IMG/VR virus record: IMGVR_UViG_3300037882_003354
Span: 258,513 to 322,512 of that record
Strand: one strand, 5' to 3'
DNA length: 64,000 nt
The notes below the pieces were generated by a model that saw only the letters and a list, made by a program, of their open reading frames with translations, made no database searches and was not told where the DNA came from. This document shows, piece by piece, positions 1 to 64,000 of this stretch. Every line of letters begins with the position of its first letter. Position 1 is the stretch's first letter. The position numbers were made by a program, and so were the translations under genes.

Positions 1-411
1 TAGATTCTTCATCTTGGCATGCGCCAGCAAGTCAGGATAGGCCCGTTGCCAACCCAGCAAGGGCTCACCGCCTGTGATCACCAGGTGCTCATCACGCCAT
101 TCGCCGAACGGTAAAATTTCCATGATGCGGTCGGCGATGGCATCAGTGGTCAGCATGGGACTCAGATGTTTGAACTCCGGCATCCAGGAGGCGAAGGAGT
201 CGCATCCTGACTTGACCAAGGGCAGGTCGTTGTATGTTTTATAATCTGCGATCTTGATCGCATGACGCTCTTGACTGGCTTCACCTGGCAGCATGCCAAA
301 TCCGTCACAGGTAAAATTACAACCAAATGTTCTCAAGAACACGGAGGGAACGCCCATATAACGTCCCTCTCCCTGGATTGAATAGAATAATTCGCTTACT
401 TTAATCTTCAT
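1..411 (-). CDS. queE: 7-carboxy-7-deazaguanine synthase QueE (radical SAM), runs off the left edge
   Basis: Not in the ORF track; manual translation from ATG at 411: MKIKVSELFYSIQGEGRYMGVPSVFLRTFGCNFTC...GCDSFASW...VITGGEPLL (SIQGEG, F-R--GC and TGGEP are QueE hallmarks). Confidence 0.9.
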   Translation of the reverse strand, partial: MKIKVSELFYSIQGEGRYMGVPSVFLRTFGCNFTCDGFGMLPGEASQERHAIKIADYKTYNDLPLVKSGCDSFASWMPEFKHLSPMLTTDAIADRIMEILPFGEWRDEHLVITGGEPLLGWQRAYPDLLAHAKMKNL

Positions 412-736
412 GTTTTAATCCGTCCATAATGACTTTACGTTCTCTATTGTACACTTCTCTATTTAGAAAAGCAAGAAACTCTTCGTACTCCATGTGCTCT
501 GCATGCTTTAGCAGATTCTTGCAGGCCAGGTAGTAGTATCTGCGACGAGCAGACTTGGTGACACCCTTGGCACTCTCCACGGTGATCTGGAATGTACGTA
601 CCAACACGTCAGCGGCCTCGCTGGGTTTGCCATGCCATTCAACATCACCGTCATTGGTAATAACTAACACTGGTTCGCTTTGAGCGTTGTTGAATGTAAA
701 TGCAGAAGTATGGATATTGGTATAGGTTGGAGTCAT
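401..736 (-). CDS. hypothetical protein
   Basis: 3' part of ORF 401..994; ATG at 736 (MTPTYT) avoids overlap with the HIT gene; stop overlaps the queE start. Confidence 0.6.
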   Translation of the reverse strand: MTPTYTNIHTSAFTFNNAQSEPVLVITNDGDVEWHGKPSEAADVLVRTFQITVESAKGVTKSARRRYYYLACKNLLKHAEHMEYEEFLAFLNREVYNRERKVIMDGLKHED

Positions 737-764
737 GGTGCCAACCCAGTTGCCCTGTACATGA

Positions 765-1160
765 TTACAGTTTTTTATATTGTGGTGATCGATAGTTGCC
801 TTGGCCCGGTATCGTATTACGCACGCCGCCCACCGGATCCGAGACATCGCCTGTTCTACGTGGGATAAGATGTATATGGGGCCAACTAACAGTTTGACCA
901 GCAGCCTGGCCTTGATTAATTCCCACGTTAAATGCATGCCATTCTCCTGATTCCACTTGTTGTTTGCCATATCTGACTGCATCTTCAAATGCATTGGTCA
1001 AGATTGCCATGGTGTTATATTTAGGTACAAATAATAGATGCCCAGGAGTCACTGGGTATCGATCTCGATACACGGCCACATGAAAATCTTCCCGTACTAG
1101 GTCGTCCCAGGGTGCATCGCTATCGGACAGATGTTCAGGACCATCAAAAACTTTAATCAT
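765..1160 (-). CDS. HIT family nucleotide hydrolase
   Basis: DRYPVTPGHLLFVPK, AGQTV and histidine triad HIHLIPR. Confidence 0.9.
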   Translation of the reverse strand: MIKVFDGPEHLSDSDAPWDDLVREDFHVAVYRDRYPVTPGHLLFVPKYNTMAILTNAFEDAVRYGKQQVESGEWHAFNVGINQGQAAGQTVSWPHIHLIPRRTGDVSDPVGGVRNTIPGQGNYRSPQYKKL

Positions 1161-1894
1161 ACAATTTCCTCTAAGGTTGGTGAATAGTTGCCACGATGTT
1201 GCACCGTGATGCTGGCCACACGAGTGGCAAATTTAATGGCACCGGTGATGTCGTGACCATTTTCCAGGTACTTGTAGGTCAGCGCAGACAGGAAGGTGTC
1301 CCCTGCACCGCATACATCACTGACTTCTACCAGGGGTGCAGGATACGTTTCATTCTGGTATCGAGCACCTGATGCACCCAGGGTGACGATCAGGTCATCA
1401 CAATGGGATGTTGCCTGGTTGAACTCCTGATTATTAATTTTGACAAATGCTCCACTGAATCTGGCAAGATCCGTCTTCTTGGTATCAATGAACACTGGTC
1501 CAGGGAAGTTGTGAATCACGTGTTCTATATGTTGGTAAGACAGGAAACCCTTGTTGTAGTCGGAAATCACCACAGCATCGTAATATTCCCAGGGCTTGCT
1601 CACAGAGCCTTTCCAGGCGTCAATGTTGCCCTCGTCATCCACACGCAACAGATGTTGGCCCGATCGATCATCAATGTATCTGGTCTTGGTGATGATGGTT
1701 TGGTTGCTGATGAATGTGACATCACAATCCAAATTCAGCAGGTTTTCAAGTACATTGGCTGCCATGCCCGGCACTGTGTAGTATTCTCGGATTTTCATCA
1801 CAGGAACTGGTGCTTCTGGACTCAAACGATCGCATGACCCAATGTAGTATTCGTCAGTGCACTGATCCCCCAGGAGTAAAATTTTAAATGACAT
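1157..1894 (-). CDS. PfkB-family sugar kinase, HldE/RfaE kinase-domain-like (heptose-7-phosphate kinase)
   Basis: RLSPEAPVPV, GMAANV, ISDYNKG, DVCGAGDTF motifs. Confidence 0.85.
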   Translation of the reverse strand: MSFKILLLGDQCTDEYYIGSCDRLSPEAPVPVMKIREYYTVPGMAANVLENLLNLDCDVTFISNQTIITKTRYIDDRSGQHLLRVDDEGNIDAWKGSVSKPWEYYDAVVISDYNKGFLSYQHIEHVIHNFPGPVFIDTKKTDLARFSGAFVKINNQEFNQATSHCDDLIVTLGASGARYQNETYPAPLVEVSDVCGAGDTFLSALTYKYLENGHDITGAIKFATRVASITVQHRGNYSPTLEEIV

Positions 1895-1900
1895 GATGCC

Positions 1901-2401
1901 TCACTTGGTCCACCAATTTTCCCAGGTGTATTCAATCCAGACGTCGTCTTCCATCTTGTTGATTTCCATGCCAGCGTAATACACGCCCACCTGGCAGTCA
2001 CTGGCCAAGTTGTCAACAACAGTGGCAAATCTAACATTTTCATTCCAGACTTTTTCCCAGCGATCACAATCGTTGGGGTGACAAAGAGTGGGCCAGTCTT
2101 TCATGATCCAGTTGAGAGTGGCACCGGTATCGTTGATGTCGTCGACGACTAGTATTCGTTTGCCATCGTATGCATCCTCGGCCATGCCACAGTCACTGAC
2201 GGTGTCACCGCCATCCCGTAGACTGACGTTCAACGCCTTCATGGGCACACCCAGATAGTGGCTGATCATCACAGCGGGCAGCAGTCCGCCACGAGTGATA
2301 CCCACCACATAATCGGGCCGCCACTCAGACACCACAATTTGCCTGCAAATATTGGATATCAGCGACTGAAATTTTACATGATCAATAATGAGTTTTTTCA
2401 T
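1901..2401 (-). CDS. type I phosphoribosyltransferase (xanthine/guanine PRT-like)
   Basis: GITRGG and PRPP loop ILVVDDINDTGAT. Confidence 0.85.
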   Translation of the reverse strand: MKKLIIDHVKFQSLISNICRQIVVSEWRPDYVVGITRGGLLPAVMISHYLGVPMKALNVSLRDGGDTVSDCGMAEDAYDGKRILVVDDINDTGATLNWIMKDWPTLCHPNDCDRWEKVWNENVRFATVVDNLASDCQVGVYYAGMEINKMEDDVWIEYTWENWWTK

Positions 2402-2733
2402 GATCGCTTGAGTGACTCCATGGTGATAATTTTATCCAGCTCTCGGCCAAAATCTTGATCACTGGTGATGACATACAGCCCAGTGGTATTTCGATCGTGG
2501 TTATGATCGTAACGCTGCGTTTCCACGATCCTGCCACCAGTGGCCTGAAATACATGAAAACGCAGAGCACGTTCACGCTCCAGTGTAATACTACCCGCTT
2601 CACTATCACGTGGAGGGCTACTCAGATACTTTGACTGTGACCTTTTGTTTGAGACTGAGATTATGTCTCGACGTTCGTCAGCATCGTATGCTGATCGGCA
2701 CTTGCGATTGAGCCAATTAAAAAACCAGTTCAT
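2398..2733 (-). CDS. hypothetical protein
   Basis: 111-aa ORF tightly coupled to both neighbours. Confidence 0.7.
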   Translation of the reverse strand: MNWFFNWLNRKCRSAYDADERRDIISVSNKRSQSKYLSSPPRDSEAGSITLERERALRFHVFQATGGRIVETQRYDHNHDRNTTGLYVITSDQDFGRELDKIITMESLKRS

Positions 2734-2735
2734 GT

Positions 2736-3818
2736 TTATTCCTTTACAATATTATCGATCATAACACCGGCATTGAGATACTGTTCAATTAGAATTTTAC
2801 GCTGTTTGTCCAACGCATGCAAGTATTTTTCACGATTGTGAATACGCTCGCTGATAAACTCCACAACATCTGCGCGATGCAGTTCATATGCTGCCACACT
2901 CTCGGTCCAGGCACTGGGATACTTGAATTCCGGCAGATACATTTCAGCATAACTGCATCGATCTGGCAACACGGGAATAACTCCAGCCAGCACACCTTCC
3001 ATGATGCTGATGCCCAGATTTTCATGCAACGCACAACTGAAAATAATCTTGCTCCGACTCAACATCTGGTAATACTCGTCTTTGCTGAGATTCAACTTCT
3101 GCGTGATGACCATTCGGGACACCTGACACAGGTCAAATACCTGAGCTAGATCCTCAGCAATGTCAGGTTGCTTGTCGGCATTATACCTGTGCGGCCACAT
3201 GACCAAATTGTCCGGATCTTTCTGCACATGGGCATATTGCGTCATAGCATCTACAATCATGCCATGCGGTTGTCCACTGCGCACAGCACGATACTGTTCG
3301 CCAATGTCAATTTTTAGATTACGGAGGAACATGTCCTTGTGAAAGTCAGTGGCATAGTAATTGTACTTGCAACTATGGAACCAACTGCTCTCTGCCTGCC
3401 AGGGCCAGGGTTTTTGCATTTTGTATCCCAGGATGTCTGTGGGATCGTATGCTCCAGCATGCCAGATGGCATGTAGTTCCCAATCTTGTCCCATCAAGTC
3501 TCGCATGTATGCAATTTGCGTGATACACGGATTCCAAGCATCAGTAAACAGGATTTTGTCATTAGTGGTGACATTACCTGCATCCAACTGGGTTATAAAG
3601 TTGCACAATTGAGTGCTTTTCCAAAAGTTTGTATCGGAAAAATTTAAAAATGCACCTGCTGTGACTTGCGTGGTACGTTGAACGCCATCCAGCTGAATTA
3701 CGGTAAACTTGTCGCCTGCTGCCTGAGCGAGTACTTGAGGAATGTTCTGATGCCATTGCATGGTATATCTGGAATCCAAGGGCTCCAGTGCAAAGATCCA
3801 AATGTTGGGTTTGTTCAT
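2736..3818 (-). CDS. GT-B fold glycosyltransferase within the deazaguanine cluster
   Basis: WPHRYNADK and ENLGISIMEG (EX7E motif of GT4-like enzymes), PVLPDRCSYAE. Confidence 0.75.
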   Translation of the reverse strand: MNKPNIWIFALEPLDSRYTMQWHQNIPQVLAQAAGDKFTVIQLDGVQRTTQVTAGAFLNFSDTNFWKSTQLCNFITQLDAGNVTTNDKILFTDAWNPCITQIAYMRDLMGQDWELHAIWHAGAYDPTDILGYKMQKPWPWQAESSWFHSCKYNYYATDFHKDMFLRNLKIDIGEQYRAVRSGQPHGMIVDAMTQYAHVQKDPDNLVMWPHRYNADKQPDIAEDLAQVFDLCQVSRMVITQKLNLSKDEYYQMLSRSKIIFSCALHENLGISIMEGVLAGVIPVLPDRCSYAEMYLPEFKYPSAWTESVAAYELHRADVVEFISERIHNREKYLHALDKQRKILIEQYLNAGVMIDNIVKE

Positions 3819-3826
3819 TTATTTGA

Positions 3827-3836
3827 TAAATATTTA
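3827..3836. promoter_or_regulatory. palindromic TAAATATTTA, candidate bidirectional T4-like late promoter
   Basis: TAAATA on both strands in the 19-bp gap between divergent genes at 3818 (-) and 3838 (+). Confidence 0.55.
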
Positions 3837-3837
3837 C

Positions 3838-4089
3838 ATGCGTATCAAAGAATTACTTGCCGAAAAAACCATTGCAGCACCCACTGCCAGTCAGTGTCAG
3901 GTCAAACGGCTGAGTAATGTTCGTTATTCTCAATGTGTGGCACGTGGGCTCAAAGCTCATGACAGTGAGCACACTGATGGCACTGGTACACAAGGTGTTA
4001 AAGGCAGTGGCCGGCATCTTCGTGGACGCAAAGTCAAGAGCACCAAGTACGGTGGTAGTTTAAAATACTATCCGGGCAGTCGGGAATAA
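3838..4089 (+). CDS. small basic protein with putative capsid-targeting N-terminus
   Basis: MRIKELLAEK start; lone plus-strand gene behind a TAAATA box. Confidence 0.65.
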   Translation: MRIKELLAEKTIAAPTASQCQVKRLSNVRYSQCVARGLKAHDSEHTDGTGTQGVKGSGRHLRGRKVKSTKYGGSLKYYPGSRE

Positions 4090-4092
4090 GAT

Positions 4093-4332
4093 TCAAAAAT
4101 CGCTCGACTGTTGTGCCGATTGAGCAGCCCGCTGCTCCCTGCGTGCCTTGCGCTCGTGGTATTCTTGAGCACGTTGAAAATCCCGATATGCATCGGACTT
4201 GTACATGTCCTTGGGTTCAAATGGCAGTAGATTGAACCTGCAGTGATCCAGCCAATTTTCCAGATCATCAAAGATCTTGGAAACTTCAGGCTTCATCTTG
4301 AGGGTCTTCTGAATGTAGTGTGGCAGTGCCAT
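4093..4332 (-). CDS. hypothetical protein
   Basis: MALPHYIQKTLKMKPEV...; AAGG upstream of ATG 4332. Confidence 0.7.
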   Translation of the reverse strand: MALPHYIQKTLKMKPEVSKIFDDLENWLDHCRFNLLPFEPKDMYKSDAYRDFQRAQEYHERKARREQRAAQSAQQSSDF

Positions 4333-4348
4333 GATTTTATTACCTTGA

Positions 4349-4813
4349 TTAAATTGTGATAGATTGAATTGGGCGAGAAGTGTTATATCTAACGATGCAT
4401 CCGTTCTCACCATCCTCGGACACCTCGATTTCTACCTCACGACGTGGATAGCGTGTGGCAATTTGCTCATAAAGATCGTCTGCGATCATCTCGCAACTTT
4501 TATGATCCAATGACAATACTGCTTGGGAGTTTGAGTACAAATCTTCCAGCCAGCGTTTAAATTGAATAAATTCAATTTCCCGGTCATCATGAAATACTTC
4601 AATAGCCACCCGGAAGTGAAAAATATGTCGATGCGGGGTTGCCAGGAATGACACATCATATCGGTCACCAGTGGCCAGTGCAGGATCTGTGGCAGCCGCT
4701 GGGTAGCAATGGATGCCTTCCTTGGCAAAAGTCACCCAAATTTTACGATTTGCCGAATTTCGAATTCGATTTCGTTGTTCTTGTAGCGCCAGGTTATGTT
4801 GTTCTTCAATCAT
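4349..4813 (-). CDS. QueD paralog (T-fold), DpdL-like
   Basis: FLATPHRHIFHF = LxxxHRHxF instead of QueD CxxxHGH; SCEMIA and EVSEDGENG T-fold motifs. Confidence 0.75.
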   Translation of the reverse strand: MIEEQHNLALQEQRNRIRNSANRKIWVTFAKEGIHCYPAAATDPALATGDRYDVSFLATPHRHIFHFRVAIEVFHDDREIEFIQFKRWLEDLYSNSQAVLSLDHKSCEMIADDLYEQIATRYPRREVEIEVSEDGENGCIVRYNTSRPIQSITI

Positions 4814-4840
4814 ATGTTAAACGTAGGTTAGTAAGTAATT

Positions 4841-4869
4841 AGTATACAGGAAAACAGGTGATCAGTCAA
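4841..4869 (-). promoter_or_regulatory. sigma70-type promoter
   Basis: TTGACT-17bp-TATACT upstream of the QueD-like gene. Confidence 0.75.
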
Positions 4870-4890
4870 GTTACTCCTGATCACCATGGT

Positions 4891-6528
4891 TCATTCGTCC
4901 AGGCTGTCTTCAAGACCCCTGAGTTTGTCGTCATCACGATTGGCAAAATCAATCTCATCTTGCGAAGTGTGTTCGAAATCAAACAAGTTGTTGAATGTGG
5001 TTGGCACTGGGCCAGTGGACCATGAACCGGCCAGATCGCACAAGAACGAATCTGCTTGTTCAATCATGTCAAATGCTTCCTGCTTGGTCTTGGTTTCAAA
5101 AAGTTCTGCAACAAACCGATTGAAATACAAAATATTACGTGGAACCCACACGCTGTATTCGTCCATGTTGGACTCTTTGGCGTTCAACTTCCTCCAATGA
5201 CGCCAATCGGGCAATTCGCGAGCGCATTCCATGTCCATGAGATGGTTTGCACGTTGTATTGCGGCAATATGTGAATAGACATTGTGTCCCATCATGAGTG
5301 CATATGCAAAACTATCCCAGGAAGTTCTGTTGGGAATCTTGTCCAGCTTGTTAAGCCGAGGGACAACCTTATAATGTTTTTTATTCAAGTGATCAAACTT
5401 TACCTGATTGTCCTGGTCATCTTTGCCCAGTTCCTTGTCTGTCTTGCGTACACCCAGGTCGTAATAACAGATGTCGCCCATGGTCAACCGTCGACCGATT
5501 TCGCTTTCGAATGGGAATGGAATGTCGCTTCCTGCAAGTGCCTTGTTGTCAGGGGCTTTTTCCATAATAACACTCCAACGCTTTGCTGTATGTTGCGAGT
5601 TGGTGTAGACGAGTCCATATGCCGTGGCGACAAATGGGGATGCGCAGTCAAAAGAGATGGTAACGTCTTCATTAATGTGTTTCCTGATTTGTCGTTGAAT
5701 AGCAGTTAAGTAGCAGGCCCAATCCATCTGGGCAGTGCCCAGGAAGTGGATCCAGTTTTTGCCCTTGAGCAAACCATCTTCTCTCAGGGTCATCAAACGC
5801 TTGAGTGTGATGTCCATGTCACTCTTGGTACCGCTGCCAAATGCCCAGCCGTCAGCAGCACGATCACCCCATACCGCAGGATCACTATACTCCTTGACTC
5901 CGTTGTACCATTTTTCAGTCAGTTCCCAATCATCACCCTGCAAGACATTGAGTAACTTGGTCTTGCCCAGGCGGTTCTTGAGGAAATACTCGTTGTTGAA
6001 TCTGGTCTTTTCCAGACAGTCTTCAAACGTCTTCAATCCAGTCTTGGGACCGTGAGTTTCATCGCAAGCCCAGGTGGGAACGTCCAACATCATGGACCAA
6101 TCTGCAGTTTCTTCCAACCAATACAAGATGTCATCTCGCATTTTATTGGCAGCCGCACCTTCAAAGTCTCTGAAGTCAAATTTAAGCACACCCTTGCCGA
6201 TCTGGAATCCACCGGAGTCACCCAGGATCAGCGTGTTGTTGCGATCTCGTTGTTGCACCATGGACTCCTGTGTGTAACTCTTCTTGAGATCCAGTTGTGC
6301 GTGACCTGCCGAATACAGACCGTATTTGTAGGAAAAATATCCTTGTTCAGGATTCAGGAAGTTTAGTCCTTCAACTCCGCGATCAAAGCCGGCTGGCATG
6401 CGTGATGCAGGAACAAAATCTTCCAGGCGTTGTTTTGCTATGTAAGTTCCATAGAAGCCACTGATGGCCGGCAGGAAAATAGCGTAGTCTTTTTGCGACT
6501 CTGTTAGATTGATTGGTGGATTACTCAT
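4891..6528 (-). CDS. dpdA: TGT-fold DNA 7-deazaguanine transglycosylase, DpdA-like
   Basis: LGDSGGFQIG, MMLDVP, VLQG, WIHFLG, ISFDCASP; flanked by que-type genes and the replisome. Confidence 0.75.
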   Translation of the reverse strand: MSNPPINLTESQKDYAIFLPAISGFYGTYIAKQRLEDFVPASRMPAGFDRGVEGLNFLNPEQGYFSYKYGLYSAGHAQLDLKKSYTQESMVQQRDRNNTLILGDSGGFQIGKGVLKFDFRDFEGAAANKMRDDILYWLEETADWSMMLDVPTWACDETHGPKTGLKTFEDCLEKTRFNNEYFLKNRLGKTKLLNVLQGDDWELTEKWYNGVKEYSDPAVWGDRAADGWAFGSGTKSDMDITLKRLMTLREDGLLKGKNWIHFLGTAQMDWACYLTAIQRQIRKHINEDVTISFDCASPFVATAYGLVYTNSQHTAKRWSVIMEKAPDNKALAGSDIPFPFESEIGRRLTMGDICYYDLGVRKTDKELGKDDQDNQVKFDHLNKKHYKVVPRLNKLDKIPNRTSWDSFAYALMMGHNVYSHIAAIQRANHLMDMECARELPDWRHWRKLNAKESNMDEYSVWVPRNILYFNRFVAELFETKTKQEAFDMIEQADSFLCDLAGSWSTGPVPTTFNNLFDFEHTSQDEIDFANRDDDKLRGLEDSLDE

Positions 6529-6538
6529 GTTTTATCGA

Positions 6539-7273
6539 TTAAGCCTGTGCTGGGATGATGTACTTGTAGACTGCCAGTCCGCTGTCCAGTGTAATTTGCA
6601 TGGCGCCTTCGTTGCTGAAACTCATCTTGGCATTATTGGCATCTGCAATTTTTAGAATGGCCAGAATGCTGGACACTGGCCAAGTCCAGGTCTTGTTGAC
6701 CTTGCCAGTGACACCAGTGGCAAATACAAACTCACCACCATGTGAACTCACATCACCGAATGTAAAGATCAACTTGTCGCCATCTGTCTTGGCCAGGAAT
6801 GTGGTGTGCTCAGTATTGGCACCAGCCTGGAATTGGAATCGCTGGATGGCAGCAACTGTGGGCTCAACTTCCACATCCCACTTGACGCCGCGAAACTTCA
6901 CAGTCTTGAGCTTTTCGTTGATAATGTCCTGGTTCATGAAGCGATAGTCGTTCTTGAAGTCTCCATCTTTATTTTCAAAGTGCAGCCCCACCGGAATGGT
7001 ATCGCCATTACGATCAGCCATGGTAACTTCAATCTTGGCATCCTCTTGATATTCCTTGCCGTCCAGCAAATAACGCAGTTTGTCCAACTGCGGCATGCCA
7101 AACGTGCCAATCATGTCGGGATAGGGATTGGTTGTTTCACTGTACATGATTACCGATCGATCATCGGCCATGGAATCCACCAGCGTCTTGTCCTCTGTGC
7201 CTGTAATTTTTACAATGTTCAAGAACCCCAGTTTATTTGTATGTGCCACGATGTCTTGTAAGATGTCTTTCAT
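6539..7273 (-). CDS. sliding clamp / DNA polymerase processivity factor (probable)
   Basis: 244 aa, alternating beta/alpha pattern ending in YKYIIPA, directly downstream of PolB; clamp loader also in window. Confidence 0.65.
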   Translation of the reverse strand: MKDILQDIVAHTNKLGFLNIVKITGTEDKTLVDSMADDRSVIMYSETTNPYPDMIGTFGMPQLDKLRYLLDGKEYQEDAKIEVTMADRNGDTIPVGLHFENKDGDFKNDYRFMNQDIINEKLKTVKFRGVKWDVEVEPTVAAIQRFQFQAGANTEHTTFLAKTDGDKLIFTFGDVSSHGGEFVFATGVTGKVNKTWTWPVSSILAILKIADANNAKMSFSNEGAMQITLDSGLAVYKYIIPAQA

Positions 7274-7295
7274 GTTAATTTCCTTTGATTAAGTT

Positions 7296-7324
7296 AGTAT
7301 AGATATTTTTGTTGACCATGTCAA
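7296..7324 (-). promoter_or_regulatory. sigma70-type promoter
   Basis: TTGACA-17bp-TATACT. Confidence 0.8.
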
Positions 7325-7333
7325 TGTTTAATT

Positions 7334-10003
7334 TCAATCGAATGAGAATAGTTTGCCAAATGTATTTGTTTCTGTGGTACTATTTAGGTCCCAATCCAAG
7401 ACACCAATTAAATTGTCGATCTTGTTGTTGATGATCACAGCCTCCATCTCAGCATGATCAAATGGCAGTTCCTGGAACCATTTGGGTAATCTCAATTCAT
7501 CCACAGGATATGCAATGGATGTGTAGCCCAGGGGATTTGCTTTGACCTTGCACACAATGACCTTCATGCCGTCCACGATGTTGGTGCTGTACTTGTCTCC
7601 ATTCATGCGCTTGAGCGTGTTCCAATTGATGCTGGCTCTCACATGTCCTGGCATGTTGGCCCGGCCGGCCTTGAGTTCATCGGCCTGGTACTTGGCGATG
7701 TTGTTGGCTCGCTTGGGACTGCCCTTCTCCCAACCAGGACGCGACTTGAACTCAGTGCGGAATTCGCAGATGCGAGCCAGCACTTCCTTCTCCTGCCCAC
7801 CATTCAGCACCGTGGTCAGGATCTCCTCCAGGAACTTTTGCATGAACTCAGGTGTATCACTACGCCTGAGATCCAGTCCCATGGCCTTGATCTTGCCCGG
7901 CCGGCCTTCAATATCACTACGCTTGCCATCCTTGTCATAGTACAGCACAGCATAACGCTTCTTGGTAATGAACAGCCCCTTGATGGCCACAATTTCACGA
8001 CCAGCCTTGATGACTTCTCCACGACTCTTGGGACAATGGAATGCATCCAACATCAACTGCGGAAAGGTGCTGTTGACCTCTTGAGCAATGGTGTCATACA
8101 GTTGCACCACTGTGTCCTTGTCCCAGCGAATTTGACCCTTGTTAATTTCAGTCTTCAACGAACTGTATGCACTAAAGTAGGCACTATCAGTGTCACCGTA
8201 GATGATGGATTTGCCCATGTGATCATATTCTCCAGTGATCACCTCGTTGATCTTGCCGGCCATGTGCCGGGCAATGGCGCGTCCTGTGAGTGTGGTGCTC
8301 TGTCCAATGCGTTTGTCGAAGAACCTACAACCGGAATTTAAGATGGCGCCGTACAGACTGTTCAAGTTAATCTTCTTGACCAGTTGTCGTTTGTCCCAGT
8401 ACTCTTCCTCGATCTTGTTCTCGGCCAGTATGGCATCTTTGAGTTTGGCCTGCATTTCTTTTCTCTCGGAATACCAACGCTTGAGCAGACCAGGAATGAT
8501 GCCTTCACGCTCGTATGTGAAGATGGTGCCATTGGCTGACAACATCCAGGGCTTGTTGCTCTCATAGATCAATTCGTAAATTTGAGCACCGCTCATGACA
8601 TCAGTTTCGCCATTTTCCCAGTCCACGATGATGTCATGGCTACGATCCTGACTCATGACATATTCGTACTCGTCACTGCCAAACTTGCCTTCCCAGGCTC
8701 CTGAGAAAGTTGCGCCCTTGGCCATCTTGGCGTCAATGTCTGCCCGGGTATAATCCTGCCGCAGTTGCCCCACGATGGTTTCTGGTCCCATGTTCAGTGC
8801 ACGAATCACTGATGGATACAGACTGTTGATGTCCATGCTGCCAATCCAGTCATGCAAGCCCTTCTTGGGATATGCCACGTATGCACCGGCTGCCTGTGAC
8901 CCTTCATCGTCGTCCTTCTTGGGACGGCTGGGCACGATCAATCCTCTATGATGTGCTTCGTTGACAATGGCCTGCTCAGTGACTGCCACTGCGCCCATGG
9001 TGGTTTGCAGCAGCACGGTATTTTCGTGTGCCACAGTATTGGCCAGATCCAGGAATTTAAGTTTCTTGTCCAGTTTGTCCAAGAGTGCACAGTCCTGACG
9101 ATTGTATTCAATAAACTTTTTAAAGTCATTGTTATACAACTGATCCAGGGTGCCTTCATAGACTGTTTTAGTCTCGCCCAGTTCGTATTCAGCAATGGCA
9201 TCCAGTCGATAACTGTGTCGTTCTTCGTAGGTGTACTTGCGGTACAGTTCCAGGCTGTCCAGGTGCACTCGGCCCACTAGATCATAAGTGCTTGCTGCCT
9301 TGCCGTATTTTTCGTATTCTCGCTTCTTGGGGAAATGATTCCACAGACAAAATCTGCGAGTGTCCTCTTTGCTCAGGGCCTTGGTCACACGGTTCACGGT
9401 GTAGGGAATATCGAAACCCTCGCTGTTCCAACCACTCAGCACATCGGCATCTTCAATAAGATTCAGAAAGGCATCCAGCATTTCGGCTTCTGTGTCAAAC
9501 AGAATGGTATTGGGAAATTCTTTCACCATGTCCCTGGCCTGCTCTATGGTCAAGGTTTTGGGAGGTATTGCCAGGCACACCAGAGTGTCCATCCATTGCA
9601 GATGTACTGCAATGGCAGTGATGGGCATGAATGCATCTTCTGGACTGGCATAGCCGCGTTCAGGATCAAAGTCTACCTCAATGTCGAACCAGGCCACGTT
9701 GAGTCGGGGACCATCTCGCCCCAGGTAATTCTCTTCCAGGCATCTGAACACTGGATTCATATCGCTCTCATACAAGCGATGATCACTGTGCACTCGTTGT
9801 TCTTTGGTGTGTTCCTTGAAGCTACGTGAAGTCACCTTGCTTAGGTTTTCACCATGTATGCTCTTGTACTTGCCACGAGCATCGGGATAATAGAACATGT
9901 ACTTGGCAGGATAATCTTGATAGATTCTGCCTTTTTTCGGGTCTCGCTCCACGACATGGATGATATCCTTGTCGCGATCCCATACTGAATCCACATATGA
10001 CAT
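7334..10003 (-). CDS. family B DNA polymerase with 3'-5' exonuclease
   Basis: Exo FDIEV, GWNSEGFDIPY, YNRQD; Pol DINSLYPS, KINLNSLYG, YGDTDS, KKRY. Confidence 0.97.
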   Translation of the reverse strand: MSYVDSVWDRDKDIIHVVERDPKKGRIYQDYPAKYMFYYPDARGKYKSIHGENLSKVTSRSFKEHTKEQRVHSDHRLYESDMNPVFRCLEENYLGRDGPRLNVAWFDIEVDFDPERGYASPEDAFMPITAIAVHLQWMDTLVCLAIPPKTLTIEQARDMVKEFPNTILFDTEAEMLDAFLNLIEDADVLSGWNSEGFDIPYTVNRVTKALSKEDTRRFCLWNHFPKKREYEKYGKAASTYDLVGRVHLDSLELYRKYTYEERHSYRLDAIAEYELGETKTVYEGTLDQLYNNDFKKFIEYNRQDCALLDKLDKKLKFLDLANTVAHENTVLLQTTMGAVAVTEQAIVNEAHHRGLIVPSRPKKDDDEGSQAAGAYVAYPKKGLHDWIGSMDINSLYPSVIRALNMGPETIVGQLRQDYTRADIDAKMAKGATFSGAWEGKFGSDEYEYVMSQDRSHDIIVDWENGETDVMSGAQIYELIYESNKPWMLSANGTIFTYEREGIIPGLLKRWYSERKEMQAKLKDAILAENKIEEEYWDKRQLVKKINLNSLYGAILNSGCRFFDKRIGQSTTLTGRAIARHMAGKINEVITGEYDHMGKSIIYGDTDSAYFSAYSSLKTEINKGQIRWDKDTVVQLYDTIAQEVNSTFPQLMLDAFHCPKSRGEVIKAGREIVAIKGLFITKKRYAVLYYDKDGKRSDIEGRPGKIKAMGLDLRRSDTPEFMQKFLEEILTTVLNGGQEKEVLARICEFRTEFKSRPGWEKGSPKRANNIAKYQADELKAGRANMPGHVRASINWNTLKRMNGDKYSTNIVDGMKVIVCKVKANPLGYTSIAYPVDELRLPKWFQELPFDHAEMEAVIINNKIDNLIGVLDWDLNSTTETNTFGKLFSFD

Positions 10004-10011
10004 AACTCGTT

Positions 10012-10065
10012 CTCCTTTTGTGATTTACGGCTCACAAATACCCTGTTGATCACTTATGGCCGATC
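10012..10065 (-). promoter_or_regulatory. twin-hairpin element directly upstream of the polymerase RBS (candidate translational operator)
   Basis: GATCG-GCCATAAG-TGATC and TTTGTGA-GCCGTAAA-TCACAAA, followed by AGGAG. Confidence 0.55.
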
Positions 10066-10076
10066 TTGCCTTGCTC

Positions 10077-10367
10077 TTAATTAATCAGCATCCTGACTAA
10101 CCCAACACTGTCAATTGTGACTAACAGCATATAGTTTAACAGCATGCCAAAACTTTGTCTAGTATATGCGGCCCAGGCATACATACTACATCCTATGATC
10201 CAGATGGGATACAGCATGAGCAAGGGCGGTGTGGGCACAGTGATGGCCATGATGATAGCACATCCGATACTCATGGCCCAGGCCGCCAGTTCTACCCAAA
10301 ACCGATAGGGATGTGATCGTCGGTCCAATGCGATCCAGGTCAGAGTGCCCTGGAAAATTTTAATCAT
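10077..10367 (-). CDS. small membrane protein
   Basis: three hydrophobic segments; ATG 10367 overlaps the upstream stop. Confidence 0.7.
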   Translation of the reverse strand: MIKIFQGTLTWIALDRRSHPYRFWVELAAWAMSIGCAIIMAITVPTPPLLMLYPIWIIGCSMYAWAAYTRQSFGMLLNYMLLVTIDSVGLVRMLIN

Positions 10368-10632
10368 CTTTACGGCGATTAGCGTGACCGGAAATATCCA
10401 CGATGGTCTCCAGATCATCAAATTCACGGAACACTTGGTCCCATTGATCCTTCTGTGCAATGCGAATTGCCTTGCGAATCACACTGGGTTTAACATCCAG
10501 TTCTTCTGCCACGGCCATGATGGTTTCTTTCAAACCCTCTGTGAGATCAGCGATCTCCTGCATGACTGTGATGCCCTCGGCAACGATTTGCTTGATTTTG
10601 GCCTGTTCCGGAGCACCGAATGATTTTCCCAT
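10360..10632 (-). CDS. dsDNA-binding protein, T4 DsbA/GapR-like (probable)
   Basis: 90-aa helical protein with LKETIMAVAEELDVKPSVIRKAI pattern; own sigma70 promoter and AGGAG RBS. Confidence 0.55.
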   Translation of the reverse strand: MGKSFGAPEQAKIKQIVAEGITVMQEIADLTEGLKETIMAVAEELDVKPSVIRKAIRIAQKDQWDQVFREFDDLETIVDISGHANRRKDD

Positions 10633-10655
10633 GATTTTATATCTCCTTGTAAGCT

Positions 10656-10684
10656 AGTATACAACCTGACAAGGGATAAATCAA
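10656..10684 (-). promoter_or_regulatory. sigma70-type promoter
   Basis: TTGATT-17bp-TATACT. Confidence 0.65.
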
Positions 10685-10685
10685 G

Positions 10686-10898
10686 TTATTCAATAGTTTT
10701 GCCAGCCTTTTTCACCCAATCGTCTGGAATTCGATTATGTTTTTCCACAAAAAGGTCATGCAATTTTTTAGGAGTGATGTTATATTTTTTAGCGATGGAT
10801 TTCATCATGTGATCAATGGCATCATATCCCAGCGGATTTTTTAAATCTTTTTCCAGATCCTTGACAGCATCTTCTCTGATCAAATCTAAAATTTTCAT
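10686..10898 (-). CDS. small putative internal head protein
   Basis: MKILDLIRE N-terminus. Confidence 0.6.
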   Translation of the reverse strand: MKILDLIREDAVKDLEKDLKNPLGYDAIDHMMKSIAKKYNITPKKLHDLFVEKHNRIPDDWVKKAGKTIE

Positions 10899-13054
10899 TT
10901 CTTCTTGCTGGGATTCTTGGCAGCATAACTAGCAGCCACTGCCATTTGACGACGCTTTTCCTTGGTCTTGCCACGGAATTGTGGAGCATTGGATTTTTCA
11001 AAGTCTTTGATGTATACATCCACTGGCGCATTTGCTGGAATCTTCTCTGCCAGAACATTTTCTAGAGTGGCTTGCAACCTTTGGGCATACGCATCACTAG
11101 ATTCGTTGGGCACACAATTGTTCACTCGGATGCCGCCCTTGATCTTGGTGCCCTCTTTGTGCTTGCCCTTCCAGCACTTGGCATCAAGTCGTTGTTTGAT
11201 TTCCATCATGTTGTTGCCATGTGTTTCACACATGCCACAATCTGGACATGTCATTTCCATCATCAGGTCTTCATTGTGTTTTTTCTTACCAGCACAATGT
11301 GCCTTTTGACTGAAGCCCTTGGGATGACTGCAATTGATGCTGCCCTTGTACTTTTGACTCCAGGCTTCATTATAGTTGTCGTGTTTGTCACGAATGGCAT
11401 CCAACTTCTTTTCACTGGCACCATCACGCCCTGCCTTGGCCAATGATTGCATGCCTTTTTTACCATACTTCTCATAGCCTTTGGCAGCACGACTCATTGT
11501 ACGCTCGCCTTCTGCCACATCTTCTTCCTTGGCAGTCTTTGCTGCGTCTTTCCAGGCCTGGTCCGTGGGTGCTTTGGGGTTGGATGCAGATCTACTGGTG
11601 CCTGCCTGCTTGCGCTTGTTCACATAGTAGTAAAGACCTTTCTTCTCAGCCTCCGCTACACCTTGCTCGCCGATCTTGTCACCAGGAACATTACCTTTCA
11701 TTCGTATGACACTTTTAGCACTGTGACCGGCGGCAATGCGTCGGGCGTCGGCATCATCTTTGGCAACAAACTTCTTTACTTGACCATTACGCAGCATCAT
11801 TTCGTATTTTTGTGTTGATCCTTCTTCCACACCTTCGTCCTTGGCCCGTCCTGACTTCATGTTAGCCAACCAATGCGCCATGCGTTGCTTCTCACCAGAA
11901 CTATGCCGGGCTGTGTCGCGCAATGAGCTGACACTGGCCCCGGTGTTGACTCCCGAACGTTTGGCCAGGCCCTTACGACCAGGGTTTTTGCCATCTTTGA
12001 AGTTTTCCGCCATGCCTGTGTCATGTTGCTCACCACTGATGCTTTGCAACACAGAATTTAGATAATCAGCGGCCTTGGTGATCTTGCTCTGTTGCCAGGC
12101 TTGCAATCCCTCACGTTCGCTGTACCGGCGCACCAGGTCCAACAAATTCACGGCATTTTTGGCAATGCTCTGCAACTCACTGCTGGCCATCTGAATCTCG
12201 TGATCTTCCGACACACCTTCTTTTGGTTCAGGTAAGTCAGGTAAGCCTAATTTTTTAAGAAGTTCAGGATTTACTTTTTTTAGTTTTTGTAGTTGCGACT
12301 GTATTTCTTTTTTACGCTGGGCTATTGCTTCTGGGCTATAGGCGCGCTGTTCTCTACGATCACCGCTGGGAGTACGATTATCCATTTCGGTAACATCTTT
12401 ACTTGCGGTCTTTTCGGACAATTTCTTGCCAATTTGTTCCGACCTGATCATTTTGATCAAACCGAGTTGTTCTCTGGCAATTTTATGTTCAGGATTCTTT
12501 TCCAGAGCACGATTCCAGAACTGTATTAAATCAGCCAATTCTTTGTCGCTCTTGCTTCTTAAATTTTGCTCTTGGTTGAAGGGGCTGGAATTAGAGCCCT
12601 CCGCCACATCTTTCTGGCCACGCAGGTCTTTCAACCGGGCCTTCAACTGGTTTAACTCGCCAGCATTACTGTCTGTTCCGGACAGTTTGCGGTCATACAT
12701 TATTTGACGGATGCGAGTCTCAATTTGTTTTTCGGTGGTGTACTCATCTGCACTTTCAGCAAAAGGTTTTTTGTGTTTTTCGTTGCCCTGCTTCTGTGCT
12801 CGCTTTTTGTCCACGTGAGCGCCAGCACCTCCTGTGGTGGCATTCTTGGCTACAAAGTTTCTGGGCTTGCTAGTAGGAACCACTTCTTTTTTATCTGCTT
12901 CTTGTGCAATCAGATTGTCACCACGTTTGCGAACACCACCCATGGGGCTACTCACACTGGCAATACTTCCTGAACTGGTACCGCCGCCGGTTGCACTTTC
13001 CAGTGTATACACAGTTTCCGTTTTGTTTTGTTTTTTGCTGAATTCGGTTGTCAT
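10895..13054 (-). CDS. modular basic protein with repeated (V/L/M)xE sites; putative protease-processed internal head polyprotein
   Basis: DVAEG x2, GVAEA, GVEEG, GVSED, GMAEN, FAES, VLAEK separate short K/R-rich modules. Confidence 0.6.
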   Translation of the reverse strand: MTTEFSKKQNKTETVYTLESATGGGTSSGSIASVSSPMGGVRKRGDNLIAQEADKKEVVPTSKPRNFVAKNATTGGAGAHVDKKRAQKQGNEKHKKPFAESADEYTTEKQIETRIRQIMYDRKLSGTDSNAGELNQLKARLKDLRGQKDVAEGSNSSPFNQEQNLRSKSDKELADLIQFWNRALEKNPEHKIAREQLGLIKMIRSEQIGKKLSEKTASKDVTEMDNRTPSGDRREQRAYSPEAIAQRKKEIQSQLQKLKKVNPELLKKLGLPDLPEPKEGVSEDHEIQMASSELQSIAKNAVNLLDLVRRYSEREGLQAWQQSKITKAADYLNSVLQSISGEQHDTGMAENFKDGKNPGRKGLAKRSGVNTGASVSSLRDTARHSSGEKQRMAHWLANMKSGRAKDEGVEEGSTQKYEMMLRNGQVKKFVAKDDADARRIAAGHSAKSVIRMKGNVPGDKIGEQGVAEAEKKGLYYYVNKRKQAGTSRSASNPKAPTDQAWKDAAKTAKEEDVAEGERTMSRAAKGYEKYGKKGMQSLAKAGRDGASEKKLDAIRDKHDNYNEAWSQKYKGSINCSHPKGFSQKAHCAGKKKHNEDLMMEMTCPDCGMCETHGNNMMEIKQRLDAKCWKGKHKEGTKIKGGIRVNNCVPNESSDAYAQRLQATLENVLAEKIPANAPVDVYIKDFEKSNAPQFRGKTKEKRRQMAVAASYAAKNPSKKK

Positions 13055-13419
13055 TTTTTATTCATCCAATTGTTTATGGGACTCACAGTGTTGGTGGTCT
13101 TTAGTTCTTCACTGTCCATGTTACCATGATTGATGTCTTCGTAGTCGGCACCCATGGCCTCGGCTGCTTGCTTGAACATTTCTTGTTCTAGGGGTGTGTA
13201 TGGATGCACAGTTTTCTTTTTGCCGTACCATGATTTATAATCCATATCCAGTGGATCAGATCCGTTGGCGCACGCCATGGCCAGGCCCATTCGGTATGCT
13301 GTGTAAGTGCTATCCATACGCTCATGGTCGCCGTAGGTGTTGATGCCCACACTGGACTGTTGTGCTCTTTGGGAAATTTTTCCAACGGTTTTTTCCACAA
13401 TGAATTCTTTGGATCTCAT
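13051..13419 (-). CDS. putative internal head protein
   Basis: MRSKEFIVE N-terminus. Confidence 0.6.
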   Translation of the reverse strand: MRSKEFIVEKTVGKISQRAQQSSVGINTYGDHERMDSTYTAYRMGLAMACANGSDPLDMDYKSWYGKKKTVHPYTPLEQEMFKQAAEAMGADYEDINHGNMDSEELKTTNTVSPINNWMNKK

Positions 13420-13423
13420 GGCA

Positions 13424-13861
13424 TTATACTTTTGAACTGGCTTTTAGGAACCAGGCATGCTTTTTATGTGAGTCCATGCGTTCTGCAAGAAAATTTGAAA
13501 GTCCATGTGCACCAGCAACCTCAGCAGCATCATAATTTTTCTTTAATACTATCTGTATACGCTCGCTGTCTTGCAACAGTTCTTGGATCATGTCTTCCTT
13601 GCTGGGCACGCGATCTTCATCTTCAATGCGGGTCAACATGCTGAGATTGTGGTAACTGGTGGGCATGTAACCCCCCAGTTTACGTACATTTTCTGCATAG
13701 GGGTCAATGGCACCGTAAACTTCAGTGTAGATTTCTTCAAACAATTTATGGTATTCGTAAAAGTCTGACCCCTCTATGTTCCAGTGCATGGAATGCACCT
13801 TGACATAAAAACTAAAAGTGGTGGCAAAACCTATACGAGTCAGTTGAATTAATTTATCCAT
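13424..13861 (-). CDS. dps: Dps / ferritin-like DNA protection protein
   Basis: HWNIEGSDFYEYHKLFEEIY...IDPYAE...HKKHAWFL. Confidence 0.9.
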   Translation of the reverse strand: MDKLIQLTRIGFATTFSFYVKVHSMHWNIEGSDFYEYHKLFEEIYTEVYGAIDPYAENVRKLGGYMPTSYHNLSMLTRIEDEDRVPSKEDMIQELLQDSERIQIVLKKNYDAAEVAGAHGLSNFLAERMDSHKKHAWFLKASSKV

Positions 13862-13862
13862 T

Positions 13863-14171
13863 TTATTCCCCCACCGGCTTCTCGCCGGTCATGTATTGTC
13901 TGGCAAACCATAATCGAAACCATTCGGGAGTGCCAGGGCGAATGTCATTCTGCCGCATGATCTCTGCCTTCTCTGTTCCGGTTACACTGATATTACTACC
14001 TTTATTTATTTCTTCTTGGTGGCGTCGGTATTCTGCCAGCCGGGCTTGACCACCCAGCCCTGCCAGATACTGTACAATTTTTAACTCGTGTATGGGATCC
14101 GCTGGGTCAAGATGGCAGTCATCAGGGTCATCCCTGGGGATATTATCAGTGCTTATTCGGTACTGCTTCAT
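13863..14171 (-). CDS. hypothetical protein
   Basis: ORF in operon, IRPGTPEWFRLWF motif. Confidence 0.7.
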   Translation of the reverse strand: MKQYRISTDNIPRDDPDDCHLDPADPIHELKIVQYLAGLGGQARLAEYRRHQEEINKGSNISVTGTEKAEIMRQNDIRPGTPEWFRLWFARQYMTGEKPVGE

Positions 14172-16063
14172 TTGACTGCACGTTCTATCAATCGCAGCAT
14201 GGCCTGGGCCATGGCCATCTCATATTCTTCACCCAGCGGAACCTGACGGCTTTCTGCGACCGGCGCTGGTGCAGCAGGCGCCGCTGGTGCAGGTTCATCA
14301 GTCAGTCCCATGCCTTCTCTGGTGGCTTGATACAAGGTCTTGCCAGCCACTTGGATCTTGGCTCCAACTCCAGTTGCTTGTTGGAATCCTGACTCATTGC
14401 CCTCAGCGGCATATTTACGAGCCAAGGATCCACTGATTCCAGTGACATTGGTAGTATCAGCATCTCTTTCACCGCTGCTGACAAAACTCAGGTGCACATA
14501 TTCTCTGGCACCTGCGGGGTCAGTCGAACGGACTGGTCCGCTGTTCCAGCCGTTGAGTAATTTCTCAATGCTGCCAGCACCCTTGCCCAGACGATCACTG
14601 CCGCCAATGAATGTCATGTTGCGGAATCCCTTGGCATACAACCAATTGGCTGCATAGATGGGACCCAGTACATAGTCAGTGACGATGTGCTTGGCAAACT
14701 CAGGATAAATTTGTTTGATGAACGCAGCCTTGGTGGCGGGATCCAGAGGATCGTCCTTGGTGCCACTGCTGTTGCTCAGGAATATGAAACTGTTGGCGCC
14801 GCCGGTCTCCACGGTCTTTGCCATGACCAACTGATGTCCCAGGGTGGGTGGATTCATGCGGCCGAAACAGAACGCAGCCATGGGGCCCTGTTTTTTAGCA
14901 GCAACTTCTTCATCAGGCACTCGGTGCTTGGCAAAGTTGGCACGACTGAATCCCAGACGATCAATCAACTTGAGTTTGTCCTTGCCACCACCGAAAACAT
15001 AACCTTCGTGTGCGTTAACACCATCTGTGATGGCAATGATTTCACTGCCCTGTTGCTGGGAGTCAATCTGTTGCTTGATGTGTGTCTTGAGTTCAGTCAC
15101 TGCTGCCCACATGGTCCAGATGCCCAACAGTCCAGGACCACCACCATCTTCTTGATACAACCAACCGTCCCGGTTGGTGCCCAGCATTTTTTGTGCAGCA
15201 CCTTCGCTCAGTCGGCCACGAACAAACTCCAGGAATCTGGGCACGATTTCGTTGCTGATGTCATTCTCTTCCAGCATGCTGGTGATAAACGGACCCATGG
15301 CTGTGATCACACTCTTGCCCTTCATGGCAGTCAGCTCATCAATAAATTTGTCCACAGCCGGCCCATTGGCAGCAATGATGTTTTGAGTCTCTTTGATCAA
15401 GTTGGGATTAATTTTAACTATTGGCTTATCACGCATTTCACCAACCATGAAAGTGACACCTTGTTTTTCTTTGAGACCCTTCAATCCCACCAGTGGTGTG
15501 TCTCCCTGACCCAGACCAGGAATATAAGTGTGCACAGCAATACCGCCCACGCTGGCACCAATGGTTTCACCAAGTTCGCCCTCAATCTTCACACGATATT
15601 CCACGGTGTTGGGCTTGAATACAAAATATCCATTGTCAGTGGGTGGCGTACCAGTCCACATGAGATCGCCCATGTAGAAGAAATCGGTGCCCTGTGGTAC
15701 AATTCGCTCCAGGGCAGGGCGCAAGATACTCTCCTTCTCCCAGAGATCATTACGGTTGGCGCCACGACCTTCGTCATATGCCCTGATGGTCATGAATTCC
15801 ATCTTGCCCTTGGCCACCTTGTCGTACATGTGTTTGTCTGCAAACACCAGTTGACCCTGATCATCTCGTCCAAACACCACGGCGGGAAATCCATCCCACT
15901 TGACAGTCACTGTCTTGGGGTCTTTTTGCAAGGAAATCAGTTCCTGCACCACTCGCTGTGCGCCCTTGCTGCCACTTGTGATGATGAGATCTTCAGGGTG
16001 GTCAATGCCTTCACGCAACACCGGCGCTGTACTTGAACGGTTGAACAGTTCTCTTAGTATCAT
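14168..16063 (-). CDS. RNA-ligase-like covalent nucleotidyltransferase domain fused to a HIGH-superfamily (cytidylyl/adenylyltransferase-like) domain
   Basis: N-terminal KWDG, MGDL, HEGYV, KLIDR; C-terminal FGRMNPPTLGH, GSDR, ISGSLAR. Confidence 0.65.
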   Translation of the reverse strand: MILRELFNRSSTAPVLREGIDHPEDLIITSGSKGAQRVVQELISLQKDPKTVTVKWDGFPAVVFGRDDQGQLVFADKHMYDKVAKGKMEFMTIRAYDEGRGANRNDLWEKESILRPALERIVPQGTDFFYMGDLMWTGTPPTDNGYFVFKPNTVEYRVKIEGELGETIGASVGGIAVHTYIPGLGQGDTPLVGLKGLKEKQGVTFMVGEMRDKPIVKINPNLIKETQNIIAANGPAVDKFIDELTAMKGKSVITAMGPFITSMLEENDISNEIVPRFLEFVRGRLSEGAAQKMLGTNRDGWLYQEDGGGPGLLGIWTMWAAVTELKTHIKQQIDSQQQGSEIIAITDGVNAHEGYVFGGGKDKLKLIDRLGFSRANFAKHRVPDEEVAAKKQGPMAAFCFGRMNPPTLGHQLVMAKTVETGGANSFIFLSNSSGTKDDPLDPATKAAFIKQIYPEFAKHIVTDYVLGPIYAANWLYAKGFRNMTFIGGSDRLGKGAGSIEKLLNGWNSGPVRSTDPAGAREYVHLSFVSSGERDADTTNVTGISGSLARKYAAEGNESGFQQATGVGAKIQVAGKTLYQATREGMGLTDEPAPAAPAAPAPVAESRQVPLGEEYEMAMAQAMLRLIERAVK

Positions 16064-17088
16064 GATGCAAATAATCCTTTAACCATTTCCAATCCACTCA
16101 GGATCTTTTTCTTGTCTTCTTCTGCCCGTGCCATGGCCTGTGGGGTCTCTGCCTTGTCACGTTTTTTGCCCTGAACATCTATCATGGCCTTCTCTTCATA
16201 ACGACGGACAAACTGAGACAAGAAGTCATCTGCTGATGTAAAATTGGCCAGGTTGCCCTGACCAAACATGTTGTTGATTTCAAAACTACGTGCCAATCCT
16301 TTGACACCGTTGACCAGTATGGAAATCTTGATGTTGTTGATGTCTGATCCTGTGTTTTGTTTTAACAATGGATCTACCTTGACTCGGCCGAGGTCACCAC
16401 CTGCCTGCTGTACTTCGTATTTGAAGATGTCCAACAGCCAGGTGTTGGGATTGGTGGTGACTGTGACGGTCTGAGTGTCTTTTTGCTTGGAGAACGACAC
16501 ACGCTGGTCGTCCACAACTTTTAACTGTACTCCAGCATGTTGTATGCTCATGTCCAAGAGTTCACCAGTCACGCTGTACATGTTGCCAGCCAGTAATCCC
16601 TTTTGTCCACGCTCGGGTGTCACACGAGTGGCTCCCCAGTCTCTCATCTTTTCCTCGTGCCACATGAAATCAATCTGTACAAAGTCCTTGGCACCGATCT
16701 TGAATATGGGATGCCCGGGCTTGCTTTCGGCTGTGTCCACATAGGGCACATGCCCTGCTTTGACAAACTCGTCTGCTAGTTTATTCCAATGGGTAGTGAA
16801 CTGACCGTAACTGGTGCCCTCCACTGGCGGGGCGATCATTTGCAGATCAATGTCTCCGTATATTTTATCTGGATTCTCTGCGGCATCTTGCTCGTGGTAG
16901 GCGCTGCTGCCTGTGGGACGACCGCGTTCTACGGGGCCTAAACCTTTTTGTTCTAGGAATCGGTTAAAGTCTGTAACGAAGTTGTCAACCACCTTGAGGG
17001 CATGACCCACCACAGCGGGATGCAACACAGTTCCTTGTGTGATCTTGGTGTCCCATCCACCTTCTCTGAGTAATTCAAAGATTTTCAT
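16060..17088 (-). CDS. Pol-beta-superfamily nucleotidyltransferase (putative)
   Basis: TGSSAY...YGDIDL and third Asp in VQIDF; MKIFELLREGG N-terminus. Confidence 0.6.
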   Translation of the reverse strand: MKIFELLREGGWDTKITQGTVLHPAVVGHALKVVDNFVTDFNRFLEQKGLGPVERGRPTGSSAYHEQDAAENPDKIYGDIDLQMIAPPVEGTSYGQFTTHWNKLADEFVKAGHVPYVDTAESKPGHPIFKIGAKDFVQIDFMWHEEKMRDWGATRVTPERGQKGLLAGNMYSVTGELLDMSIQHAGVQLKVVDDQRVSFSKQKDTQTVTVTTNPNTWLLDIFKYEVQQAGGDLGRVKVDPLLKQNTGSDINNIKISILVNGVKGLARSFEINNMFGQGNLANFTSADDFLSQFVRRYEEKAMIDVQGKKRDKAETPQAMARAEEDKKKILSGLEMVKGLFAS

Positions 17089-17975
17089 TGTAGGTGGTCC
17101 ATGATAAATCTAAACCACTCACGAGTACCTTCTTGCACAGCAGGTGCAGGGTAGAATTTTTCAACAGCCTTCCACTTTTCGGGATATCGTTGCAGGGCTT
17201 TCTTGATACCAGACAGACTGGATATGTCTCGGGCCGATGCTTCAGGTCCAATCAGGAACTGGGCAATTTTATCCTTCTCAGCACCACTGGCCACCACTTG
17301 CCCAGTCTCACGGTCCACCAACCCGTGGTCCGGACTGAATTGAAAGTTGCCCTTGGTCTCACCAGTCTTGGGATCCACTATTTGTTTTTGGCTGCTGACC
17401 TTGGCCAGTGCAGGGTAGATCTCATTCCACAAATCACCGCCACGCATGCCTGCATCCTGGCTGAAATCATGTGTGTGCAGACTCCAGCCTGCGCGTGGTC
17501 GCACAATGAGGTCTATGGAATAACTTTTACCACCGGCTGTATAATGCACAGTGAGTGTGCCAGGGTCTGTATCCATGCCGTTTGTGGTCATGTAGTCAGC
17601 CAGGGCAGCCTTGCTGGCGCTCATTTGCAATTTGGCTTTTTTTGCAGGATCTGACAGGGCGTTGGCCATGGCCTTGGGACCCATGGGCTTGTCAGAGGCG
17701 GCATTCCATTGTTCTATGTCGGCTGGAAACTTTTGCAGCAGTTCCTGTGGGTCGATCATGATGTCGATGTCGCCAGAATCTGTGCGTAATGTGCCTGGAT
17801 AGGGATGCTCGGGATCAAAACTGCCAGCACCACCAGATGTCCACCCTGCCGCTATGCCGGCTTTTTGCAATATGGGATTTATTTTAGCCTTGGCTGCAAG
17901 GTATGCTGCCTTGTCCACACGACTTAGGTCAACTCCTGCTGAGGCAAGGCGCTTGCCGGCTTCTTGTATGGTCAT
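17085..17975 (-). CDS. Pol-beta-superfamily nucleotidyltransferase (putative)
   Basis: GAGSF...SGDIDIMID and YSIDL. Confidence 0.55.
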   Translation of the reverse strand: MTIQEAGKRLASAGVDLSRVDKAAYLAAKAKINPILQKAGIAAGWTSGGAGSFDPEHPYPGTLRTDSGDIDIMIDPQELLQKFPADIEQWNAASDKPMGPKAMANALSDPAKKAKLQMSASKAALADYMTTNGMDTDPGTLTVHYTAGGKSYSIDLIVRPRAGWSLHTHDFSQDAGMRGGDLWNEIYPALAKVSSQKQIVDPKTGETKGNFQFSPDHGLVDRETGQVVASGAEKDKIAQFLIGPEASARDISSLSGIKKALQRYPEKWKAVEKFYPAPAVQEGTREWFRFIMDHLQ

Positions 17976-17976
17976 T

Positions 17977-18354
17977 TTATTGCCCCAGTTTGTACTTGTC
18001 CTTGATCACATCCTCTTGGAAGTGGTCAAACAGTTTTTCGCACATGTCTTTTTGTAATTCCTTGGTGAATATCTTTTCAGGATGGCCTGTCAAATCAGCA
18101 TGCTTGTAATATTCCATGCATCCTTTCTTGACCATGGGCATGAACTCTTGTACCAGTGAGTCTTTGTCCAAGGTATCATGTTTTTTGTGTGCCTGTTGCA
18201 TTTTCTTGGCCAGCGGCAGCAAGTAGTCTTTATGCAATCTGTCATGATCCACAATATACCAAAATAGGTCATCACCTATGTTTTTTTCTTTGTGATCCTT
18301 TTCCAACTTTTTGGTTGGATTCACGGCTTTTCCGAAGAATTCATTTAACAGCAT
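17977..18354 (-). CDS. hypothetical protein (putative head-associated)
   Basis: MLLNEFF N-terminus. Confidence 0.65.
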   Translation of the reverse strand: MLLNEFFGKAVNPTKKLEKDHKEKNIGDDLFWYIVDHDRLHKDYLLPLAKKMQQAHKKHDTLDKDSLVQEFMPMVKKGCMEYYKHADLTGHPEKIFTKELQKDMCEKLFDHFQEDVIKDKYKLGQ

Positions 18355-18384
18355 ATTATATGCCCCTGTAAATTTTGTGGTGCA

Positions 18385-18801
18385 TCACCATGATCTGCAA
18401 CTCCAATAGTTGGCCTTGGTTCTGGGTCCAGGATTATCGCAATGATGCCTTGCTCGGTAACTTCGTCTACGAGCAGGGTTGGATTTCTTAATACGCATGG
18501 TTTTGTCGCCAAAATTTACTTTTTTAATGTTGCCAGTCTTGGGATCCTTGACAAAGACCTTAGACTTTTTAACATCGCCAGCCATTTTTTTGTTCAAGGT
18601 GACTTTACGCCCGTGATATTCGGCTTCAGTCAAGTCAGTGATGGGCAAGTAGGCCAGGGCAATGGCATCGATGCTGATGACGGGTCCGTCATCTCGCATG
18701 CCGATGACAATGGTTTCTAACACAATGTCATCCAGTTCTAATTCAAAGACATCGCCCTCTTGGAGGTCATCTGAATTGGTCAATAGGTCGCTAAAACGCA
18801 T
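18385..18801 (-). CDS. acidic pro-region plus basic C-terminal domain; putative internal head protein
   Basis: MRFSDLL..LQEG..LTEA then KKVNFGD..RRRSYRARHHC..ANYWSCRSW. Confidence 0.65.
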   Translation of the reverse strand: MRFSDLLTNSDDLQEGDVFELELDDIVLETIVIGMRDDGPVISIDAIALAYLPITDLTEAEYHGRKVTLNKKMAGDVKKSKVFVKDPKTGNIKKVNFGDKTMRIKKSNPARRRSYRARHHCDNPGPRTKANYWSCRSW

Positions 18802-18826
18802 AATACTCTCCGTGCAGAGTATTTAT
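18802..18826 (-). promoter_or_regulatory. late promoter (ATAAATA) embedded in an RBS-sequestering hairpin
   Basis: AATACTCT-GCACGG-AGAGTATT immediately before ATG 18801. Confidence 0.65.
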
Positions 18827-18848
18827 TACATTTTAATCAAATGAAAAT

Positions 18849-19244
18849 TTAGTGATTGTACAGTATGGACTCTACTGACCCAGCGTCGATGGCAACATAC
18901 CCACGCACCCAGACAAAGTTACCGGTGAAATTAAAGTAATCCACTGTGCTGGTGTTTCTAAAATTACCGAATGTATAGTTCACGGTGGTGTTGGTCACTG
19001 TGAACCAGTCAGATTCCACAGGGCTAGTGGCCAGGCTGGCCTGCATGGTCACAGTGCCAAAGAATTCAGGGCTGGCGGTGTACATGACTGTGTGCAGTCC
19101 ATCGCTGCTGCCGTAATACCCATCGCCCTGTACTGGCAGACTGGTATACACCAGGGTGGATGTTGCAGAATTGGGGTATACAACAGCCACACTGCTGGTG
19201 CTGTTGTATATTGAGAATGTTAATCCTTGGCTTAGGGCTGGCAT
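18849..19244 (-). CDS. beta-rich putative virion structural protein
   Basis: S/T/V/Y-rich, FTGNFVWVR; TATAAATA at 19267-19274 upstream. Confidence 0.6.
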   Translation of the reverse strand: MPALSQGLTFSIYNSTSSVAVVYPNSATSTLVYTSLPVQGDGYYGSSDGLHTVMYTASPEFFGTVTMQASLATSPVESDWFTVTNTTVNYTFGNFRNTSTVDYFNFTGNFVWVRGYVAIDAGSVESILYNH

Positions 19245-19936
19245 GACATTTCCTGTTCTAGTTCAGTATTTATACTATCTCGCGTTATAAACTTGGTCAC
19301 AGACTGCACAGCATCTCCCATGAACATGCCCACCATGGTCAACAATTGACTGTCTTCCACGTACAAGAAGGGTGTTTGAACCCATCCACGATTGCCGCGA
19401 AACCACTCGGTGTTATTTTTAGAAACGTTGAATCGGTCTCCATAATTGCGAGACCAATCGTAAAACTTCTGTCTGAGTTCTCTTGTTGTGGTGTGTTTAA
19501 AAATCACCTTGTACATATACCGACCGTGTGGCAAGTCATCGCACAGCACGGCCTTGTGTCCATTCTCCAGGATAAAATCCAATTCAGTGTCAGTGTCGGG
19601 AGAATGAATCTCGGTAATCCACGGATTCAATGCTGTGGTAATCTGATTTAGCAAACCCACATCACCGCAAAATATATTAAAATGACGCCCCTCCACACGA
19701 GATTTTACATCAGTTCTGTTCAAAAACGGCTGTATTGCATGGAAGAATGTCCGTAGTTCTTGAGGATTGGCATTGATATGATTCTTACCGTAGGTGGCCC
19801 ATGATCCACCCATCATCAACCGTGATTGAGAGGTGTTACTGGCCCGCATGAGCTGGCTGGCGCCGTTGATCACGCAGCACACCTTGTAGGGCCATTTTTT
19901 GTAAAACAGCCGATTAGTTTTCAACTGGCGTGGCAT
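19232..19936 (-). CDS. hypothetical protein
   Basis: ORF between clpA and the structural gene; likely ATG 19936. Confidence 0.7.
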   Translation of the reverse strand: MPRQLKTNRLFYKKWPYKVCCVINGASQLMRASNTSQSRLMMGGSWATYGKNHINANPQELRTFFHAIQPFLNRTDVKSRVEGRHFNIFCGDVGLLNQITTALNPWITEIHSPDTDTELDFILENGHKAVLCDDLPHGRYMYKVIFKHTTTRELRQKFYDWSRNYGDRFNVSKNNTEWFRGNRGWVQTPFLYVEDSQLLTMVGMFMGDAVQSVTKFITRDSINTELEQEMSCQP

Positions 19937-22181
19937 CACTTTTAACCTTGACAACTGGTAAAATGTCTACAATATTGAGTTTTAACTTATCGGCTTCTAC
20001 CGACACCTCAACCATCCCGCCGTTGACCAGACGTCCGAACAGGATCTCCTTGCTCAATGGTTTCTTGATCATGTCATCAATGACACGCTGTAGCGGACGA
20101 GCTCCCATCTTGGGATCAAATCCGCGGCTGATCAGGTATTCCACGGCTGCGGCGTTGGGTTTGATATGAATGTTCTTTTCTTTGACCAGGGTGTTGAGAT
20201 CATCAACAAACTTCTTGACGATCTTGGCCATGGTCACATGATCCAGCTTGCCGAATCTAATGACACCATCCAGTCGATTGCGGAACTCTGGTGCAAAGAA
20301 CTTGTTGACAGCATCCTTGGGATCACTATCTCGTTCCAGGCTACCAAATCCCACACCGTTTTTGTCGGCATCAGCAGCACCCAGGTTGCTGGTCATGATG
20401 ATGATAGCGTTGCGCCCATCGGCCCGCTTGCCATTGCTGCCCGTGATGAATCCGTTGTCCATCAACTGCAACATGATATTCAGCACATCAGGGTGGGCCT
20501 TTTCCACTTCGTCCAGCAGCAGAATACAATTGGGATTTTCCTGGAGATTGGTGATCAGTTGTCCAGCATTGTCATCGAAACCCACGTAGCCCGGTGGGCT
20601 GCCGATAAACTTGGCCACTGAGTGCTTCTCTTGAAACTCACTCATATCAAATCGGATCAACTTGGTGTTCAGATTGGAGGCCAATTGTTTGGCTGCCTCA
20701 GTCTTGCCCACACCGGTGGGTCCCACGAACAGGAAACTGCCCACGGGTTTATTGGGAGACTTCAATCCAGCCTGTGCAATAAAGATTTTATCCAGCAACA
20801 CTTCGATAGCTTTTTCCTGTCCGAACACCTTGGACTTCATGTTTTTCTCCAGGCCAGTTAGGTTGACGCTCTCTTTGTTTGAGATCTGATCCACCGTCAA
20901 GTTGGCAATTTTGCTCACCTCGAACAAAATTTCATCGTGATCCACAATACCACCCACCTCGTCACGTACTTTGAACCTGGCACAAGCGCAGTCGATTAGA
21001 TCGATGGCCTTGTCGGGCAATTTTTTATCTGCCATGTATTTCACGCTGTACTTGACAGCATCAGCAATGGCCTGACTGGTGATTTTGACACCGTGGTGCT
21101 TTTCATAATACTTCTTGAGACCCTTGAGGATTTTGATGGCAGTGGCTTCATCAGGCTCGTCGATGGTCACACGCTGGAACCGGCGCATGAGCGCACGATC
21201 CTTTTCAAAGTACTTGCGATACTCTTCCCAGGTGGTGCTGGCAATGACCTTGATGCCGCCCTTGCCCAGTGCAGACTTCAACATGTTGGCCATGTCGTTA
21301 CTGCCACCATTGGATGCACCTGCACCATTCATCATGTGCGCTTCATCGATGAACACAATACAGTTGCCCTTCTTTTCCACGGCATTGATCACTGACTTGA
21401 GTCTTTCCTCAAAATCACCACGGTACTTGCTGCCTGCCAGCATGGCTGAGATGTCCAGACTGTAAACTGTGTGATCCTTGATAAAGTTGGGCACATTGCC
21501 TTCATGAATTTTACGAGCAATGCCTTCTGCGATGGCTGTCTTGCCCACGCCTGGATCACCAATCAAGATGGCATTGGCCTTGGTACGCCGTGCCAACACC
21601 AGTTCGATTTCTTCAATCTCTCGATCGCGGCCAATCACAGGGTCAATCTTCTTGGCCTTGGCACGGGCACTAAGGTCTGTGCAAAATTGTGCCAACATTT
21701 TATCTGAATGCACTGATCCCCTGGTGGGGGCAACCTCATCCTCATCTTTAATTGATGTCTTACTGATGAACTCTACAAAACGATCTTTTTCAATGTTTGC
21801 TTTTTTTACAAAGAAGTTGGCATGGCTGGACTTTTCGGAGAACATGCTGATGAAGCAATCCATGGGTTCAACAGTGCGCCGGCCACTGAACAACACTTGT
21901 GTGAATGCTCGATTCAACATTCGATCCACAGTGGATGTTTTTCTAGGTTTCACGTTACCGTTGGTCACAATGTTCTGTAAATCAACAGCGATGTAAGACT
22001 CCAGGTCTCGTTTTAGGTCGTCTACATTTGCACCAAATGTGCCCAGAGTTTCTGCAAAGGTAGTGTTGCCCAGCATGCAGTATAAAAAATGTTCAAGGGT
22101 AATGTATTCGTGATTATTATCACTGGCTAAAATTACAGCATCTTCAAAAATCTGTTCTAACTCTTTATTGGGTTCCAACAT
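19914..22181 (-). CDS. clpA: ClpA-type AAA+ ATPase (Hsp100)
   Basis: HEYITLEH N-domain, two Walker A motifs (GDPGVGKT, GPTGVGKT), FDMSEF, VGFG loop, MGARPL. Confidence 0.93.
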   Translation of the reverse strand: MLEPNKELEQIFEDAVILASDNNHEYITLEHFLYCMLGNTTFAETLGTFGANVDDLKRDLESYIAVDLQNIVTNGNVKPRKTSTVDRMLNRAFTQVLFSGRRTVEPMDCFISMFSEKSSHANFFVKKANIEKDRFVEFISKTSIKDEDEVAPTRGSVHSDKMLAQFCTDLSARAKAKKIDPVIGRDREIEEIELVLARRTKANAILIGDPGVGKTAIAEGIARKIHEGNVPNFIKDHTVYSLDISAMLAGSKYRGDFEERLKSVINAVEKKGNCIVFIDEAHMMNGAGASNGGSNDMANMLKSALGKGGIKVIASTTWEEYRKYFEKDRALMRRFQRVTIDEPDEATAIKILKGLKKYYEKHHGVKITSQAIADAVKYSVKYMADKKLPDKAIDLIDCACARFKVRDEVGGIVDHDEILFEVSKIANLTVDQISNKESVNLTGLEKNMKSKVFGQEKAIEVLLDKIFIAQAGLKSPNKPVGSFLFVGPTGVGKTEAAKQLASNLNTKLIRFDMSEFQEKHSVAKFIGSPPGYVGFDDNAGQLITNLQENPNCILLLDEVEKAHPDVLNIMLQLMDNGFITGSNGKRADGRNAIIIMTSNLGAADADKNGVGFGSLERDSDPKDAVNKFFAPEFRNRLDGVIRFGKLDHVTMAKIVKKFVDDLNTLVKEKNIHIKPNAAAVEYLISRGFDPKMGARPLQRVIDDMIKKPLSKEILFGRLVNGGMVEVSVEADKLKLNIVDILPVVKVKSDATPVEN

Positions 22182-22681
22182 TATCTATAATTCCTTTTTT
22201 TGGTTTTTTTAACAGCCAATGCCCACTTGAGCACACTGACACGATCTTGATAAACAATACCTTCCAAATGATCTAATTCATGTAGGAAGCATTTGCAGTT
22301 GTATCCGTCGAACTCTGATTCTTGTAGTTCCCCTTGGGAGTTTTGCCATCTTGCAATTATTTTCTTTGGACGTTTGATGTTAACATAAACATTGGGAAAA
22401 CTCAAACATCCTTCTTCCAAATCGTCAGTCTCATCCACAGTGGCCACCACCATGGGATTGAAGAACGCTTGCACCGTGTCAGGATTGTCTCGGTGGCCCA
22501 TGACAAACATTCGAGCACGGATGCCCACTTGGTTGGCAGCCAGTCCAATGCCATCATGTGTCAACATGGTGTCCGCCAGGTCTTTTTCCAGTTGCACAGG
22601 ATTCAGGCTGGGATTTGCAAAATCAAATTCGGGCACACGCTCCCGCAAGATATCATTGGGAAATTTAATTATTTTCAACAT
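22181..22681 (-). CDS. def: peptide deformylase
   Basis: GIGLAANQVG, EGCLS, HELDH. Confidence 0.96.
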   Translation of the reverse strand: MLKIIKFPNDILRERVPEFDFANPSLNPVQLEKDLADTMLTHDGIGLAANQVGIRARMFVMGHRDNPDTVQAFFNPMVVATVDETDDLEEGCLSFPNVYVNIKRPKKIIARWQNSQGELQESEFDGYNCKCFLHELDHLEGIVYQDRVSVLKWALAVKKTKKRNYR

Positions 22682-22689
22682 GCTGATAT

Positions 22690-23532
22690 TTAATTAATGA
22701 ATTGACGCAGTAATTCTTTTTGTCGATCAGACAGACCCACGGGCACAGTTATGTTGACACTGAGCAACATGCGACCTTTAAATCGGTTGTCCGATGCCTT
22801 GGGCATGCCATACCCTGCGGCCGCCAACACTTGACCGTGCTGTGTCCCGGGATTGATTTTAATTTCCAAGGTGCGCTGATCCAGAGTGGTCACGTTGATT
22901 GTGGTGCCCAGCATGGCGTCAACACAATTTAAACTTAGATTGGTCATCAGATCATCGCCCTGACGTTGAAATACAGCATGTGGCTGTACATGTATAGTAA
23001 GGTGTAAATCTCCTCTGGGCAGGTTTACGTGGGCGTCATCTCCCAGCCCCTGCAATCGCAGCGTGACCCCATCGTGGACACCAGCGGGTATCCTGACCTC
23101 CACCACTTGATCCCTACCACTGGGCAATCGCAATGTGGCAATCAAATCCTTGCCATGAAACGCTTCCTCCAGAGTTATTGAGGTTTGAATATTCAGTGTT
23201 CTGTTGCGCGGGGGCGGCTGTGGCGCACGCTGTCCAAAAATATCACCAAATGGATTACCATGCCCAAAGGCATGCGACATGAAATCTGACATTGGATCCC
23301 GCCCCTGCTGGAATCCTGGAGGAAATCCCTGTGGTTGTGGGTTGTCGTATTGTTGCCGTTTGCCAGGATCACTCAGCGTGGCATATGCCTCTTGAATTTT
23401 TTTAAATTCGGTGTCGTCCCCACCTGTGCGGTCAGGGTGATGTCGCATGGCCAGTTTGCGATAGGATCGTTTGATGTCTTCTTCAGAAGCATTTCGCTCG
23501 ACACCTAGTATTTGATAGTAATCTGTGGTCAT
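22690..23532 (-). CDS. DnaJ-class co-chaperone lacking the zinc finger (class B/CbpA-like)
   Basis: DYYQILGV, HPD motif, G/F-rich linker, C-terminal GDLHL/GDDL. Confidence 0.92.
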   Translation of the reverse strand: MTTDYYQILGVERNASEEDIKRSYRKLAMRHHPDRTGGDDTEFKKIQEAYATLSDPGKRQQYDNPQPQGFPPGFQQGRDPMSDFMSHAFGHGNPFGDIFGQRAPQPPPRNRTLNIQTSITLEEAFHGKDLIATLRLPSGRDQVVEVRIPAGVHDGVTLRLQGLGDDAHVNLPRGDLHLTIHVQPHAVFQRQGDDLMTNLSLNCVDAMLGTTINVTTLDQRTLEIKINPGTQHGQVLAAAGYGMPKASDNRFKGRMLLSVNITVPVGLSDRQKELLRQFIN

Positions 23533-23533
23533 G

Positions 23534-23568
23534 AAAAAAGGTATAGTAAACTTAATATACTATACCTT
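23534..23568 (-). terminator. 11-bp hairpin plus U-tract after the lysis cassette, overlapping the dnaJ promoter
   Basis: AAGGTATAGTA-N9-TACTATACCTT followed by TTTT on the minus strand. Confidence 0.5.
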
Positions 23569-23582
23569 CCCGTGGGAGTCAA
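23554..23582 (-). promoter_or_regulatory. sigma70-type promoter for dnaJ-def-clpA
   Basis: TTGACT-17bp-TATATT. Confidence 0.6.
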
Positions 23583-23591
23583 ATGATTATA

Positions 23592-23909
23592 TCATGGTTC
23601 ACCCAGTGGGGTATTTCCATTATTGGCACCAATCATTTTTTCTTTAGTACGTCCATATGCACTGATGCCCAGTATGGTTCCCATGGCCAGGTGGAACAAT
23701 CCTGCGCCCTGCAGGGTCAATGGTTGCCATTGATTGGTGATCACACCATGCAGTAAACTTTGCATGGCGCTCCATAACACTGGCGCCACTACAAAATCAA
23801 ATACACACACCACCAGGTACATCCAACCCATGGAAGGTCGCCACTTGGACTGTATCCAATGTTCTGATTTGTGTTCTTCTGATAGCGTATGTTCCACATG
23901 GTCTGTCAT
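23592..23909 (-). CDS. holin-like membrane protein
   Basis: WRPSMGW, hydrophobic helices, GISAYGRTKEK; next to endolysin. Confidence 0.75.
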   Translation of the reverse strand: MTDHVEHTLSEEHKSEHWIQSKWRPSMGWMYLVVCVFDFVVAPVLWSAMQSLLHGVITNQWQPLTLQGAGLFHLAMGTILGISAYGRTKEKMIGANNGNTPLGEP

Positions 23910-23910
23910 G

Positions 23911-24534
23911 TCAGGCTCCTAGAATTTTTAGTGCACGGGCATAATTAGTCTTGCGTTCTTCAAGACCCAGTGTGCCACCATTGATGCGTTTGGTCATGGT
24001 CAGGATGTCGCCGGTGTCAGCATATTGGTTGAGTTTGTTCTCTTTCCAGAACCAGCAAGCAGATTGAACTGCGCCTTCGATGGTGGTCAAAAACTCAGGC
24101 ATGAGATTGATGTCGCGTTTGATGCTAGCGGCAAATGCTTGTTGATTTGCTCGGCCAGTCAGTTGAATCAATCCACGACCACAAAATTTTGCTCCATCAC
24201 CGCTGGCCTCGTCGCCATTGCCCATGCGGTTTGCATATGCACGATTGGCTATCATTTCTGGTTTGTGAGCATACTTGTTGGCAGTCACCAGGTCTGGGAA
24301 ATGCTTGGGCCACACACGCATGAGGCTTTCTGCCCGATAGTTCAAGTTCTCTTTAAGAAATTTAAATCCACCGCTTTCATGTCCACACTGAGCAACAAAT
24401 GCAGCCACGCGTTGCTTGCTGTTGATGTCATATTGTGGCAACAACTTGGCCATGGCCTCGTGCCACTTGTCTATGTTGGCGTTGCCAGGTATAAGTTGAG
24501 CCAACTGTTCTTTGCTTGGTATAAAATCTGACAT
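23911..24534 (-). CDS. glycoside hydrolase family 19 endolysin
   Basis: AQCGHESGG, ENLNY, GRGLIQLTG, TKRINGG. Confidence 0.92.
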   Translation of the reverse strand: MSDFIPSKEQLAQLIPGNANIDKWHEAMAKLLPQYDINSKQRVAAFVAQCGHESGGFKFLKENLNYRAESLMRVWPKHFPDLVTANKYAHKPEMIANRAYANRMGNGDEASGDGAKFCGRGLIQLTGRANQQAFAASIKRDINLMPEFLTTIEGAVQSACWFWKENKLNQYADTGDILTMTKRINGGTLGLEERKTNYARALKILGA

Positions 24535-24554
24535 TATGTACCCCTTTAACTTAT

Positions 24555-24809
24555 TTACGCCAAACTTGCCAAAGTTATCAACCCAGTTAATGCAACATTT
24601 ATAAGTTCAGTAACCTCCATGTTGTCCATGTTTTTGTTGATATCGTTGGTTTTTACAATGTCATCAATCAATTGTACATACTCAGCCTGTGTAAGTAGTC
24701 CACATTTGAGCAATTCAGTGTATTGATTGGCAGTCTGTGCCGCACTTTGCAAAGCAGCATCCTGCGATCCATGCGATAGTAACGATTGTTGAAGTTGATC
24801 CATGTTCAT
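24555..24809 (-). CDS. hypothetical protein
   Basis: ORF in lysis cassette. Confidence 0.65.
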   Translation of the reverse strand: MNMDQLQQSLLSHGSQDAALQSAAQTANQYTELLKCGLLTQAEYVQLIDDIVKTNDINKNMDNMEVTELINVALTGLITLASLA

Positions 24810-25222
24810 CTTGGTCTAGCTCCTATAATGGTTTGCATTCTGTCTGCAGATGTTTCCATGCTTTCAAATTTGATCTTGCAAAATGCCGGGCTGACCTTGG
24901 CGGCATTGGCATACTGATTGTCTAACCCTTGTGCAATTTCCTGCAAGTTCTTGGAAGATTTGATTAATGCATCATTTCTTGGTATATGTTCGCTGTACAA
25001 CGCGAACATCGTGATGTCCAGTGACAACTTGCTGGCATGCATCTTGCTGACCACTGGGTCATTGCATTGTTCTTTATAATGCCTGGCTTGCGCCCGAATG
25101 CCAGTTATTAGTTCGTACTCGTTGGAATCGTAGGGTGCCATTTGATATGCATCTACCACTGCGCAACCGGACAGCGCCAACAAGACTGAAGCAGCCAGCA
25201 TGAACTTTTTCATATGAACCAT
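24806..25222 (-). CDS. lipoprotein
   Basis: signal peptide with lipobox LSGC. Confidence 0.7.
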   Translation of the reverse strand: MVHMKKFMLAASVLLALSGCAVVDAYQMAPYDSNEYELITGIRAQARHYKEQCNDPVVSKMHASKLSLDITMFALYSEHIPRNDALIKSSKNLQEIAQGLDNQYANAAKVSPAFCKIKFESMETSADRMQTIIGARPR

Positions 25223-25224
25223 CC

Positions 25225-25497
25225 TTATTTGATGTTAGTGTGTATATTTTTCTGTGCGTTGTACCATTCTATCCAGGTGTCAACTTTTACCTTGCACTGG
25301 TGGTATTGACCATAATTTTCAGTGACCACTGTGATCACACTGCTCAATTTGGCACCATCTGGGTTTACTTTTTTTAAATCCGGACATGTTTCCAGGAGTT
25401 CCTTGGGAGCATCAGGAAACTTGACCGCCACTGGCACAGTGGCTTGCATGCATCCTGTCAATAGGATCACAGGAAGTAGTATGGATAGTCTGTTCAT
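25225..25497 (-). CDS. o-spanin (Rz1-like lipoprotein)
   Basis: lipobox LTGC, Pro-rich, ENYGQYHQC. Confidence 0.75.
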   Translation of the reverse strand: MNRLSILLPVILLTGCMQATVPVAVKFPDAPKELLETCPDLKKVNPDGAKLSSVITVVTENYGQYHQCKVKVDTWIEWYNAQKNIHTNIK

Positions 25498-25979
25498 TGT
25501 GTGTTTTCCTCTGCAGGTGTGGCTGGTGGAGTGAACGGATTTGTTGCAGCATCATTGAGTATCCGGGGCACTTCGGGATCCAGCACACATGCTTGATCTA
25601 TTCTCTTTTCTATTTCTTTGATACGTTCGCGGTACACTATTTGTCTGTTGATGATCACCTGCTGTTTCTTTTGTCGTTCAATTGAGAGTTTTTGGTTGAG
25701 GTCTTGCGATTCTGTTGCAGCCTGGTCCAGTTTGACCTGCAGGTCCGCCACACGTTGACGCCACACTTTCTCAGTGTCGTAACTGCCATAAAAGTATACC
25801 CCGGCTATGATGGCTATCAGCCCTATTGCTTGTAACGGTGCTTTATAAAATACCAGGGTGGGAATGAATCTGCACGCTGTACCAATCACATACACTGCAA
25901 TGCCGCCAAATAATATGGATAATACTGCTGTGTACAACCAAGTGTCTGGAATAAACGACAGCATCCACATGGCTACCAC
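25494..25979 (-). CDS. i-spanin (Rz-like)
   Basis: N-terminal TM helices, periplasmic coiled coil, C-terminal Cys; directly upstream of o-spanin. Confidence 0.7.
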   Translation of the reverse strand: MVAMWMLSFIPDTWLYTAVLSILFGGIAVYVIGTACRFIPTLVFYKAPLQAIGLIAIIAGVYFYGSYDTEKVWRQRVADLQVKLDQAATESQDLNQKLSIERQKKQQVIINRQIVYRERIKEIEKRIDQACVLDPEVPRILNDAATNPFTPPATPAEENTQ

Positions 25980-26728
25980 CGGTCCTTTTCTATGACCACT
26001 GCTTGGTCACCGTTTCTAATAAGAAACTTGTTGCCTATTTTGTTGATGTCGTAATTGCCCAGATATTTGTTTAAGAATGTCACTTGTCCGTGACTGCTCT
26101 CGTCCAGGGCCAGGTGCCCGGGCACAGTGGCCTTCACTGCATCATAATCACCAATGGACACCAACTTGGCAGTGACATCACCTGCATACGGCTTGCTGAA
26201 TGTGATGGTACTGTCTGATTCCAGCGCCACAGAGGTCGCGCCTTGGTTAAAAAATTCCTGTATGTCCTGGGTTTTGTCTTCCAGTACTACCTGCTGGTAG
26301 TCCTGTGGTGTCATGGGCACATGTTGTGATACAGATTCCGGGCTGAAGTCCACAGTTTTGGCTGATTTATAATACTTGAATTTCCAATCGTAGCAGTCGC
26401 ACAGCTGGCTGATACCGCTCATCAGATGTTTCAGTTGTCCGGGCAATCTGGGAGTTCTTGCTATTTCTACAAACACCTGATATTGGCCATCCATTTCCTC
26501 ACCGGCACTCATGTCAGCGTCCAGGATAAATGTGTATCCTTTTTCCATGAACTCCATGAGATCAGTGGCGGGGTATTTTTCCTTGACGCGAAAACCCAAT
26601 ACCACCACATCCTGGTCGTCGCCCATTTTGCTCTTGTATTGATCCACTGTGAATATGTCACTGACATATTCTTTTAGATCTTTTGCTCTCAGGCCTTCTG
26701 TGAGATTATGCTGGTGTTTCTTGAGCAT
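25973..26728 (-). CDS. hypothetical late protein
   Basis: 251 aa, NLTEG near N-terminus. Confidence 0.75.
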   Translation of the reverse strand: MLKKHQHNLTEGLRAKDLKEYVSDIFTVDQYKSKMGDDQDVVVLGFRVKEKYPATDLMEFMEKGYTFILDADMSAGEEMDGQYQVFVEIARTPRLPGQLKHLMSGISQLCDCYDWKFKYYKSAKTVDFSPESVSQHVPMTPQDYQQVVLEDKTQDIQEFFNQGATSVALESDSTITFSKPYAGDVTAKLVSIGDYDAVKATVPGHLALDESSHGQVTFLNKYLGNYDINKIGNKFLIRNGDQAVVIEKDRW

Positions 26729-27233
26729 TGTTGGGGTTCTCCTGGGCTGCTTCGTCAGCGTTCATGGTCGCACTGGGATTGTAACGCATCAATTCGGCCA
26801 TTTGAATATGATCTTTATTTTCCTTGCCAACGTAGACATCTCGCATCAATGTCTTGGGCATGATCACGGTCACTGTCCATATGGGGTGTGCATCAATCTT
26901 GCCTTTCTTGGTACCTGGGCGGTAGTCGTCAGGATCTTTGATTTTTCTGGGAATCAGCACATTCTCTTTTTTATAGATCACCTGGCACCCGTATTCGTAG
27001 AGTCGCCGGCCACCTTCAGGATCAGGCATCTCTTTTTCAGGCCACATGAATGTGCATGACACGCTGTATCTAGAAATGTTGGGCCCGGACACCAACTCAC
27101 CCTCCTCCCAGTTTTTAAACACGTAGATATCCAGTTCGTCAAACACTCTCTCATATTCCTTGAGTGTGTTAAACGCACTATTATTTTCGCTAAGTGTTTG
27201 GAGGTTTCGAATTACGTCAAGTATATCGTGCAT
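26706..27233 (-). CDS. hypothetical late protein
   Basis: 175 aa; ATAAATA at 27253-27259 upstream. Confidence 0.75.
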   Translation of the reverse strand: MHDILDVIRNLQTLSENNSAFNTLKEYERVFDELDIYVFKNWEEGELVSGPNISRYSVSCTFMWPEKEMPDPEGGRRLYEYGCQVIYKKENVLIPRKIKDPDDYRPGTKKGKIDAHPIWTVTVIMPKTLMRDVYVGKENKDHIQMAELMRYNPSATMNADEAAQENPNNAQETPA

Positions 27234-27379
27234 GATTGGTCTCTTTACTGGTTATTTATGATTTTTTACTAGTAAAATTCTAAAATCCCACAGGGCGATT
27301 ATTGGGCTGTTTCCCATACTTTTTAATTTGATGCCGTAAATACTCGTGCAGGTCGATGTTCACCAACTGGGAGGTAAAA

Positions 27380-28117
27380 TTGCCAAGAGCCAGAAGACAC
27401 GAAAAATTTCAAGATCAACGAAAAGATCGAGAAGCTAGCCATACTTCGAATCAACCTGATTCGAACATCAAGAAGCAGCGTCAAGTGATGATTGTTCCTC
27501 GGAACACGTCACAAGAGAATTATCTCGAGATGCTAAAAAACCCTAAAAAATACATTGTTTTTGCCATCGGCCCTGCCGGTACAGGTAAAACCATGATGGC
27601 TGTGCAAATGGCCATCAAATTGTACAAAGAAGGAGCGATTAAAAAAATAATCATCACACGGCCAGCTGTGTCGGTGGATGAAGAGCATGGGTTCTTACCA
27701 GGCACCCTGAATCAAAAAATGGAGCCCTGGACACGACCCATCATGGATGTGTTTGAGGAATACTATCATCCCAAGGAAATTTCAGACATGCTGGATGACG
27801 GCGTTATTGAAATAAGCCCCCTGGCCATGATGCGTGGCAGGACATTTAAAAATGCCTTTATCATAGCCGACGAAATTCAGAACACCACGCCCAGTCAGAT
27901 GAAAATGCTACTGACCAGAATAGGTGAAGGATCTAGGATGGCCGTGACGGGCGATTTAAATCAAGCAGATCGACCCAGAGAAAATGGATTGCTTGACTTT
28001 ACTTCCAAACTGGGAGACCATGCGTGTAAAATGATTGCTTTTGCGTATTTTACCACCAACGATATTGAAAGACACCCCGTGGTCAAGGAGATATTATCAA
28101 TATACAAAGATGAATAA
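27380..28117 (+). CDS. phoH: PhoH-family ATPase
   Basis: GPAGTGKT, RPAV, GFLPG, MRGRTF, DEIQN, GDLNQ, RHPVV; likely TTG start after GGAGG. Confidence 0.95.
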   Translation: MPRARRHEKFQDQRKDREASHTSNQPDSNIKKQRQVMIVPRNTSQENYLEMLKNPKKYIVFAIGPAGTGKTMMAVQMAIKLYKEGAIKKIIITRPAVSVDEEHGFLPGTLNQKMEPWTRPIMDVFEEYYHPKEISDMLDDGVIEISPLAMMRGRTFKNAFIIADEIQNTTPSQMKMLLTRIGEGSRMAVTGDLNQADRPRENGLLDFTSKLGDHACKMIAFAYFTTNDIERHPVVKEILSIYKDE

Positions 28118-28140
28118 CATTTAACTCACACACTGAAAAC

Positions 28141-28181
28141 AAACCGCATGAACACTCGACCTGCAATCGATCATGCGGTTT
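28141..28181. terminator. hairpin between convergent phoH and clamp loader
   Basis: AAACCGCATGA...TCATGCGGTTT 11-bp stem. Confidence 0.55.
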
Positions 28182-28185
28182 CCCA

Positions 28186-29115
28186 TCACTGGTCCTGCAA
28201 TCTGGCCAGTTTTACCAAGACTGCTGCTAGATTTATTTCAGCGTCAGCCACCAGTGTGTGGTCCACTAATCCCTGCTTGATGATCAACAACGCAGAGTCT
28301 TTTTTCTCTTCAGTATCACCGAATAATTCCAGATTTTCGTAGAGCCAGCGAAATATACTTTCCATTTCTTCCGCCTGTGCCCTTGAGCACAGTAATTCGC
28401 GAGCAGCCCGTATCTTGCCGGCCTTGAACAACTCCACCATTTCAATCTTGTAATCGCTGCTGTCTGAACCACCGATCGTTGGAGACAGCAACACGCCATC
28501 AGACACATTTTGTTGCACCAGGTTGATGCACTTGCGCAGATCGGGATACGCCACCTTGACGTAGGTGTCCAGGGTGTCCAGGTCAAATTCCACGTTCTCG
28601 GTAACCAGGATGGTGGCCACTCGAGCAGTATATTCTGTCTGATCAGTCTTCTCTACATGGAACCCCTGGCACCTGCTGTGCAGTGCGGGAATAATCTTGT
28701 TGGGATAGTTACAGGTCAAGATGAATCTGCTGGTGCTGGAATATGTTTCCATGACTCCGCGCAGGATGGCCTGCGCATTGGGCGTCATATAATCCGCCTC
28801 GTCCAGCAGCACCACCTTGAAGGGTCCGAATGGAATCATCTGTACAAAGTTGATGATCTTGTCGCGCACCGTTTCCACATTGTTTTCACGACTGGCATTG
28901 ATCTCTAAAACATCATATTCTTCGATGCCCAGTTCATGTAGTAGAACCTTGGCCAGTGTGGTCTTGCCAATGCCTGCAGCACCAGAAAACAACAGATGCG
29001 GTATGGACCGTTCCTTGACCCAGGACTTGACCTGTCGCTTTTGTGCTTCATCTTTGAACACATATTCTTCGATAGTATTGGGCCTATACAACTCTGTCCA
29101 GAGTTTCTTATTCAT
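28186..29115 (-). CDS. clamp loader AAA+ subunit (RFC small / T4 gp44-like)
   Basis: WTELYRP, GAAGIGKTT, EINAS, LDEAD, SRC, DLRK. Confidence 0.93.
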   Translation of the reverse strand: MNKKLWTELYRPNTIEEYVFKDEAQKRQVKSWVKERSIPHLLFSGAAGIGKTTLAKVLLHELGIEEYDVLEINASRENNVETVRDKIINFVQMIPFGPFKVVLLDEADYMTPNAQAILRGVMETYSSTSRFILTCNYPNKIIPALHSRCQGFHVEKTDQTEYTARVATILVTENVEFDLDTLDTYVKVAYPDLRKCINLVQQNVSDGVLLSPTIGGSDSSDYKIEMVELFKAGKIRAARELLCSRAQAEEMESIFRWLYENLELFGDTEEKKDSALLIIKQGLVDHTLVADAEINLAAVLVKLARLQDQ

Positions 29116-29263
29116 TTTTACCTTTAATTAAAATGTTGATCATTCTTGTTCTCCACAGTCTGGCATCCGACTCGGAATCAAATCCCGGACTGAGCTCAGT
29201 GTCGTGGTCGTTGGTTTCCACCCAGACCCAGACTTCATTCCACTCATCATGAATGAGTGTCAT
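29108..29263 (-). CDS. hypothetical protein
   Basis: MTLIHDEWNE..., coupled to clamp loader start. Confidence 0.55.
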   Translation of the reverse strand: MTLIHDEWNEVWVWVETNDHDTELSPGFDSESDARLWRTRMINILIKGKNE

Positions 29264-29453
29264 GTTTGAACTCCATGTGAGGTAGGATGCAGTTGTCGAA
29301 AATTTGTGCCATGTTATTGTAGATGTGCTCTCTTTCTGAGTGCGTGGTCCCACATGCCATGACATTGCAACCAAAACCCACTGCCCTTTCTAGGCCGTAG
29401 TCGTGTCTGTAAGTATAGCACATGGACAGAATGATGTCTTCACGAGTTTTCAT
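29247..29453 (-). CDS. hypothetical protein
   Basis: MKTREDIILSMCYTYRHDYGL. Confidence 0.6.
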   Translation of the reverse strand: MKTREDIILSMCYTYRHDYGLERAVGFGCNVMACGTTHSEREHIYNNMAQIFDNCILPHMEFKHDTHS

Positions 29454-29913
29454 GTTTGGATCGTTCTGCCGCTGCCACTCTTTTACGCAGGCTGCTGCTG
29501 GAGAAGCTATGGTCTCTTCCATTGAAGACAATTTCTATGCCACGTTTCTTACAGATATCTTTGCCTGTAAATTCCTGATCAGCGTATTCCACACCTAATA
29601 CTCTAACATCAACTGGTAAAATTAGCAATAGATCTTCAAGATCTTTTTCAGTCTGATAGACCACCACTTCGTCCACATTACGATTGGTGGCCAACTGAAT
29701 TTGTCGCTCCACTATGCTCTGTATGGGAGCATTTTTAGTTGTGGGCCTGTCTATGGTGGGGTCTGTTTGTAGCGCAGCAATCAGGTAATCGCAGTGGTTT
29801 CTCGCTTCGGCCAGCATGGCTATGTGACCAGAGTGAAAAAGATCAAATGCAGAAAACACGATGCCAATTTTAAACCCTTCTTGTTTGAGTTGTTTGACCT
29901 TGTTGAATATCAC
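29440..29913 (-). CDS. cytidylyltransferase-family (TagD / HldE adenylyltransferase-like)
   Basis: FDLFHSGH, QSIVER, FSSSSLR. Confidence 0.88.
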   Translation of the reverse strand: MIFNKVKQLKQEGFKIGIVFSAFDLFHSGHIAMLAEARNHCDYLIAALQTDPTIDRPTTKNAPIQSIVERQIQLATNRNVDEVVVYQTEKDLEDLLLILPVDVRVLGVEYADQEFTGKDICKKRGIEIVFNGRDHSFSSSSLRKRVAAAERSKHENS

Positions 29914-29943
29914 AGTTGTATGTCCTTACATCTTTTCACCGCA

Positions 29944-30276
29944 TCAGGCACGATACAGCATGTGTGGTTTTGCGTCGGCACTCATCAGGACTGCCTGGTT
30001 GTCCACCATACGAACTTCCATGCAGTCACCAGATGCAGTCTCCACTTGGATGGTGCGAGTCCAGCGCCCATGTTCGATCAAAATCCATTGACCCACGGTG
30101 ACGTCTTGTTGCTCAGGACCCACGGCCCACACCTGCGCCCATCTGGGAACAATGCCTTCAGCCTTGCCATCAGAGCTGGCAATAAAAATACCACCTGAGG
30201 TTTTTTGCTCACCAAAGTCCATGTCACTGACCAGCACCTTGTCTCCCAGCGGTCGTACCGTACCTTGAACTTTCAT
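29944..30276 (-). CDS. groES: GroES-like co-chaperonin
   Basis: RPLGDKVLV, KTSGGIFI mobile loop, VWAVGP. Confidence 0.85.
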   Translation of the reverse strand: MKVQGTVRPLGDKVLVSDMDFGEQKTSGGIFIASSDGKAEGIVPRWAQVWAVGPEQQDVTVGQWILIEHGRWTRTIQVETASGDCMEVRMVDNQAVLMSADAKPHMLYRA

Positions 30277-30549
30277 TTATTCTCCTGCCTGGGAGGATTT
30301 TTTAGGCTTGTTGACTTCTGCCTGTTCTGTGGACTTGATCACTGGGGTGGATCGCATGACCTGTGCTTGCGGATTGTCTTCGTAGTAATCTGACACCACG
30401 TCTTCTCGCTTGCGAATGATCTTACCGCCAGGGCCCAGCTCGTCCCCCCTCGCATTAACTTTCATATTTCCAATCGCCGGCATTAACTCATTCTTCTTGA
30501 TTAATTTTTCTAGATCGATTTCTTTACCTTGCATTGTTCTGTATACCAT
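30277..30549 (-). CDS. hypothetical protein
   Basis: GNMKVNARGDELGPGGKI. Confidence 0.75.
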   Translation of the reverse strand: MVYRTMQGKEIDLEKLIKKNELMPAIGNMKVNARGDELGPGGKIIRKREDVVSDYYEDNPQAQVMRSTPVIKSTEQAEVNKPKKSSQAGE

Positions 30550-30559
30550 GATGGTCTCC

Positions 30560-31081
30560 TTATTTTAAAAACTCTTTGATATCAAGTTCGTACTTGATAC
30601 TGTCCACTTTGTGCACGCCCATGAGGTATAGACAGTAGCTGGCCACTGAACTGCCACGGCCCACACCCCACACGATACCATGTGCTCGCATGGTATCCAC
30701 TAGATATTTAAGATATACCAACAGGTCGTACATGCCATACTGAACAAACATTTCCAATTCTTGGTTGACTCGTGCGCGTTGTTGATCGGTGGTGCACTGA
30801 TCGTACAACCATTCCACCAGAGGGAATTCTCCATAGTGTTGGGGCATGAACCAGTGTGCTTGGTTGGTCTGATCAAACTCCCGCTGACTGATCATGATGT
30901 CGGACAGCGTGTGCAATCTGGGCATTCGATCAGCATTGATCTCGCATGCTTGATTGTATTGATCGATCACAGGCAGGTCATCCACATATACCCCCCGCAG
31001 ATCATGGATCTTGCTGTGGTATAATGCCGTAAATGCTTCTGACTCTGTTATGGATACGCGACTGTAATCGTCAATTTTCAC
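30560..31081 (-). CDS. stand-alone fragment of DNA polymerase III alpha (DnaE-like)
   Basis: RVNQEL...GIVWGVGRGSSVASYCLYLMGVHKVDSIKYEL..EFL, ending before the PDxD catalytic motif. Confidence 0.8.
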   Translation of the reverse strand: MKIDDYSRVSITESEAFTALYHSKIHDLRGVYVDDLPVIDQYNQACEINADRMPRLHTLSDIMISQREFDQTNQAHWFMPQHYGEFPLVEWLYDQCTTDQQRARVNQELEMFVQYGMYDLLVYLKYLVDTMRAHGIVWGVGRGSSVASYCLYLMGVHKVDSIKYELDIKEFLK

Positions 31082-31628
31082 TCAATCCGCCTCTGATGAC
31101 TCGTGGTTCGAATCCAGTGCTGTCGCTGATGTCCAGTTCGGCCCAGGATTTGTTGGTGCTGCCGGATCCTGTGTCGGTGGAATCTGAGTTCCACCAATGA
31201 TCGCCTGCGAGTTCCAAATCAGCATCTTCAGGATCCACAATAGCATATTGTATGCGGTCGCCTATTGGGCTGTCAATGACCAGTTGAATTATTTCAAAAT
31301 ACTTTTCAGCCAACACTGAAAACTTTCTGAGCAGTATGGAACCCAGGTAGAAATCGTAGGGATCCGTGGGCATGTGCACTATATTGGTGTCCAGCGATTT
31401 CAAGGTTTCAATCATGGCGCTGTCCTGATTGACAATCACGCTGTTGTGCAGATGATTTTCCACAAAATACCTGATCTTCTTGAAGCCAGTGACTATGTTG
31501 CTCTGCGCGTCACCGTTGGGTTCGATGCTGATACGAATGTTATAATGGTTGGGCAACATGCAATTTTCTATCACCAGGGTGCAACTGAAATCCACGGGCC
31601 ATACCACGTCTTCTGAGTTAATTGACAT
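31071..31628 (-). CDS. hypothetical protein
   Basis: 185-aa ORF in operon. Confidence 0.75.
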   Translation of the reverse strand: MSINSEDVVWPVDFSCTLVIENCMLPNHYNIRISIEPNGDAQSNIVTGFKKIRYFVENHLHNSVIVNQDSAMIETLKSLDTNIVHMPTDPYDFYLGSILLRKFSVLAEKYFEIIQLVIDSPIGDRIQYAIVDPEDADLELAGDHWWNSDSTDTGSGSTNKSWAELDISDSTGFEPRVIRGGLSEN

Positions 31629-31860
31629 TGATTAAATCGTCCAATCCTTTTTCTTGTTTGTTGACCATGACTTTGTTGGTTTGCTTGTATCGTTGCTGTT
31701 GTTCGGTCTTGTAGACTTCCAGAGCCATGATGATCTGTTGACACATGCCACCCTGTCCCAACCGGGCAGCCATGTGATACTTTTTACTCAGATCCTGGAT
31801 CTTCTCCTCCAGATCTTTGTCTTTTAACTTGCCGGGATTGGCTAACAATGGGTGAAACAT
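31618..31860 (-). CDS. hypothetical protein
   Basis: 80-aa ORF MFHPL... Confidence 0.7.
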   Translation of the reverse strand: MFHPLLANPGKLKDKDLEEKIQDLSKKYHMAARLGQGGMCQQIIMALEVYKTEQQQRYKQTNKVMVNKQEKGLDDLINVN

Positions 31861-31866
31861 TGATGG

Positions 31867-33633
31867 TCAACCGGTGGTTTTCATTATGTAGAGCAGGGCA
31901 TAGTACTGCGGCACAGTGGCCACGCTGTGCGTGTGTGCTATGGTATGATTGTGCGGTTGCCCGCCGCCAGTGCCACCGATCTGCTGCCCATCAAGCGACC
32001 CTGCGCTGCCGGTATATCCCGCATAACTGATGATCTGACTTGCATCCCTTACAAATCCCCCAACTCCATCGGTGGCAGTAACACCTGTATCGCCAGAAAG
32101 ATACGGATGGCTGTGCAGCGGCATCTGATCGATGGTCAGTGTGGTATCGCCGGTGTTGCTTGCACTGGAGGCACCGGTCGAGGTGGATGCATGACCACCT
32201 ATACTGGTTGCTGCATATATACCGCTGGTGACAGTGGTGGCAGCGACTATGAATTTCCCCCTCAGGTCCGGGGTATCGTTCAGGCCATCGCACACAGCCC
32301 AGCCCGGGGGAATTGACGCCTTGGTGGCCCCAGACCACATGATGATGGTTCCACGGGGTAAAATGTCATGCACAAATTCTGTGGTGGCCAGGGAGAGGCT
32401 GTTATTTTCCACTGGCAGCGTCTGTGTGGCCACAGGGGATCCTGAACCATCAAGTGCATTGAATTTGGCCCAGGTGTTTCCACCTGCAGCAAAGTCAGCA
32501 ACTGCTATGTATAGAGCAGTTGAATCGGCTGCCACTTGGCCCCTAAGGTCCCCCGGTCGACCCCTGGGCACATTTGTAGGAACCCCTGTCACCAGGTTGA
32601 GCAATTCCGGTTGGCCTGGAAATCTGGGGTTGGTAAAAATCATGTTGGGCTGGGTGGAATACGGAGTTGTTAATAGATTTGAATCAAACTCTGTGGTGGT
32701 CACCTTGTCACCATCCAGGTCCAGGCTCAGCACTGTAAATGTTGCGGTAAGTGAGGTAGAATTGAACAGAAACTTGGCGTTCAGCCGGATGCCCTCAATG
32801 CTGGTCACTGCGAATTGGGTGGATGTGCTGCTGTTAACATCAGACTGCAGATCGTTGACAACACCCAAAAATTTGGTAGACACCTGATTGGGCAACAACG
32901 CCAGGTTTCCAGCCGACGATGTGGATATGTTGGTCACCACAGTGAAATACGTGGTAGTTGACTGTTCTGTGGTGAATATGTTGGAACCCAATTGCAGACT
33001 GGTGGTGGCAGTCACACGGTTGCCCTTGACCAAATCAGAATTAACGTTGGTGGTGCTAGTGATGGAATCAAGTATTTGTCCATTGACCTTCCTGACAAAC
33101 AGGTTTTCACTGGTGCCATCACTGTGGATTTCGAACAGCACAGGCACACCTGTGATGAGTTTGATGGGCAAGGGCTCTGAGCTCAAATTCACCACGTTGA
33201 CTCCCAGGAAGTCCACGTCTGTGTCATACGGAGTGCTCTTGGATATGGCCAGCGTGAGGTTGCCTGATTTGTTGTCTCCGGGCCAGTTGCTCACGGTGAT
33301 GCGGTGTGTGCCCTGACCCACGCTGATTTTCTGATAGCTGCCATTGCGGTAGTCCACAGTCAGGTCGCCAGCACTGCTCACTGATTCATTATCATACACA
33401 AATGTCGAGCAATTCTTAAATTGAGCCTGCGTGACCAGACTTTGTCCAAAATCGTTGTCTTGGTTCAATCGCACCAGGTTGGTTTGCAGGTCGGTGATTT
33501 CGTCATTGGCCGTGTTCAGTGCCAGGGCAATGTTTTTATAGTTGTCCCTGAATCCCTGGCTGTCATTGTCCACCCCGGGCAAGGGGTAGTTCTGATTGAT
33601 TTTGTTGATGTAATTACTGGTTGTACTGGACAA
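31867..33633 (-). CDS. tail fibre / baseplate-associated protein with tail-collar domain
   Basis: NYPLPGVDNDSQGFRDN N-terminus; PRGTIIMWSG..PPGWAVCDG..TPDLRGKF collar; PQYYALLYIMK; ATAAATA at 33661-33667. Confidence 0.8.
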   Translation of the reverse strand: MSSTTSNYINKINQNYPLPGVDNDSQGFRDNYKNIALALNTANDEITDLQTNLVRLNQDNDFGQSLVTQAQFKNCSTFVYDNESVSSAGDLTVDYRNGSYQKISVGQGTHRITVSNWPGDNKSGNLTLAISKSTPYDTDVDFLGVNVVNLSSEPLPIKLITGVPVLFEIHSDGTSENLFVRKVNGQILDSITSTTNVNSDLVKGNRVTATTSLQLGSNIFTTEQSTTTYFTVVTNISTSSAGNLALLPNQVSTKFLGVVNDLQSDVNSSTSTQFAVTSIEGIRLNAKFLFNSTSLTATFTVLSLDLDGDKVTTTEFDSNLLTTPYSTQPNMIFTNPRFPGQPELLNLVTGVPTNVPRGRPGDLRGQVAADSTALYIAVADFAAGGNTWAKFNALDGSGSPVATQTLPVENNSLSLATTEFVHDILPRGTIIMWSGATKASIPPGWAVCDGLNDTPDLRGKFIVAATTVTSGIYAATSIGGHASTSTGASSASNTGDTTLTIDQMPLHSHPYLSGDTGVTATDGVGGFVRDASQIISYAGYTGSAGSLDGQQIGGTGGGQPHNHTIAHTHSVATVPQYYALLYIMKTTG

Positions 33634-33677
33634 TTTCTGGCTCCGTGATCGTTATATGACTATTTATTGATGGAATT

Positions 33678-36600
33678 TCAGGAGAACTTTTTCTTAAACT
33701 CTTCAAATTCTTTGCTGAGTTCCTTGATGGCCTCCACCAACAAAGGCACCACCTTCTCGTACTGAATGGTCCGGTAGTTCTCACCTGACTTGCTGTCACC
33801 GTTTTCATCACTATCAAACGGAGCCAACTTGACTGCCTCCGGCAATACAGCTTCCAATTCGTCGGCAAATAATCCAACTATGGATTCATCAGTGGAGAAC
33901 CCCAGCTGTTCAGCCAATTGATTGGGAGTGTACCGGATGCCAGTCAGGGCCCTGACCTTGGTCACAGCATCAGTAATCACACAAACATTGGTTTTCAATC
34001 TACGATCTGAAAAGAATGCTGTGATGTCACCCGTAGTTGTCAAAGCACCACTAAATTCATGACATTTTGCAACATACGGAATAGTACCTTCATCGATTGT
34101 GGCTGCGTTAGTTCCGACAAATCCAATGTAGCCCTGTCTTACTCCACCGCTGTGCGGGAAAAATTCAACATATCCAGACTTTGCACTAGTGCCAGTGCGT
34201 AGAGTTAAGAATCCGTTAGTTGTGCCAACCTGCGTGGTCAGCAATGTGGCATTTAGTGTGCCAGCAGTGCCAGACGCAGCAGCACCAATTCCCACGCTGG
34301 TAAATTGCAGGCTGCTGGTGCTGTTGATGCACAATATGCCAGTGCTGTCCACCCGGATGCGCTCTGCAGTACCAGCGCCAATCAACACAGTGCTTGACAA
34401 TCCATTCGAACCAATTAATGCACCAATGACAGTGTTATTGATACCAGTGGTTATTGCACAACCAGCACAGTATCCAATGCCAATATTGCGGGATCCGATG
34501 GTATTACTCACGAGCGCATTCCATCCAACGGCAGTGTTGTCAACCCCACTGGTGTTGGCGTTCAAGGCACAGGCACCTATTGCTGTGTTTGTAATACCAG
34601 TGATGTTGCACTGGAGTGCATAACTACCCACTGCGGTGTTTAAGCCACCATTTGTGTTTCTAAAGAGCGTATCGTTGCCAACGGCTGTGTTGCATCCGCC
34701 ACCGGTATTCTGCACAAGCGCACCAACTCCCAGGCCTGTATTGTAGCAGCCGACAATGTTGCATTTGAGTGTACCATACCCAATGGCCACGTTATTAACA
34801 CCGCCAGAGTTGCAGTAGAGTGCACCGACACCTTGTGCGGTGTTTCCACAGCCGTTAATGTTGAAGTATAGTGCACAAGCGCCAATAGCTGTATTGTTGT
34901 TGCCATATCCAGAGGGGCCAGGGCTGTTGTTGGAGAAAAGCGCATTATGACCCACGGCAGTGTTGTAGCTGTTTTCTATGGCGTTTGATAGCGCACCAGT
35001 GCCCACAGCCAAGTTGCCCCAGCCGGTGGTGTTGGCAGCCATGGCAAGGGCACCTATGGCCACATTGCCGTCGGTAGTGTTTTGCCTAAGCGCAAAACAA
35101 CCTATTGCGATATTACTGCAACCGATAATATTGTTAGAAAGTGCATTATATCCCACTGCAAAGTTGTTGTTGCCAATAGTATTTTTACCCAGTGAACTGG
35201 TGCCCTGTGCAAAGTTATTGCAACCAGTGGTGTTGTTGACCAGTGCATGGCATCCAGCTGCAAAATTATAGCAACCAGTCTGTGTCTTGTTACCGGCACA
35301 GCAACCTATGCCCACGTTGCCCAGTCCAGTGGTGTAGCCGAACACTGATCCCAGGCTGGTGGGAGTGGCCAGGGTGCTGGCGGCACTACTACCCACATAT
35401 CCTGCCGCTGACGAACCAGTGTAACCTGTACTTCCGATGTATCCAGGATCACCCCTGGAGCCCACCCATCCCACCGATCCAGTGTATCCCTGACTGCCCA
35501 CATAGCCACTACTGCCGGTGTAACCAATGCTGCCAGTGTATCCACGACTGCCAGTATATCCATTACTGCCGTTATAACCAACGTCACCCCGACTGCCGGT
35601 GTAACCCAGAACTCCCGATCCCGCATATCCAGTGGACGCTGATCCGGTGTAGCCAATGAGGCCACGACTGCCTGTGTATCCCAGCACACCCGATCCCACA
35701 TATCCCGTGGCAGCTGAGCCGGTGTAACCCACGCTGCCCTGGTATCCCACTCCTATGGAACCAGTGTATCCCAGTACAGCCGATCCCACATATCCAGCAC
35801 CGGCGGAGCCAGTATAACCCAGGCTACCACTATATCCAAATCCTGTGGAACCAGTGTAACCCAGACTGCCGGTGTATCCCTGTGTTCCTGAACCAGTGTA
35901 GCCAATGCCCTGCGAACCAGCATAACCCGCGCTGCCGCTGTATCCTATGCCCGACGAACCAGCATAACCGCGACTGCCAATGTAGCCAATGCTGCCAGTG
36001 TAACCAATTGATCCAGTGAAGCCAACACCCTGTGAACCAGCGTATCCTGAACTGCCAGTGTAACCTTGAGCGCCCGATCCTGTGTAGCCAACACCTTGTG
36101 AACCAGTGTAACCCTGGCTACCAGTGTAACCTTGGGCGCCCGATCCTGTGTACCCAAGCAGACCGCGACTGCCCACGTAGCCCACGCTGCCGGTGTAGCC
36201 CAGCACACTGGAACCGGAATATCCAATGCCCTGTGAACCGGTATATCCTGAACTGCCAGTGTAACCCTGTGGGCCCTGTACATTGCTTGCCGAGCCGGTG
36301 TATCCTATGCTGCCCACGTACCCTCGGCTGCCCGAGTAACCAGATGGTCCCACAATTTTACCAACATCAGAAAATCCTGACACATTACCCGGAGCAGTGG
36401 CATTGGAGTAGACCCATAAATTACCCGAATTCGCAGCAATATATCCATCGCCAATATTGATGGGACCAACGATGCTGGCGAACTGGCTGGTGGTGGCTTC
36501 AGTCACACTGCCCTTGATGTTGAGGCCAGAGCCCAGGGAACCAGTGTACCCAAAATCACCTCTAGAGCCACGACTGCCCACATATCCCGTGTCTCCCAGA

Positions 36601-39600
36601 CTGCCAGTATAACCAATGGATCCAGTATAACCTCGACTGCCGGTGTATCCCAGACTGCCGTCGTATCCTCTGCTGCCGGTATAACCCAGGGACCCAGTGT
36701 ATCCCTGTGGGCCTGACACTGTGCTGTTTGCACCTGAACTGCCAGCATACCCAATGCTGCCAACGTAACCAACTGATCCAGTATAGCCCAGGCTGCCGGT
36801 ATAGCCCAGGCTACCGGCATATCCTGAATCTCCGCGACTGCCAGTATAACCAATGGATCCGGTATAACCAATGCTACCGGTGTATCCTTGACTGCCCACA
36901 TACCCTCGACTGCCAGTGTATCCTTGACTGCCGGTATAACCAATTGACCCAGTGTAACCAGATGGTCCTACAATTACACCAACATCGATAAATCCTGACA
37001 CGTTACCTGGGGCACTGGAATTGGCATACACCCACAAGCGGCCAGTGTCTATTGCAATATATCCATCCCCCAGGGCAGGAGTACTTATGCTTGAAAGGTC
37101 TGACGACGTGAGCACGCTGCCCTTGATGTTAAGTCCAGTGCCAGCACTTCCGGTGTATCCAATACTACCGGTGTATCCTTGACTGCCAGTGTATCCTTGA
37201 CTGCCAGTATAGCCACGACTGCCAGTGTAGCCTATACTTCCAGTATACCCAATTGATCCTGTGTAACCAGTTGATCCCTGATATCCATTAACGCCCTGTG
37301 ATCCATCGTAACCAGCAGAACCAGTATAACCGCGGGATCCTGCATAGCCTGTGGATCCAACATAGCCAACAACGCCGGCGGTGTATGGTACTCCGTTGAT
37401 GCACAGGCCGTTGGCATCCACCTTGATACGCTCGCAAGTGCCAGCACCTATTAACACTGTGCATACACAGCCTGCACCAGCCTGCAACTGACCGATCACT
37501 GTGTTGCTGTGTCCAGTGGTTATGGCACATCCTGCACAAAACCCAATGCCAATGTTGTCGCTGGAAGTTGCACTGGCCAAGGAGTTGACACCGATGGCAA
37601 TATTGCAGTTGCCTGTACTGGAAACACCCAGACTGCCGAATCCCATGCTGATGTTGTCACAACCAGTGATGTTATAAATCAGCGCATTGCAACCCAGGGC
37701 AATATTGCTGTTGCCGAATTCGTTAAAAAATAATGAATTATATCCCATGGCAATATTATTATTGCCAGTGGTGTTACTGTTCAAGGATTGGTAACCCACT
37801 GCAAAGTTATCACAGCCAGTGGTGTTGCCTTGAAGTGCGCTGCCCCCAACGGCCGTGTTGCGTGTGCCCAGCGTGTTTCCGTAGAGAGCTCTGTGTCCAA
37901 TGGCTGTGTTATAACAACCATTGGTGTTGCTATAGAGTGCATATGCACCCTGAGCTGTGTTATTGCAACCAGTGGTATTGTTGTGAAGTGCACTGTAACC
38001 TTGTGCCACGTTATAACAACCGGTGGTATTGCTGAGGAGTGCACTACTGCCCTGAGCAGTATTATAACCACCAAGGGTGTTGTTTTGTAGTGAATTGGCA
38101 CCCTGGGCTGTGTTGAAGCAGCCAGTGGTGTTAGTAATCAGTGCAGCAGCACCTTGAGCTGTATTGTAGCAGCCAGAGGTATTACTATAGAGTACATTGT
38201 TACCCTGACCTGTGTTACCGCAGCCAGTGGTATTACTGTAAAGCGCAGAATAACCCTGGGCTGAGTTGTTACAACCGGTGGTATTACTATAGAGTGCATT
38301 AAAACCCAGAGCTGTGTTGCTGCTGCCCAGTGTGCTGCTGCGTAGTGCTTGGTGTCCGATGGCCGTGTTGTTGATGCCAGAGGTGCTGGATTTTAATGCT
38401 TCTGATCCAATGGCTATATTATAGCCGCCCACAGTATTGGTCACCAGTGCACACAGACCAATGGCTATGTTGTCAGTTCCTGTCTGTGTGGTATTACCCG
38501 AGCAGTAGCCCACGCTGATGTTGCCCAGGTTTGACGTGGTATAAGCATACACTGTGCCCAGTGATGTTGGCGTTGCAGGGCTAGTACTACCGGCACTGAA
38601 TAATGCACCGTTTTGATAAAGGTTGCCATTAAAATGTATGTCACAGCCAACCCCCAGGCCACCCACAATGGTCACGGCACCAGTGATGGTGGAAATGGCA
38701 TTGGCAGTAGACAGCACATTGACATTGGTGGCTGTGGCCGTGAATATGGGAGTACCCAGCGACCTTACAGCCAGGGTTCCTTCAGAGTTGATCAGGTCCA
38801 CACTCTGGCTGGTGCTGTTTTGTATGCTGATGCCCGCAGTATTTGATCCCTTGTTCTTGAAAAGTGCACTGGCAGTAAAACTGGGGAATGTCTGTGCGCT
38901 GTTGATTTCAAAGGTGGATTGATTGCCTGCATATACACCGCCACCCAGCCCCAGCCCGCCAACAACGATCACAGCACCAGTGGTTGTTGATGTGGCAATA
39001 GTGGAACTGGTGACTGCAATTTTGGGCATGGTCAGTATGCCACTGCTGGCCACGTAACTTAGGCCACTGTTGGCACCCAGGCTGAGATAATCTCCCACAG
39101 CCGAAGCCATGGTGGGATAATATACTGTGGAACTGGTATTGGTTATATTATTGACAAAAATCCTGTCGGCCTGGCCGGAAGTAACTGATCCAAAGATGCT
39201 GGAAGTACTAACCCAGGTGGCAGTGGTGCCCTGTGATTGCAACAAATAACCAGCTGTGCCTATGGGAATGAACGCAGTGGTGCTGTTTCCAGTCTGTATG
39301 GGTATGGAGCCAGTGGCGCCGCCCACCAGATTGACTGCAGAATTCACCTGCGCGGGTGCTGACCCGGTGTACCCAATGAGTCCGCGACTGCCTGCATAAC
39401 CAATGCTTCCAGTATAACCCTGAGAACCCACATAACCACGGCTGCCAGTGTACCCAATGCTGCCTGAGTAACCCAGGCCGCTTGAGCCGGTGTAGCCAGT
39501 GCTGCCCAGATATCCACGACTGCCAGTATAGCCTATGCTGCCGGTGTAGCCCAGACTGCCGGCACTGCCATTATATCCTGTGTCTCCTCGACTGCCTGTA

Positions 39601-39797
39601 TACCCGATTAATCCTCGAGATCCAATGTATCCCCTGGGGCCCTGGGGGCCCTGGGCGCCTTCAGTGCCCAGTATTGCTGCGGCTCTCGCCACAGTCAGTG
39701 TCAATTCAGTGCCGCCCTCCGTGACAATAAACAGCGTTTCCCCAACAGTGGGGCTGGTCAGTGGTATTAGAGATTCGAGTTCTTGACGGATGGGCAT
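33678..39797 (-). CDS. long tail fibre / adhesin with collagen-like and YadA-like repeats and C-terminal intramolecular chaperone (peptidase S74)
   Basis: (GYTGSx)n Gly-X-Y tracts, 14-residue NTAxGxxALxxNTTG repeats, SDRRLK auto-cleavage motif, YEKVVPLLVEAIKEL coil; ATAAATA at 39823-39829. Confidence 0.88.
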   Translation of the reverse strand: MPIRQELESLIPLTSPTVGETLFIVTEGGTELTLTVARAAAILGTEGAQGPQGPRGYIGSRGLIGYTGSRGDTGYNGSAGSLGYTGSIGYTGSRGYLGSTGYTGSSGLGYSGSIGYTGSRGYVGSQGYTGSIGYAGSRGLIGYTGSAPAQVNSAVNLVGGATGSIPIQTGNSTTAFIPIGTAGYLLQSQGTTATWVSTSSIFGSVTSGQADRIFVNNITNTSSTVYYPTMASAVGDYLSLGANSGLSYVASSGILTMPKIAVTSSTIATSTTTGAVIVVGGLGLGGGVYAGNQSTFEINSAQTFPSFTASALFKNKGSNTAGISIQNSTSQSVDLINSEGTLAVRSLGTPIFTATATNVNVLSTANAISTITGAVTIVGGLGVGCDIHFNGNLYQNGALFSAGSTSPATPTSLGTVYAYTTSNLGNISVGYCSGNTTQTGTDNIAIGLCALVTNTVGGYNIAIGSEALKSSTSGINNTAIGHQALRSSTLGSSNTALGFNALYSNTTGCNNSAQGYSALYSNTTGCGNTGQGNNVLYSNTSGCYNTAQGAAALITNTTGCFNTAQGANSLQNNTLGGYNTAQGSSALLSNTTGCYNVAQGYSALHNNTTGCNNTAQGAYALYSNTNGCYNTAIGHRALYGNTLGTRNTAVGGSALQGNTTGCDNFAVGYQSLNSNTTGNNNIAMGYNSLFFNEFGNSNIALGCNALIYNITGCDNISMGFGSLGVSSTGNCNIAIGVNSLASATSSDNIGIGFCAGCAITTGHSNTVIGQLQAGAGCVCTVLIGAGTCERIKVDANGLCINGVPYTAGVVGYVGSTGYAGSRGYTGSAGYDGSQGVNGYQGSTGYTGSIGYTGSIGYTGSRGYTGSQGYTGSQGYTGSIGYTGSAGTGLNIKGSVLTSSDLSSISTPALGDGYIAIDTGRLWVYANSSAPGNVSGFIDVGVIVGPSGYTGSIGYTGSQGYTGSRGYVGSQGYTGSIGYTGSIGYTGSRGDSGYAGSLGYTGSLGYTGSVGYVGSIGYAGSSGANSTVSGPQGYTGSLGYTGSRGYDGSLGYTGSRGYTGSIGYTGSLGDTGYVGSRGSRGDFGYTGSLGSGLNIKGSVTEATTSQFASIVGPINIGDGYIAANSGNLWVYSNATAPGNVSGFSDVGKIVGPSGYSGSRGYVGSIGYTGSASNVQGPQGYTGSSGYTGSQGIGYSGSSVLGYTGSVGYVGSRGLLGYTGSGAQGYTGSQGYTGSQGVGYTGSGAQGYTGSSGYAGSQGVGFTGSIGYTGSIGYIGSRGYAGSSGIGYSGSAGYAGSQGIGYTGSGTQGYTGSLGYTGSTGFGYSGSLGYTGSAGAGYVGSAVLGYTGSIGVGYQGSVGYTGSAATGYVGSGVLGYTGSRGLIGYTGSASTGYAGSGVLGYTGSRGDVGYNGSNGYTGSRGYTGSIGYTGSSGYVGSQGYTGSVGWVGSRGDPGYIGSTGYTGSSAAGYVGSSAASTLATPTSLGSVFGYTTGLGNVGIGCCAGNKTQTGCYNFAAGCHALVNNTTGCNNFAQGTSSLGKNTIGNNNFAVGYNALSNNIIGCSNIAIGCFALRQNTTDGNVAIGALAMAANTTGWGNLAVGTGALSNAIENSYNTAVGHNALFSNNSPGPSGYGNNNTAIGACALYFNINGCGNTAQGVGALYCNSGGVNNVAIGYGTLKCNIVGCYNTGLGVGALVQNTGGGCNTAVGNDTLFRNTNGGLNTAVGSYALQCNITGITNTAIGACALNANTSGVDNTAVGWNALVSNTIGSRNIGIGYCAGCAITTGINNTVIGALIGSNGLSSTVLIGAGTAERIRVDSTGILCINSTSSLQFTSVGIGAAASGTAGTLNATLLTTQVGTTNGFLTLRTGTSAKSGYVEFFPHSGGVRQGYIGFVGTNAATIDEGTIPYVAKCHEFSGALTTTGDITAFFSDRRLKTNVCVITDAVTKVRALTGIRYTPNQLAEQLGFSTDESIVGLFADELEAVLPEAVKLAPFDSDENGDSKSGENYRTIQYEKVVPLLVEAIKELSKEFEEFKKKFS
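35390..37370 (-). repeat. collagen-like GYTGSx coding repeats (about 18-bp unit) with a duplicated interrupting domain
   Basis: many imperfect CCAGTGTA/CCGGTGTA units; GLNIKGSV..GDGYIA..LWVY..APGNVSGF.DVG occurs twice; boundaries approximate. Confidence 0.85.
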
Positions 39798-39906
39798 TAT
39801 GTTAATTACCTGTTATAAAAGATATTTATCCGGGTGGACATGTGGCTGTATCACCAACATATTTAACATTTTCCAGTGTAAAATTTCACATTTATTGACG
39901 AATAGT

Positions 39907-39935
39907 TTGACTGCACTGGAATTTCGCCGTATAAT
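39907..39935 (+). promoter_or_regulatory. sigma70-type promoter
   Basis: TTGACT-17bp-TATAAT. Confidence 0.8.
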
Positions 39936-39975
39936 ATGCGTATCATACCAGGACAGCAGGGACAGAGTATTTTGC

Positions 39976-40052
39976 ACGGCCATACCGGAACGCTCTTCTA
40001 AAGCGTAGTACCGTAATTGGAGTCAATGTGGGTTCGAGTCCCGCTGGCCGTA
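39976..40052 (+). ncRNA. tRNA-like RNA with Arg(UCU) anticodon arm, no D-arm and expanded variable region
   Basis: acceptor ACGGCCA/TGGCCGT, anticodon arm ACGCT-CTTCTAA-AGCGT, T-arm GTGGG-TTCGAGT-CCCGC; only 7 nt where the D-arm should be. Confidence 0.7.
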
Positions 40053-40097
40053 CAAAATACTTTCGAACAGCTGAATCAACACAATAACCAACAAATC

Positions 40098-40877
40098 ATG
40101 AGTAGAAAACTAACCATCATAACTAGAACATGCGGCAGAGTATTTGCCATTCACGGAAGCCGATACATTGACCGAACCAAGGCCGAAATTATCAACACCT
40201 GCCTCAGCAGTCTGGTCCACAGCATCAACCGGGTGCAAGGACATGAGATTGAGTTGTATGTGCTGGACGATCACAGTGACGATGCTGTGACGGCAGACAT
40301 CAAGACCATATTGTCCAAGTGCAAATTTCCCACAGAGTTCATACCAGTTGTGGACGGCACTGGCGCCAGCCACACCTGTTTCAAGGTGTACGACCTGGTG
40401 GAAAAACACGCCACTGACCTCTGGTTGCACGTGGAGGATGATTATCTGCACGTGCCCGAATCCATTCAGGACATGATTGACACGGTGGATCACTTGGAGG
40501 TCAATACTGGACGAATGATTGCCATCAATCCACACGATGATCCGCACCGCTACTCCAGCCAAATTTATGAAAGCATCCTGCTGTACGGCCCCGAGCGGCA
40601 TTATCGCACGGTCAAACACAGCACATACACCTGCCTGGCCAGTCGTGCCATTTACGACACCTATCGAGATCTCTTCCAGGAATCGGCAGAGTGGATACTC
40701 AGACGTGGTGAAGACGAGCACATCAATCGGGTGTGGAGCAAGCCTGATGTCATGATGTTCAGCCCCATACCCAGTGTGGCCCTGCATTTGGCAGACGAAA
40801 TGAGTCGAGATCCTTACCTGGACATTGACCAACTATGGAACAGTGTGCCTGAACTCTGGAGGACGGATCATGAGTAA
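40098..40877 (+). CDS. GT-A (GT2-like) glycosyltransferase
   Basis: LYVLDDHS, HVEDDYLH. Confidence 0.75.
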   Translation: MSRKLTIITRTCGRVFAIHGSRYIDRTKAEIINTCLSSLVHSINRVQGHEIELYVLDDHSDDAVTADIKTILSKCKFPTEFIPVVDGTGASHTCFKVYDLVEKHATDLWLHVEDDYLHVPESIQDMIDTVDHLEVNTGRMIAINPHDDPHRYSSQIYESILLYGPERHYRTVKHSTYTCLASRAIYDTYRDLFQESAEWILRRGEDEHINRVWSKPDVMMFSPIPSVALHLADEMSRDPYLDIDQLWNSVPELWRTDHE

Positions 40878-41694
40878 TCGAACATTTCTTCATGCTGGCA
40901 CTTTTGGCGACACCATTTATGCCCTGAATGTCATCAAGTTACTGGGCGGCGGCGATCTTTACATCGAATTAAATGGCATGGATGCTCTGGCACGGAAAAT
41001 GTGGGGCGGTGGTGATGCAGGGGATCACAGAGGCAGATACACTCAACAAGACATTGATTTTATCCTGCCCTTGCTTGAAAAACAAAGTTACATCAACCAG
41101 GTGAAGATCTGGAACGGGGAACACATAGACCATGATCTCAGGGATCACTATAAATTTTGGGCCAAGAGGGAGGGAAAAATAGAAAACTGGATGGGCAACC
41201 AAACAGAAACCTATGCAATCGCCTGCGGCTTGGACATACACCAGCACAGACAGGACCTCTTGATCAATCCCTGGTTGGACAACATTGATCCGGTGTCAAT
41301 TCCAGGTAAACCCATCATTCTCAATCGCACACATCGACACATCAGACGCGACACTTTCAACATGCAGTTGACTAATGATCAATGTGATCACTGGATCAAG
41401 GAAGACAGTTTGCTGGACATGGCGGTGTTTGTGGGCGCTCCACAGGAGCATGCAGAATTTTGTGAACAATATGCATGTGATATCCAATACCGACCAGTGA
41501 CTGACATGCTGGAAATGGCGCAGCTGATAAAAGGATCCGAACAGTTTATCGGAAACCAGAGCATGGCATTGAGCCTGGCCATAGCACTGGGTAAAACTTT
41601 TTGGTGTGAAATTCGGGTGGATTACGAAGATATAAAAACACCACACGGATATGGCGACGTCTGGTTCCCCAGGGCCAATGGTCATTATTTTTAA
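40870..41694 (+). CDS. GT9-like (heptosyltransferase-like) glycosyltransferase
   Basis: GTFGDTI near N-terminus; LEMAQLIKGSEQFIGNQS..LAIALGK. Confidence 0.65.
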   Translation: MSNRTFLHAGTFGDTIYALNVIKLLGGGDLYIELNGMDALARKMWGGGDAGDHRGRYTQQDIDFILPLLEKQSYINQVKIWNGEHIDHDLRDHYKFWAKREGKIENWMGNQTETYAIACGLDIHQHRQDLLINPWLDNIDPVSIPGKPIILNRTHRHIRRDTFNMQLTNDQCDHWIKEDSLLDMAVFVGAPQEHAEFCEQYACDIQYRPVTDMLEMAQLIKGSEQFIGNQSMALSLAIALGKTFWCEIRVDYEDIKTPHGYGDVWFPRANGHYF

Positions 41695-41717
41695 CAGTGA
41701 TTGATAAAAGGATTAAC

Positions 41718-42560
41718 ATGAGCAAGAATTTAGTTTTAGGAGCCGCTTTCGGCTATGGCGTGGAAAAAGTCAAACCATTCGTTCTGTCACTGCGCAGACA
41801 CTATGATGGTATCATTGTGTTTGTGGTTGAGCATGTGACTGATGAATTGGCTGAATTTTATCAGGAGCATGACATTTACACCTGTGTGCCCGAAGGTCCA
41901 GTCAATCGCGGATATGCCAATGTTGATAGATTCAGGTATTATCTGGACTGCCTGGAAAACTTTGACGACATTGACAACGTCATGCTGACCGACATTCGTG
42001 ATGTGGTGTTTCAAAGCAATCCATTTGATCACTATCCCAAACACGATATTGAATTATTTGCTGAACCGGAAGTGTTTGGCAAGTGCAATCATAATGGTCC
42101 TTGGTATTCAGGATTATACGGTGCACAGCAGCTGGACAAGATCAAAGATGAATACGTGCTGTGTGCTGGCACCACCCTGGGCAAGTTTGACACCATGGTG
42201 CAATACATCACAGTTTTGATTGAAGAAATTGCCAAGTTGGAACAGGCAGGCCTGGCACATGGCACCTGCGATCAGGCTGTGCACAATCACATTGTTTATA
42301 CCGGAAGGTTTTCTGATTACCGAATCAATCATAACGGTCAAGGCCTGGTGGCCACCATGCACCATAGCAAGACACTGACATTCGATCGACAGGGACGCAT
42401 GTTAAATCATGACGGCTCGCCCACACCAGTGGTGCATCAATATGATCGGTGTGGTGCCATGAGTGTGGTTTTTCTTAAAAACGCGCTGGGGCTGACAGGC
42501 AAGGGCATTCGAACAGCCGCGGAGTATGCCGCAAATAATTTTTTCGAACATGATTTGTAA
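41718..42560 (+). CDS. putative GT-A glycosyltransferase
   Basis: TDIRDVVFQSNPF, CAGT, DQAVHN, VVHQYDR. Confidence 0.6.
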   Translation: MSKNLVLGAAFGYGVEKVKPFVLSLRRHYDGIIVFVVEHVTDELAEFYQEHDIYTCVPEGPVNRGYANVDRFRYYLDCLENFDDIDNVMLTDIRDVVFQSNPFDHYPKHDIELFAEPEVFGKCNHNGPWYSGLYGAQQLDKIKDEYVLCAGTTLGKFDTMVQYITVLIEEIAKLEQAGLAHGTCDQAVHNHIVYTGRFSDYRINHNGQGLVATMHHSKTLTFDRQGRMLNHDGSPTPVVHQYDRCGAMSVVFLKNALGLTGKGIRTAAEYAANNFFEHDL

Positions 42561-43138
42561 TGATACATGTTATCGCCACATCAGCCAACATAGAAAATAA
42601 TTATGCTGTCAGGAAGCAGCAGTATCTAACCGGACTGTGTAGTATTATTTCAAATTATAAAATCAATCCTTACATCATAGAAACTTGCAGTCCAACAAAC
42701 TACCTAGCTGAACATTTTGTTGGACATAGCAATTACTCGGAAAACAAAGGAATTAGTGAATTTATCAATATCGATAACTTTTTTAAGAACACTGATTTAA
42801 AATTGGAAGATGACGATGTTATTATTAAAACTTCTCTGAGATACGAGATCGTCTCTCCACATTTACTAGATGTAATCAAATCTAATGATCACGAAGTATA
42901 CTGTAAATCTTCATCGGACATTTATGGACCTCAAGACACCGGTGTGCATTGTTTTTTATTTGCCATGAAATATAAATGTTGGAAAAACTTTTTAAATACA
43001 TTCGATAGACATGTGCACCGTGATCAACCCATAGAGGGTCAATTGGCAGATTACTTCAAAAAAACAGATACTAAATATCTGGATAAACTGGGCATACTAG
43101 CAAATCCAGCCAATCATAACAAAATTTACACAGTATAA
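42560..43138 (+). CDS. hypothetical protein (glycosylation island)
   Basis: AT-rich ORF, NKG.SE, IIKTSLRY. Confidence 0.65.
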   Translation: MIHVIATSANIENNYAVRKQQYLTGLCSIISNYKINPYIIETCSPTNYLAEHFVGHSNYSENKGISEFINIDNFFKNTDLKLEDDDVIIKTSLRYEIVSPHLLDVIKSNDHEVYCKSSSDIYGPQDTGVHCFLFAMKYKCWKNFLNTFDRHVHRDQPIEGQLADYFKKTDTKYLDKLGILANPANHNKIYTV

Positions 43139-43146
43139 AGGCAAAC

Positions 43147-43686
43147 ATGTCACATCAAGCACAAATAGATTATTGTCTCTGGGTAAAGAACAAATTCCCA
43201 GAATTTTTTAAAAACACACGAGTGGTTGATTTCGGGTCCTTGGACATCAACGGCAGCAACCGGCGTTTCTTTGACAATTGTGAGTACACTGGTTTAGACA
43301 TTGGTGCTGGCAACAATGTGGACATTGTCACCAGGGCACACGAATATCATGCCCCGGATGCACACTACGATGTGGTGGTTTCTACAGAAATGTTTGAACA
43401 TGACAAATACCTGCATCTCAGTCTGCCCAACATGGTCAGGGTACTGAGACCCGGCGGCCTGTTTTTCTGGACATGTGCAACCACAGGCAGGCATGAGCAT
43501 GGGACTAGGAGAACAGAACCTTCTGCATCTCCGTTCACATCGCAAGCAGACGATGGCTGGGATGACTTCTACGAAAATGTAGACCAAGCCAAGGTCAGAC
43601 AAATATTAGACATCGATGCTCTGTTCAGCGAGTATGCATTTGATGTTCTGGGATATGACATCAGATTTTATGGAATAAAAAAATAA
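43147..43686 (+). CDS. class I SAM-dependent methyltransferase
   Basis: VVDFGSLDING, YTGLD, EMFEHD, LRPGG. Confidence 0.88.
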   Translation: MSHQAQIDYCLWVKNKFPEFFKNTRVVDFGSLDINGSNRRFFDNCEYTGLDIGAGNNVDIVTRAHEYHAPDAHYDVVVSTEMFEHDKYLHLSLPNMVRVLRPGGLFFWTCATTGRHEHGTRRTEPSASPFTSQADDGWDDFYENVDQAKVRQILDIDALFSEYAFDVLGYDIRFYGIKK

Positions 43687-43763
43687 TCAAAAAGCAGTCG
43701 ACAGCGGCAGCAGCCGACTGTATACTATACGTCATAGTATTGAAACAAATTAGTGTGTTATAC

Positions 43764-43836
43764 TCTCCAGTAGCTCAGCGGTAGTAGCATTTGACTGTTA
43801 ATCAAAGGGTCCGTGGTTCGATCCCACGCTGGAGAG
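43764..43836 (+). tRNA. tRNA-Asn(GTT), CCA not encoded
   Basis: TCTCCAG/CTGGAGA acceptor, TTTGA-CTGTTAA-TCAAA, TTCGATC T-loop. Confidence 0.92.
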
Positions 43837-43854
43837 CATAACACATTAATTCAT

Positions 43855-43930
43855 GGGCTGTGATTGAGCTGGGGTTCTTGGCTGCTTTGCAAGCAGTTAT
43901 CGGTGGGTTCGATTCCCACACGGTCCACCA
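43855..43930 (+). tRNA. tRNA-Ala(TGC)
   Basis: loop TTTGCAA, G3:U70 pair, CCA end. Confidence 0.85.
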
Positions 43931-43940
43931 AAATGATAAA

Positions 43941-44028
43941 GGAAGATTGGCAGAGTGGCCGATTGCGTCAGTCTTGAAAACTGAAGACCCCAACGGGTCC
44001 GTGAGTTCGAATCTCACATCTTCCTCCA
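43941..44028 (+). tRNA. tRNA-Ser(TGA)
   Basis: TCAGT-CTTGAAA-ACTGA, long variable arm, CCA. Confidence 0.93.
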
Positions 44029-44030
44029 AG

Positions 44031-44059
44031 TTGACATGAGCAGCGACCGGCTGTACAAT
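44031..44059 (+). promoter_or_regulatory. sigma70-type promoter
   Basis: TTGACA-17bp-TACAAT before tRNA-Lys. Confidence 0.75.
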
Positions 44060-44067
44060 CAGATCAT

Positions 44068-44143
44068 GGGACGATAGCTCAGTTGGTAGAGCAGTAGACT
44101 TTTAATTTATTGGCCGTGGGATCGTGCCCCACTCGTCCCACCA
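44068..44143 (+). tRNA. tRNA-Lys(TTT)
   Basis: GGGACGA/TCGTCCC, loop CTTTTAA, atypical T-loop ATCGTGC, CCA. Confidence 0.88.
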
Positions 44144-44254
44144 TATTAAAACACATTCAACGGCAACCGGGATACCTAGCAACTGGACGCAGGGGCTATC
44201 CAAATAGTAGGGCACTACAGCCGAAAGCTAGGACTAGAGTGTGTTTCCATATGG
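44141..44254 (+). ncRNA. unknown structured RNA 1
   Basis: closing helix CCATAT..AAACACATT / AGTGTGTTT..ATATGG, inner CCTAGC/GCTAGG helix and several small hairpins; no ORF. Confidence 0.6.
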
Positions 44255-44498
44255 TGGATTAATTGTGTTGTCATGGAAAATGGCTGTGTTCACCAGCCCA
44301 GTGTTAAGAGATCAATTGGGGGAGTGCCGGCTTCGATCATGATCATAGATCATGGTTCAACCCAATCTCAACGGAGACGACGAATCCTGGACCACACAGT
44401 CCGGGCAATAAGCGTCCGGGGAAAGAAAAAATATTTCCATCCCACAAACGACAGCAGGGCGATTGCTGTTCATAATATGACAACACAATTAATCCACC
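44253..44498 (+). ncRNA. unknown structured RNA 2, bounded by a perfect 22-bp inverted repeat
   Basis: GGTGGATTAATTGTGTTGTCAT (44253-44274) / ATGACAACACAATTAATCCACC (44477-44498); interior made of hairpins. Confidence 0.65.
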
Positions 44499-44541
44499 TG
44501 GCAAGATACACGTTATAAATACACGTGAAGAACAATGAACT

Positions 44542-44629
44542 GGATAGTTGGCCGAGTGGTTAAGGCAACGGTTTGCTAAACCGTCGCTCCGAAAGGGGCG
44601 CATAGGTTCGAATCCTATACTATCCGCCA
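44542..44629 (+). tRNA. tRNA-Ser(GCT)
   Basis: ACGGT-TTGCTAA-ACCGT, long variable arm, G73, CCA; TATAAATA at 44514-44521 upstream. Confidence 0.93.
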
Positions 44630-44639
44630 AATTTATCCT

Positions 44640-44715
44640 GGGTCCTTAACTCAGCCGGTAGAGTGTCTGCCTTAAAGGCAGAATGTCGTCAGTTCGAACC
44701 TGGCAGGACCCACCA
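44640..44715 (+). tRNA. tRNA with TAA anticodon (Leu) and short variable loop
   Basis: GGGTCCT/AGGACCC, TCTGC-CTTAAAG-GCAGA, 5-nt variable loop, CCA. Confidence 0.8.
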
Positions 44716-44721
44716 ACACAT

Positions 44722-44803
44722 GCATCAGTGTCAGATTGGGAATGAAGCGGTCTGCAAAACCGCTCCGAAAGGGAAGTAGGTTCGATTCCTACCTGATGCT
44801 CCA
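44722..44803 (+). tRNA. tRNA-Cys(GCA) with extra variable arm
   Basis: GCATCAG/CTGATGC, U73, GCGGT-CTGCAAA-ACCGC, small GAAA-capped variable arm. Confidence 0.85.
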
Positions 44804-44826
44804 ATTAATTTTACCACTTGCCACTG

Positions 44827-44855
44827 TTGACGCATAACTAAGATATGTATACACT
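44827..44855 (+). promoter_or_regulatory. sigma70-type promoter
   Basis: TTGACG-17bp-TACACT. Confidence 0.65.
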
Positions 44856-44861
44856 TTATTC

Positions 44862-44972
44862 ACGGTTGTGAGTGGAATTGGCAGACCTCCAAAAGAATCG
44901 TTGTATGATTTGAGGGATGGGGCAGAGTTATAAACATCGCCTTTGTAGGTTCGAGACCTACCAACCGTACCA
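44862..44972 (+). ncRNA. 111-nt tRNA-like RNA with an expanded, non-canonical anticodon region
   Basis: ACGGTTG/CAACCGT-A-CCA, Leu-like D-loop GGAATTGGCAGAC, T-arm GTAGG-TTCGAGA-CCTAC, no 7-nt anticodon loop. Confidence 0.7.
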
Positions 44973-45015
44973 AAAATAAAAATAATAATAATAACAATAA
45001 CAACATATATCATTT

Positions 45016-45837
45016 ATGATCATAGATTGCTTTACATTTTTTAACGAGCTGGATGTGCTGGAGGGTAGATTGGAATATCTGTATGACACAGTGGATTATT
45101 TTGTCATTGTGGAAGCCGATATAACACACAGTGGTGCTGCCAAGCCCATGCAATATGCAGAAAACATGCGTCGGTACCACAAGTATTCAAAGAAAATATT
45201 GTACATGCCCGTGTCCATTGATCCCAGTCAGTACAATCTTGATTACCGGCCTGCGACATTTGAACCCACTGCACCACAATGGAGTGTGGAAAATCTGCAA
45301 AGGAATCACATAGCCAAGGCCTTGGCGCTGTTTCCTGATGATGCCATGGTGGGCATAAGTGATGCGGATGAAATCCCCAGCAAATCAGCCATTGAACTGG
45401 CCAAGTACATCCTGGGTTCTGAAACAGAGGCCTGCTGTCTGGAGCAAGAGATGTTTTATTATAATTTCCGCCAGCAGGCCACCATTGGATGGATACCTGG
45501 TGCCCTGGTCACCAACCGATTTGCCAAGCAAGTGTCTCCGCAGGGAGTTAGAAATCAAGCCATGTGGGGTCAGTTAACTCGAATTCCACAGGGTGGCTGG
45601 CACCTGAGCTATTGGGGATCGCCTGAAGACATTTCGTATAAAATTAAAAATTTTGCACATCAAGAACTAAACAATGCTGAATTCACTAACATTGATAACA
45701 TTCAACAACGTATAGCAACAGGGCGAGACCCGTTCGACCGTGCACCTATGGTGCATGTGGATCCCATGAGTTTGCCCAAATTGCCACACGAAGTGGTTGG
45801 TATTTTTGGCAAAGATTTTAAAAATTTTACACGCTGA
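45016..45837 (+). CDS. GT17-like glycosyltransferase
   Basis: DCFTFFNELD, VDYFVIVEA..THSG..KP, ENLQRN, SDADEIP, GWHLSY, KIKNFAHQE. Confidence 0.85.
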   Translation: MIIDCFTFFNELDVLEGRLEYLYDTVDYFVIVEADITHSGAAKPMQYAENMRRYHKYSKKILYMPVSIDPSQYNLDYRPATFEPTAPQWSVENLQRNHIAKALALFPDDAMVGISDADEIPSKSAIELAKYILGSETEACCLEQEMFYYNFRQQATIGWIPGALVTNRFAKQVSPQGVRNQAMWGQLTRIPQGGWHLSYWGSPEDISYKIKNFAHQELNNAEFTNIDNIQQRIATGRDPFDRAPMVHVDPMSLPKLPHEVVGIFGKDFKNFTR

Positions 45838-45856
45838 CACCTGGAGTAATTAACAC

Positions 45857-47509
45857 ATGATCATAGATTGCTTTACATTTTTTAACGAACTTGATCTGCT
45901 GGAAGGCAGGTTGGAATATCTGTATGATACAGTGGATTATTTTGTCATTGTGGAAGCTGATGTAACACACAGTGGCCAACCTAAACCACTCAACTATCTG
46001 GAAAATATTGCAAGGTATCACAAATTTTCTGATAAAATTCTGTACTTTCCAGTGCACATTGATGTCAGCGCATACGATTGGAGTGTCAAACATGCTGCAG
46101 ATGACCTAACATCACCACACTGGCAAGTGGAAAACCTGCAGCGCAATCACATAGCCACAGCGTTGAAATTATTTGATCCACAAGCATGGATCATGATTGG
46201 AGATCTGGATGAAATACCCAACCGTGATGTGATCCAGTATGCAATATCATGTGTAAATGACACCCAGCCCATGTGTACTTTCAGGCAGGACATGTTCTAT
46301 TATAATTTCAATCAAAAGCAAATTGGCTCCTGGCCGGGCACAGTGGTGACCACCAATCAATACGTGATTAATCATGGCCCACAACAGATCAGAATGTGGC
46401 GATGGGGCTTTGGAGTCACGTGCGGCTGGCACCTGAGCTACTGGGGTTCACCAGAAAAGATTAAACTTAAACTGGAAAATTTTGCACATCATGAATATAA
46501 CACAAGTGAGTTTACTGATGTGGATAAAATAGCAGAACGAATTAAAGCAGGCAAGGATATATTTGATCGTGGTGATCACTGCCGATGTATTCCAGTGGAT
46601 CGATCTTCACTGCCTGCAGATTTATTGAGAGTATTCGGAAAATACGAAATTATAAATGTTGATAACACAGTCCACCAACCTAAGAATTTAGTGCTGGGAA
46701 TTGCACTGGGCTACGGTGTGGACGAAATAAAGAATTTTATTTTAAGTTTTAGGGCGTACAACCAACGGGATTGCATCAACCTGATCATGGACCAGTCCAC
46801 ACTGGATAAAACCCAGAATTTTTTAAAGTCACAAAATGTGGACATCACGTTGTTTGATCTGCATGATGCAATGGGCACCACACCAGTGAACAATCTCAGA
46901 TTTGAACAATATGGAAAGATTATCACTCAGGGAACATATAAAAATATTTTATCAACTGACATTCGGGATGTGATATTCCAGAAAGATCCCTTTGTAAACC
47001 TGCCCGACCATCCCTACCTGTACTTGTTTCAAGAAGACAGTGGTGTCCCCATTGGTGAAGAAGTATACAATTCATTGTGGATAAAAAATGCATATGGTGA
47101 TCAAATACTAGATCAAATAAAAGATCAATTGGTCATCTGCGTGGGCACAGTCATGGCCAGCGCACCAAAGATGTTGGAGTATGTGGATTTCGTCACTGCT
47201 GAATTAAAAAAATTCAAGGAAAGATCCCCGGATGTCTGGAGAGCCCATGCGTTTGAACAGGCGCCGGGCATGTATTTGGGTTATGCAAAAGAACAAAAGA
47301 TTCAGGGCCTGGAAATAAAACCCAGCGGACACATTGTGGGCACCATAGGACTGTCCCTGACACACCACCTGGCCCGTGATCAAATAGAAGGTCGAGGGGA
47401 CGGATTCGTCTACGTGAACGGTCTAGTGCCGGAGATAATCCACCAATATGACCGACACAAAGAGCTGGTGGCATTCTTCAATCAGAAATACAGCATGCCT
47501 GAGTCCTAA
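45857..47509 (+). CDS. GT17-like domain fused to a second GT-like domain (paralog of 41718..42560)
   Basis: N-terminal half as for 45016; C-terminal KNLVLG..GYGV, TDIRDVIFQKDPF, IIHQYDR. Confidence 0.82.
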   Translation: MIIDCFTFFNELDLLEGRLEYLYDTVDYFVIVEADVTHSGQPKPLNYLENIARYHKFSDKILYFPVHIDVSAYDWSVKHAADDLTSPHWQVENLQRNHIATALKLFDPQAWIMIGDLDEIPNRDVIQYAISCVNDTQPMCTFRQDMFYYNFNQKQIGSWPGTVVTTNQYVINHGPQQIRMWRWGFGVTCGWHLSYWGSPEKIKLKLENFAHHEYNTSEFTDVDKIAERIKAGKDIFDRGDHCRCIPVDRSSLPADLLRVFGKYEIINVDNTVHQPKNLVLGIALGYGVDEIKNFILSFRAYNQRDCINLIMDQSTLDKTQNFLKSQNVDITLFDLHDAMGTTPVNNLRFEQYGKIITQGTYKNILSTDIRDVIFQKDPFVNLPDHPYLYLFQEDSGVPIGEEVYNSLWIKNAYGDQILDQIKDQLVICVGTVMASAPKMLEYVDFVTAELKKFKERSPDVWRAHAFEQAPGMYLGYAKEQKIQGLEIKPSGHIVGTIGLSLTHHLARDQIEGRGDGFVYVNGLVPEIIHQYDRHKELVAFFNQKYSMPES

Positions 47510-47567
47510 CATGCAGTTGACTGTTCAGTTGACCATGTAGTATACTATCATTTACAAAGGAAAAACC

Positions 47568-47774
47568 ATGCCCAGACACTCATCACAACAAGCAGTAGAA
47601 GCCGTTGGCAATCGCTATGACCTGGTGCACATTGCCAGCATCCGAGCACGAGAATTGTCTCGTGGTGCCGCGCCCTTGATCCCCACCACCAACGGATTTC
47701 TAGTAACTGCACTAGCAGAAATCCAGGCTGGCGAGGTGGGTCGCGAATACCTGGATAAATTAAAACAACGGTAA
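47568..47774 (+). CDS. rpoZ: RNA polymerase omega subunit homolog
   Basis: AVEAVGNRYDLVHIASIRAREL...VTALAEIQAG; TTGACT-18bp-TATACT at 47517-47546. Confidence 0.88.
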   Translation: MPRHSSQQAVEAVGNRYDLVHIASIRARELSRGAAPLIPTTNGFLVTALAEIQAGEVGREYLDKLKQR

Positions 47775-47784
47775 AAAAATAATT

Positions 47785-47869
47785 GGGAATGTGGCGTAAT
47801 TGGTAGCCGCACCAGATTTAGGTTCTGGCGCCGAAAGGTGTGTGAGTTCGAGTCTCACCATTCCCACCA
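47785..47869 (+). tRNA. tRNA-Leu(TAG)
   Basis: CCAGA-TTTAGGT-TCTGG, long variable arm, CCA. Confidence 0.93.
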
Positions 47870-47892
47870 AAAATAACAAAAGGCGATACAAC

Positions 47893-48135
47893 ATGGAAAT
47901 AACACAACTAGAAATGGCATACACAGATCTGATCACAGATGCCAGTCCCGCCACCTTGCACATGGCAAATCGCGTGCGTGATATACTCATGCAGCATGCG
48001 CCAGGCAACATGGACTCACTGGGCATGTTGACTGCACTGGATCCAGTGAGCCAGATTGAATTTCTGCCCAAAAGAGAACAAATGAAAAAATATATGAATT
48101 TGGTTTCTATTGCCATCAGGGACACAGCACCATGA
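47893..48135 (+). CDS. hypothetical protein
   Basis: ATG 47893 after the tRNA, AGG upstream. Confidence 0.6.
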   Translation: MEITQLEMAYTDLITDASPATLHMANRVRDILMQHAPGNMDSLGMLTALDPVSQIEFLPKREQMKKYMNLVSIAIRDTAP

Positions 48136-48389
48136 CCAACCTGATAAAAGAAACACTGGAAAACGGCGACGTCTACGAATTTGATCTGGACGTATGCAAC
48201 GCAGCGGCTGATCAGGCGCTGGAAGAACTCTTGGAAAAAGAGGGCGAGGTGGAAAACTTTGACTTTGTGGCCAGCGTCTTCAGCTTGTTTGTGGCCAGCA
48301 TCAGCATCCTGACTCAGTCGGGTTGGACCACGGATGAGTTGATCAACGAAGTCATGGCCAGCACAGAACATACGGACACACAACATTAA
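48132..48389 (+). CDS. small acidic hypothetical protein
   Basis: very D/E-rich 85 aa. Confidence 0.7.
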   Translation: MTNLIKETLENGDVYEFDLDVCNAAADQALEELLEKEGEVENFDFVASVFSLFVASISILTQSGWTTDELINEVMASTEHTDTQH

Positions 48390-48403
48390 CACAAGGAAAT
48401 CAA

Positions 48404-48586
48404 ATGAGCCACGGTGGAAAAGGCAGTAGAGCAAGACCCTACAGCGTGACCAATGACGAGTATTCTCGACGGTGGGACGCCATCTTTGGTCGCGACCTGG
48501 ATAAAAAGACCCCGCCTGAAGAACCCACGCCGCCTGAAGTCGCTCCTGTGGAAAATGACACACACCCAATGCCCGCTGATAAGTAA
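48404..48586 (+). CDS. hypothetical protein
   Basis: GGKGSRARP...WDAIFG; AAGGA RBS. Confidence 0.7.
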   Translation: MSHGGKGSRARPYSVTNDEYSRRWDAIFGRDLDKKTPPEEPTPPEVAPVENDTHPMPADK

Positions 48587-48628
48587 TCATTGACACTGTA
48601 TAAGAAATTTGTTATAATAATAAAATAC

Positions 48629-48711
48629 GCTGGAGTCGCATAGTGGCAATTGCAACGGTTTTGTAAGCCGTCGGGAAACCTCCGTGAGTTCGAGTCTCAC
48701 CTTCAGCACCA
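48629..48711 (+). tRNA. tRNA-Thr(TGT) with extra variable arm
   Basis: G1:C72, C2:G71, ACGGT-TTTGTAA-GCCGT, GG-GAAA-CC variable stem; TTGACA-17bp-TATAAT at 48590-48618. Confidence 0.85.
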
Positions 48712-48733
48712 ATCGACATATAAAGTACATGGA

Positions 48734-48809
48734 GCGGCGTTAGCTCAGTTGGTAGAGCGCGATCCTTCCACGTTCGAGGTCATCGGTTCGAGCCCGATAC
48801 GCCGCTCCA
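48734..48809 (+). tRNA. tRNA-Gly(TCC)
   Basis: GCGGCGT/ACGCCGC, U73, loop CTTCCAC, CCA. Confidence 0.9.
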
Positions 48810-48837
48810 TGTACTTCAACCTTTCAACCTCTTAATC

Positions 48838-49398
48838 ATGTCATTAACTGAATTTGCAAAAAACCATCATCCCAGAACCGACAAATACGACCTGGGATAC
48901 ATTGACGAATTTTACCATGAGTTGTTTGCACCCAGGGTGCATGCTGTAAAAAATTTACTCGAGATTGGAGTTTATCAGGGCAATTCCATTCTACTGTGGC
49001 GAGACTTCTTCCCCCATGCATCCATCACTGGAGTGGACATCAATCAATGTCCGCGATTGCACTCGGAACCCAGGGTAAATGTTTTTTACGAAAACGCTTA
49101 TGCCCAAAGTTTTGTTGACAAATTTCCCAAGAACTTGTTTGACGTCATTATTGACGATGGTCCGCACACATTTGAAAGCATGGAGTTCTTCTTAAAGAAT
49201 TATCTAGCCTTGGTCAAGCCTGGTGGATTGTTGATTTTAGAGGACATCATTAATCCTGCATGGACTCCTGAGTTATTGAAATTGATTGATCCTGGGGTCA
49301 GCAAGGTCACAGTGGTGGACATGCGAGGCAAGCAACTTAATGCTAATTTGTTGCAAGATTGGAAAAACGGTCTCGATGTAATTATTGTGGAAAAGTGA
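48838..49398 (+). CDS. class I SAM-dependent O-methyltransferase-like
   Basis: TDK, LLEIGV, GVDI, FDVIIDDGPH, KPGG..ILED. Confidence 0.88.
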   Translation: MSLTEFAKNHHPRTDKYDLGYIDEFYHELFAPRVHAVKNLLEIGVYQGNSILLWRDFFPHASITGVDINQCPRLHSEPRVNVFYENAYAQSFVDKFPKNLFDVIIDDGPHTFESMEFFLKNYLALVKPGGLLILEDIINPAWTPELLKLIDPGVSKVTVVDMRGKQLNANLLQDWKNGLDVIIVEK

Positions 49399-49414
49399 TC
49401 AAGCGAGGTATCGC

Positions 49415-49879
49415 ATGCCTACATTGTATGTATTAGTGGGTGTTCCGGGCAGTGGAAAAAGCACCTGGGCACTGAGTCAAGAATGGGCACTATCCTGTGC
49501 TTATATCAACACTGATAAATTTGTCCAAGCATATGCTAGGACCCGGGGCCAGACCTATTCAGAAGTATTTGAGTTCATCATGCCCCGGGCTGTGCGTATG
49601 ATGACAGATGAGGTCATTGCTGCCCGAGAACAAGGTCAAGATATCATCTGGGATCAGACATCCACCACCAGGCACAGCCGTGAGAAGAAGTTGGTCATGT
49701 TGCCAGATCATCGCAAGATTGCAGTGGTGTTTGCCACACCTGATGCCGCTGAATTATCCCGGCGATTGAACAGCCGTCCGGGAAAAATCATTCCTGATCA
49801 TGTGGTAAATGACATGATTGAAAATTTTGAACAACCCACACTGGCAGAAGGATTTGATCAAATCTGGATGGTCAGTTGA
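49415..49879 (+). CDS. P-loop kinase (polynucleotide kinase-like)
   Basis: LVGVPGSGKST, WDQTS, R...R lid, EGFD. Confidence 0.8.
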   Translation: MPTLYVLVGVPGSGKSTWALSQEWALSCAYINTDKFVQAYARTRGQTYSEVFEFIMPRAVRMMTDEVIAAREQGQDIIWDQTSTTRHSREKKLVMLPDHRKIAVVFATPDAAELSRRLNSRPGKIIPDHVVNDMIENFEQPTLAEGFDQIWMVS

Positions 49880-49891
49880 CTAGAGAGTATC

Positions 49892-50458
49892 ATGCCATCA
49901 GTATTTTTAGTATCAGACACACATTTTTCACACCTGGGAGTCTGCCGATTTCTTCGTAGCGACGGCATAACCAAACTGCGTCCCTGGGACTCGGCCGAAG
50001 AAATGGACGAGGAAATGGTACGACGGTGGAATGATCGTGTGCGACCCAACGATAAGGTATATCACTTGGGCGATGTGGTCATGAAACGCAAGGACCTGAG
50101 CATCATGAGTCGGCTGAACGGCGACAAGGTGCTGATCCGTGGCAATCACGACATCTACAAGATGTCTGATTACGCTGAATATTTCCGCGACATTCGAGGT
50201 TACCATGTGATGAATGGACTCATACTGAGCCACATTCCCATTCATGAGGAGAGCCTGGGCAGGTTTGGCACCAATGTGCATGGACATACTCATGCCAACC
50301 GTGTGATGAAAGACGGTGCTATTGATGTTCGATATCACTGCGTCTGTGTTGAGCAAATTGACTACACTCCCATACTGTTTGAACATGTACTCGAGCGAAT
50401 TGAAGCAGAAGGCGGACATGTGGGGTTTCGTAATGGCAATGGTCCTGTGGCTGATTGA
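49892..50458 (+). CDS. calcineurin-like metallophosphoesterase
   Basis: SDTHF, HLGDV, GNHD, SHIP, HGHTH. Confidence 0.92.
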   Translation: MPSVFLVSDTHFSHLGVCRFLRSDGITKLRPWDSAEEMDEEMVRRWNDRVRPNDKVYHLGDVVMKRKDLSIMSRLNGDKVLIRGNHDIYKMSDYAEYFRDIRGYHVMNGLILSHIPIHEESLGRFGTNVHGHTHANRVMKDGAIDVRYHCVCVEQIDYTPILFEHVLERIEAEGGHVGFRNGNGPVAD

Positions 50459-50459
50459 C

Positions 50460-50843
50460 ATGTCAGTTGTCCAATTTTTCAATAAAAGAAAACTATTAGC
50501 CATCTGCGGGTTATTGGTCTGCGGTGCAACTCATGCTCAATGGACACATGTCATGGACGATATATATCTTGACTTTCCAAAAATAAGGCAAATTAATAAC
50601 AACACTTTCCAGGCTTGGATGCTTGCAAATACAAAAACTCCCGGTAGCTCGATGTTTTTAGCAGAATTTGACTGCCAAAAGAAACGTGTGAGCATGATAC
50701 GAGTTGTAATTTTTGCTAAACCCATGGGAACGGGGGATGTGCTTCGTTCAGGAACATACTCTGATTGGGGCTCCATTATATCCGACAGCCCGCTGGATGC
50801 CGTGTCTACGGCACTTTGTCGTAAAACTAGAATAACTCATTGA
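50460..50843 (+). CDS. exported hypothetical protein
   Basis: signal peptide ending ATHA, EFDC, C-terminal Cys. Confidence 0.6.
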   Translation: MSVVQFFNKRKLLAICGLLVCGATHAQWTHVMDDIYLDFPKIRQINNNTFQAWMLANTKTPGSSMFLAEFDCQKKRVSMIRVVIFAKPMGTGDVLRSGTYSDWGSIISDSPLDAVSTALCRKTRITH

Positions 50844-50899
50844 CAATATGACAGTAATACGTTATACTATATACATAAGTTAACATAAAAGTTTATCAT

Positions 50900-50976
50900 G
50901 GGACGGCAGCTTGAGCATGAGGAGCACGGGTCTCATAAACCCGAGGTAATGGGTGCGAATCCCATACGTCCTACCA
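50900..50976 (+). tRNA. tRNA(CAT), probably tRNA-Ile2 (lysidine substrate)
   Basis: CGGGT-CTCATAA-ACCCG, A73, CCA; next to tilS; atypical T-loop TGCGAAT; TTGACA-17bp-TATACT at 50840-50868. Confidence 0.78.
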
Positions 50977-50982
50977 GTACCC

Positions 50983-51014
50983 TGCCCGGCTATTGACAAG
51001 TAGCCGGGCATTTT
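50983..51014 (+). terminator. intrinsic terminator
   Basis: TGCCCGGCTA/TAGCCGGGCA stem plus TTTT. Confidence 0.75.
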
Positions 51015-51035
51015 GGTCAACAGATAACCCTTATC

Positions 51036-51638
51036 ATGCATGTGTTAAGAACTTTACCCAGTCATGTGGCAGTTGCAGTGTCTGGCGGTGTGGACAGCCT
51101 GGTGCTGTTGCACTGGTTGAATCAACGTCGCCAGGTCACGGCAGTACACTACCGTCATGACAGTGATTTTGCACAGGAAGAATATTCATTTGTCAGCGAC
51201 TTCTGTCAAGAACGCGGCATCAACCTAATCACACAAACGCAGACACCCAGCGGCCAACATGGACTGAGTCAGGAAGAATATTGGAGGAGAGCACGATATG
51301 ATTTTTTTAAAAACATTACACTACCGGTATGCACTGGTCATACACTGGATGATGCAGTGGAGTGGTATCTATTTTCCTGTCTTAATGGTCAAGGCCATTA
51401 CATGGAATACAGTCACGCCAATGTGATCCGACCCTTCCTGGCCACTAGAAAATCTCAATTGATTGAGTATGCTCAGACCCATCAAATCGTCTGGTTGGAA
51501 GACCCCAGCAACCAAGATGTGGAGTTTGCCGCAAGAAACCGAATTCGTCATGACATTCTGCCCACCGCGCTCCTGATCAACCCAGGGCTACACAACATGG
51601 TGAGGAAACGAATTATTGAAAAATTAGGTCGGGTGTAA
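51036..51638 (+). CDS. tilS: tRNA(Ile)-lysidine synthetase, catalytic domain only
   Basis: AVSGGVDS PP-loop, RRARY, GHTLDDAVE, RPFL, EDPSN, RNRIRH. Confidence 0.9.
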   Translation: MHVLRTLPSHVAVAVSGGVDSLVLLHWLNQRRQVTAVHYRHDSDFAQEEYSFVSDFCQERGINLITQTQTPSGQHGLSQEEYWRRARYDFFKNITLPVCTGHTLDDAVEWYLFSCLNGQGHYMEYSHANVIRPFLATRKSQLIEYAQTHQIVWLEDPSNQDVEFAARNRIRHDILPTALLINPGLHNMVRKRIIEKLGRV

Positions 51639-51656
51639 TATACTAATAACTACACG

Positions 51657-52682
51657 ATGAAACCCATTCTACACATCCTATCCAACCCCTACGGCACAGT
51701 CAACACCAACAACAGAATTGATCCATTTTCCATGCTCACATGGAAATTCATCCATCACATGACGGCCAGGGGTTGGCCATGCATTCATTATAGCACACCG
51801 GGTTCCCAGGTGGATTGCATGCAGGTGCCGTGCCTGGACGAAATTGTGCCTGATCAGGAAACCAACGTCATCAGGTACAATGAACGTGCCGCTCATGAAA
51901 TCGCTCTGAGAAAGCAGCCTGGGGACATGATTCTGTGTTTTTATGGTGCTGGCAACGGCCAGGCGGCCCTGGCTCATCCAGACTGCAAAATCATTGAACC
52001 TGTGGTGTGTTATAATACCAAGGCAGTGTTTGCAGAATTCCGAGTGTTTGGCAGTTACGCACACATGCACATGTTCTACGGTGAACGAGGCATGCTCATG
52101 AACCCCAGTAGTTTTGATGCCATGATTCCCAATGCCATTACCGCCAGTGAATTTGATTTCTCTGAGCACAAGGATGATTATTTCTTGTATTTCGGTCGTG
52201 TGATCGAACACAAGGGGGTGCAGGTGGCCATTCAAGCCACTGAGGCCGCCGGCAAAAAATTAATCATTGCTGGCCCTGGCACATTGCAGAGCATGGGATA
52301 TCTGGAAACGCCCAGTCATGTGACCATGATGGGGCTGTGTGATGCTGATCAACGCAGGCAGTTGATGAGCGGGGCCCGAGCAATTTTAGGACCCACAATA
52401 TATGTGGAACCGTTTGGCAACATGGTGGCTGAAGGGTACATGAGTGGCACACCAGCCATCACCACCGACTGGGGTGGTTTTACTGACACAGTGGTTCAAG
52501 GTGTCACAGGATTCCGATGCAGAGAATTCCGCGAGTTCGTACAGGCAATTGATCAGATCGACAGGATCGACCCACATGCCTGCCGCAAATGGGCACTGGA
52601 CAATTACGAAGATTCAGTGGTGCATGACAAGTTTGATGCCTACCTGGAAAAAATTATAACCAAGGATTTTTACCGATCATGA
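51657..52682 (+). CDS. GT4 glycosyltransferase
   Basis: FGRVIEHKG, EPFGNMVAE, GTPAI, GVTGF. Confidence 0.88.
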   Translation: MKPILHILSNPYGTVNTNNRIDPFSMLTWKFIHHMTARGWPCIHYSTPGSQVDCMQVPCLDEIVPDQETNVIRYNERAAHEIALRKQPGDMILCFYGAGNGQAALAHPDCKIIEPVVCYNTKAVFAEFRVFGSYAHMHMFYGERGMLMNPSSFDAMIPNAITASEFDFSEHKDDYFLYFGRVIEHKGVQVAIQATEAAGKKLIIAGPGTLQSMGYLETPSHVTMMGLCDADQRRQLMSGARAILGPTIYVEPFGNMVAEGYMSGTPAITTDWGGFTDTVVQGVTGFRCREFREFVQAIDQIDRIDPHACRKWALDNYEDSVVHDKFDAYLEKIITKDFYRS

Positions 52683-53227
52683 ATGTACATTTGATAATTG
52701 TGGATGATTTCTATCAGGATCCTGACAGCATACGAAATTATGCATTGAGTCAGGAATTCTCTGTCAAAGGCAATTTTCCCGGCGCACGAACTGTGCCATA
52801 TCTGCCCGACGATGTCAAGACGGCCATCTCCCATCACATGCAATTTGCAGGTGGCGTGACCGATTGGTTGGTGGAGAGCGGATACACTGGAGCCTTCCAA
52901 CTGGCCACCGCCGGTGACAGGACCTGGATACACGCTGATCACTACAACATGTGGGCCGCTGTATGCTATTTGACTCCCAATGCACCGCACACCGGTGGCA
53001 CTGGATTTTTCAGGCACCGTGCCAGTGGTGATTACAACCGTGTGGATTCAGATCATGAAGGTCAGGATTATACCAAGTGGGATTTATTCGATGTGGTGGG
53101 CAACAAATACAACCGATTGGTCATCTATCGTTCAGATCTGTTTCACACCAGCCTGGATTATTTTGGCAGCACACCTGAAGATGGCAGATTGTTTCAAACA
53201 TTCTTTTTTAACACCAGACGGTATTAA
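52679..53227 (+). CDS. 2OG-Fe(II) oxygenase-like protein
   Basis: IVDDFY, WIHAD (HxD), YNRLVIY, distal His in LFH, RLFQTFF. Confidence 0.7.
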   Translation: MNVHLIIVDDFYQDPDSIRNYALSQEFSVKGNFPGARTVPYLPDDVKTAISHHMQFAGGVTDWLVESGYTGAFQLATAGDRTWIHADHYNMWAAVCYLTPNAPHTGGTGFFRHRASGDYNRVDSDHEGQDYTKWDLFDVVGNKYNRLVIYRSDLFHTSLDYFGSTPEDGRLFQTFFFNTRRY

Positions 53228-53228
53228 C

Positions 53229-53681
53229 ATGAAGGAACGGTTCAAACAATTTTATATGGATGTGGCTGAACGAACAGCCCAATTGTCGCGAGCCAAACGA
53301 TTGCAAGTGGGAAGTTTGGTGGTCAAAGATGACAGCATCATCAGTTACGGATATAATGGAACTCCCGCAGGCTGGGATAATGTGTGCGAAAATGTCATTG
53401 GATATGGCACTGATGGTATGCCAGTGTTGAAAACCCGACCAGAAGTGCTGCATGCAGAAATGAATTGTCTGATGAAGCTGGCCAAAGGCACAGGTTCGGG
53501 TGCCGGTGCCACCATGTTCATCACGCATCAGCCCTGTCTGGACTGTGCCAAGGGCATCTATCAGGCGGGCATCACATCTGTCTACTATCGTGACCATTAT
53601 AAAGACGACTACGGTATAAAATTTCTAAAACAATGTGGAGTTACTGTTGAACAAGTGGGAATAAATAATTTCGAGTCATAA
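53229..53681 (+). CDS. dCMP deaminase
   Basis: GYNG, HAE, PCLDC. Confidence 0.92.
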   Translation: MKERFKQFYMDVAERTAQLSRAKRLQVGSLVVKDDSIISYGYNGTPAGWDNVCENVIGYGTDGMPVLKTRPEVLHAEMNCLMKLAKGTGSGAGATMFITHQPCLDCAKGIYQAGITSVYYRDHYKDDYGIKFLKQCGVTVEQVGINNFES

Positions 53682-53693
53682 AGGATCTACTGT

Positions 53694-54428
53694 ATGTCCT
53701 CTGCCAAATTAAAATTTGACTGGTCCCGGCTGGATCGCACCAGCCTGTACAGTTTCATGTTATCCATTGGCGATGGCATCGTTAAAAAAGAACTCACCAT
53801 CAAGAAGTTTCACTCCAAGGTCTCCCGTCATCTCAAAACTCATCTGCCAGTTCGAGTGGTTAAACTCATGGACACCAAGGTGGAATCAGGCATTGTCTAC
53901 GTGGGCGGAGTGTATTACTGCGATGCTGATCAGGACCGGCAGAAATGCATCGAAGTTGTACTGGTTTATAATCCTGGCGATGCTGTCTTAAAGATGTCCC
54001 GGCTGAGATTCGGTCGATTGTCCATGTGCATTGCAGACACCATTCTGCATGAAATCATTCACATGCGTCAGTATCGACGCAGACGGTTCAAGGTCTTGCC
54101 AGAATACGCCAGTACTGCCGAAAAGACCGAGCAGCGTCAGGAACAAGGTTATCTGGGCTGCACTGATGAAATTGATGCATTTGCATTCAACATAGCCTGC
54201 GACCTGGTGGCTAGACATGGCGATGACGACCGAATGATAGTGCAACATCTCAATGAACACCAACGCAACAAACGCCGCCGATATGATTGCTGGAGAATGT
54301 ACTTGAAGGCGTTCAACCATGATCATGATCACATAATCATCAAGCGGCTGAAAAAGCGCGTCATCCGATATCTACCAGCCGCCAGAACGGGCAAACCCTA
54401 TCGAAATAAAGATTGGATCAACCGATAA
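53694..54428 (+). CDS. basic protein with HExxH zinc-binding motif
   Basis: LHEIIHMRQ and downstream DEIDA; ATAAATA at 53661-53667. Confidence 0.6.
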   Translation: MSSAKLKFDWSRLDRTSLYSFMLSIGDGIVKKELTIKKFHSKVSRHLKTHLPVRVVKLMDTKVESGIVYVGGVYYCDADQDRQKCIEVVLVYNPGDAVLKMSRLRFGRLSMCIADTILHEIIHMRQYRRRRFKVLPEYASTAEKTEQRQEQGYLGCTDEIDAFAFNIACDLVARHGDDDRMIVQHLNEHQRNKRRRYDCWRMYLKAFNHDHDHIIIKRLKKRVIRYLPAARTGKPYRNKDWINR

Positions 54429-54467
54429 TAACATTGACTGCACGGCTGACTTCTGCTACTATATGGC

Positions 54468-54707
54468 ATGAAGATTGTTGCCACTAATAGTCAAGTACGC
54501 GCCATCAAGCAGGGTGATCCTAATTTTATCATTCAGGGACACGATGGTTTTACTCGAACACCGCGGGCAGGATTTGAAATTAATCTGGCCTGTCCTCAAG
54601 AATATCGCATGATAATTGGCATGTGTCTAAATAATGGGTGGCTCAAGCCAGTGGCGCATGTTGCAGAACGAGAATTACTCTTTATGGGTCTAACCAAGGA
54701 AAATTAA
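54468..54707 (+). CDS. hypothetical protein
   Basis: follows TTGACT-17bp-TACTAT (54434-54462). Confidence 0.7.
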   Translation: MKIVATNSQVRAIKQGDPNFIIQGHDGFTRTPRAGFEINLACPQEYRMIIGMCLNNGWLKPVAHVAERELLFMGLTKEN

Positions 54708-54712
54708 AAAAT

Positions 54713-55396
54713 ATGAATCAAGAAAAAAATCTATCACAGGTGATCAGGGAACGTATCCAGCAAGCTGGAGTTCGATTCCACGCTAATGATAACATTGCAG
54801 AGTTCATTAACGAAGGCGAGCTTGACACTCTTGTTGACGAAGTGGCCTGCCAATTTCAAGGCGTGCTCAACAGCCTGGTGATTGATACTGAACATGACCA
54901 TAACACTCGGGACACTGCCCGTCGTGTGGCCAAGATGTTCATCAAGGAGACATTTGGCGGTCGCTATCGCCCTGAGCCCAAGATCACAGCGTTTCCCAAC
55001 CTGGGGTATCAAAGCCTGTACACCACAGGTCCCATTACCATTCGTTCAGTCTGTGCGCATCACTTTCAGAACATTGTGGGGCACTGCTGGGTGGGCATCA
55101 TTCCTGAAAAGGAAGTGATTGGCCTGAGCAAGTTCAATCGTCTGGTGCATCACATCTGTGAGCGTCCGCAAATTCAAGAAGAGATGACCACGCAAATTGC
55201 CGATGCCCTGATGAAATATGCCAAGACAGAAAACATTGCCATTGTGGTCAAAGCCGAGCATCATTGCATGACAGCTCGTGGAGTTCGAGAGCATGCAAAT
55301 GACATGGTCACAGCCATCATGAAGGGCAGATTCATGGAAGATCCTTCCTTGAAGAAAGAATTCTATGACATTCTAAATCTCAGTGGCACTCACTGA
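54713..55396 (+). CDS. folE: GTP cyclohydrolase I
   Basis: TARRVAKM, SVCAHH, IGLSKFNR, RPQIQE, HHCMTARGV. Confidence 0.95.
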   Translation: MNQEKNLSQVIRERIQQAGVRFHANDNIAEFINEGELDTLVDEVACQFQGVLNSLVIDTEHDHNTRDTARRVAKMFIKETFGGRYRPEPKITAFPNLGYQSLYTTGPITIRSVCAHHFQNIVGHCWVGIIPEKEVIGLSKFNRLVHHICERPQIQEEMTTQIADALMKYAKTENIAIVVKAEHHCMTARGVREHANDMVTAIMKGRFMEDPSLKKEFYDILNLSGTH

Positions 55397-55421
55397 ACAA
55401 CACAGGTAACATTAATATAAC

Positions 55422-56138
55422 ATGAAAAAAACCAAACTAAACATCCCTTCCCGGCCTGCTCCTGCAGCCACTGCCAAGCCCACTGCACAAGTGCCCACCA
55501 CGGCCAGCGGCAAGCGACCCTCCATCATGATTGCAGTTCCTGCCATGGAGATGGTCAATGCAGAGTTTGCACAACACTTGGCCATGGCCGCTGCCAACAT
55601 GGTGGCCAATGGCATCAAGATCAATTGTGCCTTTAACATTGGTTCAGTGATCACCATTGCCCGCCGCAACCTGGTGGACATCTTCCTCAAGAGTGATTTT
55701 GATTACATCTGGTGGGTGGACAGTGACATGAAGTTCCCCATCGATGCTCCCATGAAGATGCTGGCCCGAAACAAGCCCATCGTGGGTGCCAACTATCGAC
55801 GCCGCCGCTTTCCCAATCCCAACTTCACTGGCATGAGCGGCACTAACGGTGCCTTCCAGGAATTTCAGACCACTGACAACAGTCCTGCCATGGAATTGAT
55901 CGACGTTCTGCCACACGGCATGGTGTTGTGCAAGCGTGAAGTTTACGAAAAGATTCCACAGCCGCATTATTTGCAAGAGTATGTGCCCAGTCTGAATCTT
56001 GAAATTGGTGAAGACATTTATTTCTGTCAGCAGGCACAAAAGGCTGGATACGAAATTTGGGTAGACCAGGAACTATCTCGAGAAGTTGCCCACATCGGAA
56101 TCTTCCATTTCAATTACAACTTATCCGTACCCAAGTAA
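55422..56138 (+). CDS. GT-A fold glycosyltransferase-like protein
   Basis: IAVP, ARRNLV, WVDSDM, GEDIYFC, HIG. Confidence 0.65.
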   Translation: MKKTKLNIPSRPAPAATAKPTAQVPTTASGKRPSIMIAVPAMEMVNAEFAQHLAMAAANMVANGIKINCAFNIGSVITIARRNLVDIFLKSDFDYIWWVDSDMKFPIDAPMKMLARNKPIVGANYRRRRFPNPNFTGMSGTNGAFQEFQTTDNSPAMELIDVLPHGMVLCKREVYEKIPQPHYLQEYVPSLNLEIGEDIYFCQQAQKAGYEIWVDQELSREVAHIGIFHFNYNLSVPK

Positions 56139-56150
56139 ACAAGGACATGC

Positions 56151-56321
56151 ATGTTTGAATCAATCGAAATTCGCAAGGTCAACAATGGGGTCATTGTCAC
56201 ATTGCGAACTGATGACGACCAAGATCAAGAATACGTCTATGACACGGACCGCAAGGCCATCAAATTCGTCAAAGATCTGTTGGAATCCAAGAGCAAGTGT
56301 AAAGCCACCACAACTGTATGA
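56151..56321 (+). CDS. hypothetical protein (56 aa)
   Basis: manual translation MFESIEIRKVNNGVIVTL..., AAGGA RBS, stop overlaps next ATG. Confidence 0.65.
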   Translation: MFESIEIRKVNNGVIVTLRTDDDQDQEYVYDTDRKAIKFVKDLLESKSKCKATTTV

Positions 56322-56713
56322 GTGTTAAAAAATATTACCGACCGGGCGACACCGTGTGGATTTACGGAGTTTCCCGCAAAGAGTCTAAACCTACCCAGGG
56401 ATCGGTTGTACATTACTTCACACTGGATCATGCAGGATATAATGAGGATGTGCATTATGTGATCAGTGTGCCCAATGAAATAGAACCCTTGTTGGAGGTC
56501 AGAACCTGGCACAACATCAGCCAGGATGTCCAGGGCCCTGTGGGCATGTTTAGAAGTCTGGTGCCTCCAGAGAACCTAGATGCAGTGAACAAGAAATTAT
56601 CCCAAATTGGACTGGATCTTGATCATGAAATCAACATGACAGACACTCTGCCAGTGGACCAAGAGCCCAGATCCCGACGCAGGTATCAACATCGGAAAAA
56701 AAATCGTGACTGA
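56318..56713 (+). CDS. hypothetical protein
   Basis: operon-coupled ORF. Confidence 0.7.
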   Translation: MSVKKYYRPGDTVWIYGVSRKESKPTQGSVVHYFTLDHAGYNEDVHYVISVPNEIEPLLEVRTWHNISQDVQGPVGMFRSLVPPENLDAVNKKLSQIGLDLDHEINMTDTLPVDQEPRSRRRYQHRKKNRD

Positions 56714-57026
56714 TGCCTGGGAACACATGCTGAACGTGTTGGAGCCAGAACTGGACGAGTGTCGCAGGATCATAAACCTGAAATCCCAGGTGCGGCCAGT
56801 GTTAACAAAAGATGGAACCCATTGGGTGGTTCACCTGGATGAGGTTTATCCCGAGGCTTTTTGGGACACCGCCACTGACAAGTTGGATCTCGTGCTCTAT
56901 TGGGCCGCCGGTCAACTGAGCACCTGGCCTGATGTGGAACGGGAAAATCGGCAGACATGGAAATTTATTCATAAAAAACATGCAGAAAAGTTTATCATGT
57001 TGTATAATATAGTATGGGCTCAGTAA
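56706..57026 (+). CDS. hypothetical protein
   Basis: operon-coupled ORF. Confidence 0.65.
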   Translation: MTDAWEHMLNVLEPELDECRRIINLKSQVRPVLTKDGTHWVVHLDEVYPEAFWDTATDKLDLVLYWAAGQLSTWPDVERENRQTWKFIHKKHAEKFIMLYNIVWAQ

Positions 57027-57319
57027 GGAAAGTAATATTACCCAACGGCACCATACAGGAAATACACCGAGTGAAGGTCTATGATTTTCAAGCGGCCTTG
57101 GCAGGGGACCTGGATGTCTTGGCAGAAGAATTTTTTGAGAAATGGTCACAGAGTGATAGTGGTAAATTTGTCCTAGCCAACTCATGTTCAAAACCCGAAT
57201 GGCATCACAACTGCATGTACAATGTGTTGTTGGTTCGATTCTGTATCACTGCTGAATTAGAATCCAAGAAACTTTCAGAATTTTATCTCAAGTGGGGGAA
57301 ACCAAGTGGAAACAATTAG
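57014..57319 (+). CDS. hypothetical protein
   Basis: operon-coupled ORF. Confidence 0.65.
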   Translation: MGSVRKVILPNGTIQEIHRVKVYDFQAALAGDLDVLAEEFFEKWSQSDSGKFVLANSCSKPEWHHNCMYNVLLVRFCITAELESKKLSEFYLKWGKPSGNN

Positions 57320-57542
57320 ACACGGAGAAACATGCAAGATCAAGAACACTGGCAACAGTCGCATGGTTGAAGCAGTGGTCATGAGTTTCTCGGACAAAAA
57401 GCATTTGAATGTGGTGGTCAACCAGAGTGTAAAAATAAACATGACCTGGAATGGCACCTGCTATGAAGGTCGAGGCGCTGGCATGGACTTTGAAAGTTCT
57501 GGCCCCACTGTGACAAAATCAACAACCAGCATGAGAGGATGA
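57306..57542 (+). CDS. hypothetical protein
   Basis: operon-coupled ORF. Confidence 0.65.
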   Translation: METIRHGETCKIKNTGNSRMVEAVVMSFSDKKHLNVVVNQSVKINMTWNGTCYEGRGAGMDFESSGPTVTKSTTSMRG

Positions 57543-57543
57543 T

Positions 57544-57888
57544 ATGAAACCACAGACACCAGCGGCAGGCATCATGATGACCAATGATTTTGGCAAGAGT
57601 AAATCCTTTGTCATAGGTTGTAAATGTGGCGGCACAGAACACATGGTGAACATGTGGATTGAGGTCGAGGGCGACGAATACACCAGTGATGTACAGGTGA
57701 GTTTTTATGTGGAACCTGAGTTAAGCATCTGGGACTCGGGATTCAAACGATTGCGGGTGCTGTGGGACCTGCTGGTTCGTGGCACCCACAAGCAGTCACA
57801 TGAAATGATTTTGGACAAACAGTCTGCAATTAATCTGGCAAATACCATTGCCAGTGTGGTAACAGAAATGGAAAAAAGGAAAATATAA
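57544..57888 (+). CDS. hypothetical protein
   Basis: CKC...H motif, GAGGA RBS. Confidence 0.7.
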   Translation: MKPQTPAAGIMMTNDFGKSKSFVIGCKCGGTEHMVNMWIEVEGDEYTSDVQVSFYVEPELSIWDSGFKRLRVLWDLLVRGTHKQSHEMILDKQSAINLANTIASVVTEMEKRKI

Positions 57889-57889
57889 A

Positions 57890-58249
57890 ATGTCAAATGT
57901 ATTTAGAGATCAGGAAAAGTTCATGCGGGCATGTGGTCAGAGCGTGGGTGAACCCAATCAAAGTCAATACACCCTGTACAAAAGTCTAATCACCGAAGAG
58001 TTTAATGAACTGCAGGATGCTGACAACCTGGTGGACGAACTGGATGCCCTGATTGACATCATGGTGGTCACCATTGGCGCACTGCATAGTGGAGGCTACG
58101 ATGCAGAAGGCGCCTGGAAAGAAGTCATGCGTTCAAATTTTTCCAAGATTGACAAGGAAACTGGCATGGTTCGCAAGCGAGAAGACGGAAAAGTACTCAA
58201 GCCTATTACGTATTCACCCCCTGATCTCGCACCCTTTGTAAGCAAGTAA
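57890..58249 (+). CDS. MazG-like / all-alpha NTP pyrophosphohydrolase
   Basis: LITEEFNEL, ELDALID, EVMRSNFSK, REDGKVLKP. Confidence 0.82.
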   Translation: MSNVFRDQEKFMRACGQSVGEPNQSQYTLYKSLITEEFNELQDADNLVDELDALIDIMVVTIGALHSGGYDAEGAWKEVMRSNFSKIDKETGMVRKREDGKVLKPITYSPPDLAPFVSK

Positions 58250-58263
58250 ACAAGGAATATCAC

Positions 58264-59100
58264 ATGGGACAACGAGGAAATTATTGGTCCAATTCTGCAC
58301 TGGCAAGTTGGATTCGTGGAACTCCCAAGCCTGGTAGTGCCACCATGGAAGGCTGGGATGAATGGCGCGAGCAGGCCCAGGCATCTCACCCCGTTCGATA
58401 TTGGATGGCTGAAGAAGGATTGGATTACATACAAAACTTCGTCTGGTGGCCTGTGGATCAACTGTATTCCATCAAGTATTACATCAACAATCGCTGGATC
58501 ACCCGTACTCATGCACTGACTGCACATCCACGCGACATCCGTCCTGGCACATGGCATGACGTGGGTCAAAGGATGATGCCCTGTCTGTTCAATGAACTTG
58601 TGGATTTTGTGGAAATTGAACAGGCAGGACATCATGTTGCCTGGGATCTGGATGCTAGGCAGCGATACAGCCCGCCCTGGTGGGCCAGGGGTTGGTTTCG
58701 GTGGCGCACCTGGAGGTGCCCTGAGGCTGGACTGGACTATTTGAACTGGGCGGCCTCATTGAAATTCGACGACGAGTGGGTGGCTGCTGATGATCCCAAG
58801 TACAACCAGCCCACTCCACAGGCCCTGGCTGCACAGGAAATCATTGACTTGTACACCTGGTGGACACAGGTGTATCGCAACCGACCTGACCCATACGAGC
58901 TCAGTGGCTGGACCGCTGCCTGCGAAGCAGAACGTGAGGCCAACGGTGGCACCATGAATTGGGGCAAGAGAAGCGCCGTGTTCAAGAACAAGAGCGACCA
59001 AGCCCACGAACTTCTGTACAAAATTGAAGCTCAATATGATCAAGAGGATGATGACATGTTGATCAGATTAATTCGCGTTCGCCGCGCACTCTGGACTTGA
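58264..59100 (+). CDS. Trp-rich hypothetical protein
   Basis: 278-aa ORF with AAGGA RBS. Confidence 0.8.
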   Translation: MGQRGNYWSNSALASWIRGTPKPGSATMEGWDEWREQAQASHPVRYWMAEEGLDYIQNFVWWPVDQLYSIKYYINNRWITRTHALTAHPRDIRPGTWHDVGQRMMPCLFNELVDFVEIEQAGHHVAWDLDARQRYSPPWWARGWFRWRTWRCPEAGLDYLNWAASLKFDDEWVAADDPKYNQPTPQALAAQEIIDLYTWWTQVYRNRPDPYELSGWTAACEAEREANGGTMNWGKRSAVFKNKSDQAHELLYKIEAQYDQEDDDMLIRLIRVRRALWT

Positions 59101-59103
59101 GCC

Positions 59104-59625
59104 ATGAACAACAAGGTAAATTCCAGTCTGGAGCGTAACACGTTCCTGTACAATCAATACGTCAAGCGGTGTCAGGATAATGACGAACCCATTTCAGATG
59201 CTTATGTGGAATTGTTCAAGTCTGCCAGTCAGCAGGATCGGGAAAACATGGCCAATCCCGAATGGAGACGAAACAACTTGGAGTATGATCTTCGCAGCAC
59301 TGAATGGATTTGCAACAAGGCCAAGCAGTCATCCACCTATGCCCAGAACCTTTATGCGGCCTTGTGCAACAACGATTTCCTAAAACTGGATGTCATCACC
59401 ATTCTCAAGAACGACATCTGGCATTGCAGTTGGCGCTATGCCGGCGGTATCATTGCGGACATGCGTGAACAGGGTGATTACATCGATTGGTACTGTTCGG
59501 GCATGATAGATATCGATGAACATGCCGGTGATATCATGCGTGAAGGCAGGATCACTGAAGAAATTCAGATGGATCTCAAGGATTTGGGCTGGGTGGTTGT
59601 AGATTCCGACAACGGAGATGTCTAG
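59104..59625 (+). CDS. hypothetical protein
   Basis: YAQNLYAALCNN, SWRYAGGIIA, DYIDWYCSG. Confidence 0.78.
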   Translation: MNNKVNSSLERNTFLYNQYVKRCQDNDEPISDAYVELFKSASQQDRENMANPEWRRNNLEYDLRSTEWICNKAKQSSTYAQNLYAALCNNDFLKLDVITILKNDIWHCSWRYAGGIIADMREQGDYIDWYCSGMIDIDEHAGDIMREGRITEEIQMDLKDLGWVVVDSDNGDV

Positions 59626-59694
59626 ATCACAGTTGACTTTCTGATCCGTTTGCTGTATAATAATAACTATTGTACAACAAGTAGGAGTGAAAAC

Positions 59695-60915
59695 ATGGTC
59701 ACAGCAGTCAAGAAAGCCCCAGCCAAGGCAGCAGCCAAGGCGCCTGCCAAGCGTATCACCAGCCAGACTGTTCGCGAACACGCCCGGCGTGATCCCAGCC
59801 CCAAGTGGGAAGGTGCGCAGGACTGGAGCAGCCAGGAATTCGCCAGCCGCTACCGCGATGCCATGAAGTACTACAGCATGGAGAGTTCGGCCAAGGAACT
59901 CAAGCCCCAGATCATCAACTGGATGGGCCGCAACGACTATACCAAGGATCAGATCCAGGCGTTCAAGGACACCAAGGACTGGCGTGCCAACCTGACCATG
60001 GGTGCTGTGGCCGCCTGCCTGTTGCGTGGCATGCCGGCTGTTCATGGTGGGTTCAACCAGGGTCGCAGCACCGCCGACTGGTTGCGCAAGAGCATCGACG
60101 AAGTGCTGGAACAAGGCAAGCACGACGAAGCACCTGTTGATGAAGTTAAAAAGGCTCGTGTGGAAGTGCCTGTGGTCACCATTCAGGATCGAATCCGTGA
60201 TCAGGCGGTGCAGATGAGCGAAGAGATTGATCAGGCCATCGATTCCTGGATCCTGGATTCTGATGCATTTGATCCCCGGGCATTCAAGATGGTGAGCCTG
60301 TTGCGCGGCAAGGGCGCCAAGGCTGCACAAAGCCGCTACATCAAGGGTTTCTTTCAGCGTGGCTATGCCGAGTTGCTGGAACTGGCCGGCGGCAATGCTG
60401 ATGAGCAATTGCGTGAAGGCTATCAGCACAAGAGCCGTAAGAACATCAAGAAGATGATCGACTTCTACGAAAGCATCATGGCCGCTTGCGATCAGATCGC
60501 ACAAGAAGCCAAGATTCTCAAGAAGCCACGTGCCAGCAAGGTCAAGCCCGCTGAAGAACTGGTCAAGAAGTTGAAGTTCAAGACTGTAGACGACAAGCTG
60601 GGTGTGGTGTCAGTGCCGCCAGCTGGCCTGATTGGTGCTCAGGGTGCTGTGGTGTTCAACGTGAAAACTCGCAAACTGGGCATGTACATCAGCAAAAGTT
60701 CCGCTGGACTCAGCGTCAAGGGCACCAGCATCACAGAATTCACTGACCGGAGCTTCCAGCGCACTCTGCGCAAACCTGCGGAACAACTCAAGGAGTTCCG
60801 TGAACAGAACACGCAGAAGCGAATTGAAACCTGGTTTGGTAAGATCAAGAGCGTGGAAACTGCACTGACTGGGCGATTGAACGAAGACGTCATGATTCTC
60901 AAGATATTCAAGTAG
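59695..60915 (+). CDS. hypothetical early protein with K/A/P-rich N-terminus
   Basis: TTGACT-17bp-TATAAT (59633-59661), AGGAG RBS, strongly C-ending codons. Confidence 0.82.
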   Translation: MVTAVKKAPAKAAAKAPAKRITSQTVREHARRDPSPKWEGAQDWSSQEFASRYRDAMKYYSMESSAKELKPQIINWMGRNDYTKDQIQAFKDTKDWRANLTMGAVAACLLRGMPAVHGGFNQGRSTADWLRKSIDEVLEQGKHDEAPVDEVKKARVEVPVVTIQDRIRDQAVQMSEEIDQAIDSWILDSDAFDPRAFKMVSLLRGKGAKAAQSRYIKGFFQRGYAELLELAGGNADEQLREGYQHKSRKNIKKMIDFYESIMAACDQIAQEAKILKKPRASKVKPAEELVKKLKFKTVDDKLGVVSVPPAGLIGAQGAVVFNVKTRKLGMYISKSSAGLSVKGTSITEFTDRSFQRTLRKPAEQLKEFREQNTQKRIETWFGKIKSVETALTGRLNEDVMILKIFK

Positions 60916-60976
60916 TATACCCGCGTAAATACTGAAGTCCAGTAAATAGTCATGTGTACTGTTTTACACATATGTC

Positions 60977-62203
60977 ATGGACTTAGTATTTTTTATTATT
61001 TTCTCATTGACAGCAACAATATTCATTCGTAACATTTTATGCGGAATATTGATTAAACTCACACCGCGGAAAGTTTTTAAACCTCCCACTGAATTACCAC
61101 AAGTCAGCGTGGTTATCCCCTCCTTCAATGAAGGGGCGGGTATATATTACACCTTGGAGTCGTTGTCCAGGGTGGACTACCCAGCAAATTTATTTGATGT
61201 CACTGTGGTTGACGACTGTTCAACTGACGACACAGTTGAGTGGATTAACAAAGGCATCACAGAATTTAAGAATATTAAAATCAAATGCATTTCCCAGCCG
61301 GTCAATAGTGGAAAACAGCAAGCCCTTATCAAAGGGTTCCACCATACTACTGGTGACGTGTTTGTTTTGTTCGATAGTGATGTTATTGTTGATCCCAATG
61401 TGCTCAAGGGATTTGTAAGAGAATTGCAGGATCCCGGACTGGGTATTGTGGGAGCGTCCTGTGGCATATATAGCCCAAACAGAGATTTAATCTCCCAGGG
61501 ATATACCTCGGTATTTTATACACTCCACGAATTCTTAAAGCAAGTTGAGTCATCCATCGGCTGTGTTTCGGTTGTGGACGGCAAGGCCATGGGATTTCGA
61601 AGATCGGTCTATGCAGAAATGATACCAGTCATTTCAAATCAAACATGGCTCGATCTTAAAATAATGGCCGGTGAAGATCGATATATCACTCATCAACTGA
61701 CTTTACGCGGCTATAGATCTAAGGTTATACTGGAACGGGTTAATACTAGTGCACCCCCCACGTTGACATCGTTGTACAAACAACAATTGCGATGGAAACG
61801 TTCGGGATTTAGAAATTGGTTCTGGACCATGTGCGATTTGCCAGGTCATTTTGCTAAAATCGGGGTGTGGAAAACAATATCAATATTGTTACCACGCACT
61901 GTGTATCTAATGGTTCCACTCATATATATGCAAATTATTTTTAGTTCAGGAATAATTGGATTGCTGCAAGCACAAATGGCATTTATCGTCATTATACTTT
62001 TTTTAAAATTAATCATGAACTTACATGCCAGTTTCTACCAGCCGGATCAAGTCATACGCAATCCCTTGGTTTCAGCATTAACATTGAGCACCTGGATGTT
62101 TATCGATCTCTTAATCACAACTCCGCTTGCCGTACTCACCATGGACGAGGGTGGGTGGGGTACACGAAGTTTACCGACTTCATCAACCCTATCAAAATCA
62201 TGA
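60977..62203 (+). CDS. processive membrane GT2 polysaccharide synthase (hyaluronan synthase / NodC / chitin synthase type)
   Basis: IPSFNE, VDDCS, FDSD, GEDR, QQLRW, C-terminal TMs and WGTR; two TAAATA boxes at 60926 and 60943. Confidence 0.88.
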   Translation: MDLVFFIIFSLTATIFIRNILCGILIKLTPRKVFKPPTELPQVSVVIPSFNEGAGIYYTLESLSRVDYPANLFDVTVVDDCSTDDTVEWINKGITEFKNIKIKCISQPVNSGKQQALIKGFHHTTGDVFVLFDSDVIVDPNVLKGFVRELQDPGLGIVGASCGIYSPNRDLISQGYTSVFYTLHEFLKQVESSIGCVSVVDGKAMGFRRSVYAEMIPVISNQTWLDLKIMAGEDRYITHQLTLRGYRSKVILERVNTSAPPTLTSLYKQQLRWKRSGFRNWFWTMCDLPGHFAKIGVWKTISILLPRTVYLMVPLIYMQIIFSSGIIGLLQAQMAFIVIILFLKLIMNLHASFYQPDQVIRNPLVSALTLSTWMFIDLLITTPLAVLTMDEGGWGTRSLPTSSTLSKS

Positions 62204-63243
62204 AAAAACAAATACTTTACGCATATCAAAAAATATCATTTTTTGGAATTTTTTTAATACTTGCCGGCATAATTTGGTATGCTACCACCTTCGTCTTGAT
62301 GATCGACGGTATTGGTAAATGGGCAGCCCCCTTGATACTGTCACCCTCGCAAGAAAAAGTGTTATCATTTCAACCACAAGTGGCAAACATCGAAGCATCC
62401 ATGATCAGGCAAAAAATTGAATTGGCTGCGGCAGAGTCCACACTGAAATCTGTCACCATTCAATTGGAACGTCTGAATTCCCTGCAATCAAAATTAAACT
62501 CAGCCGTCAGTGCAGAGTCCACACAATTATTAGACACCAGCAAAATGATTTCAAATGTGCTGGTTAACAAGCGACAAAATATTGCAGACACCCAACAAGT
62601 GATCACTGATGCAAAATTTTTACTAGCACAAGTCGATCAAGAATTGAAAGTGGGACTTATTACAAAGGATCAAGCTGCGCAGCGGCGTATTGCATTACAA
62701 TCGGCGATGAACAACGCCACTGATGCAAAATCACAAGAGATCTTACTACAACATCAATCAAAACAATTGTCATCGGGCGCCGGCACACTGCTGGGACAGG
62801 CAACTTCCTTGTCTGCCTTGTCCTCAGTTAAATTAAATGCTGAACTACAGGCCATGTTCGATCAATTAACTATTCAATTAGTAACCTTAAAATCAACGAT
62901 TGCCGGACTTGGCACCACCATTGCTGAAGGAACCAGAATTTTGGATGTCGCAAAAACAACTCCTTACTATAGAGCATTGCGTGGTGAGGTCAATGTTGCA
63001 TTTGTGCCATATGGTTCTTTTAAACGCATACATGTAGGTGATCCAATATATGATTGCGTTCTCACTATTTTAATTTGTTCAAAAGTTGGAGAAATTACTG
63101 CCATGTATGATGCCGAAGAATATGCGCGACACCCTTTTATTAGAAATGATCTTAGAGGACGACTCGTTGAAATTGCATATACAAACAAAAAATCTGCCAA
63201 CTCACAGGTGGTTTTTGTTGGACACAGTCCGTTGATATTTTGA
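62200..63243 (+). CDS. membrane-fusion (HlyD-like periplasmic adaptor) protein, putative
   Basis: single N-terminal TM, long coiled coil, C-terminal AFVP..IHVGD..VGEI beta domain. Confidence 0.6.
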   Translation: MKKQILYAYQKISFFGIFLILAGIIWYATTFVLMIDGIGKWAAPLILSPSQEKVLSFQPQVANIEASMIRQKIELAAAESTLKSVTIQLERLNSLQSKLNSAVSAESTQLLDTSKMISNVLVNKRQNIADTQQVITDAKFLLAQVDQELKVGLITKDQAAQRRIALQSAMNNATDAKSQEILLQHQSKQLSSGAGTLLGQATSLSALSSVKLNAELQAMFDQLTIQLVTLKSTIAGLGTTIAEGTRILDVAKTTPYYRALRGEVNVAFVPYGSFKRIHVGDPIYDCVLTILICSKVGEITAMYDAEEYARHPFIRNDLRGRLVEIAYTNKKSANSQVVFVGHSPLIF

Positions 63244-63253
63244 GATTTAATCC

Positions 63254-64000
63254 ATGAAGAAATACAACTTATTATTGCTCTTGTTCCCACTTGCGGTATA
63301 TGCTGATGAATCACAGATGGCTTGCAATCTGGAACAATCGAAATCTGAAGTCAGGGCTGCCATCCTGGCGGCGCCCTCTGCATTTGGATCAATAGGGGAT
63401 GCATCGACCACTGAGAAAAACATCACCCTGGGGATTTCACAGTCATTGAGTGGTCGACGACAGGCATCCTTGATGCGTCAGGCAGCCTCAGCCCGGTGCG
63501 ATGCCATACGAGTGGCGCTGCAACTGGACACCTATGAGCAGTGGGCGCAACGACAGGTGCAGCGGGACGGCGCCCTGGAGGAGTTGCGACTGATCGAGCA
63601 AGCCTTGATCATGGCCCGGCAAAACCTAGATGTACTGGCTCCACAATTGGCTGCAAACACCATCACTTTGACCGAGCATGCGCAAGCCGTCGCGGCTGTG
63701 GCAGAAATAGAAAAACGACAGGCCCTGCTGATGAAAACGCTGGCTGTAGTCATGGTGACACCACCAGAAACCAACGTGGCGACCTTGATACAATCCCTGC
63801 AGACACATGAAGCTCTGGCTGCTGAACTAGCAGCCAGATCGCAGGCTGAAACAGGCTGGGACACTGTGATATCGGCTGGTGCTCGCCAGTCTGTCAGCGG
63901 TGGCGGCAGCGGTCAATTGTTTGCCACCATTGGATTCAAGCGATCGTTCGGGTATTCTGCTGCACAAGATGCAGCCAGGGCAGTGGGCACCCAGACGGCA
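63254..64000 (+). CDS. TolC-like outer-membrane channel, putative; runs off the right edge
   Basis: Not in the ORF track; manual translation MKKYNLLLLLFPLAVYA-DESQ..., open to the window end; helix / beta-strand (NITLGISQSL) / long helices / beta-hairpin (WDTVISAG..LFATIGFKRSF). Confidence 0.55.
   Translation, partial: MKKYNLLLLLFPLAVYADESQMACNLEQSKSEVRAAILAAPSAFGSIGDASTTEKNITLGISQSLSGRRQASLMRQAASARCDAIRVALQLDTYEQWAQRQVQRDGALEELRLIEQALIMARQNLDVLAPQLAANTITLTEHAQAVAAVAEIEKRQALLMKTLAVVMVTPPETNVATLIQSLQTHEALAAELAARSQAETGWDTVISAGARQSVSGGGSGQLFATIGFKRSFGYSAAQDAARAVGTQTA

What the first reader, a model, noticed from the sequence alone, without database searches (positions are those of the whole stretch)
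44141..44254. Unassigned about 114-nt multibranch RNA directly after tRNA-Lys
A long closing helix begins with the CCA of tRNA-Lys itself. Inside are CGG-CAA-CCG, CCTAGC/GCTAGG, CTG-GACG-CAG, CTAT-CCAA-ATAG and GTAG-GGCA-CTAC. Most bases can pair and there is no ORF. It matches no family I recognise; it may be a stable small RNA like those in T4 tRNA clusters, a ribozyme, or a switch controlling tRNA-Lys 3' maturation.
Basis: partly seen in the sequence, partly recalled or inferred. Interest (0 to 1): 0.65.

Follow-up and report, generated by a model that had tools for sequence, protein, structure and literature searches.

The report
Conserved pseudoknotted RNA in phage tRNA array
The stretch after tRNA-Lys is a real, conserved, pseudoknotted small RNA of a family not in Rfam, carried in a hairpin "cassette" that freshwater T4-like phages place between tRNA genes and swap among themselves; its function is still unknown.

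Summary
The 114-nt element (44141-44254) is real. It folds far better than shuffles (z -4.5). It has at least 82 distinct homologues in freshwater phage contigs, and none in Rfam 15, GenBank phages or the searched literature.

The closing helix, CCTAGC/GCTAGG, CTG-GACG-CAG and GTAG-GGCA-CTAC are conserved and mostly covary. CGG-CAA-CCG and CTAT-CCAA-ATAG are not conserved. Long-range helices A (CGGC/GCCG) and C (GGAUA/UAUCC) take their place, which makes CCUAGC/GCUAGG a pseudoknot.

There are two modules:
- **W**, the pseudoknotted core. It also occurs with other closing helices, once with no tRNA in 14.5 kb.
- **P0**, an 18-bp sequence-conserved stem. It is shared by at least 159 elements with about 126 unrelated interiors, nearly all in T4-like tRNA arrays. 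It usually starts at the upstream tRNA's CCA and often ends on the first GG of the next tRNA.

P0-type cassettes also fill the excised intervening segment of two phage permuted tmRNA genes.

Best reading (about 0.5): an intervening-sequence-like cassette, cut out by tRNA end-processing, that yields a stem-capped small RNA whose W core binds a partner. No RNA ends were observed. A switch specific to tRNA-Lys is unlikely, and the HDV-like ribozyme criteria fail.

The parts
44031..44059 (+). Sigma-70-like promoter (TTGACA, 17 nt, TACAAT) directly upstream of tRNA-Lys. It probably starts the unit tRNA-Lys, W, element B, tRNA-Ser, tRNA-Leu, tRNA-Cys.
   Evidence: 11 of 12 consensus matches, the best site in the region. 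No terminator-like site on the + strand between it and tRNA-Cys. This is a consensus match only.
44068..44143 (+). tRNA-Lys(UUU). Its 3' CCA (44141-44143) forms the first three pairs of the closing stem.
   Evidence: ARAGORN; Rfam tRNA model, 66.5 bits.
44141..44158 (+). P0 stem, 5' arm (CCAUAU-UA-AAACACAUUC).
   Evidence: Pairs with 44237-44254. 16 of 18 pairs show changes on both sides across 82 distinct homologues. The same arm occurs in 159 distinct elements.
44237..44254 (+). P0 stem, 3' arm (GAGUGUGUUU-CC-AUAUGG). It carries the conserved U.G wobble (44156 with 44239) and an A.C mismatch (44148 with 44247).
   Evidence: The wobble is U.G in 117, U-A in 23 and C-G in 18 of 159 elements. 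The wobbles fit the tRNA strand only.
44161..44164 (+). Helix A, 5' strand (CGGC). It pairs with 44220-44223 (GCCG).
   Evidence: One pair is C-G in 38 and U-A in 37 sequences; 100% of cells are paired. Also predicted by RNAalifold.
44170..44174 (+). Helix C, 5' strand (GGAUA). It pairs with 44197-44201 (UAUCC).
   Evidence: First pair is G-C in 65 and C-G in 14 sequences. RNAalifold predicts it.
44175..44180 (+). Helix B, 5' strand (CCUAGC). This pseudoknot partner of 44227-44232 lies inside the loop of helix C.
   Evidence: 4 of 6 pairs change on both sides, for example A-U in 48 and G-C in 31 sequences; 99.8% of cells are paired.
44183..44192 (+). Hairpin P3 (CUG-GACG-CAG). With its flanks AA and GGGC it is the most conserved stretch of the family.
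   Evidence: Invariant in 82 sequences, but partly by ascertainment. A scan that left it free found only one variant, with the loop CAUG.
44197..44201 (+). Helix C, 3' strand (UAUCC).
44207..44218 (+). Hairpin P4 (GUAG-GGCA-CUAC).
   Evidence: Other members carry GCA-GGCA-UGC, GUG-AGGCA-CAC or CUAGG-CCUUGA-CCUAG. The alignment register differs between subtypes, so the counts understate the pairing.
44220..44223 (+). Helix A, 3' strand (GCCG), followed by the conserved AAA.
44227..44232 (+). Helix B, 3' strand (GCUAGG), between helix A and the P0 3' arm.
44253..44498 (+). Element B. This second hairpin-closed unit overlaps the last GG of P0. It has a 22-bp perfect stem, a 202-nt interior and an 81-aa ORF (44273-44518).
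   Evidence: Inverted repeat I1. 97% identical in L408, with one compensatory stem change. In L419 it lies behind a P0 cassette with a different interior. A 79-aa ORF 61% identical to it exists elsewhere.
44542..44803 (+). Downstream tRNA-Ser(GCU), tRNA-Leu(UAA) and tRNA-Cys(GCA) of the same array.

Best explanation
The element is a two-module RNA cassette transcribed with the tRNA array of a 322-kb T4-like freshwater phage.

**Module 1, the P0 stem.** P0 is an 18-bp stem conserved in sequence. It behaves like the intervening sequences of 23S rRNA genes and of two-piece tmRNA genes. It sits exactly where tRNA-type end processing cuts: after the CCA of the upstream tRNA and, in many loci, before G1 of the next tRNA. 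The cassette is therefore cut out without harming its neighbours, and it leaves as a hairpin whose long stem protects both ends. In this window the 3' side abuts element B, not a tRNA, so that end would need another nuclease; RNase III acting on the long duplexes is the obvious candidate.

**Module 2, the W core.** W comprises helices A, C, P3 and P4 and the pseudoknot B, with invariant junction bases. It is the functional cargo: a compact fold that most likely binds a protein or small ligand in trans during infection.

**How far each step is supported**
- Shown: the fold, its covariation, its family, the modularity and the exact junctions.
- Inferred: excision, stability and action in trans.
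- Unknown: the partner.
For: **W is a real structured RNA**
- 82 distinct sequences. 95% of pair cells are standard pairs, against 30-44% when the partners are slid by 1-3 columns. 27 of 40 pairs change on both sides.
- It is a discrete family. The covariance model scores members at 95-124 bits and other P0 elements at 37 bits or less.

**W is autonomous**
- The same core occurs with unrelated long closing helices in L304, L282/L292 and L341. In L304 there is no tRNA in 14.5 kb.

**P0 is a shared module**
- 159 distinct elements, all but one within 1.5 kb of tRNA genes.
- 93 of 95 elements with an ARAGORN tRNA close upstream start at that tRNA's CCA. In 36 the last GG is the start of the next tRNA.
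- The outer two pairs still covary when no tRNA supplies them.

**P0-type cassettes sit in a segment known to be excised**
- They fill the intervening segment of phage permuted tmRNA genes, between the acceptor piece's CCA and the 5' GGG of the coding piece (L166). L099 has a degenerate version of the stem.
- The L166 interior is 100% identical to one lying between tRNA-Lys and tRNA-His in L119.

**The cassettes are conserved or exchanged as units**
- They are 97-100% identical between phages whose coding DNA is about 70% identical and whose flanks differ.
- Behind near-identical tRNA-Lys genes, 90% of pairs carry unrelated interiors.

**Transcription**
- A strong promoter-like site lies just upstream, with no terminator-like site in between.
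- An RNA-library contig of a relative spans W into B.
Against: - No RNA ends, abundance or stability were observed. The RNA runs were available only as contigs and could contain DNA.
- In this window the 3' arm is followed by element B, not by a tRNA, so RNase P cannot define that end.
- The phage encodes no RNase III, Ro/TROVE, RtcB or PF04308 nuclease. No protein gene is specifically linked to W.
- The strong sequence conservation of P0 goes beyond what pairing needs and is not explained by this model.
- Most other interiors are only weakly structured (mean z -0.5), so many cassettes may carry no functional cargo.
Confidence: 0.5

Rival explanations
1. The cassette is a selfish, intervening-sequence-like mobile element. 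It spreads between tRNA junctions by recombination at the conserved arms or by an unknown enzyme. It is tolerated because tRNA processing removes it. W is conserved for the element's own propagation or is a passenger.
For: - Identical cassettes in different junctions and in diverged phages.
- About 126 interior types in one stem.
- Hypervariable content behind near-identical tRNA-Lys genes.
- HNH, DUF559 and NUMOD3 homing-endonuclease genes are common in these arrays.
- The pattern resembles the sporadic 23S rRNA intervening sequences (established knowledge).
Against: - There is one copy in this 322-kb genome.
- No target-site duplication: the flanks are complementary (CCA and UGG), not direct repeats.
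- No transposase-like gene is linked to it.
- The wobble pattern is strand-specific and follows the tRNA strand.
- The W core is kept with covariation even when the stem is replaced. That argues for a function of the RNA itself.
Confidence: 0.15
2. The long stem is only a processing stalk or insulator, for example an RNase III site, that separates the tRNAs of a polycistronic precursor. The interior is incidental.
For: - An AU-rich duplex of 18-20 bp lying flush with tRNA ends.
- The analogy with rRNA processing stalks, and the reported RNase III cleavage of T4 species 1 RNA (recalled from memory, not checked here).
Against: - Most tRNA junctions in the same arrays are 1-12 nt spacers with no stem, so tRNA maturation does not need it.
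- W's interior is conserved with covariation and has invariant unpaired bases.
- W also exists away from tRNAs.
Confidence: 0.12
3. W is a self-cleaving ribozyme of a new class, or a very aberrant HDV-like one, that frees itself or the neighbouring tRNA.
For: - A compact pseudoknot with invariant junction nucleotides (AA, GGGC, AAAG, CCG-AAA).
- The order of helices C, B, P3, C', P4, B' matches P1, P2, P3, P1', P4, P2' of HDV-like ribozymes.
- Theta ribozymes show that phages do place ribozymes next to tRNAs (PMC10879173).
Against: - The first pair of the would-be P1 is G-C or C-G, never a G.U wobble.
- Four nucleotides separate P3 from the P1 3' strand.
- The P3 loop has only 4 nt and there is no GG to form P1.1.
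- The candidate catalytic C is paired in the covarying helix A.
- The core lies 29 nt from the CCA, not within 5 nt.
- No Rfam ribozyme model matches at E <= 10.
Confidence: 0.1
4. It is a cis-acting switch. By pairing the CCA of tRNA-Lys, or by toggling between helix B and the alternative local pairing AGC/GCU, it controls 3' maturation of the upstream tRNA or expression of what follows. It might respond to a ligand.
For: - The CCA lies in the stem in most copies.
- Upstream tRNAs are strongly biased to Lys(UUU), Glu(UUC) and Gln(UUG): 64 of 89.
- RNAalifold offers an alternative partner for the AGC of helix B.
Against: - W follows many different tRNAs. In some loci it lies 3-4 nt after the tRNA, so the CCA is not in the stem. 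It also occurs with no tRNA nearby.
- There is no terminator or ribosome-binding-site platform and no consistent downstream gene.
- Compensatory changes support helix B and not the local alternative.
Confidence: 0.08

Closest known systems
Intervening segment of two-piece (permuted) tmRNA genes, and intervening sequences of bacterial 23S rRNA genes
   Same: - A hairpin-forming insert at a point where the precursor is cut and not re-joined.
- Sporadic occurrence and variable content.
- P0-type cassettes occupy the tmRNA intervening segment in L166 and, in degenerate form, in L099.
   Different: - Here the host junction is the gap between two separate tRNAs, or between a tRNA and another cassette.
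- The stem sequence is conserved across many phages.
- At least one cargo, W, is itself a conserved pseudoknotted RNA.
- Excision has not been observed.
T4 small stable RNAs, species 1 (rnaC) and species 2 (rnaD)
   Same: - Non-tRNA RNAs of about 120-140 nt lying 1-6 nt from their neighbours in the tRNA cluster of a T4-type phage.
- Function unknown.
   Different: - No similarity in sequence or fold. rnaC is tRNA-like with a T arm, rnaD ends in ACCA, and neither has an 18-bp terminal stem or this pseudoknot.
- W and P0 are absent from GenBank phage records.
HDV-like theta ribozymes next to phage tRNAs (PMC10879173)
   Same: - A small pseudoknotted RNA downstream of phage tRNAs.
- The same order of interleaved helices.
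   Different: - The defining HDV-like features are not met (see the membership test).
- Theta ribozymes lie within 5 nt of tRNAs that mostly lack an encoded CCA, in gut phages. W lies 29 nt after an encoded CCA, inside a long stem, in freshwater T4-like phages.
YrlA / bacterial Y RNAs
   Same: - A long stem formed by the 5' and 3' ends, with a conserved sequence, capped by a variable module.
- Some other P0 interiors carry T-arm-like hairpins (18 of 159).
   Different: - No Ro/TROVE gene in the phage.
- The Rfam YrlA model does not match the element.
- The stem sequence differs as far as I recall it, which was not checked here.
GOLLD and other large ornate RNAs of lake phages
   Same: - Same habitat and the same kind of locus. 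A GOLLD RNA lies in the tRNA array of L166, 5 nt before a P0 cassette.
   Different: - W is about 75 nt without its stem, and it is unrelated in sequence and model.

Membership tests
Any Rfam 15 family | Covariance-model match at the gathering score, or at least at E <= 10 | tested here: not met
   No hit in 44141-44254 at the gathering score or at E <= 10 in a 1.2-kb search. In a 114-nt search the only hit is an 8-bit chance match.
HDV-like / theta ribozymes | Nested double-pseudoknot order P1, P2, P3, P1', P4, P2' | tested here: inconclusive
   Helices C, B, P3 and P4 follow this order. An extra covarying helix A pairs the 5' leader with the would-be J4/2.
HDV-like / theta ribozymes | G at +1 forming a G.U wobble at the base of P1 | tested here: not met
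   The first pair of helix C is G-C in 65, C-G in 14, A-U in 1 and G-U in 1 sequence.
HDV-like / theta ribozymes | A 3-bp P3 abutting the P1 3' strand, with an L3 long enough to form P1.1 with GG after P1 | tested here: not met
   The invariant GGGC separates P3 from the helix C 3' strand. The loop has 4 nt. After helix C comes NAAAG, not GG.
HDV-like / theta ribozymes | Unpaired catalytic C as the first base of J4/2 | tested here: inconclusive
   RCCG-AAA resembles the C-GAA of HDV and CPEB3 (recalled from memory). These C residues are paired in the covarying helix A.
HDV-like / theta ribozymes | Cleavage site within about 5 nt of the tRNA 3' end; self-cleavage in vitro | tested here: not met
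   The core begins 29 nt after the CCA, against +/- 5 nt in the paper. Self-cleavage itself cannot be tested with these tools.
T4 species 1 / species 2 RNAs | Homology in sequence or structure to rnaC or rnaD | tested here: not met
   Comparing the T4 sequences and folds with the element's fold by eye shows no P0 stem and no W motifs. No formal alignment or model search was run. Searching W against GenBank phages, which include T4, gives no relevant hit.
YrlA / Y RNA | Ro (TROVE) protein gene in the genome and a match to the YrlA model | tested here: not met
   No PF05731 hit in the 322-kb genome. The only YrlA hit, at E 2.8, lies over tRNA-Ser and tRNA-Lys, not over the element.
Excised intervening sequence (23S rRNA type, two-piece tmRNA type) | Hairpin insert lying exactly at RNA processing boundaries | tested here: met
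   The 5' end is flush with the CCA here and in 93 of 95 elements with an ARAGORN tRNA close upstream. The 3' end is on G1-G2 of the next tRNA in 36. P0-type cassettes sit in the intervening segment of permuted tmRNA genes.
Excised intervening sequence (23S rRNA type, two-piece tmRNA type) | Physical excision from the precursor, for example by RNase III or RNase P | not testable with these tools
   Only assembled contigs of RNA runs were available.
Riboswitch | Conserved aptamer upstream of a recurrent gene set, with an expression platform | tested here: not met
   What follows W varies: tRNA-His, Met, Glu, Ser, element B or ORFs. No terminator-like site follows it. No protein cluster is associated with it.
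MITE-like transposable element | Terminal inverted repeats plus a target-site duplication and several near-identical copies per genome | tested here: not met
   Inverted arms are present. The flanks, however, are the complementary CCA and UGG. The own genome holds a single copy. The arms differ consistently at two positions, in a way that gives RNA wobbles on the tRNA strand.
W family (defined here) | Covariance model R1 score well above that of other P0 elements; helices A, B, C, P3 and P4 present | tested here: met
   The window scores 113.6 bits; non-W P0 elements score 37 bits or less. All helices are present. The window sequence was one of the 31 used to build R1, so its own score is not independent evidence.
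P0 cassette superfamily (defined here) | 18-bp stem CCAUAU-NN-AAACACAUU / AGUGUGUUU-NN-AUAUGG on the tRNA strand within a phage tRNA array | tested here: met

The most novel reading that the evidence does not exclude
The tRNA arrays of freshwater T4-like phages hold an exchangeable library of small-RNA cassettes, a kind of 'RNA integron'. One conserved 18-bp stem acts both as the processing and stability handle and as the recombination handle. More than a hundred different cargos are swapped between phages under diversifying selection, for example as RNA decoys or inhibitors of host defence or translation factors. W would be one such cargo and the founding member of a new aptamer or ribozyme class.
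Probability: 0.2. Interest if true: 0.9.

Novelty: new variant of a known kind. Interest (0 to 1): 0.72.

Why it matters
**What is new**
- Small stable RNAs in phage tRNA clusters have been known since T4 species 1 and 2, and their function is still unexplained.
- This work defines a well-supported new family, W, with a pseudoknot and at least 82 distinct members.
- It also defines a much larger modular system, P0. One stem conserved in sequence carries about 126 unrelated interiors. It sits precisely at tRNA and tmRNA processing junctions and is exchanged between diverged phages.
- None of this is in Rfam 15, in GenBank phage records or in the searched literature.

**What it makes testable**
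- How non-tRNA RNAs use the tRNA maturation machinery to be expressed.
- Whether phages trade RNA cargos the way they trade protein anti-defence genes.

**Practical value**
- A short, self-contained, probably nuclease-resistant scaffold that can be placed between tRNAs could be useful for RNA expression.

Tried and rejected
- **Rfam.** Gathering and E <= 10 searches gave nothing for W or for other P0 cassettes.
- **GenBank phages.** BLAST with the region, a minimal P0 hairpin and W gave no relevant hit. The low-complexity filter may hide AU-rich arms.
- **Literature.** Searches by topic and by literal sequence found nothing.
- **Prokaryote genomes.** The two-arm P0 pattern gave only 6 hits, all on freshwater MAG contigs that are probably mis-binned phage. 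A host origin is therefore rejected.
- **Enzymes encoded by the phage.** There is no Ro/TROVE, RNase III, RtcB or PF04308 in the genome.
- **Partner protein by neighbourhood.** The most common neighbours are T4 replication genes, RegA, HNH endonucleases and a PF04308 RNase H-like protein. None is specific to W.
- **RNA evidence.** Two metatranscriptome runs hold parts of the region, but only as contigs. One contig of a relative spans 44169-44431. There is no information on ends.
- **HDV-like/theta ribozyme.** Rejected on the defining features (paper).
- **A processing duplex used in either orientation.** The inverted arrangement around tRNA-Asn occurs only in this phage and its close relative L408, so the idea does not generalise.
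- **Interiors as antisense guides.** Interior matches outside the masked cassettes lead to the same cassettes in other contigs. I did not check every match.
- **Element B homologues.** None among the loci held. Three close relatives turned up later.

Full report
**1. The locus**

The window is the last 64 kb of a 322,512-bp virus record with direct terminal repeats. The record encodes a T4-type major capsid protein.

Positions 43764-44803 hold seven tRNA genes. A strong sigma-70-like promoter match (TTGACA, 17 nt, TACAAT; 44031-44059) lies directly before tRNA-Lys(UUU), which spans 44068-44143. No terminator-like site follows on the + strand up to tRNA-Cys. The 398 nt between tRNA-Lys and tRNA-Ser(GCU) hold two hairpin-closed units:
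- the reported element, 44141-44254;
- element B, 44253-44498.

**2. Checking the observation**

The closing helix is real and begins with the tRNA's CCA. The stretch folds at -38.3 kcal/mol, against -23.4 +/- 3.3 for shuffles (z -4.5). Rfam 15 has no match, even at E <= 10. The only reading frame through it is a 50-aa TTG frame that starts inside the tRNA.

**3. Homologues of the stem (P0)**

A BLAST of the spacer against loci fetched through the neighbouring glycosyltransferase gene found only the two arms of the closing helix, in other phage tRNA arrays.

- 117 of 147 matches had the partner arm within 400 nt.
- With looser patterns, 159 distinct elements were collected. All but one lie within 1.5 kb of tRNA genes.
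- In 93 of 95 elements with an ARAGORN tRNA close upstream, the element's first base is C74 of that tRNA. In 36 elements its last two bases are G1-G2 of the next tRNA.
- The upstream tRNA is Lys(UUU) in 42, Glu(UUC) in 12 and Gln(UUG) in 10 of 89.

The stem has 18 pairs.
- Pair 7 covaries: A-U 82, U-A 59, G-C 12.
- Pair 16 is a U.G wobble in 117, U-A in 23 and C-G in 18.
- Pair 8 is often an A.C mismatch.
- The wobbles fit the tRNA strand only.

This sample was ascertained through the 5' arm. The W set, which was ascertained through the interior, is therefore the fairer test, and most of its members still carry the P0 consensus.

**4. Homologues of the interior (W)**

One element of that sample, in L134, shared the window's interior. 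A scan for CTGGACGCAGGGGCT found 42 instances in IMG/VR. A 20-mer scan of metagenome contigs found 97 more stretches.

A covariance model built from 31 sequences scores members at 95-124 bits and other P0 elements at 37 bits or less. W is therefore a discrete family.

Counts on 82 distinct sequences:
- 95.2% of pair cells are standard pairs, against 30-44% when the partners are slid by 1-3 columns.
- 27 of 40 pairs change on both sides.
- P0: 16 of 18 pairs change on both sides.
- Helix A (CGGY/RCCG): one pair is C-G in 38 and U-A in 37.
- Helix C (GGAUA/UAUCC): the first pair is G-C in 65 and C-G in 14.
- Helix B (CCUAGC/GCUAGG): 4 of 6 pairs change on both sides.

RNAalifold finds P0, A, C and P3 on its own. 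It offers a local AGC/GCU pairing in place of B, but that pairing varies on one side only.

Because B crosses A and C, the fold is a pseudoknot, or possibly a set of alternating conformers.

The P3 stem and its flanks (AA, GGGC) are invariant. A scan that left P3 free found one variant, with a different loop.

**5. Two separable modules**

Four members (L304, L282/L292, L341, L291) keep helices A, B, C, P3 and P4, with compensatory changes. They close with unrelated long stems of 17-20 bp. L304 has no tRNA in 14.5 kb.

Conversely, 157 P0 interiors fall into 126 clusters. Their folding z-scores are only slightly negative (mean -0.5). Among 42 cassettes flush behind tRNA-Lys(UUU), median pairwise identities are:
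- tRNA: 0.70
- stem arms: 0.92
- interiors: 0.47

Where the tRNA-Lys genes are at least 90% identical, 90% of pairs carry unrelated interiors. Yet a given cassette can be 97-100% identical between phages whose coding DNA is about 70% identical and whose flanks differ.

**6. Link to known excised segments**

In L166 the Rfam model for permuted tmRNA aligns across a P0 cassette. The cassette lies exactly between the CCA end of the acceptor piece and the 5' GGG of the coding piece, which is the intervening segment removed during maturation of two-piece tmRNAs. L099 shows a degenerate version of the stem at the same place. The L166 interior is 100% identical to a cassette lying between tRNA-Lys and tRNA-His in L119.

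P0 cassettes thus sit at CCA-3' / 5'-G junctions of whatever kind. This is the main basis for inferring that tRNA end-processing cuts them out.

**7. Context and distribution**
- Neighbouring genes are those of T4-like phages: RegA, clamp loader, T4 RNase H, family B DNA polymerase, dCMP deaminase. HNH and other homing-endonuclease genes are frequent.
- The same arrays also hold GOLLD RNA, permuted tmRNA and a group I intron.
- The sequencing runs that contain the region come from freshwater and lake metagenomes.
- P0 is absent from GenBank phage records. In 185,579 prokaryote genomes it occurs only on six freshwater MAG contigs.
- The phage has one W copy and encodes no Ro/TROVE, RNase III, RtcB or PF04308 protein.
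- No protein cluster is specific to W loci.

**8. Known families considered**
- **HDV-like/theta ribozymes** share the order of interleaved helices. They fail on the G.U wobble at +1, on P3 abutting P1, on L3 and P1.1, and on distance from the tRNA (PMC10879173).
- **T4 rnaC and rnaD** share only the genomic context.
- **YrlA** shares the idea of a conserved terminal stem capped by a variable module, but neither the Ro gene nor the model matches.
- The **riboswitch** and **MITE** criteria are not met.

**9. Interpretation**
- Shown: the fold, its covariation, the family, the modular architecture, the exact junctions, and the occupancy of a tmRNA intervening segment.
- Inferred: co-transcription from the promoter at 44031; excision by the enzymes that mature the flanking tRNAs, with a second nuclease such as RNase III needed where, as here, the 3' neighbour is another hairpin; survival of the stem-capped RNA; and action of the W core in trans on an unknown partner.
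- Unexplained: why the stem sequence is conserved so strongly, and why Lys(UUU), Glu(UUC) and Gln(UUG) tRNAs are preferred upstream.
- RNA-library contigs show that a relative's W-B segment is present in a metatranscriptome, but nothing about ends.

I put about 0.5 on the excised functional small RNA. The rivals are a selfish cassette (0.15), a mere processing stalk (0.12), a ribozyme (0.10) and a cis-acting switch (0.08).

Noticed in passing
window 44253-44498: Element B has a 22-bp perfect inverted repeat (GGTGGATTAATTGTGTTGTCAT and its complement) closing 202 nt that contain an 81-aa basic ORF (44273-44518). It is 97% identical in L408, with one compensatory stem change; all three interior substitutions fall on third codon positions. 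In L419 it lies behind a P0 cassette with a different interior. A 79-aa ORF elsewhere is 61% identical. Whether it is a structured RNA or a small protein gene is undecided.
   Followed up: partly
window 43748-43851: tRNA-Asn has no encoded CCA. It is bracketed by the same duplex motif in inverted order (TTAGTGTGTTATA ... ATAACACATTAA), which extends its acceptor stem by about 14 pairs, including the U.G wobble. Only this phage and its close relative L408 show this arrangement.
   Followed up: partly
L166 812-1112; L099 8496-8776 (-); L119 7946-8051 (-): Phage-encoded permuted (two-piece) tmRNA genes carry a P0-type cassette as their intervening segment. The L166 interior recurs, 100% identical, between tRNA-Lys and tRNA-His in L119.
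   Followed up: yes
L166 2633-3098; L163 13185-13378 (-): A GOLLD RNA (202 bits) and a group I intron (53 bits) lie in the same kind of tRNA array. In L166 the GOLLD RNA ends 5 nt before a P0 cassette.
   Followed up: no
P0 elements in L090-L208: The tRNA immediately upstream of P0 is strongly biased to Lys(UUU), Glu(UUC) and Gln(UUG): 64 of 89. In bacteria these are the three tRNAs with 2-thiouridine derivatives at the wobble base, and they are classic anticodon-nuclease targets (my recollection). No explanation was found.
   Followed up: no
window 43698-43726 and 44031-44059: Two promoter-like modules stand before tRNA-Asn and tRNA-Lys. Their G+C-rich 17-nt spacers are similar (GCGGCAGCAGCCGACTG and TGAGCAGCGACCGGCTG). 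Similar TTGACA...TATAAT-type sites are visible in related arrays.
   Followed up: no
L363, L385, L409: Some contigs carry two diverged W copies in one tRNA array. The window's genome has one.
   Followed up: no
L151 6948-7176, L185, L191; L104 12211-12455, L128, L176: Two families of long P0 interiors (about 210-245 nt), both beginning GGGTTACC, are conserved across contigs. Neither has an Rfam match at the gathering score.
   Followed up: no
window 39976-40052 and 50901-50972; 43855-43930: Rfam's tRNA model finds two extra weak tRNA-like sequences (40.6 and 29.3 bits) that ARAGORN does not call. tRNA-Ala(UGC) scores only 31 bits.
   Followed up: no
window 41697-43686 and 45016-49398: The tRNA array lies among sugar- and methyl-transfer genes: two tandem GT17-family glycosyltransferases (45016-45837 and 45857-47509), another glycosyltransferase-like ORF, and two SAM methyltransferases. 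A 2039-aa ORF lies upstream on the minus strand, at 33678-39797.
   Followed up: no
window 44169-44431, run X19: A 469-nt contig from a freshwater metatranscriptome matches W's interior and element B with 3 differences. Upstream of 44169 it carries a different P0 5' arm and helix A variant (CCATATAAGAACACATTCACGGTT). This suggests recombination inside the cassette in a relative.
   Followed up: no

Follow-up and report, generated by a model that had tools for sequence, protein, structure and literature searches.

A cassette of three genes at the end of a jumbo phage contig is likely to encode a self-contained, synthase-dependent system that secretes a polysaccharide across the host envelope. 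The carrier is a T4-superfamily phage of about 322 kb, its phage context being given by PolB, tail fibres and PHROG hits; the window referred to throughout is the 64,000-nucleotide stretch that was analysed of this contig, Ga0394681_078533 from sample 3300037882. The features of the cassette are listed here by window position.

60926-60931 and 60943-60948, plus strand: two TAAATA boxes within the 61-nt spacer before the synthase gene, likely a phage promoter element.
60977..62203, plus strand: gene 1 (GT2), a 408-residue membrane-embedded GT2 resembling hyaluronan synthase (HAS), NodC and chitin synthase, assigned from Pfam, NCBIfam and PDB matches and motifs; its processivity is inferred.
62200..63243, plus strand: gene 2, a 347-residue inner-membrane-anchored periplasmic adaptor-like protein, assigned from an AF2 model, Foldseek and synteny.
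63254..64000, plus strand: gene 3, the first 249 codons of a secreted compact TolC-like outer-membrane channel, assigned from its translation and from AF2 and Foldseek analysis of a proxy.

Architecture of the cassette and predicted folds

The stop codon of gene 1 and the start codon of gene 2 overlap in an ATGA (62200-62203), and gene 3 starts 10 nt past the stop of gene 2. The TAAATA sequence ahead of them is not over-represented in the window as a whole (25 copies observed against 18.7 expected); yet 16 of the 25 precede an ORF start on the same strand by no more than 70 nt, where 1.2 would be expected, and these include copies at both tail-fibre genes (39797 and 33633). Such clustering just ahead of same-strand starts is the behaviour of a phage promoter box. 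The second box and the AGTAAATAGTCATGTG that follows it are invariant in the related loci L006 and L009. The T4-type TATAAATA was also considered as a promoter and rejected, since each strand of the window has a single copy and the positional signal resides in the shorter TAAATA. The GC content is 0.41 for gene 1 and 0.40 for gene 2, compared with 0.55 for gene 3, 0.54 for the gene upstream and 0.47 for the window.

Gene 1 matches Glycos_transf_2 (7.8e-30) and Glyco_trans_2_3 in Pfam. Its NCBIfam matches are to NodC (TIGR04242; 1.3e-27, 96.7 bits) and PgaC (TIGR03937; 1e-26, 93.9 bits), which fall short of the curated equivalog cut-offs of 550 and 422 bits; the protein is thus a member of neither family, and with scores so far under the cut-offs its substrate cannot be read from its sequence. 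The best relatives of known structure are Xenopus HAS1 (8smm, 4.5e-16) and the Chlorella-virus HAS (7sp7), with an alignment to HAS1 residues 215-507 that spans GEDR, QQLRW and GWGT. The UDP-binding D, the DxD and the G/T-E-D catalytic loop expected of a GT-A fold are all present (VVDD77, DSD133 and GEDR232), as are the hallmarks of a processive synthase, namely Q(Q/R)xRW (QQLRW269), a C-terminal WGT(R) (WGTR394) and membrane helices after the catalytic domain; the hydrophobic blocks comprise residues 1-26 and 303-355. The GT2 motifs are kept in 17 cassette synthases from other loci. The phage GenBank collection holds only distant GT2 matches to gene 1, at 30% identity or less.

Gene 2 begins at the ATG at 62200, not at the GTG at 62155, and so has 347 residues. 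Its AF2 model (pLDDT 89) has a TM helix (residues 2-35), helices at 52-150, 156-197 and 204-253, and a beta domain at 264-340. The TM anchor and the helical hairpin of about 99 residues satisfy the membrane-anchor and long-hairpin test for an adaptor, and the model predicts a PAP-like fold. The best Foldseek match is EmrA (4tko, E 4e-6 over 322 columns), followed by MacA, EmrAB-TolC and HlyD. This prediction is tempered by TM-scores of just 0.15-0.3 and by intermixed coiled-coil decoys, with generic coiled coils scoring nearly as well. The model has a single beta domain of around 80 residues and lacks the lipoyl and beta-barrel (+MP) set of classical adaptors. The tip of classical adaptors carries an RxxxLxxxxxxS/T motif that binds the OMF (PMC3391258); in gene 2, R162 and L166 fit this RLS pattern, while the hydroxyl residue, T174, lies at i+12 rather than i+11. 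This tip, ELxxxLITxDQAxxR, is the most conserved stretch of the hairpin.

Gene 3 runs off the window edge, which is why the ORF lister missed it. Its remaining 93 codons are found at the beginning of the contig, which is circular (L029:100-381), for a total of 342 residues. A full-length proxy that is 96% identical to gene 3 (P0062) was modelled by AF2 with a pLDDT of 95.4 and a pTM of 0.85. The protein has a signal peptide and two beta hairpins, or four strands per protomer (42-47/56-64 and 202-213/221-230 in the proxy), with helices of up to 69 residues; the signal peptide and the twofold helix/beta-hairpin/long-helix repeat meet the test for an OMF. The top 39 Foldseek matches of the proxy are all OMFs (OprJ, SilC, CusC, TolC, CmeC, OprM, VceC, OprN and MtrE), with E-values of 6e-11 to 2e-8, apart from one OprM chain at 7.5e-6, and TMq of 0.38-0.56. 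The OMF-like fold of gene 3 is nonetheless a model prediction for the monomer, and the homotrimer of OMFs, with its 12-strand barrel and alpha-tunnel, is inferred. The family is compact (342 residues in gene 3 against 410-490 in known OMFs), has two invariant cysteines and, clustered at 50% identity, counts 455 representatives.

Sequence and profile searches of genes 2 and 3 against Pfam, NCBIfam, the PDB, PHROGs and PADLOC gave nothing meaningful. For gene 2 there was no Pfam (including HlyD-family), NCBIfam, PHROG or PDB sequence match, a 41-sequence profile against the PDB was also empty, and tblastn against the phage GenBank collection gave no match. Pfam OEP (PF02321) was undetected in gene 3 and its proxy and only weakly matched in two of 113 family members (best 4e-5); the gene 3 profile found nothing significant in the PDB, and BFVD contained no viral protein with this fold.

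The first-pass annotation had described three tightly coupled genes behind two late-type TAAATA boxes, the first two genes being AT-richer than the gene upstream; D, DxD, GEDR, QQLRW and WGTR in gene 1; a TM helix, long coiled coil and beta domain in gene 2; and, in a gene 3 absent from the ORF track, a signal peptide with long helices and beta-strands. All of this held, except that the label "late-type" held only in part: the promoter-like placement of the boxes is supported, and late expression from them is plausible but no more than suggested, the timing being inferred. The annotation would have been refuted had genes 2 and 3 not folded as MFP and TolC proteins, and the PAP-like and OMF-like models show that this is not the case.

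Phage residence, synteny and module exchange

The cassette resides in the phage genome. A 99-nt overlap joins the end of the contig to its start, so that the contig is circular, and the closure is in-frame inside gene 3, restoring one intact ORF of 342 residues. A cassette lies between the same phage genes in four other assemblies; among them the independent assemblies L006 (ENA), L007 (JGI) and L008 (Logan) have flanking phage genes 92-95% identical to those of the window. L010, from another sample, is 97% identical to the window across the junction of genes 2 and 3. The in-frame closure and the shared phage neighbours lead us to reject a chimeric end join, which the first-pass annotation had named as a possible refutation. 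The cassette lies within a variable region and adjoins a 6.9-kb insertion.

The gene order is conserved well beyond this contig. Of the metagenome loci that carry gene 2, 36 are 9 kb or longer; a GT2 gene is present in 35 of these, in each case adjoining gene 2, and gene 3 in 29. The complete GT2-gene 2-gene 3 triad occurs in nine Burkholderiaceae genomes and in Myxococcota, as well as on the phage-like contigs L005, L022 and L023 and on a MAG contig of unassigned origin (L025). Intact triads with overlapping start and stop codons are found in at least four distinct phage-like lineages (the window, the L006 type, L005/L022 and L023). In the Burkholderiaceae, Myxococcota and metagenome loci the triad carries no annotation, and at those triad loci for which genes were called, none of them was noted as an ABC, RND or MFS partner. 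A search of IMG/VR for genes 2 and 3 returned only this contig and L022, and the phage GenBank collection contained no nucleotide match to the 6-kb region.

Comparison of related phages shows that the synthase and adaptor are exchanged as a pair between near-identical genomes: against flanks of 92-95% identity, the alleles are only 31% (GT2) and 28% (gene 2) identical, and gene 3 is 72% identical. Swapping of the same pair is likewise seen among Ralstonia strains. In one close relative, L009, the synthase and adaptor are deleted, and the cassette is thus dispensable. The retention of the locus while its alleles are exchanged among close phages points to selection on function rather than decay; the dN/dS of gene 3, measured against a 97% identical relative, is 0.23.

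The proposed machine, its product and rival explanations

We propose that the inner-membrane GT2 would polymerize UDP-sugars and pass the chain, as it grows, through a membrane channel at its own C-terminus, by analogy with hyaluronan synthases of class I, NodC and chitin synthases. The TM-anchored gene 2 product would assemble around the synthase, its helical hairpin reaching some 150 Å into the periplasm, and would dock tip-to-tip with the helical tunnel, about 100 Å long, of a trimeric gene 3 channel; the polymer would then exit the infected Gram-negative host with no BcsC/PgaA-type porin involved. The first-pass reading of a phage-encoded HAS/NodC-type synthase with membrane-fusion-like and TolC-like partners is supported when protein family, fold, gene order and assembly are tested. 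We rate the complete system as likely: its physical assembly, the processivity of the synthase, the product and the timing are inferred, with neither an experiment nor a multimer model behind them, and the criterion for a tripartite secretion system is met only by gene overlap and synteny, functional dependence on the OMF being inferred. What the phage would gain is conjecture, most likely remodelling of the infected surface, such as receptor masking against other phages or altered aggregation; the superinfection exclusion, grazer protection and aggregation put forward in the first-pass annotation also remain inference.

The product is probably a beta-glycan containing GlcNAc, although this is an inference, as it was when first suggested, and the substrate is untested. 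More tentatively, it may be a hyaluronan-like chain of GlcNAc and GlcA, for which there are only contextual hints. This chain is suggested because a UDP-glucose dehydrogenase (UGDH) gene is paired with the triad in the nearest synthase clade, where it lies directly upstream of GT2 (L023), and in all complete Burkholderiaceae loci; GH18 genes close to the triad in some clades are a further hint.

The alternative that survives best keeps the same machine and assigns it a GlcNAc-only product, chitin or a chito-oligosaccharide, possibly deacetylated later, in place of a GlcA glycosaminoglycan. This remains possible. In its favour, NodC is the top NCBIfam match of gene 1, and many homologues bear Pfam Chitin_synth_2 and the automatic JGI name "N-acetylglucosaminyltransferase". 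GH18 genes adjoin six of the nine Burkholderiaceae loci, and a PIG-L deacetylase gene lies beside the Myxococcota synthase. UGDH, moreover, is present in only three of the 36 long metagenome loci, and tblastn detected no copy of it either in the window or in the contig's first 10.6 kb; these amount to 74 kb read, and the other ~248 kb were not covered, so a UGDH elsewhere in the phage is not excluded. A search for UGDH on viral contigs, from which 80 of 128 loci were returned, gave none from this contig and none with the triad. Against a GlcNAc-only product stand the UGDH pairings described above, the identity of the best solved relatives of gene 1 as hyaluronan synthases, and the name "hyaluronan synthase" given by JGI to its closest relatives, although this last is only an automatic label.

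A second alternative is that the cassette is passenger DNA, recently taken from a host and intact but without a role in infection. The atypical GC content of genes 1 and 2 relative to the window, the location in a variable region beside the insertion and the loss of synthase and adaptor from L009 are compatible with this. We consider it unlikely, given the intact, overlapping triads in at least four phage-like lineages, the TAAATA box shared with other phage genes, the dN/dS of 0.23 for gene 3, and the retention of the locus in close phages that swap its alleles.

It is still less likely that genes 2 and 3 form an efflux or type-1-secretion-like duct for another cargo, or that gene 3 alone blocks phages at the surface, with GT2 modifying a lipid-linked glycan as GtrB does. 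PAP and OMF folds are classically parts of efflux systems or T1SS, and the sole PHROG match of gene 1 is to GtrB-like O-antigen conversion; however, that match is confined to the generic GT-A domain (residues 42-191), the QQLRW, WGTR and C-terminal multi-helix block aligned to the HAS channel are hallmarks of a processive synthase, GT2 and gene 2 adjoin in nearly all the long loci, and no pump was noted at any triad locus with gene calls. Finally, a misjoin of bacterial DNA onto the phage contig, for which the extreme end position and the steps in GC content at 60950 and 63250 might speak, is all but excluded by the in-frame closure into a single ORF, the shared phage neighbours in L006, L007 and L008, and the junction matched in L010.

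Relation to known systems and implications

A synthase paired with HlyD-like and TolC proteins has precedents (PMC13438883; PMC8892547): BgsA-BgsB-TolC of Sinorhizobium meliloti, a mixed-linkage beta-glucan system (PMC13438883), and the cyanobacterial "tripartite" system of cellulose synthase, HlyD-like and TolC-like proteins (Maeda 2018, cited in PMC8892547). Like these, the phage cassette combines an inner-membrane, putatively processive GT2, a TM-anchored HlyD-like adaptor encoded alongside and a TolC-type duct, with no TPR/beta-barrel porin. BgsA and the cyanobacterial synthases, however, are BcsA-like glucan synthases under c-di-GMP control, whereas the phage synthase is HAS/NodC-like, and Pfam and NCBIfam scans found no c-di-GMP-binding domain in any of the three proteins. 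While BgsAB uses the housekeeping TolC, the phage cassette has a dedicated channel, encoded in cis, which is shorter than TolC by about 100 residues. The adaptor and channel of the cassette come from unannotated families without a Pfam match, and the genes reside in a phage.

With class I HAS (CvHAS 7sp7, Xenopus HAS1 8smm and streptococcal HasA) the synthase shares the D, DxD, GEDR/GDDR, Q(Q/R)xRW and WGT motifs and the C-terminal channel helices, and the UGDH pairing in related triad loci recalls hasA with the hasB UGDH; the match, however, reaches only E 1e-16 to 1e-12 over some 300 residues, and the product is untested. Chlorovirus HAS is a viral precedent for coating a host with polymer. 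Chloroviruses infect algae and so need no outer-membrane export parts, and Streptococcus has no outer membrane. Gene 1 resembles NodC and PgaC/IcaA in size (about 400-420 residues) and topology, but neither the NodIJ ABC exporter of NodC nor the PgaA/PgaB export of PNAG has a counterpart at the cassette. Gene 3 shares the fold and the four-strand, long-helix repeat topology of TolC, OprM and CusC, from which its compactness, invariant cysteines and lack of detectable sequence-family membership set it apart; gene 2 has the TM anchor, long hairpin and beta domain of EmrA, MacA and HlyD, but only one small beta domain, a tip inexact to RLS and no sequence-family membership. The serotype-converting GtrABC proteins likewise include a phage-encoded GT2 that alters the host surface, an effect only inferred for the cassette, but Gtr enzymes are non-processive, add single sugars to O-antigen via a lipid carrier and have no export duct. 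The cassette is a further form of the known synthase-adaptor-TolC design, and probably its first phage case in the literature and databases searched; the first-pass statement that no characterized phage example was known agrees with our searches of the literature, PHROGs, BFVD and phage GenBank.

An active cassette would be the equivalent, in a bacteriophage, of hyaluronan and chitin production by chloroviruses. In that case the virus would supply, beyond the enzyme itself, a complete export apparatus that spans the envelope, one part of which, an outer-membrane protein, would have to be assembled during infection. The triad also reveals an uncharacterized bacterial exopolysaccharide system, in which a HAS-like synthase is joined by a novel adaptor and by a compact OMF that is also novel, in Burkholderiaceae, Myxococcota and many soil metagenome contigs; it would add to the few synthase-dependent secretion architectures on record and may, with only three genes, serve as a compact module for making polymers. 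The swapping of alleles in phages and Ralstonia makes this a candidate locus for phage-host or phage-phage conflict at the cell surface. A bolder reading, which we hold only as a possibility, is that infection by a lytic jumbo phage causes the Gram-negative host to assemble a trans-envelope nanomachine from phage genes and to cover itself in a hyaluronan- or chitin-like polymer, the swapped glycan acting as a rapidly evolving weapon or shield, for instance in competition with other phages. If true, compact TolC-like channels and adaptors dedicated to polysaccharide export would also form a widespread family that has yet to be named.

Organization of the cassette and its TAAATA boxes

The window is the final 64 kb of JGI contig 3300037882|Ga0394681_078533 (IMGVR_UViG_3300037882_003354, 322,512 bp), and its end coincides with the end of the contig. 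A family-B DNA polymerase, 51% identical to that of Sinorhizobium phage Phosso and 44% to those of the CBB/GAP32 group, together with a tail fibre, a Lon-like protease and further PHROG families, marks the element as a jumbo phage of the T4 superfamily. The tail fibre, which is 2,039 aa long and contains collagen-like repeats (33678-39797, minus strand), matches many PHROG tail-fibre families. The gene run at 51036-55396 is typical of DNA hypermodification (QueC-like ATP_bind_3, GT1 glycosyltransferase, DUF6445, dCMP deaminase and GTP cyclohydrolase I); in relatives, PTPS is encoded at a greater distance downstream of it. The cassette consists of three genes on one strand, behind a 61-nt spacer.

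Genes at the cassette locus
59650-60915: gene directly upstream, phrog_11903, a family present in PA5oct-like and other large phages
60977-62203: gene 1, GT2 synthase, 408 aa
62200 (start ATG): gene 2, putative adaptor, 347 aa, with an ATGA overlap with the gene 1 stop
63254 (start), running past the window edge: gene 3, putative channel, with a Sec-type signal peptide

The start of gene 2 is backed by the gene caller and by homologues of 346-352 aa. The GC content is 0.41 for gene 1, 0.40 for gene 2 and 0.55 for gene 3; the upstream gene has 0.54 and the window as a whole 0.47. Both TAAATA boxes noted upstream of the cassette are present. Over the whole window this hexamer shows no overall enrichment (25 copies); 16 of these copies precede an ORF start on their own strand by no more than 70 nt, where 1.2 are expected (e.g. 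39823, 39860, 33661, 27337 and 54628). The ORFs behind the boxes include both tail-fibre genes and also DNA-metabolism genes; we therefore read TAAATA, from its position relative to ORF starts, as a probable phage promoter box, without assigning it a temporal class, and as a candidate -10-like element. The full T4 late consensus, TATAAATA, occurs as a single copy per strand in the window. The observations of the first-pass annotation, namely three coupled genes, synthase motifs in the first of them, TAAATA boxes and a shift in GC, are confirmed.

Predicted architecture of the three products

Gene 1 matches Pfam Glycos_transf_2 and Glyco_trans_2_3, and in NCBIfam it scores below threshold against NodC (97 bits) and PgaC (94 bits). 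Among solved structures it is closest to class I hyaluronan synthases (HAS), namely Xenopus HAS1 (8smm, E 4.5e-16) and Chlorella-virus HAS (7sp7), and the alignments span GEDR, QQLRW and the C-terminal GWGT. The motifs VVDD77, DSD133, GEDR232, QQLRW269 and WGTR394, which are kept in 17 cassette synthases of other loci, are accompanied by hydrophobic blocks at residues 1-26 and 303-355.

Neither gene 2 nor gene 3 has a sequence match in Pfam, NCBIfam, PHROG, PADLOC or PDB, profiles included. The AF2 model of gene 2 (41 homologues, pLDDT 89) predicts a transmembrane helix at residues 2-35 followed by a short strand, a helix of 99 residues whose return path through two helices completes a hairpin of about 150 Å, and a beta domain of around 80 residues. 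The top Foldseek match is the periplasmic adaptor EmrA (E 4e-6, 322 columns), with MacA, EmrAB-TolC and HlyD also among the matches. The TM-scores are low and generic coiled coils are mixed in; the hairpin tip, ELxxxLITxDQAxxR, is the best-conserved helical stretch but is not an exact match to the canonical RLS motif. For these reasons we call the predicted gene 2 protein adaptor-like by architecture only; membership of the HlyD family is not demonstrated.

Gene 3 was modelled through a full-length proxy, P0062, which shares 328 of 342 residues with the reconstructed protein (113 homologues; pLDDT 95.4, pTM 0.85). The model has two beta hairpins with long helices between and after them, the twofold repeat of outer-membrane factors (OMFs). 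The best 39 Foldseek matches are all OMFs (OprJ, SilC, CusC, TolC, CmeC, OprM, VceC, OprN and MtrE), with E values of 6e-11 to 2e-8 (7.5e-6 for one OprM chain) and TMq of 0.38-0.56. In length, gene 3 falls some 100 residues short of known OMFs, and it fails Pfam OEP, to which just two of the 113 relatives have a weak match; it also carries two invariant cysteines. The dN/dS of 0.23 against a 97%-identical relative is only weak evidence of constraint, because it rests on 24 differences. The first-pass reading of a synthase, an adaptor-like protein and a TolC-like channel would have been refuted had genes 2 and 3 not adopted such folds; the models support it, while role and chemistry remain inferred.

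Linkage to the phage genome, distribution and turnover

A 20-mer probe from the 3′ part of the 97%-identical gene 3 relative was found within the opening 270 nt of the contig to which the window belongs. The contig end (window 63902-64000) is identical to the contig start (positions 1-99), and joining the two across this exact 99-nt overlap restores one intact gene 3 of 342 aa. It follows that the 322-kb assembly is circular or circularly permuted, with its break inside gene 3. In three independent assemblies of relatives (L006, ENA; L007, JGI; L008, Logan), the phage genes ahead of the window cassette recur at 92-95% identity and are followed by a GT2-gene 2-gene 3 triad and then by the phage genes ClpP, PTPS, UvdE and SOD. 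Past a phage-specific insertion of about 6.9 kb, the contig start again matches the sequence that follows the cassette in L006, at 84-98% identity. A chimeric join of foreign DNA to the phage contig, which the first-pass annotation had allowed would refute it, is rejected on the contig closure, the independent assemblies and this downstream match.

The insertion (contig positions ~400-7300), absent from the close relative L006, encodes a 276-aa protein matching Pfam Acb3, a CBASS inhibitor (E 7e-45; positions 3886-4716; on the circular map, some 4 kb past gene 3). This variable segment may be a host-interaction or anti-defence hotspot; the Acb3 homologue fits such a role and proves nothing.

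Triads on other contigs
L005, 94.6 kb, phage-like: GT1-GT2-gene 2 ... gene 3 ... UDP-glucose dehydrogenase (UGDH)
L022, IMG/VR, 20 kb: GT2-gene 2-gene 3
L023/L024, 103 kb, phage-like: UGDH-GT2-gene 2-gene 3, contiguous
L025, 8.8-kb MAG contig of unassigned origin: GT2-gene 2-gene 3, then a glycoside hydrolase

Neighbours of the triad match PHROG families in L005, L022 and L023; two neighbours scanned in L025 gave no PHROG match. The window GT2 and gene 2 are nearest to the L023 type (52% and 47%) and gene 3 to the L006 type (69-72%). Between the window and L006 the GT2 and gene 2 are only 31% and 28% identical, within flanks of 92-95% identity; the synthase and adaptor pair has therefore been replaced within an otherwise conserved phage genome, in agreement with the GC step. 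In another close relative, L009 (9962-10855), a deletion from around codon 6 of an L006-type GT2 to around codon 60 of gene 3, with its junction at a CACA microhomology, leaves a 284-aa gene 3 remnant without a signal peptide. This loss shows that the cassette is accessory and turns over among phages.

UGDH relatives occur on at least 128 viral contigs in IMG/VR, several of them 190-358 kb in length. None of the 80 inspected carries a triad within 6 kb of UGDH, and phage UGDH thus mostly serves other purposes.

In bacteria, the gene 2 family (61 clusters, every one named 'hypothetical') is found in chromosomes of Ralstonia, Paraburkholderia, Cupriavidus, Caballeronia and Trinickia, and the gene 3 family has 455 representatives at 50% clustering. 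Every complete Burkholderiaceae locus has UGDH, GT2, gene 2 and gene 3; frequent additions are a GH18 hydrolase, a protein of 167 aa and a neighbour of the GGDEF or EAL type. Among Ralstonia species, identity is 93-99% for UGDH and GGDEF on the flanks but only 22-65% for the GT2, gene 2 and gene 3 core, in which gene order is permuted; the locus is hypervariable in the manner usual for surface-glycan loci, and repeats the pattern seen in the phages. At one Ralstonia chromosomal site compared between two strains, one lacks gene 3, GT2, GH18 and GGDEF. A Myxococcota locus (L027:3154-9569) encodes GT2, WbqC and a PIG-L deacetylase, and on the opposite strand gene 2-family (hhalign 99.9%) and gene 3-family (98.2%) proteins. 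Its divergently encoded proteins of 366, 336 (gene 2 family), 344 (gene 3 family) and 228 aa belong to no known family, and those of 366 and 228 aa are possibly further parts of this variant.

A metagenome scan returned 79 loci, and counts were made on the 36 of at least 9 kb. GT2 is present in 35 and a detectable gene 3 in 29, whereas UGDH is found in only three and GH18 in four. The triad is thus the conserved core, with precursor and trimming enzymes clade-specific. No ABC, RND or MFS pump was noted beside the triad among called genes, in those loci with gene calls. A large clade of soil metagenome contigs (L123-L170, GC 0.54-0.61) has a fixed GT2-gene 2-gene 3 order, no UGDH nearby and a gene 2 about 28-30% identical to that of the window; the triad is widespread and unannotated.

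Proposed mechanism and product

The best-supported reading of the cassette is that it probably encodes a tripartite synthase-dependent secretion system, with assembly and export inferred. In this system the GT2 would polymerise the chain and translocate it across the inner membrane, and the adaptor and channel would form a closed conduit through the periplasm and outer membrane; from helix lengths in the models, a hairpin of ~150 Å and a tunnel of ~100 Å would roughly span the periplasm. The same synthase-adaptor-TolC design, with glucan products, is established by experiment for BgsA-BgsB-TolC in S. meliloti (PMC13438883) and for a cellulose synthase of cyanobacteria whose partners are HlyD-like and TolC-like (Maeda 2018, cited in PMC8892547).

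The chemistry of the product is inferred from similarity and neighbours. The resemblance to NodC, chitin synthase and HAS and the GH18 and PIG-L neighbours hint at GlcNAc; UGDH, which adjoins the closest synthase clade and is present in all complete Burkholderiaceae loci, hints at GlcA. However, UGDH was not found in the 74 kb of phage sequence examined and is absent from most triads, which counts against GlcA. We rank a GlcNAc/GlcA (hyaluronan-like) chain first, with our confidence in it clearly short of even; a chain of GlcNAc only is possible and is placed slightly below it. Whichever chain the tripartite system may export, the benefit to the phage is conjecture, and could lie in receptor masking or in protection or aggregation of the infected cell.

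In the literature searched we found no report of such a system with a HAS/NodC-type synthase and nothing on these adaptor and channel families; nor did we find a phage-borne precedent. The system is a variation on a known synthase-adaptor-TolC design and, as far as our searches reach, the first one carried by a phage.
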